Origin: Phyllobates terribilis
Taxonomy: Eukaryota
Assembly (NCBI RefSeq): GCF_046119375.1
Contig: NW_027362768.1
Location: 9,052,001-9,116,000, forward strand
Direction: 5' to 3'
Length of the DNA stretch: 64,000 nucleotides
Shown: piece by piece, positions 1-64,000 of the stretch
Layout: each line of letters begins with the position of its first letter
How positions within the stretch are numbered: position 1 is the stretch's first letter
Program-made: the position numbers and the translations under genes
The notes under the pieces: generated by a model
The model's input: the letters and a program-made list of their open reading frames with translations, nothing else
Databases searched by the model: none
Told to the model about the DNA's origin: nothing

Positions 1-132
1 CCCCTTGTGCGTCCTCAGCCTATTGCTGTCTGTCACTTGGTATATAGCTCAGCAGCTCCCTTCTATCCCTGCCTGAGCATAGTGTTTCCTTCAGTGTGTG
101 CTTGCACTCTGAAGGTGCCAGGTCCCGTCTCT

Positions 133-278
133 TGTCTCCTGCTTTTTGTATCAGTTCCCGTGTCTGAACTGAGTCCTGTATGTCTCCTGCTTTGCGGTAT
201 CAGCTCCCGTGTCTGAACTGAGTCCTGTATGTCTCCTGCTTTTCTGTTTCAGCTCCCGTGTCTGAACTGACTCCTTTC
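133..278. repeat. 48-49 bp tandem repeat x3
   Basis: TGTCTCCTGC...GTGTCTGAACTGA units start at 133, 181 and 230. Confidence 0.9.
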
Positions 279-286
279 TGTGTTCT

Positions 287-527
287 CTTGTCTGTCCTGT
301 CTGAACACGCTCCTAGCCTGTTCCTCCTGCCTTCTAGGGGCCGATTACCTAGACCCGTTCCTGTATCTTGTCTGTCCTGTCTGAACACGCTCCTTGCCTG
401 TTCGTTCCGCCTTTTAGTGGCCGATTTCCTAGACCCGCTCCTGTGTCTGGTCTGTCCTGTCTGAACACGCTCCTTGCCTGTTCGTTCCGCCTCTCTGGGG
501 GCCGTATTCCCAGACCCGCTCCTGTAT
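287..527. repeat. 80 bp tandem repeat x3
   Basis: CTTGTCTGTCCTGTCTGAACACGCTCC units start at 287, 367 and 447. Confidence 0.9.
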
Positions 528-1299
528 CCCTCTGCAGTGTCGGTCTCCTCCGTACACTCAGTTCCAGTCTGAACTCTCTCCTGTCCTTTACCTGTTTTGC
601 CTCTATGTCCGTTCCCTTCCTTTTTCTGCAGAGTCTGAACTCGTACCTAACTCCTGCTTGTTGTCTCTGCAAGTACTGTGTGAGTATCTGGCTCTGTCTT
701 TCCCTTCCTGTCTGTTCCGTGTGAACAGAGCCCTGTCCTCCCTGCTCAGCCTTGTCTGCACTCTAGCTGTGCTTGCCTGTAACCCTCTGCCTGTATTGTT
801 CCTGAGTCCCGGTGTGTACTGGGTCCTATCCCGCCTGTGTTCCTACCTGCTAGTGCCTCCCTGTCTGCACTCTAGCTGTGCTTGCCTTTACCCCCCTGCC
901 TGCATACCCGCCTGCCTGCATACCAGTCGTGCCTGCCTATACCCACCAGTCTGTGTGCCAGCCTACCAGCCTGTTCCTGTATTCCCCTGTGTGGGTCAAC
1001 AGCCGTGTCCGGGGTCTGTCCTGGAGTAGCACCTGGTCCCTCTGCTCGGTTCCTCCTTGGTGCACTGGCGTCGTATGCCGTCGTGCGACCCTGGTCGGAT
1101 CGGGTGAATACTTAGTCACGCCCCTCCAGGCATTCACTCTCCGGCACGGTCCAGTGGAATCACTACAATCACACGCACACGCCGCTTAGCCCGGGCGTGT
1201 GCATAACACATTGCAGTCGCAGGTGTGTCTGTGACTGCAATGCACTTCAATGGGTTTAATAGGTCTCTGTACACATTCTGGGGAATATATACCGTTCCT

Positions 1300-1615
1300 C
1301 GTATACAATCCCCGTCACTGCCTCAGACCCCGATACCCTCACTTATGCTTCCTTCCTTTGACGTCCATACTGTTAGACTCTTTAAACCCTGCATGTGGCA
1401 GTTGTGTATCGCCCTACGGGCACCTCGCGTAAGTTTTCGGATCACTTTGTCACCTGGCCTCCGTGCTTTCTATCCTGTGACATTCCCACTCTTATCATGG
1501 GGTACTTTAACATCACCATTGATGATCCTCTCTCCCCATCTGCCACTCATCTTTCTCTAACTTTCTCCTCCGGCCTTTCACAGCTCACAAACTCTCCTAC
1601 GTGTGAGATGGGAAT
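1300..1615 (+). pseudogene. Decayed L2/CR1-group LINE endonuclease fragment
   Basis: AVVYRPTG...DHFVTW...DIPTLIMGYFNITID aligns by eye with AVIYRPPG...DHFTTW...[15 protein letters not shown] of the intact L2 ORF2 at 50514-53690. Confidence 0.8.
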
Positions 1616-2060
1616 GTTTGGGCATTGTTGCAGTATTGGACTCCGGCCACACCATGTCACATTTGTAGAGCCGATATGCAAGAGATTGACCTGGCACCAC
1701 GTATAAATCATAAGATGTTGTGCCAAAGTCCCCATAAAACTAAAGTAGAGACCAAAAAGAGGACAAGGGGTACAAGAAAGGCACCAAACATCTTAAATGT
1801 GAAAAATATATATCAAATAGCAATATACAAGAAAAAGGTATAAATTTTATTAGATTCACAAGCAGACACCATAGGTAAAAACATGATTAAAAAAGACAAG
1901 GATCCCCTAGAAAAACATAGGTATATCATAATAAATACAATGTATATAACATCATAAATATGGGTGGACACATACAAATAGACCCAGTAGGTCTGAATGA
2001 TCACAATGTGATCTGAACAAAATAATAAATAGATATTAAATATAACCAAATGAATACATA

Positions 2061-3698
2061 CAGTGGGTACGAAAAGTATTCAGACCCCTTTAAATTTTTC
2101 ACTGTTTGCTTCATTGCAGCCATTTAGTAAATTCTAAAAAGTTCATTTTTTCTCATTAAAGTACACTCTGCACCCCATCTTGACTGAAAAAAAAAACAGA
2201 AATGTAGAAATTTTAGCAAATTTATTAAAAAAGAAAAAACTGAAATATCACATGGTCATAAGTATTTAGACCCTTTGCTCAGACACTCATATTTAAGTCA
2301 CATGCTGTGCATTTCCTTGTGATCGTGATCCTCCTTTAGATTATTCTACTCCTTCATTGGATTCCAGCTGTGGTTAATTAAACTGATAGGACTTGATTTG
2401 GAAAGGCACACACCTGTCTATATAAGACCTCACAGCTCACAGTGCATGTCAGATCAAATGAGAATCATAAGCTCAAAGGAACTGCCCAAGGAGCTCAGAG
2501 ACAGAATTGTGGCAAGGCACAGATCTGGCCAAGGTTACAAAAGAATTTCTGCTTTACTCAAGGTTCTTAACAGCATAGTGACCTCCATAATCCTTAAATG
2601 GAAGAAATTTGGGACCACCAGAAGTCTTCTTACACCTGGCCGTCCAGCCAAACTCAGCAATCGTGGGAGAAGAGAGAGGTAAAGAAGAACCCCAAGATCA
2701 CTGTGGCTAAGCTCCAGAGATGCAGTAGGGAGATGGGAGAAAGTTCCACAAAGTCAACTATCATTGCAGCCGTCTATCAGTCGGGCCTTTATGCCTTTAT
2801 GGCAGAGTGGCCCGATGGAAGCATCTCCTCAGTGCAAGACATATGAAAGCCTGCATAGAGTTTGCTCAAAAACATATGAAGGACACCCAGACTATGAGAA
2901 ATAATATTCTCTGGTCTGATGAGACAAAGATAGAACTTTTTGGTGATAATTCTAAGATGTATGTGTGGAGAAAACCAAGCACTGCTCATCAGCTGCCCAA
3001 TGCAATCCCAACAGTGAAACATGGTGGTGGCAGCATCATGCTATGGGGATGTTTTTCAGCTGCAGGGACAGGACGACTTGTTGCAATTGAAGGAAACATG
3101 AATGCGGCCAAGTACAGAGATATCCTGGATGAAAACCTCTTCCAGAGTTCTCTGGTCCACAGACTTGGCCGAAGGTTCACCTTCCAACAAGACAATGACC
3201 CTAAGCACACAGCTAAATTAACAAAGGAGTGGCTTAAGAACAACTCTGTGACCATTCTTGACTGGCCCAGCCAAAGCTCTGACCTAAACCCAATTGAGCA
3301 TCTCTGGAGAGACCTGAAAATGGCTGTACACCAACGTTCATCATCCAACTTGACGGAACTGAAGAGGATCTGCAAGGAAGAATGGCAGAGGATCCCCAAA
3401 TCCAGGTGTGAAAAACTTGTTGCATCATTCCCAAGAATACTCATGGCTGTACTAGCTCAAAAGGGTGCTTCTACTCAATACTGAGCAAAGGTCTGAATAC
3501 TTATGACCATGTGATATTTCAGTTTTTCTTTTTTAATAAATTTGCAAAAATTTCTACATTTCTGTTTTCTTTCAGTCAAGATGGGGTGCAGAGTGTACTT
3601 TAATGAGAAAAAAAAAACTTTTTAGAATTTATCAAATGGCAGCAATGAAACAAAGAGTGAAAAATTTAAAGGGGTCTGAATACTTTCCGTACCCACTG
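2061..3698 (+). mobile_element. Tc1-family DNA transposon with ~220-bp IR/DR-type TIRs
   Basis: TA|CAGTGGGTACGAAAAGTATTCAGACC...GGTCTGAATACTTTCCGTACCCACTG|TA; TA TSD at 2059-60 and 3699-3700; inner repeat AAGTATTTAGACCC. Confidence 0.95.
2458..3484 (+). pseudogene. Tc1 transposase, frameshifted in the N-terminal half
   Basis: KELPKELRDRIV...GRPAKLS, then WSDETK, QQDNDPKH and NPIEHLW, spread over three frames. Confidence 0.92.
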
Positions 3699-3909
3699 TA
3701 TAATAGTAATTTCCCAGGGAAGTCTTTTAGCCCTATTCACAACATAACCTAAATATAAAGTAGTTTCAAGGTGGACAATCCCTAAAGCGAATAAAGGGAA
3801 ACATACTGTATTATACAGACCACTGGTGTCCACACAGAAGGAAGTGACCAAAAAGATTTTTAACCCTATGCGTTACGCCATCCAACCATGGCTTCCTCAG
3901 GGATTTGCA

Positions 3910-4335
3910 GAGCCCCTAATATGCCTAAACAGCGGAAACCCCCCACAAGTGACCCCATTTTGGAAACTACATCCCTCAATGAACTTATCTAAAAGTGGGT
4001 GAGCACTTTGATCACAGGTGCTTCTGCTTCACGAAATGTTATAATGTTGAGTCGTGGAGACGAAAAAATATTTTTTTCCAGCAAAAATGTTGGTTTTGCC
4101 CCAAATTTTTCATCCTCACAAGGGTAGCAGAAGAAAGTGGACCATAAGATTTGTTGTGTAATTTCTCCTGAGTACTATTCAACTACTGTTTGGGCTCATG
4201 CAATGCCTATTGAACTCTGGAGCTCAATTTTGGTTTGAACAGATTGTGGATTGCTTGTCACATTTGACAAGCCCCTAACATGCCAAAACAGAAGAAACCC
4301 CCACAAGTGACCCTATTTTGGAAACTACACCTGTT
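3910..4335. repeat. Two copies (~358 bp apart) of a motif from an unclassified interspersed repeat
   Basis: GCCCCTAA..ATGCC.AAACAG..GAAACCCCCACAAGTGACCC.ATTTTGGAAACTACA at ~3912 and ~4271. Confidence 0.55.
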
Positions 4336-4409
4336 GAGGAATTCATCTAATATGGTCCAAGGTCATGACGGGCTAAAAACATCTCCAGAATTCAAACTTT
4401 TCTCACCTT

Positions 4410-4839
4410 TGAAACTGCAAAAACTCTTACTGTTGCTCTTTTTCATTCTCTTCTGGACTACTGCAACTCTTTACTAATCGCTCCCCCTCTAATCAAGCTT
4501 TCTCCTTTATAATCTGTCCTGAATGCCGCAGCCAGGGTCCTATTTCTGTCCAGCCACTTCACCGATGCCTCCACCTTGTGGCAGTTGTTACACTGGTTGC
4601 CCATTTGCTACAAGAATACAATGCAAACTTATCTGTCTCACCTACAAAGCTCTTCACAGTTCTGCACCACCCTATATCTCATCCCTCATCTCTATTCATC
4701 ACCCTTCCAGTGGCCTCCATTCCATAATTGAAAACGGAACCTCGCACCTCCATCTCCAAGACTTCTCTCATGCTGCTCCAGTGTTCTGGAACGCACTACC
4801 CCAAACAATCCAACTAACATTTAACCCCCATGTTATTAA
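4410..4839 (+). pseudogene. Old L2 LINE 3' ORF2 relic, 5' piece (continues at 6516)
   Basis: Encodes LDYCNSL, LHWLP, LTYKALHSSAPPYISSL and QDFSHAAPVFWNALP, matching the L2 ORF2 C-terminus. Confidence 0.8.
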
Positions 4840-5068
4840 TGAATTATTATACTTGGTAACAAGTTTGGAATAATCATATTTTCTATGTATACCATTATTA
4901 CCCATGTATAAAACTATATATAGGACTAGATCAATTCGGACAATAACAATAGACCAACAGAGGAAATACCGAACAAAGAAGATCAAAAGTAAACAAGTTA
5001 CTAAAAAGACCTTTAATGAATCATGGTTTGGCCAAATCAATGGCACTGCATAAAGAGACGGTCACACA

Positions 5069-5108
<40 letters not shown>

Positions 5109-6355
5109 AAGGGAATACAATGTCCCTATATGATATGAAACATAGTATATTTCTCAATACAATAGTCACATAGTAAATACATTAAATATCATTTAAAATT
5201 GTAAAAAAGGTTATCAGTGAAACAACATTTATATCAAGGGATCCATATACATACATAATTACATAATGTATCCCAGCTAATATGACTGGCCTCAAATCGA
5301 AAAAGTGTCTACGTGCGTTAATTATTGCATAGATGAATAATTGTATAGATGCATAGTGTAGCTAAGAATAAACCTTAATAGGGATGGATATTGTATCCAT
5401 ACATATATCACTTGCTATATACATATATCGAAGAGCAGTTATTGTGGCACATCAGTGTCCAAAAAAATGTATACATTCTAGTTATTCATATAACATATAT
5501 ACAGGGATACAGTTGCAATTCATGTTCCATTTGATACAGATAGTTAGGACAAAGTACCAGATTTCCACAAACAATTCTTAAATGATTGTATTATGGGGTC
5601 TATATAACCAGTTTGTAGGTCACAGTTAATATATCACTGGCGTGTCAATTGGTCCCTATATAAGTGTTGAACATGCTCATATCCATATACATTACCATAT
5701 CCATATACACCTGACGAAGGTGTCAGGTCGGGGTAGGCGCGCGTCGGGGTGGGCGCCACACATGTTTGGTAATGTATATGGATATGAGCATGTTCAACAC
5801 TTATATAGGGACCAATTAACATGCCAGTGATATTTTAACTGTGACCCACAAACTGGTTATATAGACCCCATAATACAATCATTTAAGAATTGTTTGTGGA
5901 AATCTGGCACTTTGTCCTAACTATCTGTATCAAATGGAACATGAATTGCAACTGTATCCCTGTATATATGTTATATGAATAACTAGAATGTATACATTTT
6001 TTTGGACACTGATGTGCCACAATAACTGCTCTTCGATATATGTATATAGCAAGTGATATATGTATGGATACAAGATCCATCCCTATTAAGGTTTATTCTT
6101 AGCTACACTATGCATCTATACAATTATTCATCTATGCAGTAATTAACGCACGTAGACACTTTTTCGATTTGAGGCCAGTCATATTGGCTGGGATACATTA
6201 TATAATTATGTATGTATATGGATCCCTTGATATAAATGTTGTTTCATTGATAACCTTTTTTACAATTTAAAATGATATTTAATGTATTTACTATGTGACT
6301 ATTGTATTGAGAAATATACTATGTTTCATATCATATAGGGACATTGTATTCCCTT

Positions 6356-6399
<44 letters not shown>

Positions 6400-6515
6400 T
6401 GTGTGAGCGTCTCTTTATGCAGTGCCATTGATTTGGCCAAACCATGATTCATTAAAGGTTTTTTTAGTAACTTGTTTACTTTTGATCTTCTTTGTTCGGT
6501 ATTTCCTCTGTTGGT
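4840..6515. mobile_element. Fold-back insertion (~745-bp inverted arms, 69-bp spacer, 112-bp unique end) with 13-bp TSD; Penelope-like architecture
   Basis: Arms 4952-5697 and 5767-6515 are reverse complements with about a dozen mismatches. CCCATGTTATTAA is duplicated at 4827-4839 and 6516-6528. Confidence 0.85.
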
Positions 6516-6970
6516 CCCATGTTATTAAGCATGCTTTAAAAACACATCTCTTTAGATGGGCCTATTATCTCAACTTGCTAATCTAACTCTCCCCTGTTCC
6601 CTCCTTCTAAATGTTAGGCATAATCAGCTCCCTCCTATTCATCTGTCCCCACATCCTCCATGCACCCAATAGCACATAGTAGCTGCACTTTGACAGATCT
6701 TGGCTGATGACTGGATCATGCAGCTTTATATGAAAACTCTTATTTATAATAATGATGGCTGGACCGTACATAGCAAGCACGTTCTACTTATTATGTCCCC
6801 CCCTATTTCCTTATAGATTTTAAGCTTGCGAGCAGGGCCCTCACTCCTCCTGAAACTGTTGAACTATGCGTTACACTGTATTGTATTAAATGTCTTTACA
6901 TGTCCACGCTTAATTGTAAAGTACTGTGGAATATGTTGGTTCTATTTAACTAAAATTACTATTATTATTA
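6516..6970 (+). pseudogene. Old L2 LINE relic, 3' piece with 3'UTR and (TTA)n tail
   Basis: Rejoining across the TSD gives ...NPHVIKHALKTHLFR; TAAGCTTGCGAGCAGGGCCCTC resembles the L2 3'UTR; ends ATTACTATTATTATTA. Confidence 0.75.
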
Positions 6971-8298
6971 TGTAAGGTGCTTAGCAGAAGAATTGGCCAA
7001 TTTGTGTGTGCCCATTAGCCATGTCAGGGTGTACCTTTCTTTGATGGGACCCTATCCATTTCTATCAGACATGCCTCTGCCAAGCCAAAAACCTAAAACT
7101 TTAAAAGGCAAGTACAATTGGTTGCTAATTAAATAAAGGTAATGTAGCTTCTAAGTAAGATAGTAGATCATTTTTTCTAATCCTGATAACATCTTTGATA
7201 CTTAATTCTATTATTTACAACAATATAATAGCCTATAAATGTTTTTTTAAATGCTTGGTATCACCTTGGAAATAGACCTTAAGATAGAATTTTAAGTTAA
7301 TTGCAGCTAAATTTGTTCTACTATCTTAAGTGGCATTTTAATGAACTAATTTTGGCTGCATACACTGATTTTCAATAGCATCCGGGATATGTATCTACAA
7401 ATATTATCACTTGCAGCTAATAAAGTGCCCTAAGCCTGGCACACGGATGGCTGCTTCAGTTAGAAAATAAAGCAATTTTATTCTTTCCAAACTATTCTCT
7501 TTTATGTTGTTCTATACATTGTTCTTATTTATGAGAGTCAGTGGGTACAAAGCAGACAAAATTTGATTTTTTTAAAAGATTAATCATTTGATGTACTTTT
7601 ACTAATTACTTTGTCATTTCCCACTTCCTTTGGTCTATAAACAGCACAGCGATCCCTGTTACTGCATAAAAATTATTGCAGAATTAGCACTATCTTCAAA
7701 TTATTAACAGTTCCAAATAGTGTTGGTAACGACAATTTGCTGAACATAAATCATCTGTTTATTTAGTTTATTTAGAACTTAAACTTTTTTTTTTTTTTTC
7801 AAAAAAGTGTTTTTCTTCTGCTTGGGCTTTAATTGAGGTCACTACAAACAAATTACAATCTAGTTCTATACCAATGTGATCAAGAAAGAGGTTACTGATC
7901 AATGACAGCAAAACCCGTTAATGGGCTGGAAATTTATTTTGTATAGTCCTTTTGGACGCTTGGAGATATGATGTCTGAGTTGGTAACTTCTGCTTCTGTG
8001 GTACTGTCTTCACAGGTTAGAAAAGCATAGCCAAACACTATTTCGGTGTAGTATTCTGATCAGCCTCTATAAGGCTATGTTCATATAATTTGGATAAGAT
8101 TCAAATGTTTTATTCTGATTGGCACATGGAAAATTCACATTGCATTACAGTAGCAGCAAAGTGTATGAAATTTTAAGAAATCCCATCTGCAAGCTGCGGA
8201 AAAAATTCTGCATGGAAAAAGAATAAGAATTTTAATTATACAGCATGATAATATATGATGCAATTTATGTAAAACCTGTGGATTTTGCTGCAAATGAA

Positions 8299-8713
8299 AG
8301 AGATTGTCCACTACTTTATCATTAATGACAAATCCTTAGGATAGGATCAATGTCTGATTGGTCGGGTACCGACACCTTGCAACCCCGCCAATAAGCAGAG
8401 CTTGGTACTGGTGGCGACGGCCACTGGCCAGAAATACTCACTGGCGAAGCTGTTCTGTCTTCTGATAGTGGCTGTGGTAGGGTACTGCACATCTGCCTTT
8501 AATTGATTTGAATAGGAGACGGATGTGTAGTACTCTGCCGTGGCCACTATCAGAAGATGGAGCAGCTCCACAGCTGAGCATTTCCAGCTGGTGGCCGCCG
8601 TCGCCACCGGCATCGGCTAATCGGCAGGGGTGCCAGGTGTCAGACCCAACCGATGAGACATTGATTACCTATTCAAGGATAGGTCATCAATGATAAAGTG
8701 GTGGACAACCTTT
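8299..8713. mobile_element. T2-type (Kolobok-related) MITE, internally palindromic
   Basis: AGAGATTGTCCACTACTTTATCATT / AATGATAAAGTGGTGGACAACCTTT TIRs; TTAA on the right and TGAA on the left. Confidence 0.75.
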
Positions 8714-9165
8714 TTAACAAGGATTTGATTTGAAATCCACTGGTGAATCACATGCATACATGTTTTTAATGAAGACCATGGAACCAACTCTTATAGCATG
8801 AATCCAGACATGAGACCTTGGCATCCTTCTCACCGGGATTCTTGTGCCTAAATAAATAAATCAAGCCTTAGACTACGTACAGTATGTTTAGGATCCCTAC
8901 AGTGCAGAAATGCACGGCAGACTATATACTGAATTCTGAGTTTTTATGTACTGTATATGCTTTAGGTGTCATAAACCTCTTGCATTCATCTAGTCTAAAT
9001 CTCCTTGTACACAAAATCTTTCTGTTGTTTTTTTCCTATAGACTAGATTTTTGGTATAACAGATTGTTCTTGAAAATGAAATAGAACATTGCTCCATGGA
9101 ATTATTCTGATTACCATATTTGGAGTAGTTTTTTCAATGCTTTGGATTAAGGTTTCTACTTACCT

Positions 9166-9492
9166 AACCCAGATACTAGGACATCAATAGGGCACACGTG
9201 GCCTAGGAAAATAAATTGCAAAGTGTCCACAATGTCCTATATAGACAATAATGATGTTTTTATTGGACTTGTCTCAAAGTAATTACGCGTTTCGAAACAC
9301 ATCTGTCTCCTTTTTCAAGGTTAGAGAGACATAAACCAAATCATGCCAAAGGCATCCACAGTGCTCTGAAATTAGGTGTTCTTGTGAGACAACTTCAAAT
9401 AACCACCAATATTTTGTTTACATCATTGGGGACACTTTGTAATTTTTGCTCCTGAACCACTTACCGCCTATGGATATCCTAGTATGTGGGTT
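9166..9492. repeat. Decayed inverted-repeat element with a Penelope-like motif inside
   Basis: AACCCAGATACTAGG...TTGCAAAGTGTCCACAATG (9166-9235) pairs imperfectly with CATTGGGGACACTTTGTAA...CCTAGTATGTGGGTT (to 9492); minus-strand CTTGAAAAAG...CGAAACGCGTA at 9283-9320. Confidence 0.5.
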
Positions 9493-9698
9493 TGTGAAAA
9501 ACCTAATCCAAACCATTGAACAAGTTTTTATACACCATCATTGAGCCTGGCAATTCAAAGTAAAGGATAAGATCATCAGGCAGCATCTCTCCTCGTTTAT
9601 TCATGCGCTACAGTAGAGTTGTTATGCATTGCACAACTACAGTGAAGTGAGCTTTCTACCTTTATGGGTCTAACACTATTTCTGCTCTGACGTCCTTA

Positions 9699-10538
9699 GG
9701 CTGTGTGCCCACATAGCATTTTTCAAGCGTTTATGCTGCGGAATTTCCGCAGCGGAAACGCTTGTGAAACGCTAGGTAATCCGCACCCCATGGTCCCCAA
9801 GGGGATTCCGCATGTTCTATGCACATGCTGCGGATTTTTCCGCAGCGTTTATGCTGCGTACAAAAATCCGCAGCATGTCATTTAATTTTGCGGAAGCGCA
9901 GCGGAACTCCCGCCATTGACTTGCATTGAGACGCACAGAAACCGCGACTGTACATTTTTACAAGCGGCTTCTATGAGTCTCTATGTGCGGATGGTACCCA
10001 GTTCTGGAGGAGAGGAGACTCTCATCCAGACCTGGGTACCATTGTACCTGTAAAAAAAGAATAAAATAACAAATAAAGTTTATATTCACCTGTCCGGCGG
10101 CTTGTCTCTGAATGCCGGCATCGCTTGAGGACCTGCGGTGACGTCACAGTCATGTGACCGCAGGCCCTTCACCGCTCTGTCTCGCGAGATGCCGGCATCC
10201 AGGAACCAGACAGGAAGCAGCGCTGCAGCCACGCCGGGACCTCGGGGGTGAGTATAGCTTTATTTGTTTTAATTTTTACGGTTCACACTGTATAAACCCA
10301 TGCCGTTTGTATGGATTTATACAGTGTGACCTAGTTGTCAAGCACTTTCCAAGTGATGCTATCACCTGGAAAGCGCTTGTCAATCTGCATGCAGAAACGC
10401 ATGTGAATCTGCATGTGGATCCGCATGTATTCTGCAGGAAAAACGCATGCACAATCTGCATGCGTTTTTTTCTGCCAGGGAGATGCAGAAATGCTGCAGA
10501 AATTTTCTGCTTCATTTCTGCATCGTGGGCACATAGCC
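9699..10538. mobile_element. PIF/Harbinger-type MITE
   Basis: TIRs GGCTGTGTGCCCACA / GTGGGCACATAGCC flanked by TTA and TAA; repeated GCGGA/TCCGC subterminal motifs. Confidence 0.65.
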
Positions 10539-10542
10539 TAAC

Positions 10543-11259
10543 TAGAAATGAGGGAATTTATTCAAGTGGAATTTAATTCATGAATTTTACAAAAATCTGA
10601 ATTCACTAAAATGGATATTTTTTTTCTAATTTGTTTCCTTATAGATTCATCAAAAGAGCAGCTGGCAGCTACTCCTTTGCTGAACCATAAAGAGCCATTA
10701 AAAGAATAAAAATTGAAAAAATACCTCTACTTACTTTACCACTCACCTCTTCAACCCCTCCGTTCCTCACCATCCCCTGCACATTCTTCAACGCATCTTC
10801 TTGTCACCACTGTGAGCACTGAAATTTCAGACCTATTCACATTAGGCAAGGACTTCCGGCTCTGCGGAGGCAAGGGACGGTTCTGAGCATCAGATCACAA
10901 TGTGTGCCGTGACTTTGTGTGTGCATCTTCACAACCGTCCTCCTCAGAGCTTGAAATCGCGGTCTAGAATGAAGAGACCAGGGATTTTAGCGCTTGTGGT
11001 GGTTATAAGGAGATGCGACAAGGACCATATAGGTGACAGTGAGGAGCAGATGGGCCTGAGATGTGAGCAGTAAGGTGAGTATAAGTATTTTTACATTTTT
11101 TTACACATTACGATTTTAATGCTGTGGGGTCTAAATAGACCCGAGAGTATCACAAGTGACATTCAATTTGCAGAGAATAACTTTGCTAAGAATTGAATTT
11201 CCCCCCAAAAATTTGCATAATCTGGCAAATATGAATTTTGCCAGATCCACTCATCTCTA
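10543..11259. mobile_element. Decayed hAT-type MITE
   Basis: Ends TAGAAATGAG / CTCATCTCTA resemble the hAT termini elsewhere in the window, but the flanking 8-mers do not match. Confidence 0.4.
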
Positions 11260-11356
11260 GTATTTACCTTATGAACACCTTCTCCTTTTGGTGTCAACCA
11301 ATTTTATGTCTCTGCATATTTTTCAGAGAAAGTTTCCTCCTATTATGGGCTGATTA

Positions 11357-12917
11357 CACTGTGTGCAGCATTATTAGGGAAATGAGTATTTTGATCACAT
11401 GATACTTTTTATACATGTTGTCCCACTCCAAGCTGCATAGGGTTGAGAGCCAACTACCATTTAAGTAAATCCGGTGATGTGCATCTCTGTAATGAGGAGG
11501 GGTGTTGACTAATGACATCAACACCCTATATAAATTGTGCTTAATTATTAGGCAACTTCCTTTCCTTTGGCAAAATGGGTCAGAAGAGAAATTTGACGGG
11601 CTCTGAAAAGTCCAAAATTGTGAGATGTCTTGCAGAGGGATGCAGCAGCCTTGAAATTTCCAAACTTTTGAAGCGTGATCACCGAACAATCAAGCGTTTC
11701 ATGGCAAATAGCCAACAGGGTCGCAAGAAGCATGTTGGCCAAAAAAGGCACAAAATAACAGCCCATGAATTGAGGAAAATCGAGCGTGAAGCAGCCAAGA
11801 CGCCATTCGCCACCAGTTTTGCCATATTTCAGAGCTGCAACGTTACTGGAGTATCCAAAAGCACAAGGTGTGCGATACTCAGGGACATGGCCAAGGTAAG
11901 TAAGGCTGAAAAACGACCACCTTTGAACAAGAAACATAAGATAAAACGTCAAGAATGGGCCAAGAAATATCTTAAGACTGATTTTTCAAAGGTTTTATGG
12001 ACTGATGAAATGAGAGTGACTCTTGATGGGCCAGATGGATGGGCCAGAGGCTGGATCAGTAAAGGGCAGAGAGCTCCACTCCGACTCAGACGCCAGCAAG
12101 GTGGAGGTGGGGTACTGGTATGGGCTGATATTATCAAAGATGAACTTGTGGGACCTTTTTGGGTTGAGCATGGAGTGAAGCTCAACTCCCAGACCTACTG
12201 CCAGTTTCTGGAAGACAACTTCTTCAAGCAGTGGTACAGGAAGTAGTCGGTATCGGTCAAGAAAAACATGATTTTCATGCAGGACAATGCTCCATCACAT
12301 GCATCCAACTACTCCACAGCGTGGCTGGCCAGTAAAGGTCTAAAAGAAGAAAAAATAATGATATGGCCCCCTTGTTCACCTGATCTGAACCCCATAGAGA
12401 ACCTGTGGTCCATCATAAAATGTGAGATCTACAGGGAGGGAAACAGTACACCTCTCGGAACAGTGTCTGGGAGGCTTTTGTGGCTGCTGCACACAATGTT
12501 GATCGAAAACAGATCAAGAAACTGACAGAATCTATGGATGGAATTCTGTTGAGTGTCATCATAAAGAAAGGTGGCTATATTGATCACTAATTTTTTTGGT
12601 TTTTGTTTTTGCATGTCAGAAATGTTTATTTCTAAATTTTGTGCACTGATACTGGTTTACCTGGTGAAAATAAACAAGTGAGATGGGATTATATTTGTTT
12701 TTTATTAAGTTGCCTAATAATTCTGCACAGTAATAGTTACCTGCACAAACAGATATCCTCCTAAGATAGCCAAATCTAAAAAAAAAACACTCCAACTTCC
12801 AAAAATATTAAGCTTGGATATTTATGAGTCTTATGGGTTGATTGAGGACATAGTTGTTGATGAAAAATAAAAATAATCCTCTAAAATACAACTTGCCTAA
12901 TAATTCTGCACACAGTG
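11357..12917 (+). mobile_element. Tc1/mariner-superfamily transposon, DD37E spacing
   Basis: TA|CACTGTGTGCAG.ATTATTAGG...CCTAATAATTCTGCACACAGTG|TA. Confidence 0.93.
11575..12590 (+). pseudogene. DD37E transposase (stop at 12244-46, frameshift near 12440)
   Basis: WTDEMR; QDNAPSH followed by 37 residues to E in NPIE (counted); ends KKGGYIDH*. Confidence 0.9.
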
Positions 12918-13349
12918 TATTATTTGCCTCATATGATATATGCCTTCCTCTGCATCATTATGTTAGGGTTATAAGTTGGACCTTTTTTTTCTTCCAATTT
13001 TTTGAAAATGCAAAAATGCAAAAAAAAAAGATGAGGAGAAAAAATAGCGCATGGATAGGGTTTTATCTGGTTGATAAATAATATTGTATCTCTTAGGCGT
13101 CGGGCATTTGCTGGATTTGAAATGGGTTCAAAACCATCAGTGGATTCTGTGGTCTCCCATTCTGGTCCTTCTGGGCCAGATGCTGCTCAGCATTATCATT
13201 GGTCCCAACGCCTAGCTGGTGCATGAGATGTACAGGTTGTCTCTTGGGTCTTTGTTCCTAGCAACATGAAGGATAGGTTGCGGAGGGAAACAGGGCTGCT
13301 GCAGCCTAAGTCCAGGATTCTCTGCACTGAGTATGCCCGTGACATGGCA

Positions 13350-13485
13350 GACCATGATTGGTGGTTTGGGAGTCAGCTGACCCGGTGACCTGGCATCGCC
13401 TGATTGGTCGCGGGTGACGTCACCAATAGTGCGACGGTGGGCAGGGCTTAATCTTTAAAAAGCCCGCCCACAAACATGGCGGTGG
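13350..13485 (+). promoter_or_regulatory. Dense promoter-like motif cluster in a repeat interrupted by hAT element 1
   Basis: GATTGG at 13356 and 13402, TGACGTCA 13415-22, CCAAT 13423, TTTAAAAA 13454, CCCGCCC 13463, AACATGGCGG 13473. Motif match only. Confidence 0.35.
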
Positions 13486-14459
13486 CTCTGATCATTGAGC
13501 AGTGATGGTGTTGTGTGGACGCTTGGTCGTTTGAGCTCCACGTGTGCTTTAACTTGATTCAGGCAGGTTTAGTGGGGGATAGGCAGCCTTAGATGGAGGG
13601 AGGCAGGTAGCTTCGTCTGACAGTCTGGCTCCGACAAAGGGGTCGCCATACACCCCGAGCAGTCTGCAGACGCCGTATTCCTGGAACCGCCTGTAAGCCA
13701 CGTGGAGAGATACTCCTCAGTCCGGTAGCACGCCGGCTGGGAGGACTTATACGCTGGCGTGTAGCACCCACGCATCCTACCGCCTGCTGTGTAGTCTCTG
13801 TGCTGTAACAGGACTACAGATACATTATTTATCGCACATATCTCGTGCAGTTAACGGAGAGAGTGCAAATCCCTATTCCCGTTCCGGTGTGCAGTAACAC
13901 GGAGGGGATTGTTATTTAAGTTGGTTGTTTTACCTTCTCACCCGGAAGGTGTTCAGCCGCAGTCCACCATACTGCATCGCGGATAGAGTTGAGCCACCCC
14001 CGTAGTGTTCGAGTTCGGTTCGTCGAACACCTGTATGTTCGCCGAACTGTTCATCGAACACCGTTAAAACCAATGGCAGGCAAACAAAAACACATAGAAA
14101 CACATAGAAAACACCTTCAAAGGTGTCCAAAACCTGACAAACTGCTCAGAAGACACAACTAACACATGAAAAACTGACAAGTACATATAGTCATGCGAAA
14201 AGAAAAGAGGTGAAGGAGTAAAAGGAGGCGGAGACACAGATATAGGCATGTCATGCCCTTCTAAAATCCAAAAAAGTGCGAAGCTGACACGGCCAGTCCT
14301 TTCCTGCCGGTGCGACCTCCGTGTTGCCGGGGTGGTGCCAGAGCTGTGGTGGACCCTGACGGCCAGCCCCCCTCTCCCAATACTGGTGCCTGTCCGCTGG
14401 TGGGTCGAGCGAGCCCCCCTGCGGTGGAGGCAGGTCTAAGCTTTTTAATTTAAATTGTC

Positions 14460-14729
14460 TCTGTAATTTGAATGAGTACACCTTAAATCCTTTTGCAAGG
14501 ATCTATTGGAGGGCAAGTTTGATGCCAGCAGCCGCGGGAATTCCAGCTCCAGTAGCGTCCACTAAAGCTGCTGCAGTTAAAAAGCTTTTATAAGGATCGA
14601 GCTTGGCGGTCCACCACAAGGCGTCCTACCGCCGTCCCATCCCCTGTGCCTTGGGGTGCCTCCCCGATGCTCTTCACTGAGTATCCCGTGGTCCCGAAGC
14701 ATTTCCTTTGAAAAAATTAAGTGTCCAAA
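14460..14729 (+). pseudogene. Decayed 18S rRNA fragment (530-loop region into V4) inside hAT element 1
   Basis: CTGTAATTTGAATGAGT...TTGGAGGGCAAGTTTGATGCCAGCAGCCGCGGGAATTCCAGCTCCAGTAGCG...GCTGCAGTTAAAAAGCT...CCCGAAGCATTTCCTTTGAAAAAATTAAGTGTCCAAA is colinear with the conserved vertebrate 18S sequence as recalled. Confidence 0.88.
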
Positions 14730-14937
14730 CTACAGGTGGTGTAGCTTGCTTAACAGGTGGGATAATCCGCTGACTAGCAGACACTGCTACTAGGTCCAAA
14801 GTATTTCCTGGGCTAGATGCAGTTAAAAATTTGTAATTAGATCTACAGGCGGTGGCTATTCCGCTGACTAGCAGACACTGCTACTAGGCCCAAAGTATTG
14901 CCTGGGCTAGATGCAGTTAAAAATTTGTAATTAGATA

Positions 14938-15690
14938 CTCTCGTTGGATGCTGAGAAAGCATTCCATAGAGTCTCCTGGCACGTCATATATTATTCTCTT
15001 AAAAAGCTTGGGGTAGGGGTCTAGGGGACCCTTTTATAGCCAAAATCATGGCCCTGTATCGCAATCCGTCAGCTAAGCTGAAGATTAATAGAACATTTTC
15101 ATCACCTTTCATAATCACCAATGAGACAAGGCAGGGATGTCCTCTGTCCCTTCTCTTATACATCCTAGTGATGGAGCACCTGCTCTCATCAATTCGCGAT
15201 AACCCCAATATTAGGTGGATTGAGGTGGGAGGCACCGAGTACAAGTGCTCTGCATTTGCTGATGATGTCCTAGTATATATCACTCAATCACATATATCCA
15301 TCCCTGCTGTTGTGGCTGAAATAGATCACTTTGTTACATGGTCAAATTTTAAAATCAATGCAGTGAAGTCTGAGGCCCTCGATGTCTCCCTCCCCAAATC
15401 CATACAGGATTCCATCCAGTCCAACTTTCCCTTTGCCTGGCCCTCACAGGGTATCAAATGCTTAGGAATTCGTATTCATAGAGACCTCTCCCGTCTACTT
15501 TATCTTAATTTTGGGCCCTTTATTGAACAACTCCATAAAGATCTTACTTCTTGGACGGTGAAGGATTTTTCCTGGTTCAGCAGAATAAGTATACTAAAAA
15601 TGAACATCCTACCTAAACTCTTATACCTCTTCCAAACTATTCCCGTGGTAATTCCCTCAAATTTTTGGAAAAGACTACGCAGTAGCTTTT
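14938..15690 (+). pseudogene. L1-clade LINE reverse-transcriptase fragment (hAT cargo)
   Basis: LSLDAEKAFHRVSW, TRQGCPLS, AFADDVLVY, FKINAVKSE, RISILKMNILPKLLYLFQ. Confidence 0.88.
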
Positions 15691-15945
15691 AGTCTCCCCA
15701 GGATGACACAGGTGGGGCAGATGGTGGTTGTCCCGGCCCGCTAGGCCGCATTGTAGCACAGTGAGCTTCGCACTGCAACTTATGCTTCATATCCATGTGA
15801 CGGTTCATGCATGAAGTACTCAAACTATGTATTTTTTGGCCTCTGCTTAGCTTTTGGTGACAAATGTTACAGATAACACGAGTTGGGTCATCCTTAGCGA
15901 TCTGAAAAAATGCACAGGCTATGCAAGGTTTAGAGCCCATGCGAC
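15690..15945 (-). pseudogene. Extra copy of the hAT BED zinc-finger segment
   Basis: KPCIACAFFQIAKDDPTRVICNICHQKLSRG...MNRHMDMKH is nearly identical to ~19550-19790 and ~41430-41670. Confidence 0.9.
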
Positions 15946-16325
15946 TCTGCTACTAGCAATACTATCAAATGATTGGCTGGGTTAGATGCAGAGCGTCTGG
16001 GTTTGGTTGGGGATCCCCACAGTCTGCCTAGGCTAGATGCAGTTAAAAATGCTCATTAGATACACAGGCGGTGCAGCTTGCTTCGCAGCTGGGCTAATAC
16101 ACCCAAAGTATTGGTAGACTCTATACTAAATAAGGAAGGATTCACTGACTGTGGTGGCCCCTCCGTGGGCCATGGTGATTGGTGGAGATTTGGTGGGTGA
16201 TTATAGGAGAAAGCTCCTTAATAGAGAAAGTTGGTGGATTTATACACGTGTACCAGCGGGTTTAAGCATCAGACATGATTTGATGTATCATTATGAGTGA
16301 TCATTTATAATTATTATTATATATA

Positions 16326-17956
16326 CAGTACAGACCAAAAGTTTGGACACACCTTCTCATTTAAAGATTTTTCTGTATTTTCATAACTATGAAAATTGTA
16401 CATTCACACTGCAGGCATCAAAACTATGAATTAACACATGTGGAATTATATACTTAACAAAAAAGTGTGAAACAACTTAAAATATGTCTTATATTCTAGG
16501 TTCTTCAAAGTAGCCACCTTTTGCTTTGATGACTGCTTTGCACACTCTTGGCATTCTCTTGATGAGCTTCAAGAGGTAGTCACCGGAAATGGTCTTCCAA
16601 CAATCTTGAAGGAGTTCCCAGAGATGCTTAGCACTTGTTGGCCCTTTTGCCTTCACTCGGCGGTCCAGCTCACCCCAAACCATCTCGATTGGGTTCAGGT
16701 CTGGTGACTGTGGAGGCCAGGTCATCTGGCGTAGCACCCCATCACTCTCCTACTTGGTCAAATAGCCCTTACACAGCCTGGAGGTGTGTTTGGGGTCATT
16801 GTCCTGTTGAAAAATAAATGATGGTCCAACTAAAAGCAAACCGGATGGAATAGCATGACGCTGCAAGATGCTGTGGTAGCCATGCTGGTTCAGTATGCCT
16901 TCAATTTTGAATAAATCCCCAACAGTGTCACCAGAAAAACACCACCACACCATCACACCTCCTCCTTCATGCTTCACGGTGGGAACCAGGCATGTAGAGT
17001 CCATCCGTTCACCTTTTCTGCGTCACACAAAGACACGGTGGTTGGAAACAAAGATCTAAAATTTAGACTCATCAGACCAAAGCACAGATTTCCACTGGTC
17101 TAATGTCCATTCCTTGTGTTCTTTAGCCCAAAAAAAGTCTCTTCTGCTTGTTGCCTGTCCTTAGCAGTGGTTTCCTTGCAGCTATTTTACCATGAAGGCC
17201 TGCTTCACAAAGTCTCCTCTTAACAGTTGTTGTAGAGATGTGTCTGCTGCTAGAACTCTGTGTGGCATTGACCTGGTCTCTAATCTGAGCTGCTGTTGAC
17301 CTGCGATTTCTGAGGCTGGTGACTCGGATAAACTTATCCTCAGAACAAGAGGTGACTCTTGGTCTTCCTTTCCTGGGGCGGTCCTCATGTGGGCCAGTTT
17401 CTTTGTAGCACTTGATGGTTTTTGCAACTGCACTTGGGGACACTTTCAAAGTTTGCCCAATTTTTCGGACTGACTGACCTTCATTTCATAAAGGAATGAT
17501 GGCCACTCGTTTTTCTTTACTTAGCTGCTTTTTTCTTGCCATAATACAAATTCTAACAGTCTATTCAGTAGGACTATCAGCTGTGTTTCCACCAGACTTC
17601 TGCACAACACAACTGATGGTCCCAACCCCATTTATAAGGCAAGAAATCCCACTTATTAAACCTGACAGGGCACACCTGTGAAGTGAAAACCATTTCCGGT
17701 GACTACCTCTTGAAGCTCATCAAGAGAATGCCAAGAGTGTGCAAAGCAGTCATCAAAGCAAAAGGTGGCTACTTTGAAGAACCTAGAATATAAGACATAT
17801 TTTCAGTTGTTTCACACTTTTTTGTTAAGTATATAATTCCACATGTGATAATTCATAGTTTTGATGCCTTCAGTGTGAATTTACAATTTTCATAGTTATG
17901 AAACTACAGAAAAATCTTTAAATGAGAAGGTATGTCCAAACTTTTGGTCTGTACTG
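16326..17956 (-). mobile_element. Tc1 transposon with ~268-bp TIRs, nested in hAT element 1
   Basis: TA|CAGTACAGACCAAAAGTTTGGACA...TGTCCAAACTTTTGGTCTGTACTG|TA. Confidence 0.95.
16489..17542 (-). pseudogene. Tc1 transposase, disrupted
   Basis: MARKKQLSKEK start; GRPRVT, QQDNDPKH, WPPQSPDLNPIE, KAKGGYF; multiple stops and frameshifts. Confidence 0.9.
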
Positions 17957-18084
17957 TATGTTCCTTTTTTCTTCTTTTCTTTTTCTTTTTGATTATTTAC
18001 ATTTATATGCATTGTTTCTATGCTATACGATTTTAACATGGTATGTGTGTTTAAATTTCTGATTAACTCAGCCTTGAACAGGTG

Positions 18085-20709
18085 CATAGCATGTAAATTA
18101 CCGGAATAGTCATGCTGATAATGGTATCGTCAGCACTAAACATCTTTGTCGCCATTTCAAAACTGTGCAGAAGGGTGCATAGGTCCCTGATCTGAGACCA
18201 CTCCTCCAGCGTGATTTGCCCCACCTCTGGATCCCGTTGGCCCAGGCAATACGTCAGAACGTACTGCACCAGGGCTTGTCAGTGCTGCCACAGTCGCTGC
18301 AACATGTGCAGAGTTGAATTCCACCGGGTAGGCACATCGCATTTTAGCCGGTGAAGTGGCAGGACCAATGATTTCTGTAGAGATGTAAGTCACTGAGCTG
18401 CGGGATGCGAATGGCGGAAGTGAGCACACAGTGACCGTGCCCTCTGCAGAAGGCCATCTTGTCCTGGATAGTGGGCTAAAAATTGCTGGACAACCAGGTT
18501 CAACACGTGAGCCATACAAGGCACGTGTGTGACATTGCCCCGGCGAAGGGCCTCACCGAGGTTTGCAGCATTGTCGCATACGGCCTTCCCTGGTTTCAGG
18601 TCCAGTAGAGACAACCATTCATGAAACTGGTTCTCCAGAGCTGACCACAACGCCTCAGCTGTGTGACTCACATTTCTCTGACATTTCAAAGTAAAAACCG
18701 ACCTGATGACGTTGAGCCCTGCTGCCAGCATAGTAAGGAGGTGTGCAGCATCCCTTCTGCGCAGTTAGAAAGCGTGTGGCATGACCAGAAAGGCTTTGGG
18801 TGCAGGTGGAGGACCGAGAGGAGGTTTAGGAGGCAGAAGCAGTGGAGGAACTTCTAGATAAAGACGATTGACGCACAACTCGTGGGGACAGCAAGACTTG
18901 GACAGCAGCCCCTTCTCCTGCTATCACCATAGTTACCCAGTGCCCAGTCAGCGACATGTAACGCCCCTGTCCATGCCTACTCGTTCAAGTGTCTGTGGTG
19001 AAATGCACCCTGTCACACACAGAGTTTCTCAAAGAAGCGGTGATGTTGTGTGCGACATGCTGGTGGAGCGCAGGCACACCTTTCTTTGAGAATTAGTGCC
19101 GACTGGGCATCTGGTACTGGGGCACTGCGACGGACATAAGGTATTGAAAATCCTCTGTGTCCACCAGGCGGAAAGGCAGTATTTCTGTAGCCAACAGCTT
19201 GCAGATGGTGAAATTCAACCTCTTAGCTTTGTCATGGCTTGGAGGAAATGGTCTTTTACTTGTCCACATCTGAGGGACCGAGGGCTGGCTGTTGTGCTAA
19301 GACCAGGTTGAGTACGGTGTCCCCGGCAAACTGCCGGTCTGTGAGGAAGATACAGGCGGACATGTTAGGTTGCCTTGATCCAAAGGTGGTGCTCTCGATG
19401 TCGGAGAGCGCTCAACACCAGCTGGTGTTTCCACCTCCAAAGAAAATGATGACCTGCCAATCACACTGGCTGTTGCGGGTAAAGAGGTGGCAGGTCTGCG
19501 TCCCAAAACAGGTGTGACTGCTGTCCCCCCAGTCACAGAGGATGAAGAGGCCGCAGATGCACAAGATGGGGCAGACGGTGGTTGGCCTGGCCCGCTAGGC
19601 CGCATTGTAGAACAGTGAGCTTCCCACTGCAACTTATGCTTCATGTCCATGTGACGGTTTATGCATGAAGTACTCAAACTATGGAATTTTTTGCCTCTAC
19701 TTAGCTTTTGGTGACAAATGTTACAGATAACACGAGTTGAGTCATCCTTATCGATCTGAAAAAATGCCCAGGCTATGCAAGGCTTAGCACCCATGTGACC
19801 TGAAGAGCCACCACGACTTGTGGTCAGAGGCAGAGTTGTGTTTGAGGATGCAGTTGTTGAAGTGCTTCCAGTACTACGTCTCTGTCCAGGAACGCGCAAC
19901 CTGACCTCGTCGTCTCTAGCATCCTCCTCCACCTCCTCTGCTGACCTCATCGACTGGCTGACTGTGGGTTGACAGTAAGTGGGATCTGCAACCTCGTCAT
20001 CATCACCCTGTGTGTTCTCACACCCGTCGTCCTCAGAGCCAACGTCTTCCTGCCCTGACAAAAAACACAAGTTGTCGCTCCAATCAGGTATTTGAGTCTC
20101 ATCATCGTCTTCCTCATTGTCTCCACCAACAGGAGTTACAGTTTGGGAACGAGGGTCTACATTATGGTCAGATCCTTCTGCGTCTGGTCCTGGATCCAAC
20201 TCATAAAGATTCTGGGCATCAGTGCAGATCATTTCCTCGTCTGGATTCACAGAAGCTCTGGAGCTGACCTCTGATTCCCAGGCTATAGCATGAGTAAACA
20301 GCTCTGCAGACTCAACCATCTGTTCTACTCCATACTCAGACGGGCAGCTGGAGACTTGGGAGTTGTGAGGAAGCAAGTGCGATTGGGGTGACACCTCTGA
20401 GGACTGGAGTATTTGTGATGTTGAAGTTGAGATGGAGGAGAGCCCACTTAAAGGAGCACTTGATATCCGTTGAAGCACCTGCTGTTTTTGTGCCTCATCT
20501 GGAATTTGTAGCGATTGGCGTGGCCGTAAGAAAGGGATCTTATCACATTGTCCGCTAAAAGAAGTAGACATCTTAGTTTGGCTGGAAGATGGTCTTTCTT
20601 CTGCAGATGTTACTGTTGCTTTAACACCTACCCCACGGACACCATCTTTTTTTTCCTTCCCAACACGCCTATTCCCCTTTCCACCAGCAGCAGGCCTTTT
20701 TCCACTCAT
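18085..20709 (-). pseudogene. hAT transposase of element 1, 3'-truncated with stops and a frameshift
   Basis: 470-aa ORF with BED finger, then TTDT, CDNAANL, CMAHVLNL and TRWNST; homology to element 2 stops after VIYML. Confidence 0.92.
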
Positions 20710-20822
20710 TTTGGTGGTTAACTAATTGACAACTCTGGAGTTGTTTGCTCAAAAAACGATGGATGGGAACCGAGCAGAGCTGAGTGGCCAAACTGTGGTA
20801 TTAGCCCAAAAGGATTGGCTGG

Positions 20823-22107
20823 GTTAGATGCAGTAAAACAATTTTATTGCATACACAGGTGGTAGAGCTTAGCATAGATGGACTAATAGAATGAGTCCCA
20901 CACACTGCTACAAGCCCAAAATTATTTTCCGAGCTAGATGCAGATAAAAATTATTTGTAATTTGCAAGCTGGTGGAGCTTAGTATAGATGGACTAATAGA
21001 ATAAGTCCCACACACTTCTACAAGCCCAAAATTATTTTCCGAGCTAGATGCAGATAAAAAATATTTGTAATTTGGAAGATGGTGGAGCTTAGTATAGATG
21101 GACTAATAGAATGAGTCCCACACACTGCTACAAGCCCAAAATTATTTTCCGAGCTAGATGCAGATAAAAGTTATTTGTAATTTGCAAGCTGGTGAAGCTT
21201 AGTATAGATGGCCTAATAGAATGAGTACCACACACTGCTACTATGCCCAAAATTATTTTCCAGACAAGATGCAGCTAAAAATTATTTGTAATTTGCAAGC
21301 TGGTGGAGCTTAGTATAGATGAACTAATAAAATAAGTCCCACACACTGCTACAAGCCCAAAATTATTTTCCGAGCTAGATGCAGATAAAAATTATTTGTA
21401 ATTTGCAAGCTGCTGGAGCATAGTATAGATGGCCTAATAGAATGAGTACCACACACTGCTACTATGCCCAAAATTATTTTCCAGACAAGATGCAGCTAAA
21501 AATTATTTGAAATTTGCAAGCTGGTGGAGCTTAGTATAGATGGCCTAATAGAATGAGTACCACACACTGCTACTATGCCCAAAATTATTTTCTGAGCTAG
21601 ATGCAGCTAAAAATTATTTGTAATTTGCAAGCTGGTGGAGCTTAGTATAGATCGACTAATAGAATAAGTCCCACACACTGCTACAAGCCCAAAATTATTT
21701 TCCGAGCTAGATGCAGATAAAAATCATTTGTAATTTGCAAGCTGGTGGAGTTTAGTATAGATGGACTAATAGAATAAATCCCACACACTGCTACAACCCC
21801 AAAATTATTTTCCGAGCTAGATGCAGCTAAAAATTATTTGTAATTTGCAAGCTGGTGGAGCTTAGTATAGATGGCCTAACAGAATGAGTACCACACACTG
21901 CTACTATGCCCAAAATTATTTTCCAGACAAGATGCAGCTAAAATTATTTGTAATTTGCAAGCTGGTGGAACTTAGTATAGATGGACTAATAGAATAAGTC
22001 CCACACACTGCTACAAGCCCAAAATTATTTTCCGAGCTAGATGCAGATAAAAATTATTTGTAATTTGCAAGTTGGTGGAGCTTAGTATAGATGGCCTAAC
22101 AGAATGA
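20823..22107. repeat. 110-111 bp tandem array, ~11-12 units, upstream of the element 1 transposase
   Basis: AGATGCAG recurs 12 times at 110-111 bp spacing. Confidence 0.93.
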
Positions 22108-23271
22108 TGCTATGCCCAAAAGGTTTTACTTGGCTAGGTGCAGTAAAAAAAATTGTATTCTATACACAGGTGGTGTAGCTTGCAACACAGATACGCTACT
22201 CCACTGACTAACACACACTGCAAGAGGCCAAAAAGGATTTGTTTTGCTAGATTTAGCCAAATGCTGTGAAAAACACTTGCACAGCACTGGCACAGACCTG
22301 CCTGGCAAAAAGTCCTAGGAAATGCTGTAACCTAGTCCTCAAAAGGACTTCAATTACAACTAGTCCCTACTCCCAAGCTGTCTATTTAAGAGCACAGACC
22401 TGCCTGCTAAAAGTCGTAGGAAATGCTGTTACCTAGTCCTCAAAAGGACTGCAATTACAAGTAGACCCTACTCCCAGCCTATCTATTTAAGAGCACAGAC
22501 CGGCCTGCTAAAAGTCGTAGGAAATGCTGTAACCTAGTCCTCAAAAGGACTGCAATCACAACTATTCCCTACTCCCAAGCTATCTATATATTTCTGAGAT
22601 AATTGGCTTGAAATTAACACTGAAAGTATAGCGCACACAGCAACAGCGGTGCCGTCTAACACGCAGCTGCAGCAGTGAGAAAATGGTGGCGACGGGGAAA
22701 ATGGCTGGGTCTTATAGGGCAAGGACATGTGACATACACTGCCAATAACACATGCTCTTGCTTGCGTGAAAAAAAGCACTTCGCTCCGTGTGTGCGCTGC
22801 TGATTGGCTGACAGATTGCACCTCCCCACTGTAAATGCGGGAAAAAGAAAAAAAAATGGAGATCTTCATTATACCTGCAGAGATCCATCCCATGCCCCTC
22901 CCCCCGCCCCGCTGTACACTAAAGCTGCGTATTAACATTGATTATCAGCATTACTGTGAAAAAATCCAGTTATGATTTTGCTGCACGAACAGTTATCGAA
23001 CATAACCTCGAACAGCCGGATTTTTTTCAAATCGTTCGTGTTCGCCGAATGGCTCGAACACCGCCCAAAACAGCTCGAATTTGAGATTGGCGAACAGTTC
23101 GAGTCGAACACCGCTCATCTATAATCGCGGACCCCGGGTTCGGTTGCTTTCCATTATTTAATAAAGTTGTTTGCAACCGTCCCTTTAACAGTATCAATAT
23201 ATGCTGACCTGATCCATGGATGAAAGGCTGCTGTGGATCAACGTGTGATTTCACCAGAAGAGCAAATAACA

Positions 23272-23424
23272 CATGGAAAGTTTATGGTCCATATCCGCGC
23301 AGCCAGCTTGTGAAGAAACGTTGGACGCTAGAAGTGTTATAAAATAATGGTTTCTTTTATTTTTCAAAAATAAAACATTTCTTCATAAGCTGGCAGCGCA
23401 GATATGGACCACAAACTTTCCATG
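23272..23424. repeat. ~50-bp inverted repeat with ~55-bp spacer
   Basis: CATGGAAAGTTTATGGTCCATATCCGCGCAGCCAGCTTGTGAAGAAA / TTTCTTCATAAGCTGGCAGCGCAGATATGGACCACAAACTTTCCATG. Confidence 0.8.
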
Positions 23425-24098
23425 TTTTTATTTATTTTTTCAACGTTAAAAACTACAAAACAACTAGAGCAAGTGGAGATGAGACAACTATAGGAAAATG
23501 TAGTGTAGATACTTGATTCCCATTGGTGGGAACAATGCAAAAAATGTAAAATATGAAAAGAATAAATATGTGATCTCCAAGGGTTCATTTAAACGAACAG
23601 ATGATCATTTAAATGATGAACGATGCGATTATAATTCACAAGTGTTTATACAGGACAAGAATCATGAATGAAATGGGTGTATAGCAATTGTTAAATCATA
23701 ACTAGAGTTGAGCGTTGTTCGACTCGAACTGTTCGCCAATCTCAAATTCGAGCTGTTTTGGGCGGTGTTCGAGCCGTTCGGCGAACACGAACGATTTGAG
23801 AAAAATTCGGCTGTTCGAGGTTATGTTCGATAACTGTTCATGCACCAAAATCATAACTGGATTTTTTCTCAGTAATGATGAAAATTAATGTTAATACGCA
23901 GTTTGAGTGTACAGCGGGGTGGGGGGAGGGGCAGGGGATGGATCTCTGCAGGAATAATGAAGATCTCCATTTTTTTTCTCTTTCCCGCATTTACAGTGGG
24001 GAGGTGCAATCTGTCAGCCTATCAGCAGCGCACACACGGAGCGAAGTGCTTTATTTCACACAAGCAAGGGCATGTGTCATTGGCAGTGTATGTCACAT

Positions 24099-26926
24099 TA
24101 TTATTATTATTATTTATTATTATAGCGCCATTTATTCCATGGCGCTTTACATGTGATAGGGATATACATAACAAAAGCATTTACATAATCTTAACAAAAC
24201 GAGTCAGCGACTGGTACAGGAGGAGCGAGGACCCTGCCCGCGAGGGCTCACAGTCTACAAGGGAGGGATGGGTGAGGATACAGTAGGTGAGGGTAGAGCT
24301 GGTCGTGCAGTGGTGTTTACTGCAGGTTGTAGGCTTGTCGGAAGAGGTGGGTCTTCAGGTTCCTTTTGAAGGTTTCCACGGTCGGCGAGAGTCTGATATG
24401 TTGGGGTAGAGAGTTCCAGAGTAGGGGGGAAGCACGGGAGAAATCTTGTATACGATTGTGGAAGGAGGAGATAAGAGGGGAGTAGAGCAGGAGATCTTGT
24501 GAGGATCGGAGGTTGCGTGCAGGTAAGTACCGGGAGACTAGGTCACAGATGTATGGGGGAGACAGGTTGTGGATGGCTTTGTATGCCATGGTTAGAGTTT
24601 TGAACTGAATTCTCTGGGCAATAGGGAGCCAGTGAAGGGATTGACAGAGAGGAGAGGCCGGGGAATAGCGGGGGGACAGGTGGATTAGTCGAGCAGCAGA
24701 GTTTAGGATAGATTGGAGAGGTGCAAGAGTGTTGGAAGGGATGCCACGGAGCAGGAGGTTGCTGTAGTCGAGGCAGGATATGATGAGGGCATGCACTAGT
24801 GTTTTTACAGAGTCTTTGCTGAGGAATGCACGGATCCGGGAGATGTTTTTGAGTTGGAGTCGGCAGGAGGTGGAAAGGGCTTGAAGGAGAGATCAGAGTC
24901 CAGGGTTACCCCAAGGCAGCGAGCTTGTGGGACTGGGGAGAGTGAACAGCCATTGACGTTGATGGATAGGTCGGATGGGGGATGTGAATGAGAGGGTGGA
25001 AAGATGATGAACTCTGTTTTATCCATGTTGAGTTTTAGAAACCTGTCGGAGAAGAAGGATGAGATGGCGGTCAGACATTGTGGGATTCTGGTTAGTAGGG
25101 AGGAGATATCGGGTCCAGAGAGGTAGATCTGTGTGTCGTCAGCATAGAGGTGATACTGAAAGCCATGAGACTCTATGAGCTGTCCCAGGCCAAAGGTGTA
25201 TATGGAGAAGAGCAGGGGTCCTAGAACTGAACCTTGGGGGACACCGACAGATAGGGGGCGAGATGAGGAGGTGGTGCGTGAGTGGGAGACGCTGAATGTC
25301 CTGTCTGTTAAGTATGAGGAGATCCAAGATAGAGCCAAGTCCGTGATGCCAAGAGATGAGAGAATCTGGAGTAAGAGGGAATGGTCCACTGTGTCAAAGG
25401 CAGATGACAGGTCCAGAAGGAGGAGGATGGAGTAGTGTCGCTTGGATTTGGCATTTAGTAGGTCGTTGGTGACTTTGGTCAGGGCAGTTTCAGTCGAGTG
25501 ATGCGGTCGGAAGCCAGATTGTAGACGGTCGAAGAGGGAGCAGGAGGAGAGGTGGGAGGACAGTTCAAGGTGGACATGTTGTTCTAGAAGTTTTGAGGCA
25601 AAGGGGAGAAGTGATATGGGGCGGTAGCTGGTCAGAGAGGAAGGGTCAAGGGAGGGCTTTTTGAGGATGGGTGTGATTGCGGCATGTTTGAAACATGAGG
25701 GGAAGACTCCGGTTGTTAGTGATAGATTGAAGAGGTGGGATAGGGTTGGGATGAAGACTGAGGTGAGGTTAGTGATGAGGTGGGATGGGATTGGGTCAAG
25801 TTCGCAGGTGGTGAGGTGTGATTTGGAGAGTAAAGAGGAGACTTGACCTTCTGTAATGGTGGAGAAGTGGGGTTTGGAGGAGGAGGGTTGAGTAGATATG
25901 AGGAGGGGTTGTGTGGACTTTAGGCCAAAGTTTTGTCTGATGGTGTCAATCTTCTGTTTGAAGAATGAGGCAAAGTCGTCGGCTGAGATGAGAGAAGAGG
26001 GAGGAGGTGCTGGGGGACGAAGGAGAGAGTTGAAAGTGTTAAATAGCTGTTTAGGGTTGTGAGATAGGGAGGATATGAGAGATGAGAAGTAGGTTTGTTT
26101 TGCTGTAGTGAGTGCGGACTTGAAATTAGTGAGGGATTGCTTGAATGCGATGAAGTGCTCGATGGAGTGAGACCTTTTCCATCTCCGCTCCGCAACCCTG
26201 GAGGCCCGGCGCAGTTCTTTGGTAAGTTTAGTGTGCCAGGGTTGCCTGTTGAATGTGCGAGGTGTGGTGTGTGTGAGAGGGGCGATCGAGTCTAGAGCTG
26301 CAGCTATTGTGGTGTTATATGAAGCAGCAGCAACGTCTGCATCGTGCAAGGAATTTATGTCTGTGAGAGGAAGGAGGGATTCAGAGAGAGAGTGTAGGTC
26401 AAGGTGTTTGAGATTTCTGCGAGGGTGTGTGAGTTTGTGGAGTGGGGATTGTGCACCCGGAGAGGAGAGGGTAGAGAATGTGAGGAGGTTATGGTCAGAG
26501 AGAGGGAGTGGTGAGTTAGAGAGGTTAGATAGGGAACAGAGGCGGGTGAAGATGAGGTCCAGTGTGTGGCCATCTTTGTGGGTGGGTGTGGAAGACCATT
26601 GAGTGAGTCCAAAGGAGGAAGTGAGGGATAGGAGCTTAGAGACAGACGAGTGGGGAGTGTCAATGGGGATGTTGAAGTCACCCATTATGATAGTGGGGAT
26701 GTCAGTGGAAAGGAAGTGAAGCAGCCAGGTAGTGAAATGGTCTAAGAAGGTGGTGGCTTGCCCTGGGGGTCGGTAAACGACGGCCAGTTGGAGGTTGGAG
26801 GGGGAATAGATGCGCACACAGTGCACCTCAAAAGAGGGGAGTGTAACGGAGGGTGGCAGTGGGATTTGGGTGAAAGCGCAGAGTTCTGATAGGAGGAAAC
26901 CTACGCCTCCACCATGTTTGCCATTG
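24099..26926 (-). mobile_element. 5'-truncated L2 LINE inserted in the hAT 5' arm
   Basis: (TAA)n-type tail at 24099-24123; 7-bp TSD GTCACAT at 24092-98 and 26927-33. Confidence 0.93.
24317..26926 (-). pseudogene. L2 ORF2 (partial APE + RT) with one frameshift
   Basis: [25 protein letters not shown]; a 13-bp deletion (GATATGTGGTTTG) at 24883/24884 relative to the copy at ~51080. Confidence 0.92.
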
Positions 26927-27450
26927 GTCACATGTCCTTGCCCTATAAGACCAAGCCATTTTCCCCGTCGCCACCATTTTCTCACTGCTGCAGCTGCGTG
27001 TTAGACGGCACCGCTGTTGATGTGTGCGCTATACCTTGTTAATTTCAAGCCAATTTTCGCACAAATCTACAGATAGCTTGGGAGTAGGGAATAGTTGTGA
27101 TTGCAGTCCTTTTAAGGACTAGGTTACAGCATTTCCTACGACTTTTATCAGGCAGGTCTGTGCTCTTAAATAGATAGATTGTGGGAGTAAAGACTAATTG
27201 TAATTGCAGTCCTTTTCAGGACTAGGTTACATCAGTTCCTATCAGTTTTTGCCAGGCAGGTCTGTGCCAGTGCTGTGCAAGTTTTTTTCACAGCATTTGG
27301 CTGAATCTAGCAAAGCTAATCCTTCTTGGCCTATTGCAGAGTGTGTTAGTCAGTGGAGTAGCCTATCTGTGTTGCAAGATATACCACCTGTGTATAGAAT
27401 ACCAATTTTTTTACTGCACCTAGTGAAGTAAAATCTTTTGGGCATAGCAT

Positions 27451-30400
27451 CATTCTATTAGTCCATCTATACTGACCTCCATCAGGTTGCAAATTGAATA
27501 TAATTTTTTTCTGCATCTAGCTCTGAAAAAATATTTGGGCTTCTAGCAGTGTGTGGGACTTGTTCTATTAGTCCATCTATACTGACCTCCATCAGGTTGC
27601 AAACTGAATATAATTGTTTTCTGCATCTAGCTCTGAAAAAATATTTGGCCTTCTAGCAGTGTGTGGGACTTGTTCTATTAGTCCATCTATACTGACCTCC
27701 ATCACGCTGCAAACTCAAAATAATTTTTTGTCTGCATCTAGCTCTGAAAAAATATTTGGCCTTCTAGCAGTGTGTGGGACTTTCTCTATTAGTCCATCTA
27801 TTCTGACCTCCATCAGGTTGCAAATTAAAAATAATTTATATCTGCATCTAGCTCTGAAAAAATATTTGGCCTTCTAGCAGTGTGTGGGACTTTCTCTATT
27901 AGTCCATCTATACTGACCTCCATCAGGTTGCAAATTAAAAATAATTTTTTGTCTGCATCTAGCTCTGAAAAAATATTTGGCCTTCTAGCAGTGTGTGGGA
28001 CTTTCTCTATTAGTCCATCTATTCTGACCTCCATCAGGATGCAAATTAAAAATAATTTATATCTGCATCTAGCTCTGAAAAAATATTTGGCCTTCTAGCA
28101 GTGTGTGGGACTTGTTCTATTAGTCCATCTATACTGACCTCCATCAGGTTGCAAATTAAAAATAATTTTTTGTCTGCATCTAGCTCTGAAAAATATTTGG
28201 CCTTCTAGCAGTGTGTGGGACTTTCTCTATTAGTCCATCTATACTGACCTCCATCAGGTTGCAAATTCAAAATAATTTTTTGTCTGCATCTAGCTCTGAA
28301 AAAATATTTGGCCTTCTAGCAGTGTGTGGGACTTTCTCTATTAGTCCATCTATTCTGACCTCCATCAGGTTGCAAATTAAAAATAATTTATATCTGCATC
28401 TAGCTCTGAAAAAATATTTGGCCTTCTAGCAGTGTGTGGGACTTTCTCTATTAGTCCATCTATACTGACCTCCATCAGGTTGCAAATTAAAAATAATTTT
28501 TTGTCTGCATCTAGCTCTGAAAAAATATTTGGCCTTCTAGCAGTGTGTGGGACTTTCTCCATTAGTCCATCTATACTGACCTCCATCAGGTTGCAAACTG
28601 AATATATTTTTTTTATGCATCTACCTCTGAAAAAATATTGGGCTTCTAGCTGTGTGTGGGACTTGTTCTATTAATCCATCTGTATAGACCTCCATCAGGT
28701 TGCAAACTGAATATAATTTTTTTCTGCATCTAGCTCTGAAAAAATATTTGGGCTTCTAGCTTTGTGTGGGACTTGTTCTATTAGTCCATCTATACTGACC
28801 TCCATCAGGTTGCAAACTGAATATAATTTTTTTCTGCATCTAGCTCTGAAAAAATATTTGGCCTTCTAGCAGTGTGTGGAGCTTTCTCTATTAGTCCATC
28901 TATACTGACCTCCATCAGGTTGCAAACTGAATATATATTTTTTCTGCATCTACCTCTGAAAAAATATTGGGCTTCTAGCTGTGTGTGGGACTTGTTCTAT
29001 TAATCCATCTATACAGACCTCCATCAGGTTGCAAACTGAATATAATTTTTTTCTGCATCTACCTCTGAAAAAATATTTGGGCTTCTAGCTGTGTGTGGGA
29101 CTTGTTCTATTAATCCATCTATACAGACCTCCATCAGGTTGCAAACTGAATATATTTTTTTTCTGCATCTACCTCTGAAAAAATATTGGGCTTCTAGCAG
29201 TGTGTGGGACTTGTTCTATTAGTCCATCTATACTGACCTCCATCACGCTGCAAATACAAAATAATTTATTGTCTGCATCTAGCTCTGAAAAAATATTTGG
29301 CCTTCTAGCAGTGTGTGGGACTTTCTCTATTAGTCCATCTATACTGACCTCCATCAGGTTGCAAATTAAAAATAATTTTTATCTGCATCTACCTCTGAAA
29401 AAATATTTGGGCTTCAAGCTGTGTGTGGGACTTGTTCTATTAGTCCATCTATACTGACCTCCATCAGGTTGCAAACTGAATATAATTTTTTTCTGCATCT
29501 AGCTCTGAAAAAATATTTGGCCTTCCAGCAGTGTGTGGGACTTTCTATATTAGTCCATCTATACTGACCTCCATCAGGTTGCAAATTAAAAATAATTTTT
29601 ATCTGCATCTAGCTCTGAAAAAATATTTGGCCTTCTAGCAGTGTGTGAGACTTTCTCTATTAGTCCATCTATACTGACCTCCATCAGGTTGCAAATTAAA
29701 AATAATTTTTTGTCTGCATCTAGCTCTGAAAAAATATTTGGCCTTCTAGCAGTGTGTGGGACTTTCTCTATTAGTCCATCTATACTGACCTCCATCAGGT
29801 TGCAAACTGAATATATTTTTTTTCTTCATCTACCTCTGAAAAAATCTTGGGCTTCTAGCTGTGTGTGGGACTTGTTCTATTAATCCATCTATACAGACCT
29901 CCATCAGGTTGCAAACTGAATATAATTTTTTTCTGCATCTACCTCTGAAAAAATATTTGAGCTTCTAGCTGTGAGTGGGACTTGTTCTATTAGTCAATCT
30001 ATACTGACCTCCATCAGGTTGCAAACTGAATATAATTTTTTTCTGCATCTAGCTCTGAAAAAATATTTGGCCTTCTAGCAGTGTGTGGGACTTTCTCTAT
30101 TAGTCCATCTATACTGACCTCCATCAGGTTGCAAATTAAAAATAATTTTTATCTGCATCTAGCTCTGAAAAAATATTTGGCCTTCTAGCAGTGTGTGGGA
30201 CTTTCTCTATTAGTCCATCTATACTGACCTCCATCAGGTTGCAAACTGAATATATATTTTTTCTGCATCTAGCTCTGAAAAAATATTGGGCTTCTAGCAG
30301 TGTGTGGGACTTTTTCAATTAGTCCATCTATACTGACCTCCATCACGCTGCAAATTCAAAATAATTTTTTGTCTGCATCTAGCTCTGAAAAAATATTTGG

Positions 30401-33400
30401 CCTTATAGCAGTGTGTGGGACTTTCTCTATTAGTCCATCTATACTGACCTCCATCAGGTTGCAAATTAAAAATAATTTTCATCTGCATCTACCTCTGAAA
30501 AAATATTTGGGCTTCTAGCTGTGTGTGGGACTTTCTCTATTAGTCCATCTATACTGACCTCCATCAGGTTGCAAATTAAAAATAATTTTTATCTGCATCT
30601 AGCTCTGAAAAAATATTTGGCCTTCTAGCAGTGTGTGGGACTTTCTCTATTAGTCGATCTATACTGACCTCCATCAGGTTGCAAATTAAAAATAATTTTT
30701 TGTCTGCATCTAGCTCTGAAAAAATATTTGGCCTTCTAGCAGTGTGTGGGACTTTCTCTATTAGTCCATCTATACTGACCTCCATCAGGTTGCAAATTCA
30801 AAATAATTTTTTGTCTGCATCTAGCTCTGAAAAAATATTTGGCCTTCTAGCAGTGTGTGGGACTTTCTCTATTAGTCCATCTATACTGACCTCCATCAGG
30901 CTGCAAATTAAAAATAATTTTTATCTGCATCTACCTCTGAAAAAATATTTGGCCTTCTAGCTGTGTGTGGGACTTGTTCTATTAGTCCATCTATACTGAC
31001 CTCCATCAGGTTGCAAACTGAATATAATTTTTTTCTGTATCTAGCTCTGAAAAAATATTTGGCCTTCTAGCAGTGTGTGGGACTTTCTCTATTAGTCCAT
31101 CTATACTGACCTCCATCAGGTTGCAAATTAAAAATAATTTATAGCTGCATCTAGCTCTGAAAAAATATTTGGCCTTCTAGCAGTGTGTGGGACTTTCTCT
31201 ATTAGTCCATCTATACTGACCTCCATCAGGTTGCAAATTAAAAATAATTTTTGTCTGCATCTAGCTCTGAAAAAATATTTGGCCTTCTAGCAGTGTGTGG
31301 GACTTTCTCTATTAGTCCATCTATACTGACCTCCATCAGGTTGCAAACTGAATATATTTTTTTTCTGCATCTACCTCTGAAAAAATATTGGGCTTCTAGC
31401 TGTGTGTGGGACTTGTTCTATTAATCCATCTATACAGACCTCCATCAGGTTGCAAACTGAATATAATTTTTTTCTGCATCTACCTCTGAAAAAATATTTG
31501 GGCTTCTAGCTGCGTGTGGGACTTGTTCTATTAATCCATCTATACAGACCTCCATAAGGTTGCAAGCTGAATATAATTTTTTTCTGCATCTACCTCTGAA
31601 AAAATATTTGGGCTTCTAGCTGTGTGTGGGACTCGTTCTATTAGTCCATCTATACTGACCTCCATCAGGTTGCAAACTGAATATAATTTTTTTCTGCATC
31701 TAGCTCTGAAAAAATATTTGGCCTTCTAGCAGTGTGTGGGACTTTCTCTATTAGTCCATCTATACTGACCTCCATCAGGTTGCAAATTAAAAATAATTTT
31801 TATCTGCATCTAGCTTTGAAAAAATATTTGGCCTTCTAGCAGTGTGTGGGACTTTCTCTATTAGTCCATCTATACTGACCTCCATCAGGTTGCAAACTGA
31901 ATATATTTTTTTTCTGCATTTACCTCTGAAAAAATATTTGGGCTTCTAGCTGTGTGTGGGACTTGTTCTATTAGTCCATCTATACTGACCTCCATCAGGT
32001 TGCAAACTGAATATAATTTTTTTCTGCATCTAGCTCTGAAAAAATATTTGGCCTTCTAGCAGTGTGTGGGACTTTCTCTATTAGTCCATCTATACTGACC
32101 TCCATCAGGTTGCAAATTAAAAATATTTTTTATCTGCATCTAGCTCTGAAAAAATATTTGGAGTTCTAGCATTGTGTGGGACTTTCTCTATTAGTCCATC
32201 TATACTGACCTCCATCAGGTTGCAAATTAAAAATAATTTTTTGTCTGCATCTAGCTCTGAAAAAATATTTGGCCTTCTAGCAGTGTGTGGGACTTTCTCT
32301 ATTAGTCCATCTATACTGACCTCCATCAGGTTGCAAATGCAAAAAAATTTTTTGTCTGCATCTAGCTCTGAAAAAATATTTGACCTTCCAGCAGTGTGTG
32401 GGTCTTTCTCTATTAGTCCATCTATACTGACCTCCATCAGGCTGCAAATTAAAAATAATTTTTATCTGCATCTACGTCTGAAAAAATATTTGGCCTTCTA
32501 GCTGTGTGTGGGACTTGTTCTATTAGTCCATCTATACTGACCTCCATCAGGTTGCAAACTGAATATAATTTTTTTCTGCATCTAGCTCTGAAAAAATATT
32601 TGGCCTTCTAGCAGTGTGTGGGACTTTCTCTATTAGTCCATCTATACTGACCTCCATCAGGTTGCAAATTAAAAATAATTTATATCTGCATCTATCTCTG
32701 AAAAAATATTTGGCCTTCTAGCAGTGTGTGGGACTTTCTCTATTAGTCCATCTATACTGACCTCCATCAGGTTGCAAATTAAAAATAATTTTTTGTCTGC
32801 ATCTAGCTCTGAAAAAATAATTGGCCTTCTAGCAGTGTGTGGGACTTTCTCTATTAGTCCATCTATACTGACCTCCATCAGGTTGCAAACTGAATATATT
32901 TTTTTTCTGCATCTACCTCTGAAAAAATATTGGGCTTCTAGCTGTGTGTGGGACTTGTTCTATTAATCCATCTATACAGACCTCCATCAGGTTGCAAACT
33001 GAATATAATTTTTTTCTGCATCTACCTCTGAAAAAATATTTGGGCTTCTAGCTGTGTGTGGGACTTGTTCTATTAGTCCATCTATACTGACCTCCATCAG
33101 GTTGCAAACTGAATATAATTTTTTTCTGCATCTACCTCTGAAAAAATATTTGGGCTTCTAGCTGTGTGTGGGACTTGTTCTATTAGTCCATCTATACTGA
33201 CCTCCATCAGGTTGCAAACTGAATATAATTTTTTTCTGCATCTAGCTCTGAAAAAATATTTGGCCTTCTAGCAGTGTGTGGGACTTTCTCTATTAGTCCA
33301 TCTATACTGACCTCCATCAGGTTGCAAATTAAACATAATTTTTATCTGCATCTAGCTCTGAAAAAATATTTGGCCTTCTAGCAGTGTGTGGGACTTTCTC

Positions 33401-36400
33401 TATTAGTCCATCTATACTGACCTCCATCAGGTTGCAAATACAAAATAATTTTTTGTCTGCATCTAGCTCTGAAAAAATATTTGGCCTTCTAGCAGTGTGT
33501 GGGACTTTCTCTATTAGTCCATCTATACTGACCTCCATCAGGTTGCAAATTCAAAATAATTTTATGTCTGCATCTAGCTCTGAAAAAATATTTGGCCTTC
33601 TAGCAGTGTGTAGGACTTTCTCTATTAGTCCATCTATACTGACCTCCATCAGGCTGCAAATTAAAAATAATTTTTATCTGCATCTACCTCTGAAAAAATA
33701 TTTGGCCTTCTAGCTGTGTGTGGGACTTGTTCTATTAGTCCATCTATACTGACCTCCATCAGGTTGCAAACTGAATATAATTTTTTTCTGCATCTAGCTC
33801 TGAAAAAATATTTGGCCTTCTAGCAGTGTGTGGGACTTTCTCTATTAGTCCATCTATACTGACCTCCATCAGGTTGCAAATTAAAAATAATTTATATCTG
33901 CATCTAGCTCTGAAAAAATATTTGGCCTTCTAGCAGTGTGTGGGACTTTCTCTATTAGTCCATCTATACTGACCTCCATCAGGTTGCAAACTGAATATAT
34001 TTTTTTTCTGCATCTACCTCTGAAAAAATATTGGGCTTCTAGCTGTGTGTGGGACTTGTTCTATTAATCCATCTATACAGACCTCCATCAGGTTGCAAAC
34101 TGAATATAATTTTTTTCTGCATCTACCTCTGAAAAAATATTTGGGCTTCTAGCTGCGTGTGGGACTTGTTCTATTAATCCATCTATACAGACCTCCATAA
34201 GGTTGCAAGCTGAATATAATTTTTTTCTGCATCTACCTCTGAAAAAATATTTGGGCTTCTAGCTGTGTGTGGGACTCGTTCTATTAGTCCATCTATACTG
34301 ACCTCCATCAGGTTGCAAACTGAATATAATTTTTTTCTGCATCTAGCTCTGAAAAAATATTTGGCCTTCTAGCAGTGTGTGTGACTTTCTCTATTAGTCC
34401 ATCTATACTGACCTCCATCAGGTTGCAAATTAAAAATAATTTTTATCTGCATCTAGCTTTGAAAAAATATTTGGCCTTCTAGCAGTGTGTGGGACTTTCT
34501 CTATTAGTCCATCTATACTGACCTCCATCAGGTTGCAAACTGAATATATTTTTTTTCTGCATTTACCTCTGAAAAAATATTGGGCTTCTAGCAGTGTGTG
34601 GGACTTGTTCTATTAGTCCATCTATACTGACCTCCATCACGCTGCAAATACAAAATAATTTTTTGTCTGCATCTAGCTCTGAAAAAATATTTGGCCTTCT
34701 AGCAGTGTGTGGGACTTTCTCTATTAGTCCATCTATACTGACCTCCATCAGGTTGCAAATTAAAAATAATTTTTATCTGCATCTACCTCTGAAAAAATAT
34801 TTGGGCTTCTAGCTGTGTGTGGGACTTGTTCTATTAGTCCATCTATACTGACCTCCATCAGGTTGCAAACTGAATATAATTTTTTTCTGCATCTAGCTCT
34901 GAAAAAATATTTGGCCTTCTAGCAGTGTGTGGGACTTTCTCTATTAGTCCATCTATACTGACCTCCATCAGGTTGCAAATTAAAAATAATTTTTATCTGC
35001 ATCTAGCTCTGAAAAAATATTTGGCCTTCTAGCATTGTGTGGGACTTTCTCTATTAGTCCATCTATACTGACCTCCATCAGGTTGCAAATTAAAAATAAT
35101 TTTTTGTCTGCATCTAGCTCTGAAAAAATATTTGGCCTTCTAGCAGTGTGTGGGACTTTCTCTATTAGTCCATCTATACTGACCTCCATCAGGTTGCAAA
35201 TGCAAAAAAATTTTTTGTCTGCATCTAGCTCTGAAAAAATATTTGACCTTCCAGCAGTGTGTGGGACTTTCTCTATTAGTCCATCTATACTGACCTCCAT
35301 CAGGCTGCAAATTAAAAATAATTTTTATCTGCATCTAGCTCTGAAAAAATATTTGGCCTTCTAGCTGTGTGTGGGACTTGTTCTATTAGTCCATCTATAC
35401 TGACCTCCATCAGGTTGCAAACTGAATATAATTTTTTTCTGCATCTAGCTCTGAAAAAATATTTGGCCTTCTAGCAGTGTGTGGGACTTTCTCTATTAGT
35501 CCATCTATACTGACCTCCATCAGGTTGCAAATTAAAAATAATTTATATCTGCATCTATCTCTGAAAAATATTTGGCCTTCTAGCAGTGTGTGGGACTTTC
35601 TCTATTAGTCCATCTATACTGACCTCCATCAGGTTGCAAATTAAAAATAATTTTTTGTCTGGATCTAGCTCTGAAAAAATAATTGGCCTTCTAGCAGTGT
35701 GTGGGACTTTCTCTATTAGTCCATCAATACTGACCTCCATCAGGTTGCAAACTGAATATATTTTTTTTCTGCATCTACCTCTGAAAAAATATTGGGCTTC
35801 TAGCTGTGTGTGGGACTTGTTCTATTAATCCATCTATACAGACCTCCATCAGGTTGCAAACTGAATATAATTTTTTTCTGCATCTACCTCTGAAAAAATA
35901 TTTGGGCTTCTAGCTGTGTGTGGGACTTGTTCTATTAGTCCATCTATACTGACCTCCATCAGGTTGCAAACTGAATATAATTTTTTTCTGCATCTACCTC
36001 TGAAAAAATATTTGGGCTTCTAGCTGTGTGTGGGACTTGTTCTATTAGTCCATCCATTCTGACCTCCATCAGGTTGCAAACTGAATATAATTTTTTTCTG
36101 CATCTAGCTCTGAAAAAATATTTGGCCTTCTAGCAGTGTGTGGGACTTTCTCTATTAGTCCATCTATACTGACCTCCATCAGGTTGCAAATTAAACATAA
36201 TTTTTATCTGCATCTAGCTCTGAAAAAATATTTGGCCTTCTAGCAGTGTGTGGGACTTTCTCTATTAGTCCATCTATACTGACCTCCATCAGGTTGCAAA
36301 TACAAAATAATTTTTTGTCTGCATCTAGCTCTGAAAAAATATTTGGCCTTCTAGCAGTGTGTGGGACTTTCTCTATTAGTCCATCTATACTGACCTCCAT

Positions 36401-39400
36401 CAGGTTGCAAATTCAAAATAATTTTATGTCTGCATCTAGCTCTGAAAAAATATTTGGCCTTCTAGCAGTGTGTAGGACTTTCTCTATTAGTCCATCTATA
36501 CTGACCTCCATCAGGCTGCAAATTAAAAATAATTTTTATCTGCATCTACCTCTGAAAAAATATTTGGCCTTCTAGCTGTGTGTGGGACTTGTTCTATTAG
36601 TCCATCTATACTGACCTCCATCAGGATGCAAACTGAATATAATTTTTTTCTGCATCTAGCTCTGAAAAAATATTTGGCCTTCTAGCAGTGTGTGGGACTT
36701 TCTCTATTAGTCCATCTATACTGACCTCCATCAGGTTGCAAATTAAAAATAATTTATATCTGCATCTAGCTCTGAAAAAATATTTGGCCTTCTAGCAGTG
36801 TGTGGGACTTTCTCTATTAGTCCATCTATACTGACCTCCATCAGGTTGCAAACTGAATATATTTTTTTTCTGCATCTACCTCTGAAAAAATATTGGGCTT
36901 CTAGCTGTGTGTGGGACTTGTTCTATTAATCCATCTATACAGACCTCCATCAGGTTGCAAACTGAATATAATTTTTTTCTGCATCTACCTCTGAAAAAAT
37001 ATTTGGGCTTCTAGCTGCGTGTGGGACTTGTTCTATTAATCCATCTATACAGACCTCCATAAGGTTGCAAGCTGAATATAATTTTTTTCTGCATCTACCT
37101 CTGAAAAAATATTTGGGCTTCTAGCTGTGTGTGGGACTCGTTCTATTAGTCCATCTATACTGACCTCCATCAGGTTGCAAACTGAATATAATTTTTTTCT
37201 GCATCTAGCTCTGAAAAAATATTTGGCCTTCTAGCAGTGTGTGTGACTTTCTCTATTAGTCCATCTATACTGACCTCCATCAGGTTGCAAATTAAAAATA
37301 ATTTTTATCTGCATCTAGCTTTGAAAAAATATTTGGCCTTCTAGCAGTGTGTGGGACTTTCTCTATTAGTCCATCTATACTGACCTCCATCAGGTTGCAA
37401 ACTGAATATATTTTTTTTCTGCATTTACCTCTGAAAAAATATTGGGCTTCTAGCAGTGTGTGGGACTTGTTCTATTAGTCCATCTATACTGACCTCCATC
37501 ACGCTGCAAATACAAAATAATTTTTTGTCTGCATCTAGCTCTGAAAAAATATTTGGCCTTCTAGCAGTGTGTGGGACTTTCTCTATTAGTCCATCTATAC
37601 TGACCTCCATCAGGTTGCAAATTAAAAATAATTTTTATCTGCATCTAGCTCTGAAAAAATATTTGGCCTTCTAGCATTGTGTGGGACTTTCTCTATTAGT
37701 CCATCTATACTGACCTCCATCAGGTTGCAAATTAAAAATAATTTTTTGTCTGCATCTAGCTCTGAAAAAATATTTGGCCTTCTAGCAGTGTGTGGGACTT
37801 TCTCTATTAGTCCATCTATACTGACCTCCATCAGGTTGCAAATGCAAAAAAATTTTTTGTCTGCATCTAGCTCTGAAAAAATATTTGACCTTCCAGCAGT
37901 GTGTGGGACTTTCTCTATTAGTCCATCTATACTGACCTCCATCAGGCTGCAAATTAAAAATAATTTTTATCTGCATCTAGCTCTGAAAAAATATTTGGCC
38001 TTCTAGCTGTGTGTGGGACTTGTTCTATTAGTCCATCTATACTGACCTCCATCAGGTTGCAAACTGAATATAATTTTTTTCTGCATCTAGCTCTGAAAAA
38101 ATATTTGGCCTTCTAGCAGTGTGTGGGACTTTTTCTATTAGTCCATCTATACTGACCTCCATCAGGTTGCAAATTAAAAATAATTTATATCTGCATCTAT
38201 CTCTGAAAAATATTTGGCCTTCTAGCAGTGTGTGGGACTTTCTCTATTAGTCCATCTATACTGACCTCCATCAGGTTGCAAATTAAAAATAATTTTTTGT
38301 CTGCATCTAGCTCTGAAAAAATAATTGGCCTTCTAGCAGTGTGTGGGACTTTCTCTATTAGTCCATCAATACTGACCTCCATCAGGTTGCAAACTGAATA
38401 TATTTTTTTTCTGCATCTACCTCTGAAAAAATATTGGGCTTCTAGCTGTGTGTGGGACTTGTTCTATTAATCCATCTATACAGACCTCCATCAGGTTGCA
38501 AACTGAATATAATTTTTTTCTGCATCTACCTCTGAAAAAATATTTGGGCTTCTAGCTGTGTGTGGGACTTGTTCTATTAGTCCATCTATACTGACCTCCA
38601 TCAGGTTGCAAACTGAATATAATTTTTTTCTGCATCTACCTCTGAAAAAATATTTGGGCTTCTAGCTGTGTGTGGGACTTGTTCTATTAGTCCATCTATT
38701 CTGACCTCCATCAGGTTGCAAACTGAATATAATTTTTTTCTGCATCTAGCTCTGAAAAAATATTTGGCCTTCTAGCAGTGTGTGGGACTTTCTCTATTAG
38801 TCCATCTATACTGACCTCCATCAGGTTGCAAATTAAAAATAATTTTTTGTCTGCATCTAGCTCTGAAAAAATATTTGGCCTTCTAGCAGTGTGTGGGACT
38901 TTCTCTATTAGTCCATCTATACTGACCTCCATCAGGTTGCAAATTCAAAATAATTTTATGTCTGCATCTAGCTCTGAAAAAATATTTGGCCTTCTAGCAG
39001 TGTGTAGGACTTTCTCTATTAGTCCATCTATACTGACCTCCATCAGGCTGCAAATTAAAAATAATTTTTATCTGCATCTACCTCTGAAAAAATATTTGGC
39101 CTTCTAGCTGTGTGTGGGACTTGTTCTATTAGTCCATCTATACTGACCTCCATCAGGTTGCAAACTGAATATAATTTTTTCCTGCATCTAGCTCTGAAAA
39201 AATATTTGGCCTTCTAGCAGTGTGTGGGACTTTCTCTATTAGTCCATCTATACTGACCTCCATCAGGTTGCAAATTAAAAATAATTTATATCTGCATCTA
39301 GCTCTGAAAAAATATTTGGCCTTCTAGCAGTGTGTGGGACTTTCTCTATTAGTCCATCTATACTGACCTCCATCAGGTTGCAAACTGAATATATTTTTTT

Positions 39401-40402
39401 TCTGCATCTACCTCTGAAAAAATATTGGGCTTCTAGCTGTGTGTGGGACTTGTTCTATTAATCCATCTATACAGACCTCCATCAGGTTGCAAACTGAATA
39501 TAATTTTTTTCTGCATCTACCTCTGAAAAAATATTTGGGCTTCTAGCTGTGTGTGGGACTTGTTCTATTAGTCCATCTATACTGACCTCCATCAGGTTGC
39601 AAACTGAATATAATTTTTTTCTGCATCTACCTCTGAAAAAATATTTGGGCTTCTAGCTGTGTGTGGGACTTGTTCTATTAGTCCATCTATACTGACCTCC
39701 ATCAGGTTGCAAACTGAATATTATTTTTTTCTGCATCTAGCTCTGAAAAAATATTTGGCCTTCTAGCAGTGTGTGGGACTTTCTCTATTAGTCCATCTAT
39801 ACTGACCTCCATCAGGTTGCAAATTAAAAATAATTTTTTGTCTGCATCTAGCTCTGAAAAAATATTTGGCCTTCTAGCAGTGTGTGGGACTTTCTCTATT
39901 AGTCCATCTATACTGACCTCCATCAGGTTGCAAATTAAAAATAATTTTTATCTGCATCTAGCTCTGAAAAAATATTTGGCCTTCTAGCAGTGTGTGGGAA
40001 TTTCTCTATTAGTCCATCTATACTGACCTCCATCAGGTTGCAAATTAAAAATAATTTTTTGTCTGCATCTAGCTCTGAAAAAATATTTGGCCTTCTAGCA
40101 GTGTGTGGGACTTGCTCTATTAGTCCATCTATACTGACCTCCATGAGGTTGCAAATTAAAAATAATTTTTTGTCTGCATCTACCTCTGAAAAAATATTTG
40201 GCCTTCTAGGAGTGTGTGGGACTTTCTCTATTAGTCCATCTTTACTGACCTCCATCAGGTTGCAAACTGAATATATTTTTTTTCTGCATCTACCTCTGAA
40301 AAAATATTTGGGCTTCTAGCTGTGTGTGGGACTTGTTCTATTAGTCCATCTATACTGACCTCCATCAGGTTGCAAATTGAATATAATTTTTTTCTGCATC
40401 TA
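27451..40402. repeat. ~13-kb satellite of 110-111 bp monomers (~117 units, estimated from length) inside hAT element 2
   Basis: ATTAGTCCATCTATACTGACCTCCATCAGGTTGCAAA...CTGCATCTAGCTCTGAAAAAATATTTGGCCTTCTAGCAGTGTGTGGGACTTTCTCT repeats continuously. Confidence 0.97.
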
Positions 40403-40518
40403 ACCCAGCCAATAGTTTTGGCCTAATACCACAGTTTGGCCACTCAGCTCTGCTCGGTTCCCATCCATTGTTTTTTTGTGCAAACAACTCCAGAGTTGTG
40501 AATTAGTTAACCACCAAA

Positions 40519-43500
40519 ATGAGTGGAAAAAGGCCTGCTGCTGGTGGAAAGGGGAATAGGCGTGTTGGGAAGGGGAAAAAAGGTTGTGTCCGTGGGGTAG
40601 GTGTTAAAGCAACAGTAACATCTGCAGAAGAAAGACCATCTTCCAGCCAAACTAAAATGTCTACTTCTTTTAGCGGACAATGTAATAAGATCCCTTTCTT
40701 ACAGCCACGCCAATCGCTACAAATTCCAGATGAGGCACAAAAACAGCAGGTGCTTCAACGGATATCAAGTGCTCCTTTAAGTGGGCTCTCCTCCACATCA
40801 ACTTCAACATCACAAATACTCCAGTCCTCAAAGGTGTCACCCCAATCGCACTTGCTTCCTCACAGCTCCCAAATCTCCAGCTGCCCGTCTGAGTATGAGG
40901 TAGAACAGATGGTTGAGTCTGCAGAGCTGTTTACTCATACTATAGCCTGGGAATCAGAGGTCTACTCCAGTGCTTCTGTGAATCCAGACGAGGAAATGAT
41001 CTGCAATGATGCCCAGAATCTTTATGAGTTGGATCCAGGACCAGACGCAGAAGGTTCTGACCATAATGTAGACCCTCATTCCCAAACTGTAACTCCTGTT
41101 GGTGGAGACAATGAGGAAGACGATGATGAGACTCAAATACCTGATTGGAGCGACAACTTTAGTTTTTTGTCAGGGCAGGAACAGGTTGGCTCTGAGGACG
41201 ACGGGTGTGATAACGCACAGGGTGATGATGATGAGGTTGGAGATCCCACTTACTGTCAACCTACAGTCAGCCAATAGATGAGGTCAGCAGAGGAGGTGGA
41301 GGAAGATGCTAGTGACGACGAGGTCAGGTTGCGCCTTCCTGGTCAGAGACGTAGTACTGGAAGCAAGTCAACAACTGCATCCTCAAACACAACTCTGCCT
41401 CTCACCACAAGTCGTGGTGGCTCTTCAGGTCGCATGGGTGCTAAGCCTTGCATAGCCTGGGCATTTTTTCAGATCAATAAAGATGACCCAACTCGTGTTA
41501 TCTGTAACATTTGTCAGCAAAAGCTAAGTAGAGGCCAAAAAATACATAGTTTGAGTACTTCATGCATGAACCGGCACATGGACATGAAGCATAAGTTGCA
41601 GTGGGAAGCTCAGTGTGCTACAATGCGGCCTAGCCGGCCGGGCCAACCACCATCTGCCATATCTTGTGCATCCGCGACCTCTTCATCCTCTGTGACTGGG
41701 GGGACAGCAGTCACACCTGTTTTGGGGCGCAGACCTGCCACCTCTTTACCCGCAACAGCCAGCGTGATTGGCAGGTCATCATTTTCTTTGGAGGTGGTAA
41801 CACCAGCTGGTGTTGAGCGCTGTCCGACATCGAAAGCACCACCTTTGGATCAAGGCAACCTAACATGTCCGCCTGCATCTTCCTCACAGACCGGCAGTTT
41901 GCCGGGGACACCCTTATCAACCCCGTCTAAGCACAATAGCCAGCCCTCGGTCCCTCAGATGTGGACAAGTAAAAGACCATTTCCTCCTAGCCATGAGAAA
42001 GCTAAGAGGTTGAATTTCACCATCTGCAAGCTCTTGGCTACAGAAATGCTGCCTTTCCGCCTGGTGGACACAGAGGATTTTCGAGACCTTATGTTCGTCG
42101 CAGTGCCCCAGTACCAGATGCCCAGTCGGCACTACTTCTCAAAGAAAGGTGTGCCTGCGCTCCACCAGCATGTCGCACACAACATCACCGCTTCTTTGAG
42201 AAACTCTGTGTGTGACAGGGTGCATTTCACCACAGACACTTGGACGAGTAGGCATGGACAGGGGCGTTACATGTCGCTGACTGGGCACTGGGTAACTATG
42301 GTGACAGCAGGACAAGGGGCTGCTGTCCAAGTCTTGCCGTCCCCACGAGTTGTGCGTCAATCCTCTTTATGTCAAAGTTCCTCCACTGCTTCTGCCTCCT
42401 CAACCTCCTCTCGGTCTTCCACCTGCACCCAAAGCCTGTCTGGTCATGCCACAAGCTTTCTAACTGCGCAGAAGGGATCCTGCACACCTCCTTACTAAGC
42501 TGGCAGTAGGGCTCAACGTCATCAGGCGGTTTTTACTTTGAAATGTCTGGGAAATGTGAGTCACACAGCTGAGGAGTTGTGGTCAGTTCTGGAGAACCAA
42601 TTTCATGAATGGTTGTCTCCACTGGACCTGAAACCAGGGAAGGCCGTGTGCGACAATGCTGCAAACCTGGGTGCGGCCCTTCGCCGGGGCAATGTCACAC
42701 ACGTGCCTTGTATGGCTCACGTGTTGAACCTGGTTGTCCAGCAATTTTTAGCCCACTATCCCAGACTAGATGGCCTTCTGCAGAGGGCACGGTCGCTGTG
42801 TGCTCACTTCCGCCGTTCGCATCCCGCAGCTCAGCGACTTACATCTCTACAGAAGTTGTTGGGCCTGCCACTTCACCGGCTAAAATGCGATGTGCCTACC
42901 CGGTGGAATTCAACTCTGCACATGTTGCAGCGACTGTGGCAGCACCGACAAGCCCTGGTGCAATACGTTCTGACGTATAGCCTGGGCCAACGAGATCCAG
43001 AGGTGGGGCAAATCACGCTGGAGGAGTGGTCTCAGATCAGGGACCTATGCACCCTTCTGCACAGTTTTGAAATGGCGACGAAGATGTTTAGTGCTGACGA
43101 TGCCATTATCAGCATGACTATTCCGGTGATTTACATGCTGGAGCACATGTTAAACAGAATTCGGAGTCAGGTGGTGGCACAAGAGGAGGTGGAGGAAGTA
43201 GAGGAGGAGGAGTTGTATGCGGAAGGGCTAACATCTGCAAGGTCCAGACGGTCGGCAGCACCAAGGCGGCAGGCATGTGAGGGTGGGGGAGATGGTTTTA
43301 CCAGGGTGCATGGTAGCAGCCAAACTAGTGAGGAAGGTGCAGGAGCCCAGGAAGAAGTGGAGGACGAACTGATGGAAGACTCATCAGATGAGGGAGACCT
43401 TGATCACATTTCTGTTGTGCGAGGTTGGGGGGAGAGGACAGAGGAAGGAAGCATGATTGTTACCTCGCCACCAACACAACAGGGACTTGGTGCTCCTGGA

Positions 43501-44181
43501 TGCGCAACACACATGAGTGCCTTCTTGCTGCACTACCTGCAACATGACCCTCGAATTGTGAGAATTAGAAATAATCCTGACTACTGGGTTGCCACACTGT
43601 TAGATCCCCGGTACAAAAGTAAATTTGCAGAAATTATTCCTGCCATAGAAAGGGATGCACGCATGCAGGAGTATCAGCAGAGACTGTTGCAGAATCTTAC
43701 ATGTGCTTTTCCACAAAACACCAGTGGTGCACGCAGTGAATCTCACAGTTCCAACTTGCCAACCGTGGGACCGTCAAGTGTTCAGCACTCAAACCGTAAC
43801 AGAACCACAGTATCTGCTGGTAACATCAATTTTGCGGAATCATTTCACCACTTTTTTAGCCCATCCTTTGCAAGGCCACAGGAGACAAGAAGTCTGACAC
43901 ATAGTCAACGCCTAGAGACGATGGTACAGGAGTATCTCCAAGTAAACATTGAAGCCATGACTGTGTCACTGGACCCTTGCTCTTTTTGGGCTTCCAATCT
44001 GGATAAATGGCCGGAGCTAGCCACTTACGCCTTGGAGATCTTGTCATGCCCCGCAGCCAGCGTTCTGTCTGAACGTGTGTTCAGCGCTGCTGGTGGTGTG
44101 CTGACAGATAAGCGCACGCGGCTCTCCACTGATAATGTAGACAGACTCACGTTCATAAAGATGAACAAATCATGGATCTGA
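40519..44181 (+). pseudogene. hAT (Ac-type, BED-finger) transposase: one 1220-codon frame with two premature stops
   Basis: Three track ORFs share one frame; TAG 41275-77 and TAA 42496-98. BED CxxC..H..H, TTDTW, CDNAANL, CMAHVLNL, DVPTRWNST, SVLSERVFS and the C-terminal dimerisation motif are all present. Confidence 0.93.
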
Positions 44182-44254
44182 AACGACTTTTCTACCCCTG
44201 TGTCATCCTGGGGAGAGTAAAAGCTTGATGATTGGTTAAAATCACCCTACCAAC

Positions 44255-44535
44255 CGTTTTAAGCTTTCAAATTACTAATCATGTTTATCTGTATCTTGGC
44301 TGGAAAATAATTTGGGCTTTGTAGCAGTGTGCAGCACTGATTCTATTAGGCCATCTATAATAAGCTCCACCAGATTTAAAATTACTAATCATGTTTATCT
44401 GTATCTTGACTGGAAAATAATTTGGGCTTTGTAGCAGTGTGCAGCACTGATCCTATTAGGCCATCTATACTAAGCTCCACCAGATTTAAAATTAATAATA
44501 ATTTTTAGCTGCATCTACCCCAGAAAATAATTTTG
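44255..44535. repeat. ~2.5 diverged ~110-bp monomers downstream of the transposase
   Basis: CTATTAGGCCATCTATA.TAAGCTCCACCAG and GTAGCAGTGTG motifs are shared with the upstream arrays. Confidence 0.75.
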
Positions 44536-44542
44536 GGGCTCC

Positions 44543-46094
44543 GAGATGCGCAAGACACATAAGTGCCTTCTTGCTGCACTACCTGCAACATGACCCTCAT
44601 ATTGTCAGAATTCGAAGTAATCATGACTACTGGGTTGCCACACTCTTAGATCCCCCAAACTTTTCGATCAACCTTTTCATTTTAATAAAGACCAAAAAAA
44701 TGGTCATTTTTGAAATTATAAGCATTAGCAGGTTATTAGAAACTGAAATTAAACTGTTTTCAACTCAAAACTTTATTCTAGGTGATGTTACATTTTCACA
44801 TAGGACCCCTTGTTCGAAAGGAGCTTCTGAACTCTCTCGTCCATTGAATTTGTCAGGTTTTGGATGGTTTCTGCTTCAATTGTTTTGCATGAGGACAGAA
44901 TACCCTCCCAGAGCTGTTGCTTAGATGTGAACTGCCTCCCGCCATCATAGACACTCCTTTTGATGATGCTCCAGAGGTTCTGAATGGGGTAGAGGTCAGG
45001 GGAGCATGTGGGTCTCACCATAAGTTTGTCCCCTTTTATGCCCATATCAGCCAGAGATGCAGATGTTTTATGTGCAGCATGAGATGGTGCATTATCATGC
45101 AAAAAAATGATCTTGCTGTGAAATACACGGTTCTTCTTCTTGAACCATGGCAAGAAGTGCTGTTTGAGAAAATCCACATACATTATGGAGTTCATCTTTA
45201 GCGCCTTCAGGGATCCTAAAGGGGCCGACAATCTCTCTCCCCATGATTCCAGCCCAAAACATTACTCCACCTCCTCCTTGTTGGCGCTGTAGCCGTGTTT
45301 GCGTGGGGTGTCCATCAACCAGCCATCCTCCACTCCATCCATCTGGACCATCGAGCGCTGCATGGCACTCATCCGTGAGCAAAACAGTTTTGAAATCAGT
45401 CTCCATGTAATGTTTGGCCCACTGGAGCCGTTTCTGCTTGTGTGAAGTGGATAGAGGAGGTCGACAGGATGGCATATGCACAGCTGCAAACCTCTGAAGG
45501 ACCCTGCATCTTGTTGTTCGGGGGACGTTGGAGGCACCAGCAGCTTCAAAAACTTGTCTGCTGCTATGACAAGGCTTTTTTGCCGCTGCTCTTTTAACCT
45601 GACGTAATTGCCTGTAGGAAAGAGTCCTCAATTTGCCCTTATCAGCACGCACACGTGTGTACTGTGAATCAGCTACATACTTCTTGATTGCCAAGACACT
45701 TCATCCTGATCATCGCACAATGTTGATTGTAGTCATGCCTTGACCTAAACACTCCACAATTTGTTGCTTCTCAGCAGCTGACACATCCTTTTTCTTTCCC
45801 ATTTTGGCAGAAAATGTAGGCTGCTTAATAATGTGAGACAGCCTTCTTAAGTAGTCTTGCCTTTCATTGGACACACCTGCCAAACTAATTAGCACAGGTG
45901 TCTGCAATTGCTTACAGTGATATAAAGAGCCCTGACACACATCACCATCAATGAGTTTAACTGACAAACAAACAAATTCTTCCCTTATCCCTCCTAAACA
46001 CTTTTTGCATAATAATTTCGAACACAGTGTACATGTGCTTTTCCACAAAACACCAGTGGTTCACGTAGTGAATCTTACAGTTCTAACTTGCCAA
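44543..46094 (+). pseudogene. Duplicated hAT transposase segment split by a Tc1 insertion
   Basis: 44543-44657 matches ~43500-43607 (LHYLQHDP...DYWVATLLDP); 46032-46094 matches ~43700-43762. Confidence 0.85.
44658..46029 (-). mobile_element. Tc1/mariner DD37E-type element, one end missing; transposase relic 44788-45802
   Basis: End GAACACAGTG|TA at 46029; MGKKKDVSAAEKQQIV start; LDGPDGW, QQGGGGV, HDNAPSH plus 37 residues to Q (E in the active form). Confidence 0.85.
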
Positions 46095-46551
46095 AAGTGG
46101 TCTGTTTGGAGTTGTTCAATAAAGGGCCCAAAATTAAGATAACATAGATGGGAGAGGTCTCTATGAATAGGAATTCCTAAGTATTTGATACCCTGTGAGG
46201 GCCAGGCAAAGGGAAAGTTGGACTGGATGGAATCCTATATGGATTTGGGGAGGGAGACATCGAGGGCCTCAGACTTCGCTGCATTGATTTTAAAATTTGA
46301 CCATGTAACAAAGTGATCTATTTCAGCCATAACAGCATGGATGGATATATGTGATTGAGTGATATATACTAGGACATCATCAGCAAATAGAGAGCACTTG
46401 TACTCGGTGCCACCCACCTCAATCCACCTAATATTGGGGTTATGGCGAATTGATGAGAGCAGGTGCTCCGTCACTAGGATGTATAAGAGAGGGGACAGAG
46501 GACATCCCTGCCTTATCCCATTGGTGATTGTGAAAGGTGATGAAAATGTTC
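46095..46551 (-). pseudogene. L1 RT fragment (hAT cargo), part 1
   Basis: Reverse complement of ~15100-15545 (RQGCPLSPLLY, LFADD). Confidence 0.88.
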
Positions 46552-47765
46552 TGATGCACCCCCTGGGCCTTGGGACACCCGGAGCCGGACCCTTTTTGGT
46601 GGATGCTGGTGGTTGTAGTCTTCGTGGCGGCGACCCGGTTCCGTGGCTCAGTGTGGTCAAACCAGTGGCGGAACTATTTATGTGGTTTTGATGTTTAAAT
46701 GTCCGACTACGCCACCCGTGGATTGCGGTCAGAGTGAACCGCCGCTGCAGGGCAGACCGCTGAGGCTGGTGTTGTGGGTGCAGCAGAGCGTAGCATAACT
46801 CCCCACGGGAGGAGTATAGCCTCAGGGCAGTGTATGCGGAGGATGGGGGTGATGGTGCAGGGCAGCAGCAGTAACGACACGGAGTCAGTGATGCAGTCCA
46901 GGGCCTTTACTCACAGTTCTTATTATCCAGACCACGTCTGCAGGTAACGGCTGCCCACGTCGTACTGTGCTCACCAGGTGAGGGGCTCAGACAACTCCCA
47001 GATAACTTTGGAGTGCTTCACAGGACCCCCTTTGTGTGTCCTTTGTCTGGCCTTTCTTACCAACCCTTCTGTCCGGCTGCCTCGGGCCTCCTCTTGGTAA
47101 ACTTGGCGCCAGTTTCCCTGACCCTATGTGGTGCCTTCCTAGCGGGTGTAGCGAGGGGCTGCGCCACATAAAATGTCACAGTCTCCGGTTTCTAGCTGAG
47201 GGTCGTTTCCTGCCTCCACTAGTTTCAGGGACCGGTCTCCCCCTTTGGCCTGACCCCTCCACGCAGGTGGATTCGGGCGTGCGGTGGCGACTCGCCCGTC
47301 CGCACCCCTGGGATCCCTTCATTCCTCGTTCCTGGAGCCTTCTCCGCTCCTCTTCCTTCCTTCTCCCTCTTCCAGGCCTGGGCCTCTGTTACTAGGCCCG
47401 CCTCCGGAGCAGAGCTCATGCAGAGCCCCTGCTCCCTGCCACTTCTGCTCAGACTTCTCTGCACTGAACTAAGATGGTGCCCACCTTTTATACTCCCTTC
47501 TCAATGCACCCAGGAACTGCTTCCTCCCTGCTCCTGCACTACAGGGTTCCCCTTCCTCAGTGTTCCCTCCCCCCACTCCAGCCAGGGACAGGGACTGTCG
47601 TGCCCATCTCCGAGGCATATTGGTCGCCCTGCCCCACGGCAATGTGGTGTAATGCATGCAGGTGTCGGGTCCTGATCCACACTCCATCCTTACCTGAGAG
47701 TGAGATATCACACCTCTGGGTGAGGTGCAATAACTCTGTAGCAACCGAGCCCTCAGGGTGCTACA
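46552..47765 (-). mobile_element. Solo LTR (Gypsy-like by 4-bp TSD) inserted in the L1 cargo fragment
   Basis: TGATGCACCC...GGGTGCTACA termini; TSD GTTC at 46548-51 and 47766-69; homologous to 62611-63908. Confidence 0.85.
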
Positions 47766-47922
47766 GTTCCATTTATCTTCAGCCTAGGTGACGTATTGTG
47801 ATACAGGGCCGTGATTTTGGCTATAAAAGGGTCCCCTAGACCCCTACCCCAAACTTTTTAAGAGAATCAAATATGGCGTGCCAGGAGACTCTATGGAATG
47901 CTTTCTCAGCATCCAACGAGAG
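47766..47922 (-). pseudogene. L1 RT fragment (hAT cargo), part 2
   Basis: Reverse complement of ~14938-15095 (LSLDAEKAFHRVSW). Confidence 0.88.
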
Positions 47923-48036
47923 TATCTAATTACAAATTTTTAACTGCATCTAGCCCAGGAAATACTTTGTGCCTAGTAGCAGTGTCTGCTAGTCAGCGGA
48001 TTATCCCGGCTGTTAAGCAAGCTACACCACCTGTAG

Positions 48037-48304
48037 TTTGGACACTTAATTTTTTCAAAGGAAATGCTTCGGGACCACGGGATACTCAGTGAAGAGCATC
48101 AGGAGGCACCCCAAGGCATAGGGGCTGGGACTGGCAGTAGGATGCCTTGCGGTGGACAGCCGAGCTCGATCCTTATAAAAGATTTTTAACTGCAGCAGCT
48201 TTAGTGGACGCTACTGGAGCTGGAATTACGCGGCTGCTGGCATGAGACTTGCCCTCCAATAGATCCTTGTAAATGAATTTAAAGTGTATTCATTCAAATT
48301 AGAG
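48037..48304 (-). pseudogene. Decayed 18S rRNA fragment inside hAT element 2
   Basis: Reverse complement reads TTGGAGGGCAAGTCTCATGCCAGCAGCCGCGTAATTCCAGCTCCAGTAGCG...; same extent as 14460-14729. Confidence 0.88.
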
Positions 48305-50308
48305 AGACAATTTAAATTAAAAAGCTTAGAGCTGCCTCCACCACAGGGGGGCTCGCTCGACCCACCAGCGGACAGGCACCAGTATTGGGAGAGGGGGGCT
48401 GGCCGTCAGGGTTCACCGCGGCTCTGGCACAAACCCGGCGACACGGAGGTGGCACGGGCAGGAGCGGACTGAACGTGTCGGCTTCTCACTTTTTGGATTT
48501 TAGAAGGGCATGACATGCCTATATCTGTGTCTCCCCCTCCTTTTACTCCTCCACCTCTTTTCTTTTCGCATGACTATATGTACTTGTCACTTTTCCATGT
48601 GTTAGTTGTGTCTTCTGAGCAGTTTGTCAGGTTTTGAACACCTTTGAAGGTGTTTTCTATGTGTTTCTATGTGTTTTTGTTTGCCTGCCATTGGTTTTAA
48701 CGGTGTTCGAAGGTGCTCGATGAACAGTTCGACGAACAGTTCGGCGAACACACGGGTGTTCGACGAACCGAACTCGAACACTACGGGGGTGGCTCAACAC
48801 TAATCATAACATCAAGCTATGTACACTGTTTTCACACAGACAGATAATCTATCTTTTCCATTCTGTGAGTGCGCAGAAATCGGTCTGCACTCAGATGTCA
48901 TCCGAGTGCAGCCTCATAATTTCAATTCACTCATAGTCGTGTGCGATCCGAATATTGGATCAAACTCGGGCATGCAGCAACTTTTTTTTGGGACAGACTC
49001 TCAGGAAAAATCGGACACGTACACTGCCCCATAGACTAACATTTGTCCAAGAGCAGAAAAATAATTAAAATTCTTTTTTTTTTCTCTACCCTACCCCCCC
49101 AAAAAAAAATGATCAAAACATTGTTTGTCACTTGTAATGATATTAATAAAAATGTCAGTTCACCACCACTCAAAAAAAACCAAAACATTAACACATTTCC
49201 ATGGAAAACAGAAGAAAAACATTGCCACAAACCAATTTTTTTTGTAAACTTCAGATTTTTTCTCTCTCATTATTAAATAAAAAAAATCAACACAAGTTTG
49301 ATATCAACATAATCATACTGTGCTTGAGAATCATGTCAACAGGTCATTTTTATTTTTAATGGACGTAGATAAAACCCACCAAAAAAAATTAGGAATTGTG
49401 TTTATTGACTGCATTTTTATTCTGCACTGTTGGGAATGGATGGCAACAGAAGTTTTAAGATCTTAAAATCCTCAAAATTTAAATTTTCACTTAATTTAGT
49501 AAAAAAGGCAGAATCGGCACTGCCAATCTTTTTTTTCTCAGTATCACACTGCTGTCACCAACAAAATGGCTCTGCATTGTGATACTAAGCTGTAGACTCC
49601 CTCTCCATTTGTAGACTCCCAGAAGGTGGGGAGGAGTGACATCAGACGCATGCATGCAGATCCAGCCCTCTTTTACTGCAGTCATAATGCAAGCTAGCAC
49701 TACACTAGGTTTTCATGGCAAATGTCAGTAGCTGCTCCCCCTAGTGTTTAAAAGTTGAAAATATAAAAAAAAGTTTTTACATATTTTTTCATATTTCTAC
49801 CATTGAAAAATAAATATATTTTTTTGAATTAATACTTTAATTATTTTAAATTGTTGGAAAAAAAATTCATGACACAATCCATTAAAGTGCACTGAGCTAT
49901 GTAGTGAATACAAGTGATTATTCACAATCAGAGTGAGCATATAGATAAGCTATTGCCTAGTGTCATTATGCTATTCATGGGCACAACTCCATTGCATGTT
50001 TGGTGTGATTAAAGAAGCCTCAAGTTGTGCCAAATGTTTGCGATGTTTTCCAACTCCGGTATCCCACTGAATGAAATATATACAAGAAATTGACAAAAAA
50101 ATACCCTGACACTCCTGGCAATACTGCACTCTTTACTCAAATTAAGGTTGAAAATGGTAAAAGAGGAACATATTCAATTGAATAAAATATACTGTATTTA
50201 ATTGTAAAATACATGCTTCTTCTCTGAATGAGTCTATGTCAAACGGTTCGATCACACTATTGATGATTCTCTCATTATTATTATTATTTTATTATTATTT
50301 ATTATTAT

Positions 50309-50331
50309 AGCGCCATTTATTCCATGGCGCT
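50309..50331 (-). other. L2 3'-tail stem-loop (AGCGCCAT-GGAATAA-ATGGCGCT); also at 24124-24146
   Basis: Perfect 8-bp stem next to the tail repeat; analogous to the UnaL2 recognition stem-loop. Confidence 0.75.
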
Positions 50332-50513
50332 TTACATGTGAAAAAGGGGGTATAATACAAGAACAATTTCAATAATCTTGAACACAATGTGACAGCGACT
50401 GGTACAGGCGGAGCGAGGACCCTGCCCGCGAGGGCTCACAATCTACGAGGGATGGGTGAGGATACAGTAGGTGAGGGTAGAGCTGGTCGTGCAGCGGTAT
50501 GGTGGAGCGGTGG

Positions 50514-53500
50514 TTACTGCAGGTTGTAGGCTTGTCGGAAGAGGTGGGTCTTCAGGTTCCTTTTGAAGGTTTCCACGGTAGGCGAGAGTCTGATACGTTG
50601 GGGTAGAGAGTTCCAGAGTAGGGCGGAAGCACGGGAGAAATCTTGTATACGGTTGTGGGAGGAGGAGATAAGAGGGGAGTAGAGCAGGAGATCTTGTGAG
50701 GATCGGAGGTTGCGTGCAGGTATGTAACGGGAGACTAGGTCGGAGATATATGGAGGAGACAGGTTGTGAATGGCTTTGTATGTCATGGTTAGGGTTTTGA
50801 ACTGGAGTCTCTGAGCAATGGGGAGCCAGTGAAGAGATTGACAGAGAGGAGAGGCCGGGGAATAGCGGGGGGACAGGTGGATTAGTCGAGCAGCAGAGTT
50901 TATGATAGATTGGAGGGGTGCGAGAGTGTTAAAGGGGAGGCCACAGAGCAGGAGGTTGCAGTAGTCGAGGCGGGAGATGATGAGGGCGTGCACTAGTGTT
51001 TTTGCAGATTCATGGTTTAGGAATGTGCGGATCCGGGAGATATTTTTAAGTTGGAGTCGGCAGGAAGTGGAAAGGGCTTGGATATGTGGTTTGAAGGAGA
51101 GTTCCGAGTCCAGGGTTACCCCGAGGCAGCGAGCTTGAGGGACTGGGGAGAGTGGGCAGCCATTGACTATGATGGATAGGTCAGTTGGGAGGGTTGAATG
51201 AGATGGCGGAAAGATGATGAATTCTGTTTTGTCCATGTTAAGTTTTAGAAATCTAGCAGAGAAGAAGGATGAAATAGCAGACAGACATTGTGGGATTTTG
51301 GTTAATACGGAGGTGATATCGGGTCCAGAGAGGTAGATCTGTGTGTCATCAGCATAGAGGTGATAATGAAAGCCATGAGACTCTATGAGCTGTCCCAGGC
51401 CTAAGGTGTAGATGGAGAAGAGCAGGGGTCCTAGAACTGAACCTTGGGGGACACCGACAGATAGGGGGCGAGATGAAGAGGTGGTGTGTGAGTGGGAGAC
51501 ACTGAATGTCCGGTCTGTTAGGTATGAGGAGATCCAGGATAGGGCCAAGTCTGTGATGCCGAGAGATGAGAGAGTCTGTAGTAAGAGGGAATGGTCCACT
51601 GTGTCGAAGGCAGATGACAGGTCTAGGAGGAGGAGGACAGAGTAGTGTCGCTTAGATTTGGCGGTTAGTAGGTCGTTGGTGACTTTAGTCAGTGCAGTTT
51701 CAGTAGAATGGTGCGGTCGGAAACCAGATTGTAGGCGGTCAAAGAGGGAGCAGGAGGAGAGGTGGGAGGACAGTTCAGAATGGACATGTTGTTCCAGTAG
51801 TTTTGAGGCATAGGGGAGAAGTGATATGGGGCGATAGCTAGACACAGAGGATGGGTCAAGGGAGGGCTTTTTGAGGATGGGTGTGATTGAGGCATGTTTG
51901 AAACATGAGGGGAAGACACCAGTTGTTAGTGACAGGTTGAAGAGGTGGGCTAGGGCTGGGATGAAGATAGTGGTAAGGTTTGGGATGAGGTGGGACGGGA
52001 TTGGGTCAAGTTTACAGGTGGTGAGGTGTGATTTGGAGAGTAAGGAGGAAAGTTGATCTTCAGAAATGGTGGAGAATGTAGTTTTGGAGGAGGAGGGTTG
52101 AGTAGGTGTGGGGAGGGGCTGTGGGGGCTTTAGGCAAAAGCTTTGTCTGATAGTGTCAATCTTCTGCTTGAAGAATGAGGCAAAGTCTTCGGCTGAAATA
52201 AGAGGAGAGGGAGGAGGCACTGGGGGACGGAGGAGAGAATTGAAGGTGTTGAATAGTTGTTTGGGGTTGTGGGACAGGGAGGATATGAGAGATGTGAAGT
52301 ATGTTTGTTTTGCTGTAGTGAGTGTGGACTTGAAGGTAGTGAGGGACTGTTTGAATGCGATGAAGTGCTCATGGGAGTGGGACCTTTTCCATCTACGTTC
52401 AGCAGCCCTGGAGGCCCGTCGCAGTTCTTTAGTTAGGCTGGTGTGCCAGGGTTGTCTGTTGATTGTGCGAGTCTTGGTATGCATGAGGGGGGCGACCGAA
52501 TCGAGAGCTGCAGCTGTTGTGGTGTTGTATAAAGTGGCAGCAGCATCTGCATCATGTAAGGAACTAATGTCTGTAAGAGGGAGGAGGGATTCAGAGAGAG
52601 AGTGTAGGTCAAGGTGTTTGAGATTTCTACGAGGGTATTCAAGTTTGTGGAGTGGGGATTGTTGCCCCGGGGAGGAGAGAGAAGAGAATGTGAGTAGGTT
52701 GTGGTCAGAGAGAGGGAGAGGTGAGTTCGAGAGGTTAGATAGGGAACAGAGGCGGGTGAAGATGAGGTCCAGCGTGTGGCCGTCTTTGTGGGTGGGTGTG
52801 GAAGACCACTGGGTAAGACCAAAGGAGGAAGTGAGGGATAGAAGCTTAGAGGCAGCTGAGAGGGAAGTGTCAATGGGGATGTTAAAGTCGCCCATGAGGA
52901 TAGTGGGGATGTCAACAGAGAGGAAATGAAGTAGCCAGGTGGTGAAGTGGTCAAAGAAAGTGGTGGCTGATCCTGGGGGGCGGTAGATGACAGCCAGTTG
53001 GAGGTTGGAGGGGGAGTAGATGCGCACACAGTGCACTTCAAAAGACGGGAGAGTAATTGCGGGCGGCAGTGGGATCTGGGTGAAGGAGCAGTTTTCTGAG
53101 AGGAGGAAACCTATTCCTCCACCGTGCTTGCCGTTGGGGCGGGGGGTATGGGAGAGGTGGAATCCGCCATACGAAAGTGCAGCAGGAGAGGTTGTGTCGG
53201 AGGGGGTGAGCCAGGTTTCAGTGATTCCGAGGAAGGAAAGCTTGTTAGTGATGAAGAGATCGTGAATGTAGGAAAGTTTATTGCAGACAGAGCGAGCGTT
53301 CCATAGAGCTCCTGTTAGTGGAACTGGGGAAGCGGGGGCTGGGCGGATGGGTGTAAGGTTAGAAGGGTTACGAGAGTTTGGGATAGATCGGGGGTAGGAG
53401 GTGGAAGTGAATGTAGGGATGTGGTGAGGAGGGCCAGGATTTGGAGAGATGTCGCCGGCAGTAAGGAGGAGCAGAGAAAGCGTTATTAGGTGGGAGCAGG

Positions 53501-53690
53501 AGAGGGCATGAGGTGGCTGTCTGTGTTTGGAGACAAAGGATTGTATGTTGTGGAATAGCTCTGAGGAAGAGGTGAGATGGGTGGGGAGAATGGAGGGAGA
53601 GATGAAGAGTTCCTTTCCAGGTGTAGGGATTAGGGGTGGTTGAAAGAAGTGAAGGATTAAGGGGGTGAGAGTGAAAACAAAAACAAACAT
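50514..53690 (-). CDS. L2 LINE ORF2, 1058 aa: N-terminal peptide + 2A-like motif + APE endonuclease + reverse transcriptase
   Basis: Uninterrupted frame; WNARS, GITETW, MGDFN, SDHNL (APE); [25 protein letters not shown] (RT). Confidence 0.95.
53430..53489 (-). other. 2A-like (StopGo) peptide [19 protein letters not shown]|P
   Basis: Residues 68-87 of ORF2; matches the D(V/I)ExNPGP consensus except E to S; preceded by a leucine-rich stretch. Confidence 0.7.
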
Positions 53691-56441
53691 TGTTTACTGT
53701 GACTTAGTATCCAGGTACCTTCAGTTCACTTCAGGTTCAATTCAGGATTAATTCAAATTTCAGACACTTCAGCTCATGGACACTTAAGCTGAGGGACACA
53801 GACTTCTCTCATGTGAGAGGATCGGGCTGATTATGCTAATGACACTCGGCTCAAACTCCTATCCGAGTTTGATCTGAGTGTCATTTTGCTGTGATCCGAT
53901 TCTCTCACATGAGAAAATTGGAACACAAGCGTGGAGAAGATGGAGAACTTAATATCTCCATCTTCTCCATTGTCAGAGTCCGCAGATGTCGGACTGCACG
54001 TAGATGACATCCGAGTGCAGTCCGATGTTTCAAGTCTATGGGTGTGTGTGATCTGATTTGCGGAGCCACTCACAGCATGCTGCAATTTTTTTCCACTGAC
54101 CAATTCAGTCTGTAGAAAAAAATCACATATCTGCACTGCCCCATAGTATAACATTGATCTGAGTGCTATCCAGTAAAGCATCAGCTAGCACTTGGCCGTG
54201 TTATACGCTCTTAAGAGCAATCCCAAAAGGTACTAGTTTTTTACATCAGTGTTTTTTTCAAGACTTTCTTCTAACGTAATGAATGAAGAAAAAAGAACCC
54301 ATAATCGATAGAGTGCAGGACAAAAATATTGAGAAAAAACTAAAATATAGCTTTTATTGAAGATAAATTAAACAAGTATGTACTGTATGTGTTCCAGCAC
54401 AATAGACTTACTATTGTAATCATAAAGTAATGAGTGGAAACGGAACTAATGATAAAAATTATGTAAGGAAAACATTTGCATTGCTGGAAAATAGTACGGG
54501 GGCATGTCTTTGTAAAATTTCTTAAGATAGAGAAAAGAGGGGGAGAAGGGAGAAGAATAAAAGATACATTATGAAGAAGAGCTCAGGAGCACAAACAGGA
54601 GATTTAAAAGTGAAGCATTACAATGTTGAAGAGGAGAGATTCTCAAGTGACCGATCTCTACCATAATATAATGTAATAGATATAATGTGAAAAATATATG
54701 TCTATTGCTAAGTATGTTCCAAATAGCTTGTAATTATCCAATTATCATGTCACATGAATACTCTTCCAGCATATAACTGGTTAGCAGTCAGCTCGAGGCT
54801 TTATTTTGCCTTGTTTATACCACATTCCGTCCTCTCGATATATACACACACATCAACCCATTAGAAAAGCTCAACACACACAAAAATGTGGTTTCTTTTG
54901 CCATAAAATTTTAATTAGGCTTTTGGCAGGAAACTGTTCCATGGATTAAATTGATTCATTCTTTCGTAATCAAATGGTGTAAAATGGAAGGTTTTAAAAT
55001 CAAAATTAGGCAAGAGAAAAAAAAAATAGCAGTGAACATAGTCGAAATAGACCCCTGTATTTTGCTGATTAGTTGAAGGATTCATCAAGGCAGGGTCTTA
55101 AGGATCATGACCTGCAATTTAAACCTTTTTATTGATTCACATTAATGGCAGTTTTCGAAACAGATATTGTTAGTTGTGGGAGGTAAATCAGACTGTGGCT
55201 GCTGATTTGCAAATTCCGTAAAACCATTTTGGATCAATTTAGCGTTCAACCAACATTATCTCTGAGGTGAATTAACACATAGTGCTTGCTCAAAAACCAC
55301 AGAATAACAATCCAAAGATATCAGCAGTGACTGTAACCACAACATAATGTAAGTAAATCAAGCAGCATTAGCAACTATAAAGGCACACAGATCTAGAAGA
55401 GCTGAGGTAATCAATGCAGAAGATTTCTTTTTTTTCAGTGCCTTGAAGACCAACATTAAAATACTTTAGCTTTAAGACTTTAGGTCATACTTGTCAAATG
55501 TGACTGGTTTGCTTTTGCTAGAAGTCAGGAACACAGCGTTGCACCAGATGAACCAGCCCCTTCTGAGAGGCCATGTTCACATGTCCAATCTCGTATCCTG
55601 CTCTCCTTGTTCCCAGGCTACCTAACCTGTTAACCATTGGTAATCTTATATGAGCACTGTTTCTGGGAAGTTTACAAAGGGTTCAGGTGGCACAACGAAG
55701 ACAGGTCAAAGTTTCTAGGAATCCAGGAGTTTTTTTCTCTTTCTCGGAGTCTCATAAATGTACATAAAACCTGTCAGGTTAAAGTTAACTTATTGTCTCT
55801 CCTCCAGAAGGAAGAAAACTGCCTCTCAAGTGTCATCTATTGGTGGCTACACTGTAACTAAATCAATGTTCCTCTCATTAAAGATCACTTAAACATGACT
55901 AAAGTCAGCCATTCACATTAGATGGCTGTTGACTGAAAGAAGCTTTAGCAGATCGGCTGACAGCCATTTCAGCCAACTCTCCCGTATACAGTTGTGCTCA
56001 AAAGTTTACATACCCCGGCAGACTTTTTCCTTTTTTGGCCTTGTTTCAGAAAATATGAATGATAACAAAAAACTTTTTCTCCACTCATGGTTATTGGTTG
56101 GGTGAAGCTATTTATTGTCAAACTGCTTTGTTTTCTCTTTTTAAATGTTAATGACAGCCAAAAACATCCAAATGACCCTGATCAAAAGTTCACATACCCC
56201 AGTTTTTAATACCGTGTATTGCCCCCTCTAAAATCAATGACAGCATGAAGTCTTTTGTGGTAGTTGTGGATGAGGTTCTTTATTTTCTCAGATGGTAAAG
56301 CTGCCCATTCTTCTTGGCAAAAAGTCTCCAGTTCCTGTAAATTCCTGGGCTGTCTAGCATGAACTGCATGCTTGAGATCTCCCCAAAGTGGCTCAATGAT
56401 ATTGAGGTCAGGAGACTGAGATGGCCACTCCAGAACCTTCA

Positions 56442-56711
<270 letters not shown>

Positions 56712-57548
56712 CTAAATGTAACGTTTATGGTTGTGACCAAAAAGTTAAATTTTGGTTTTATCACTCCAATTTACCTTGTTCCAGAAGTTTTGAGGTTTGT
56801 CTCTGTGCTGTTTTGCATATTGTAGGCGAGATACTTTGTGGCATTTGCGCAGTAATGACTTTCTTTTGGCGACTTGACCATGCAGCCCATTTTTCTTCAA
56901 GTGCCTCCTTATTGTGCATCTTGAAACAGCCACACCACTAGTTTTCAGAGAGTCCTGAGTTTCAGCTGATGTTATTTGTGGGTTTTTCTTTGCATCCAGA
57001 TTTTCCTGGCAGTTGTGGCCGAAATTTTTGTTGGTCTACCTGACCGTGGTTTGGTTTTTACAGAGCCCCTGATTTTCCATTTGTTAAACACAGTTTGAAT
57101 GCTGCCGACTGGCATTATCAATTCCTTGGATATTTTTTTGTATCCTTTTCCTGTGTTATACAGTTCAACTAACTTTTCCCGTAGATCCGTTGACAATTCT
57201 TTTGCTTTCCCCATGACTCACAATCCAGAAACGACAGTGGCTGGATGAAAGATGCAAGAGTCTGTCTGGATCCCATAAACTCACCCAGCTTTTATGCACA
57301 CACATTGATTACAAGTAAACAGGTCACAGGTGAGGATGTTACCTTTAGTAGCCATTCAAACCCATTTGTGTCAAATTCTGTGCATGTTATCAGGCCAAAA
57401 TCACCAGGGTATGTGAACTTTTGATCAGGTTGTCTGTAATAGGATGAAGTTGGTGCTGGGAATAAAACCATGCTCCTCCGTGGTGAAGAAATTTGACGAG
57501 AGATTGTATATTAAACAATCTTGTAGTTTATTACTAAAAACCTAAGAT

Positions 57549-57589
57549 TACTACGCGTTTCGTGGACGTCCCGTCCACTTCCTCAGGTG
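57549..57589 (-). ncRNA. Minimal type-I hammerhead ribozyme motif (inverted copy)
   Basis: Minus strand: CAC CTGAGGA A GTGGACG GGA CGTCCAC GAAA CGCG TA GTA. Confidence 0.6.
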
Positions 57590-58472
57590 CATAGCTGATG
57601 AAGACCGATTCATCAGATGGTCTTATATACATAAATGCACACGTGGAAATAAAAAAAAACACTGTTAGTCTTGGCGTAAAAAACAACAAACGGTTTACAG
57701 AAAAAACAATGAAAATATTGATAAACTAGTTATACTCTTATGGATATATAATGTAAACCATAACAAATGGTAAACCATAACTAGATTGCATCTCCTTCCA
57801 TTCCCTCAGTTCTCTGTCTTCTGTCATTCAGCCAAAGAGGTGTGAGATCCAGTGCAAGGATCTGGAAGCTCTTATCTTCAATACATGGTAATAAACAGCT
57901 AAGGCCTCAGGATCTTACACACTTGCAGTCCACAGTTATCTTCTCTGCCTGTCCTCCCTCCTCTCCCCCTTTTTTTTACTGACAAACAGCACATACCTAA
58001 CACACTAAAAGCAGACTTGCACCTTTATACAGGGAATACATTGCACATTCTTCTATTCTTTCAGCTCTCAGGTTTCTGCCTGTCAGCCGACTAGGTGTGA
58101 GGTCTGGCTTAGCGGTCTGGACACTCTGATCTTTCACATATGATACAAAAGAGTCAAGACTTTGGGATCGCATACACTGCAGTCCATAGTCAACAACAAA
58201 ATTTATCCAATGTGCGTGAATATAAATGTAATTATATTTTGTATTTGAATGATTCCATTCCAGAGGTTATATCATTTGTTATGGTTTACATTATATATCC
58301 ATAAGAGTATAACTAGTTTATCAATATTTTCATTTAATTTATTTATCAATAATTTCACTGTTTTTTCTGTAAACCGTTTGTTGTTTTTGGCGCCAAGACT
58401 AACAGTTTTTTTTTTCCACGTGTGGATTTATCTATATAAGACCGTCTGATGAATCAGTCTTCATCAGCTATG

Positions 58473-58513
58473 TACCTGAGGAAGTGGACGGGTCATCCAC
58501 GAAACGCGTAGTA
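58473..58513 (+). ncRNA. Minimal type-I hammerhead ribozyme motif
   Basis: TAC CTGAGGA A GTGGA cgggtca TCCAC GAAA CGCG TA GTA: CUGANGA core, stem II, GAAA, palindromic ACGCGU stem III, GUA triplet, 3-bp stem I. Confidence 0.65.
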
Positions 58514-59171
58514 ATCTTAGCTTTTTAGTAATAAACTACAAGATTGTTTAATATATACAATCTCTCGTCAAATTTGTTCACCACGGAGGAGCGCGGTTTT
58601 ATTCCTGGCACCAACTTCATCCTATTACAGACAACCTTCCAAGATCCCTAGGGATTCTGTGCTGGCTGCAGCCCTTCGCTACTAATTCTTACATGAGTTG
58701 TGCATTACACATTTTCTTTTACCTACTTGGCTATTGTTGGATAACAGTGCTATTGCGCCCCTATCTCTCCACTTATTTTCAACTTTTGATCAGGGTCATT
58801 TGGATGATTTTGGTTGACATTAAGATTTAAAAATAAAAAACAGTTTTTTGACAATTAATGGTTTCACCCAACCAATAACCATGAGTGGAGAAAAAGTTTT
58901 TTGTTATCATTCATATTCTCTGAAACAAGGTCAAGAAAGGAAAATTTCTGTAGGAGTATGTAAACTTTTGAGCACAACTGTACAGGAGCATTCGTTTGGC
59001 CAAACACTCCTGTGTTTTCTATGAGAAAGTCGGCGGCTTATCTCCAGTAGAGCAATGTGATCTGCAGTCCTCAATCAGACATTGACCCCCCCATTGACAG
59101 TTGGCCGGCGCCCTCATACACATTAGACTATCAGCTGAAAACTTCAATCTTGACGGGTTCAGCTATTAGTT

Positions 59172-59322
59172 CTTGTAGATTGTGAGCCCTCGCGGGCAGG
59201 GTCCTCTCTTCTTCTGTACCAGTCGGTGACTCGTTTTTGTTCAAGATTATTCTACTTGTAGTTTGCTATATGTACCCCTTTTCACATGTAAAGCACCATG
59301 GAATAATTGGAGCTATAATAAT
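59172..59322 (+). mobile_element. Short 3' end of the same L2 family
   Basis: GTAGATTGTGAGCCCTCGCGGGCAGGGTCCTC...CACATGTAAAGCACCATGGAATAATTGGAGCTATAATAAT is the reverse complement of ~50300-50445. Confidence 0.85.
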
Positions 59323-61167
59323 TATGTGAATGGCGAAAACCAAAGAAATGAACCGGGACACATGTTGGCATAAGAGCAATGTGTAGGTGCATATTCACAC
59401 TGTGGCCATTTAACAGACAGATCCTAGAATAAGAACAAAATGAGCAAATACCCTGAAGTAAGTAAATAGTAATAGTACATGTAAATAACATATGGCATTT
59501 AGTTAACACTATTTTGATCAAAAGAGCCTAAAAGCCTTCCCACTGCGACAAGGTATACACTACCAGGATGGTCCCTTAAGCTCCTAGTTTACCTTGCTAG
59601 GTGTCAGCAGACCTCAAAATAGATAAGGGCAGAGCAGGACCCAGACATAACTGTTTTGCACCTGTCCGTGGAAAACTATGTAGACAAGATGCTGACACAT
59701 GGTCTGCTGACAAATAGCGAGGTGAACTATAAGGGTCCATCCTGATTACCTCAGACCATAATTTGTACTTTTTACTGCTTCTTATGCTTTGTAGTATTTT
59801 TATGCATGATTATTTTGCACTAATTCCATTGTATACCAGAGTCCTATAAATATACCCCTAATAAACCTATTGCATTTTAAGGAACTAACAATATGTGGGG
59901 ACTAAGAACAGATATTCCATCACTAGATATAACTGGAGGTCCTTTAAGTTAGTTCATTGGGTACCCCTTATAATTTCAGAATGCATACTAACGGGTTATC
60001 ATAGCGAAATGTATCATTATTTAAGGAAAACCTGTCCCTCCCTATTCAATCTGCCATCTGTGATACTGTTTTCAGGTTGATAGGTATAAGTTATTGGTAA
60101 GATCGATCCTTTATCACATTGGTAATGTGGTATCTATGCCTTTTCAATTTGTTAAATATTAAAAGTTTTATTCTTCAATTTCTGGGAATAATGAATAATC
60201 CAGCAGTTAGACAACTACTGTAATATTTTATGCTTTATCCAATCGATGACCCATAACCATAGGTCATGAGAAAACCATATTTGCGTGAACAGTAGGTTGA
60301 TGGGTGAGGCTGGACCTCTACATACGTCCTAGGATGAGTTGTTTGCTTGGATAAATTCTACTAACTGTAAAAAAAATATACAGAATTTACTAATCTTCTT
60401 TGGTTTAATGTAATTGATGTTTAGCAGTTATGACATGAGATATATTTTATTTCTCTAAATGAATGTTATGGCTGCTCTTATTTGTCAAATATAGTAGAGA
60501 ATGTTTTGCTTATTTCGAATGATTACAAAATGGATTAATAATAACTGAGCGAAAAACAACATTTCTCAGCCACTAATTAATTTAATAAGGCGAAGTCAAT
60601 TACACATAAATACATGAACGTTGTTTTTATTATTGTTTTAGTAAACTGGAGACGAGCTACTTTCTTCTTTCAATGAATGCATCATTCATTTCTGTGCAGT
60701 AGAAGGGATAGGCTTACTCTACAGGATTAAAGGCTGAATTTTTAATTTACAAACTGAGTTTTTGTTGGGATTTGACTTCAATTTGCCTTTATGGTTTTAT
60801 ATAAAGCTTGGTATTAATGGCTCAGGAAGGAGGGAGCATTTTAGCTCAGTTGCTTCCTTGTCACTTAGAATAGATAGGCTGCCTTTTGCTATGCAATGCT
60901 TTCCATGCTATTTTTTTTTTTTTTTAATTAAAACTTAGAGGAATTTTTTGGACTATGACCTCTGAATAAAATCAAAAAGCAAACAAGATAGATCACTATA
61001 GTGGAAAAGGTTAACAAAAAATAAATTGAAGCAAATTCATTATATACTAATTGAAGTTATTATACTGTACTAGTATTTTAGTTATTTTACAGCAATGTGA
61101 CATTTTAATTTTTAAATTTACTTCTCCCAACAAACCTTTAATTGACATTTGATCAGTTGATCTCTAT

Positions 61168-61457
61168 TAGTGATGAGCGAAAGTGCTCAGATAAGGTGTC
61201 ATCCGAGCATGCTCGGGTGCTTACTGAGTATCCTCGGCGTGCTCTTACAATATGTTCGAGTCGCCGCAGCTATTAGACAGCCGCGACACATGCTGGCCAC
61301 GGACACATGCACTAACAAACAGGCAATCCCTGCATGTATCGCGCCTGTCTAACAGCTGCGGCGACTCGAACATATTGTAGGAGGACGCCGAAGATACACG
61401 GTAAGCACCTGAGCATGCTTGGATAAACCCTCATCCGAGCACATTCACTCATCACTA
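61168..61457. mobile_element. 290-bp palindromic hAT MITE
   Basis: TAGTGATGAGCG / CACTCATCACTA termini; exact 8-bp TSD ATCTCTAT at 61160-67 and 61458-65. Confidence 0.92.
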
Positions 61458-62610
61458 ATCTCTATGGCTTCAGGTTCAGAAGCTGTAAAGGTTTTATAGT
61501 TTTACATGCCATCCATTCAAATAAATTGATGATTCACCAATTCATGGGCAGAATATGTCAGCCAGAGCGGGAGCTTCTCTTTGTTGATGGCTACCACTTT
61601 AGTTAATAGTTAGGAATCACAATCCTTCTATGACCTCCATATTGAAATGGATTGACTTCTTGGGACAACCCCGAGATTGCAGTTGGAAAATGCTTGCTGG
61701 ATTCTGAATATGGCAAAGAGTGGTAAGACAAATTATATATGTATTATAAAATACTTCAATTAGAAAATCATTTTAACTAGTGTAACTAAACTTTACATTT
61801 TTTATATGTTGTAGCCTCTAAGTGTCCTGTAGCTCAGCAGAGGTCTCAGGTCTCTCCTCAAAAGAGGCTTTCAGCTCAGGAGGCAGAAGCACTGAACTCC
61901 TGCATGACTAGGGGCTCAATAAGAAGTCTGTGGGTTTCTATGGCCATGGAGGAGTTCAGCAGGAGGCGCTGGGAACTTCTTCACAGCCTAGAAAATCTTA
62001 AAAGTTTTAAATGTTTAGCTAAAATTTAAGTGAACTAAATTTTTGTTTGCACAAAAATAAAAACATGTACCGCCACTCTTATTCTAAAGTTCAACTCATA
62101 AGAGTGAATTTATCATAAAACAGAATTTTTTAAGTTTTCTTTGTGATTATGTTGCAGTATTTGACATATTTGCACCAAATTTGTCAAACTGTTTGGTGAT
62201 GTTTGATAAATTTGGCATATCTTTAGATGAAAGAATTCTGTCTACAGTTCATTTACTACTTTTTGCACCATTTTCCTACTAGAGTGAATTTACTTCTTTT
62301 TGTGCAACTTTAAAAAAAGCAAAACTAAAGACATGAGCCTGAGCAGAAATTGTTATTTGTGCAATATGTAAAAGCATAGTCACACTGTGGTCATTTCATA
62401 GACAAAACCCAAGAGAAAAACAAAATGAGCAAATACCATTGCAACAAGGTATACCCAGTCAGCACAGACCTGTTTTTTATGCTTTTTGATCAAAATTGTG
62501 TTAACCAAGTACCCTATATTATTTACATGTACTATGACTATTTATTTACTTACTGTAGGGTATATACTCATTTTATGCTTTAGTTCTGTCTGTGAAATGG
62601 CCGCAGTGTG

Positions 62611-63908
62611 TGTAGCGCCCCGAGGGTTCGGTTTCTACAGGGGTATTGCACCTCAACCAAAGGTGTGATATTTCACTCCCAGGTAAGGATGGAGTATGGA
62701 CCAGGGCTCAGTTAGCTGCATACACACACACCCCATTTCCAGGGGACAGCTCTACGGTGCTCCCATTTATATATATGCAGGCACATCTGACCATGTCCCT
62801 GGCTGGAGTGGAGAGGGGGGAGAGAACCCAGTGATGTAGGAGCAGGAGGGGACGGTTTCTGGAGCATAGGAAGGAGCTCATTGGTTGCAGGTCACCTGAG
62901 CTCAGACACAGTGAAGCAGATAAAAGGTGGGGGCCATCTTAGGAGAGGAGTGAGTTGAGAGAAGAGAAGAGAAGTTCAGTGGAGAAGTGACAGGGAGCAG
63001 AGGCTCTGTAGGAGCTCTGCTCAGAGGCAGGCCTAGAGAAAAGGCTGGGGCCAGAGAGGAGGAAGGAAGGAGAAGTAGGGCTAGAGAAGAGGCCGAGGGA
63101 AGGAGGAGAAGAAGGAACAGGAAAGAAGGAGAAGAGACAGAGAAGTAGAAAGGCTCAGAAACAAAAAGGCAGAAGGGACCCTAAGAACCCACGAGGTAAA
63201 GGGTCAGGCAGAATAAGGGTACCGGATTCCCAAGTTGGTGGAGGTAAATTATCCCTCAGCCAAAGACTGGAGGTCGTGATCATCGATTGGTGCGACCCCC
63301 TGCCAAACCTGCTAGGAAGGCACCATACAGGATAGCGGGAAATGGGGCCCACGTTTGCAAGCATAGATCCGCAGCAGCTGGACAGAAGTTTGGTCACTGG
63401 TGGGGCATGAGCCAGAGAAAGGATAGAAGGGAGTCCTGTGCCATACTCCTGAATTGCCTGGGGGTTGACCGAGCCCTTCACCTGGTGGACGCAGCACGGC
63501 TTGGGCAGTCATTACCGGCGGAAGTGACTTGAATATCAACTGTGAGTAAAAGACCCTGGACTGCAACACGTTGTCTCTGTGTTTCTTACCGCGCCAGCAC
63601 TAACTGTACTTGGGACGCCCTGCACCACAACCCCCACCATCTACGCTCACTGCCCTGAGGCTACACTCCTCCCGTGGGGAGTTATACTATTCTCTGCTGC
63701 ACCCACAACACCAGCCTCAGCGGTCTGCCGTGCAGCGGCGGTTCACTCTGACCACAATCCACGGGTGTAGTACATTCAAAACCTACAAATACACTGCCAC
63801 AATTTGGTCTGACCACCTTGAGCCACGGGACTGGGTCGCCACAACTACTACCCCCAGCATCGTACAGAAGCCCGGTTCCGGGTACCCCACGGCCCAGTGG
63901 GCGAGTCA
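62611..63908 (+). mobile_element. Solo LTR (Gypsy-like by 4-bp TSD)
   Basis: TGTAGCGCCC...GCGAGTCA; TSD TGTG at 62607-10 and 63909-12; AGTAAA at ~63545; same family as 46552-47765. Confidence 0.85.
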
Positions 63909-64000
63909 TGTGAACATGCTTTTACCCTAGAACGCATACCTGGGGCCACGCAGGCCCGGCCTGTTAATTGTTTTCTATTTTCTGCAAGATTACTTTAGTT

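What the first reader, a model, noticed from the sequence alone, without database searches (positions are those of the whole stretch)
14460..14729. 18S rRNA fragment carried as cargo by a DNA transposon (copy 1)
About 270 bp colinear with 18S rRNA, including the universal GCCAGCAGCCGCGG 530-loop motif, lie in the 3' arm of the hAT, antisense to the transposase. A mobile element amplifying rRNA sequence could seed dispersed rDNA pseudogenes and yield antisense-rRNA transcripts or small RNAs by read-through. It could also confound rDNA copy-number or universal-primer assays. These consequences are inference.
Basis: partly seen in the sequence, partly recalled or inferred. Interest (0 to 1): 0.8.

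Follow-up and report, generated by a model that had tools for sequence, protein, structure and literature searches.

The report
18S scrap inside a hAT transposon
A decayed 285-base piece of the 18S ribosomal RNA gene really is built into the tail of a very abundant cut-and-paste (hAT) transposon and has been copied around the genome with it. It looks like dead baggage, not a working RNA.

Summary
Rfam's eukaryotic SSU model matches 14438-14558 (+) at 73 bits and a second copy at 47997-48360 (-) at 67 bits. By eye the colinear 18S stretch is about 14446-14730: helices 16-18 with the 530 loop, into V4.

The core interpretation is supported. Both pieces lie inside complete hAT elements, each with its own perfect 8-bp target-site duplication:
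- Left element: 13984-23123, TSD ATCGCGGA.
- Right element: 23703-48802, TSD ATCATAAC.

Both have TAGAGTTGAGC termini and GTTCG-rich subterminal zones. The piece sits at the same offset from the 3' end (about 460 bp in one, 480 bp in the other), antisense to the transposase. These are two independent insertions, not a segmental palindrome as I first thought.

Contigs from public runs of the same species and two related species bridge hAT sequence into the 18S piece. One contig stops matching exactly at 13984.

The two copies differ by 6.6% in the piece and 3.7-9.7% in the flanks, and each carries its own lesion in the universal 530 loop. This is neutral decay.

New here: a GC-rich module directly upstream (14277-14441) has a separate, abundant GC-rich RNA source, possibly a pre-rRNA spacer. 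The neighbouring L1 reverse-transcriptase scrap is a separate insert.

This scan has already reported the same family on other DNA of this genome. Antisense transcripts, small RNAs and assay confounding remain untested.

The parts
13976..13983 (.). Target-site duplication ATCGCGGA of the left hAT (3' side)
   Evidence: Identical 8-mer at 23124-23131
13984..14276 (+). 3' terminus of the left hAT: TIR TAGAGTTGAGC, then a subterminal zone rich in GTTCG/CGAAC
   Evidence: The TIR is shared by all four ends. There are 7-9 GTTCG/CGAAC per terminal 120 bp, against 0.8 per kb in the whole window. Summed contig depth steps up about 15-fold at the 13976 bin, and an organism E contig stops matching at 13984
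14277..14441 (+). GC-rich cargo module (68% GC) of unidentified origin, present in both copies
   Evidence: No Rfam family. A 1,500-nt contig of depth about 900 in RNA?-runs of organisms A and D matches only 14314/14337-14441 and continues into unlike GC-rich sequence
14446..14730 (+). 18S rRNA pseudogene fragment (about helices 16-18 with the 530 loop, to mid V4), sense on +, antisense to the transposase
   Evidence: Rfam RF01960 at 73 and 71 bits. Real-18S contigs of RNA?-runs pile up only on 14528-14734
14731..14933 (+). Two units (period 94 bp) of the hAT's own repeat, related to its 110-bp satellite. The right copy has one unit
14934..15692 (+). L1-clade reverse-transcriptase fragment, truncated at both ends: a separate cargo piece
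   Evidence: ORF 15048-15692 matches human L1 ORF2p residues 632-841, E 9e-39. Pfam RVT_1. An LSLDAEKAF motif lies in another frame from about 14934
15689..15940 (-). 83-aa ORF that repeats the transposase's BED-finger region (left copy only)
   Evidence: 15702-15949 is 91% identical to 19556-19802
16323..17959 (.). Nested Tc1/mariner element with 275-bp inverted ends
   Evidence: 16323-16597 against 17959-17685 at 97.5%. Pfam HTH_Tnp_Tc3_2
18088..20709 (-). Remains of the left copy's hAT transposase gene. The BED finger is present and the C-terminal third is missing
   Evidence: Pfam zf-BED in ORF 19297-20709. The alignment to the right copy stops at 18088, equivalent to 43139
20803..22107 (.). 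110-bp tandem repeats upstream of the transposase (left copy, about 11 units)
23113..23131 (.). 5' TIR of the left hAT (reverse complement TATAGATGAGC, two changes from the consensus) and second TSD copy ATCGCGGA (23124-23131)
23695..23713 (.). TSD ATCATAAC (23695-23702) and 5' TIR TAGAGTTGAGC of the right hAT
40519..44181 (+). Right copy's transposase reading frame: 1,220 codons with two internal stops
   Evidence: Translation. Pfam zf-BED and Dimer_Tnp_hAT. Hermes transposase match, E 1.9e-19
48036..48319 (-). The same 18S fragment in the right hAT
   Evidence: Rfam 67 bits over 47997-48360. Alignment to copy 1. Coordinates mapped
48792..48810 (.). 3' TIR of the right hAT (reverse complement TAGTGTTGAGC) and second TSD copy ATCATAAC (48803-48810)

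Best explanation
The 18S-like stretch is a dead fragment of the host's small-subunit rRNA gene. It became fixed in the internal, dispensable part of the 3' arm of an autonomous-type hAT transposon, just inside the transposase-binding subterminal zone. It has since been carried along passively each time the element was cut and pasted.

The 3' arm is a patchwork. Reading inward from the 3' end it holds a GC-rich module, the 18S piece, the element's own repeat units, an L1 RT scrap, and in most copies a Tc1 piece. I infer that these are filler DNAs picked up by error-prone double-strand-break or gap repair with template switching, the same process that generates Ds-type and Pack-type elements.

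Shown:
- Both pieces lie within TSD-bounded hATs.
- Two independent insertions carry the piece at the same offset.
- The arrangement occurs in related species.
- The piece decays at the same rate as its flanks.

Inferred:
- The capture mechanism.
- The absence of function.
For: - Rfam SSU match above the gathering score in both copies.
- Perfect 8-bp TSDs that differ between the two elements: ATCGCGGA and ATCATAAC. All four ends share the 11-bp TIR.
- GTTCG/CGAAC is enriched about 70-fold in the terminal 120 bp of all four ends and absent from 14104-15700, so the piece lies outside that zone.
- The transposase has a BED finger and a hAT dimerisation domain and resembles Hermes. The right copy's frame has only two stops in 1,220 codons.
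- The two copies differ by 6.6% in the 18S piece and by 3.7-9.7% in the flanks.
- In the 43-nt universal core each copy has its own lesions. Copy 1 has GGGAAUU. Copy 2 has lost one G.
- Read laying: 43,481 contigs of a DNA run of the same species lie on the 2-kb stretch. The depth step coincides with the TIR. Contigs of organism D (14098-14493) and organism E (14087-14577) bridge hAT sequence, the GC module and the 18S piece. Organism A contigs bridge 14689-14842. No high-depth 'empty' form appears among the joints.
- The stretch between the 18S and L1 pieces is the hAT's own repeat.
Against: - The capture mechanism is inferred only from the patchwork structure. No donor junctions could be examined, because the species' own rDNA was not available to me.
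- Two copies are too few to exclude weak selection on the piece.
- Fixation of the piece in apparently nearly all copies, and in several species, would also fit a benefit to the element.
- RNA?-run contigs contain the hAT-borne version (for example 14441-14598 at depth 286 in X10). Transcription is therefore possible, and a role for it is not excluded.
Confidence: 0.82

Rival explanations
1. The two 18S pieces are the arms of one large inverted segmental duplication centred near 23350. On this reading they say nothing about transposition.
For: Self-comparison shows 13984-23123 colinear, in inverted order, with 23703-48802 at 91-95% identity.
Against: Each arm is bounded by its own perfect 8-bp duplication, and the two duplications differ. 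Both arms start and end with the TIR. The 579 bp between them is not part of either arm. The same terminus at 13984 is seen in a contig of another species.
Confidence: 0.02
2. The 18S piece and the L1 RT piece entered together as one chimeric retrocopy. An L1 reverse transcriptase would have switched template from L1 RNA to 18S rRNA, and the product then landed in the hAT.
For: The 18S sense strand and the L1 sense strand are the same (+), with 18S upstream of L1. That order is what template switching gives. Chimeras of L1 with non-coding RNAs are known; the abstract of PMC13174262, listed, reports them.
Against: - The two pieces are separated by one or two units of the hAT's own repeat.
- The L1 piece is cut at both ends (ORF2p equivalent of about 595-841) and has no 3' end or poly(A).
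- The module directly upstream of the 18S piece comes from a different GC-rich RNA or locus.
Confidence: 0.06
3. The piece is kept because it is useful.
(a) It could serve as a landing pad for a LINE that inserts specifically at the 530-loop motif, a partnership like Tx1L in Tx1D of Xenopus.
(b) It could provide an antisense-18S tract in hAT transcripts that affects their fate or feeds small-RNA silencing.
For: - The piece appears fixed in the family and is shared by related species.
- One organism E contig starts matching exactly at 14541, inside GCCGCGG(G/T)AA|TTCC, preceded by unlike AT-rich sequence.
Against: - Both pieces in this window are unoccupied.
- The motif itself is damaged differently in each copy.
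- Divergence in the piece equals that of the flanks.
- Being a target of a LINE does not by itself show a benefit to the hAT.
- No strand or small-RNA data were available.
Confidence: 0.1

Closest known systems
Ac/Ds-type and Pack-TYPE DNA transposons (Pack-MULE, Pack-CACTA, hAT examples) that carry captured host DNA
   Same: A TIR and TSD element with foreign host fragments in its internal region, multiplied by transposition. The patchwork of several unrelated fragments is typical (PMC8903248, PMC6379663 and PMC3260210, abstracts listed).
   Different: Pack-TYPE elements are defined as non-autonomous plant elements carrying coding DNA. Here the carrier is a transposase-coding animal hAT and the cargo is non-coding rRNA gene sequence.
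Pokey (piggyBac) of Daphnia, with rDNA IGS-derived repeats
   Same: A DNA transposon that holds rDNA-derived sequence internally. It is the only DNA-transposon entry in the review table of rDNA-derived TE sequences (PMC10946416, Table 2).
   Different: Pokey's rDNA-derived sequence is spacer repeats upstream of the transposase, and Pokey lives in the 28S gene. Here the cargo is 18S coding sequence downstream of the transposase, and both copies sit in non-rDNA targets.
SINE28 (28S-derived), and 5S-derived SINE3 and Cassandra
   Same: Mobile elements that multiply rRNA-gene-derived sequence (PMC4994717; PMC10946416).
   Different: Those are retroelements. In the 5S cases the captured part supplies a Pol III promoter, which is a function. 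No such role is apparent for an internal 18S fragment. No 18S-derived entry appears in that table.
Tx1L LINE inside Tx1D DNA transposon of Xenopus laevis (Garrett, Knutzon and Carroll 1989; from my own knowledge, not read here)
   Different: Not seen in this window, where both 18S pieces are uninterrupted. Only a single contig junction at the motif in another species hints at it.

Membership tests
hAT superfamily DNA transposon | 8-bp target-site duplication | tested here: met
   ATCGCGGA at 13976-13983 and 23124-23131. ATCATAAC at 23695-23702 and 48803-48810
hAT superfamily DNA transposon | Short terminal inverted repeats with subterminal short repeats | tested here: met
   The 11-bp TIR TAGAGTTGAGC is found at all four ends with 0-2 changes. 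There are 7-9 GTTCG/CGAAC in each terminal 120 bp
hAT superfamily DNA transposon | Transposase with the hAT C-terminal dimerisation domain (often with an N-terminal BED finger) | tested here: met
   PF05699 at E 1.5e-15 and PF02892 at E 1.2e-10 in the right copy. Hermes transposase match, E 1.9e-19. The left copy lacks the C-terminal part
Eukaryotic 18S rRNA gene (Rfam RF01960) | Score above the family's gathering threshold | tested here: met
   73.1, 71 and 67 bits against a threshold of 50
Eukaryotic 18S rRNA gene (Rfam RF01960) | Full-length gene with intact universal core, that is, a working rRNA | tested here: not met
   Only about model positions 470-780 of 1831 are present. The 530-loop core carries substitutions or a deletion that differ between the copies. 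It is a pseudogene fragment
Pack-TYPE transposon | Non-autonomous element whose interior is captured host coding DNA | tested here: not met
   The carrier encodes its own, recently inactivated transposase, and the cargo is rRNA-gene and TE scraps. It works like a Pack-type capture but is not a member by that definition
L1-mediated chimeric retrocopy (RNA template switch) | Direct junction of the foreign RNA copy to a 3'-complete L1 part with a poly(A) tail | tested here: not met
   hAT repeat units lie between the pieces. The L1 piece ends at the ORF2p equivalent of residue 841, with no poly(A)
rDNA-resident transposon (R elements, Pokey) | Insertion within an rRNA gene, with rDNA on both flanks | tested here: not met
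   The flanks outside both TSDs are not rDNA. Rfam finds only the two internal pieces in 64 kb

The most novel reading that the evidence does not exclude
The hAT-borne 18S piece, present in very many copies, is the habitual landing site of a LINE that recognises the universal 530-loop motif. On this reading the DNA transposon supplies the retrotransposon with thousands of harmless copies of an otherwise lethal target, a frog parallel to Tx1L/Tx1D. The adjoining GC-rich module would then show that the cargo was copied from the rDNA unit or pre-rRNA, not from mature 18S.
Probability: 0.25. Interest if true: 0.6.

Novelty: new member of a known kind. Interest (0 to 1): 0.33.

Why it matters
Capture of host DNA by cut-and-paste transposons is well known. 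However, a 2024 review's table of rDNA-derived transposon sequences lists no 18S case and only one DNA transposon, Pokey (PMC10946416). My literature searches found no report of this family.

Practical points:
- In this genome, a stretch of 18S from about the 530 loop to mid V4 exists in far more transposon-borne copies than true genes. Depth-based rDNA copy estimates, read mapping to 18S and rRNA-depletion statistics over that stretch should be treated with care.
- The family gives a dated, multi-copy, neutrally decaying sample of an ultra-conserved sequence.
- The family may serve as a decoy target for 18S-specific LINEs.

Tried and rejected
1. Segmental palindrome. This was my first reading after the self-comparison. 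I rejected it once each arm showed its own TSD.

2. One chimeric 18S-L1 retrocopy. A YRxxSLLN-like translation just after the 18S end looked like L1 RT motif 1. The alignment shows that stretch is the hAT's own satellite-type unit, so the resemblance is chance.

3. GC-rich module as the 18S 5' domain. I recalled a likeness to the V2 region of vertebrate 18S. No tool supports it: Rfam is silent, and the matching contig in RNA?-runs has depth about 900, not about 100,000, and runs on into non-18S sequence.

4. Identifying the GC module through the scan's index gave a blank, which means nothing.

5. Alignment to the species' own 18S was not done. No eukaryotic rDNA reference is reachable with these tools. 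I chose not to scan metagenome contigs for vertebrate-type 18S, because such hits would probably be human, which I may not keep.

6. Read laying did not refuse the stretch. It silently drops human-like records, so gaps in real-18S coverage (for example 14459-14527) prove nothing. All runs were contigs, so strand, ends and copy number could not be read.

7. Organism names were coded. 'Poison frog' comes only from earlier notes and is not verified here.

Full report
**Observation**

Rfam's eukaryotic small-subunit rRNA model (RF01960) matches the window twice above its gathering score of 50 bits:
- 14438-14558 (+): 73.1 bits, E 1.6e-17.
- 47997-48360 (-): 67 bits, E 1.2e-15.

A search restricted to 13984-15100 gives 71 bits, E 1.3e-18, and no other RNA family at E up to 1.

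The alignments show colinearity from about model position 470-505 (AAUGAG...UUAAAU), through GGAGGGCAAGU..UGCCAGCAGCCGCGG.AAUUCCAGCUCC (helix 18, the 530 loop), GUUAAAAAGCU and the V4 variable region, to UUUGAAAAAAUUA-AGUGUCCAAAC near model position 780. I place the piece at about 14446-14730. The second copy maps to 48036-48319 on the minus strand.

**What carries it**

A self-comparison showed 13984-23123 colinear, in inverted order, with 23703-48802 at 91-95% identity. I first read this as one segmental palindrome.
- The left arm is flanked by ATCGCGGA at 13976-13983 and 23124-23131.
- The right arm is flanked by ATCATAAC at 23695-23702 and 48803-48810.

Further hAT signatures:
- All four ends carry the 11-bp terminus TAGAGTTGAGC with 0-2 changes.
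- The pentamer GTTCG/CGAAC occurs 7-9 times in each terminal 120 bp, against 0.8 per kb in the window and none in 14104-15700.
- The right copy's transposase frame (40519-44181, +) has 1,220 codons with two stops. It has a BED finger and the hAT dimerisation domain and resembles Hermes transposase at E 1.9e-19.
- The left copy (transposase on the minus strand, BED ORF 19297-20709) has lost the C-terminal third.

So the window holds two separate insertions of one hAT family, head to head and 579 bp apart. The 18S piece starts 462 bp (left) and 483 bp (right) from the 3' terminus and is antisense to the transposase in both.

**Anatomy of the 3' arm (left copy, + strand, reading inward from the 3' end)**

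| Coordinates | Feature | Evidence |
|---|---|---|
| 13984-14276 | TIR and subterminal zone | |
| 14277-14441 | 68% GC module | |
| 14446-14730 | 18S piece | |
| 14731-14933 | Two 94-bp units; the right copy has one | |
| 14934-15692 | L1-clade RT fragment | |
| 15689-15940 (-) | 83-aa ORF repeating the element's own BED region | |
| 16323-17959 | Nested Tc1/mariner | |

- The 94-bp units clearly align with the element's own 110-bp satellite.
- The RT fragment includes ORF 15048-15692, which matches human L1 ORF2p residues 632-841 at E 9e-39. An LSLDAEKAF motif lies in another frame from about 14934.
- Because hAT repeat units separate the 18S and L1 pieces, and the L1 piece is cut at both ends without a poly(A) tail, the two are separate inserts. 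They are not one template-switch retrocopy.

**Is the piece under constraint?**

The two copies differ by 6.6% in the 18S piece. They differ by 3.7% in the subterminal zone, 9.7% in the GC module, 5.6% in the repeat unit and 4.7% at the L1 start.

In the 43-nt universal core, copy 1 has GUUUGAUGCC and GGGAAUU. Copy 2 has GUCUCAUGCC and has lost one G of GCCGCGG. Only the G-to-A change in UGGUGCC is shared.

The letters held by most contigs of the DNA run (C at 14519 and 14521, G kept at 14537, and a minority with the copy-2 form) show at least two sublineages, each with its own damage. This is what neutral decay from a near-canonical captured sequence looks like.

**Other copies and other species**

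The look-up of sequencing runs found the stretch in DNA runs of organism A (0.60-0.68 of sampled words, two studies). It found parts of it in organisms B-E (0.16-0.27). All names are coded.

Read laying used X4 (DNA, organism A), X10 (RNA?, organism A), X19 (RNA?, organism D) and X21 (RNA?, organism E). All were Logan contigs, laid at likeness 85 or more. Results:
- 43,481 X4 contigs lie on the 2-kb stretch.
- Summed depth rises about 15-fold at the bin that contains the TIR. It stays at that level through the 18S piece to about 15541. The tool warns that this depth is not a copy number.
- Bridging contigs: organism D 14098-14493 (394 nt), organism E 14087-14577 (500 nt), and organism A 14186-14331, 14441-14598 and 14689-14842.
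- One organism E contig stops matching exactly at 13984.
- The joints listed are rare single-contig deletions. No abundant 18S-free form appears.
- In the RNA?-runs only 14528-14734 reaches very high depth: 8,000-148,000, against tens to a few thousand for most other hAT bins (the terminal bins 13976-14182 reach 5,900-23,000 in X10). These contigs carry G at 14683. This is the real 18S, and it shows that the piece resembles the hosts' own gene.
- In the DNA run those bins are no deeper than the neighbouring hAT bins.
- After 15541 most copies continue as the right copy does (the loose-end consensus equals the sequence from 46100 downward). The left copy is therefore a minority structural variant there.

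**New detail: the GC-rich module**

A 1,500-nt contig of depth about 900 in X19, and a matching one in X10, aligns only to 14337-14441 (14314-14441 in X10). It differs mostly by C where the hAT copy has T. It continues on both sides into GC-rich sequence unlike the window, and those flanks differ between organisms A and D.

The module therefore has its own abundant, fast-evolving, GC-rich transcribed source, about 20 times deeper than the hAT neighbours in X19 and roughly 100 times less deep than 18S. A pre-rRNA spacer would fit. This is a guess and could not be tested.

**Mechanism**

Shown: the piece is inside the mobile unit, outside the terminal motif zone, and has been transposed at least twice in this window and many more times in the genome and in relatives.

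Inferred: it entered with other scraps as filler during error-prone repair of a break in the element, by gap repair with template switching as for Ds and Pack-type elements. It persists because that part of the element is not needed in cis. A possible CAGG microhomology at the 18S/unit junction (14731-14737) is too short to count as evidence.

**Comparison with what is known**

- A 2024 review's table of rDNA-derived TE sequences lists 5S-derived SINEs and Cassandra, SINE28 (28S), and Pokey (IGS repeats, piggyBac). It has no 18S case and no hAT (PMC10946416).
- Two poison-frog genome papers mention hAT abundance but no rRNA cargo (PMC11152451 and PMC6278860).
- The kind of event, host DNA captured by a TIR transposon, is well known (PMC8903248, PMC6379663 and PMC3260210, abstracts listed).
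- I class this as a new member of a known kind.

**Earlier work of this scan**

The same family with the same cargo has been noted many times on other DNA of this genome and followed up at least twice (s1-230066 and s1-230072). Other notes mention an 'unknown GC-rich module' (s1-209134) and a Tx1-clade LINE inserted at the 530-loop motif (s1-230036).

My results agree with those notes, and I tested the cargo claim independently here. Both pieces in this window are unoccupied by any LINE. The only hint is one organism E contig that begins matching at 14541, inside GCCGCGG(G/T)AA|TTCC.

- Dispersed 18S pseudo-fragments: shown.
- Antisense transcripts or small RNAs: untested. Contigs carry no strand, and three AATAAA/ATTAAA hexamers lie between the transposase stop and the piece in the right copy.
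- Confounding of primer assays: doubtful, since the piece ends near model position 780.
- Confounding of depth-based counts: plausible.

**Not done**

I did not align the piece to the species' own 18S, because no reference was reachable. I avoided a metagenome scan that would probably return human rDNA.

Noticed in passing
window 14277-14441 (and the right copy, about 48324-48490, minus strand): The GC-rich cargo module next to the 18S piece matches a separate 1,500-nt, depth-900 contig in RNA?-runs of two species. That contig's flanks are GC-rich and unlike the window. It may be a pre-rRNA spacer.
   Followed up: partly
window 14540|14541: A contig of another species (organism E) begins matching exactly inside the 530-loop motif GCCGCGG(G/T)AA|TTCC, preceded by AT-rich unlike sequence.
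   Followed up: no
window 15689-15940 (-): An open 83-aa ORF in the left hAT's 3' arm repeats the transposase's BED-finger region (91% DNA identity to 19556-19802). The right copy has no counterpart.
   Followed up: no
window 20803-22107 and 27450-40421: The hAT's 110-bp tandem repeat upstream of the transposase has about 11 units in the left copy and about 13 kb in the right copy. Related units also lie in the 3' arm (14731-14933, 15975-16100, 44262-44537).
   Followed up: partly
window 24097-26927 and 50283-53137: A G-rich APE+RT LINE is nested in the 5' region of the right hAT (ORF 24805-26985, minus strand). A fuller copy with a 1,058-aa ORF lies at 50514-53690. The two are 88.7% identical.
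   Followed up: no
window 46553-47765: A 1.2-kb insertion, in the right copy only, lies within the L1 scrap (at the point equivalent to left-copy 15090-15094). Part of it (46713-46863) recurs at 63617-63767.
   Followed up: no
window 4942-5697 and 5767-6526: Inverted repeats of 760 bp at 97.4% identity, with a 69-bp spacer: a near-perfect 1.6-kb palindrome.
   Followed up: no
window 13976-14182 in run X10: In the RNA?-run of organism A the terminal 200 bp of the hAT are 10-50 times deeper than the rest of the arm. Short derivatives sharing the terminus may be common in transcripts.
   Followed up: no
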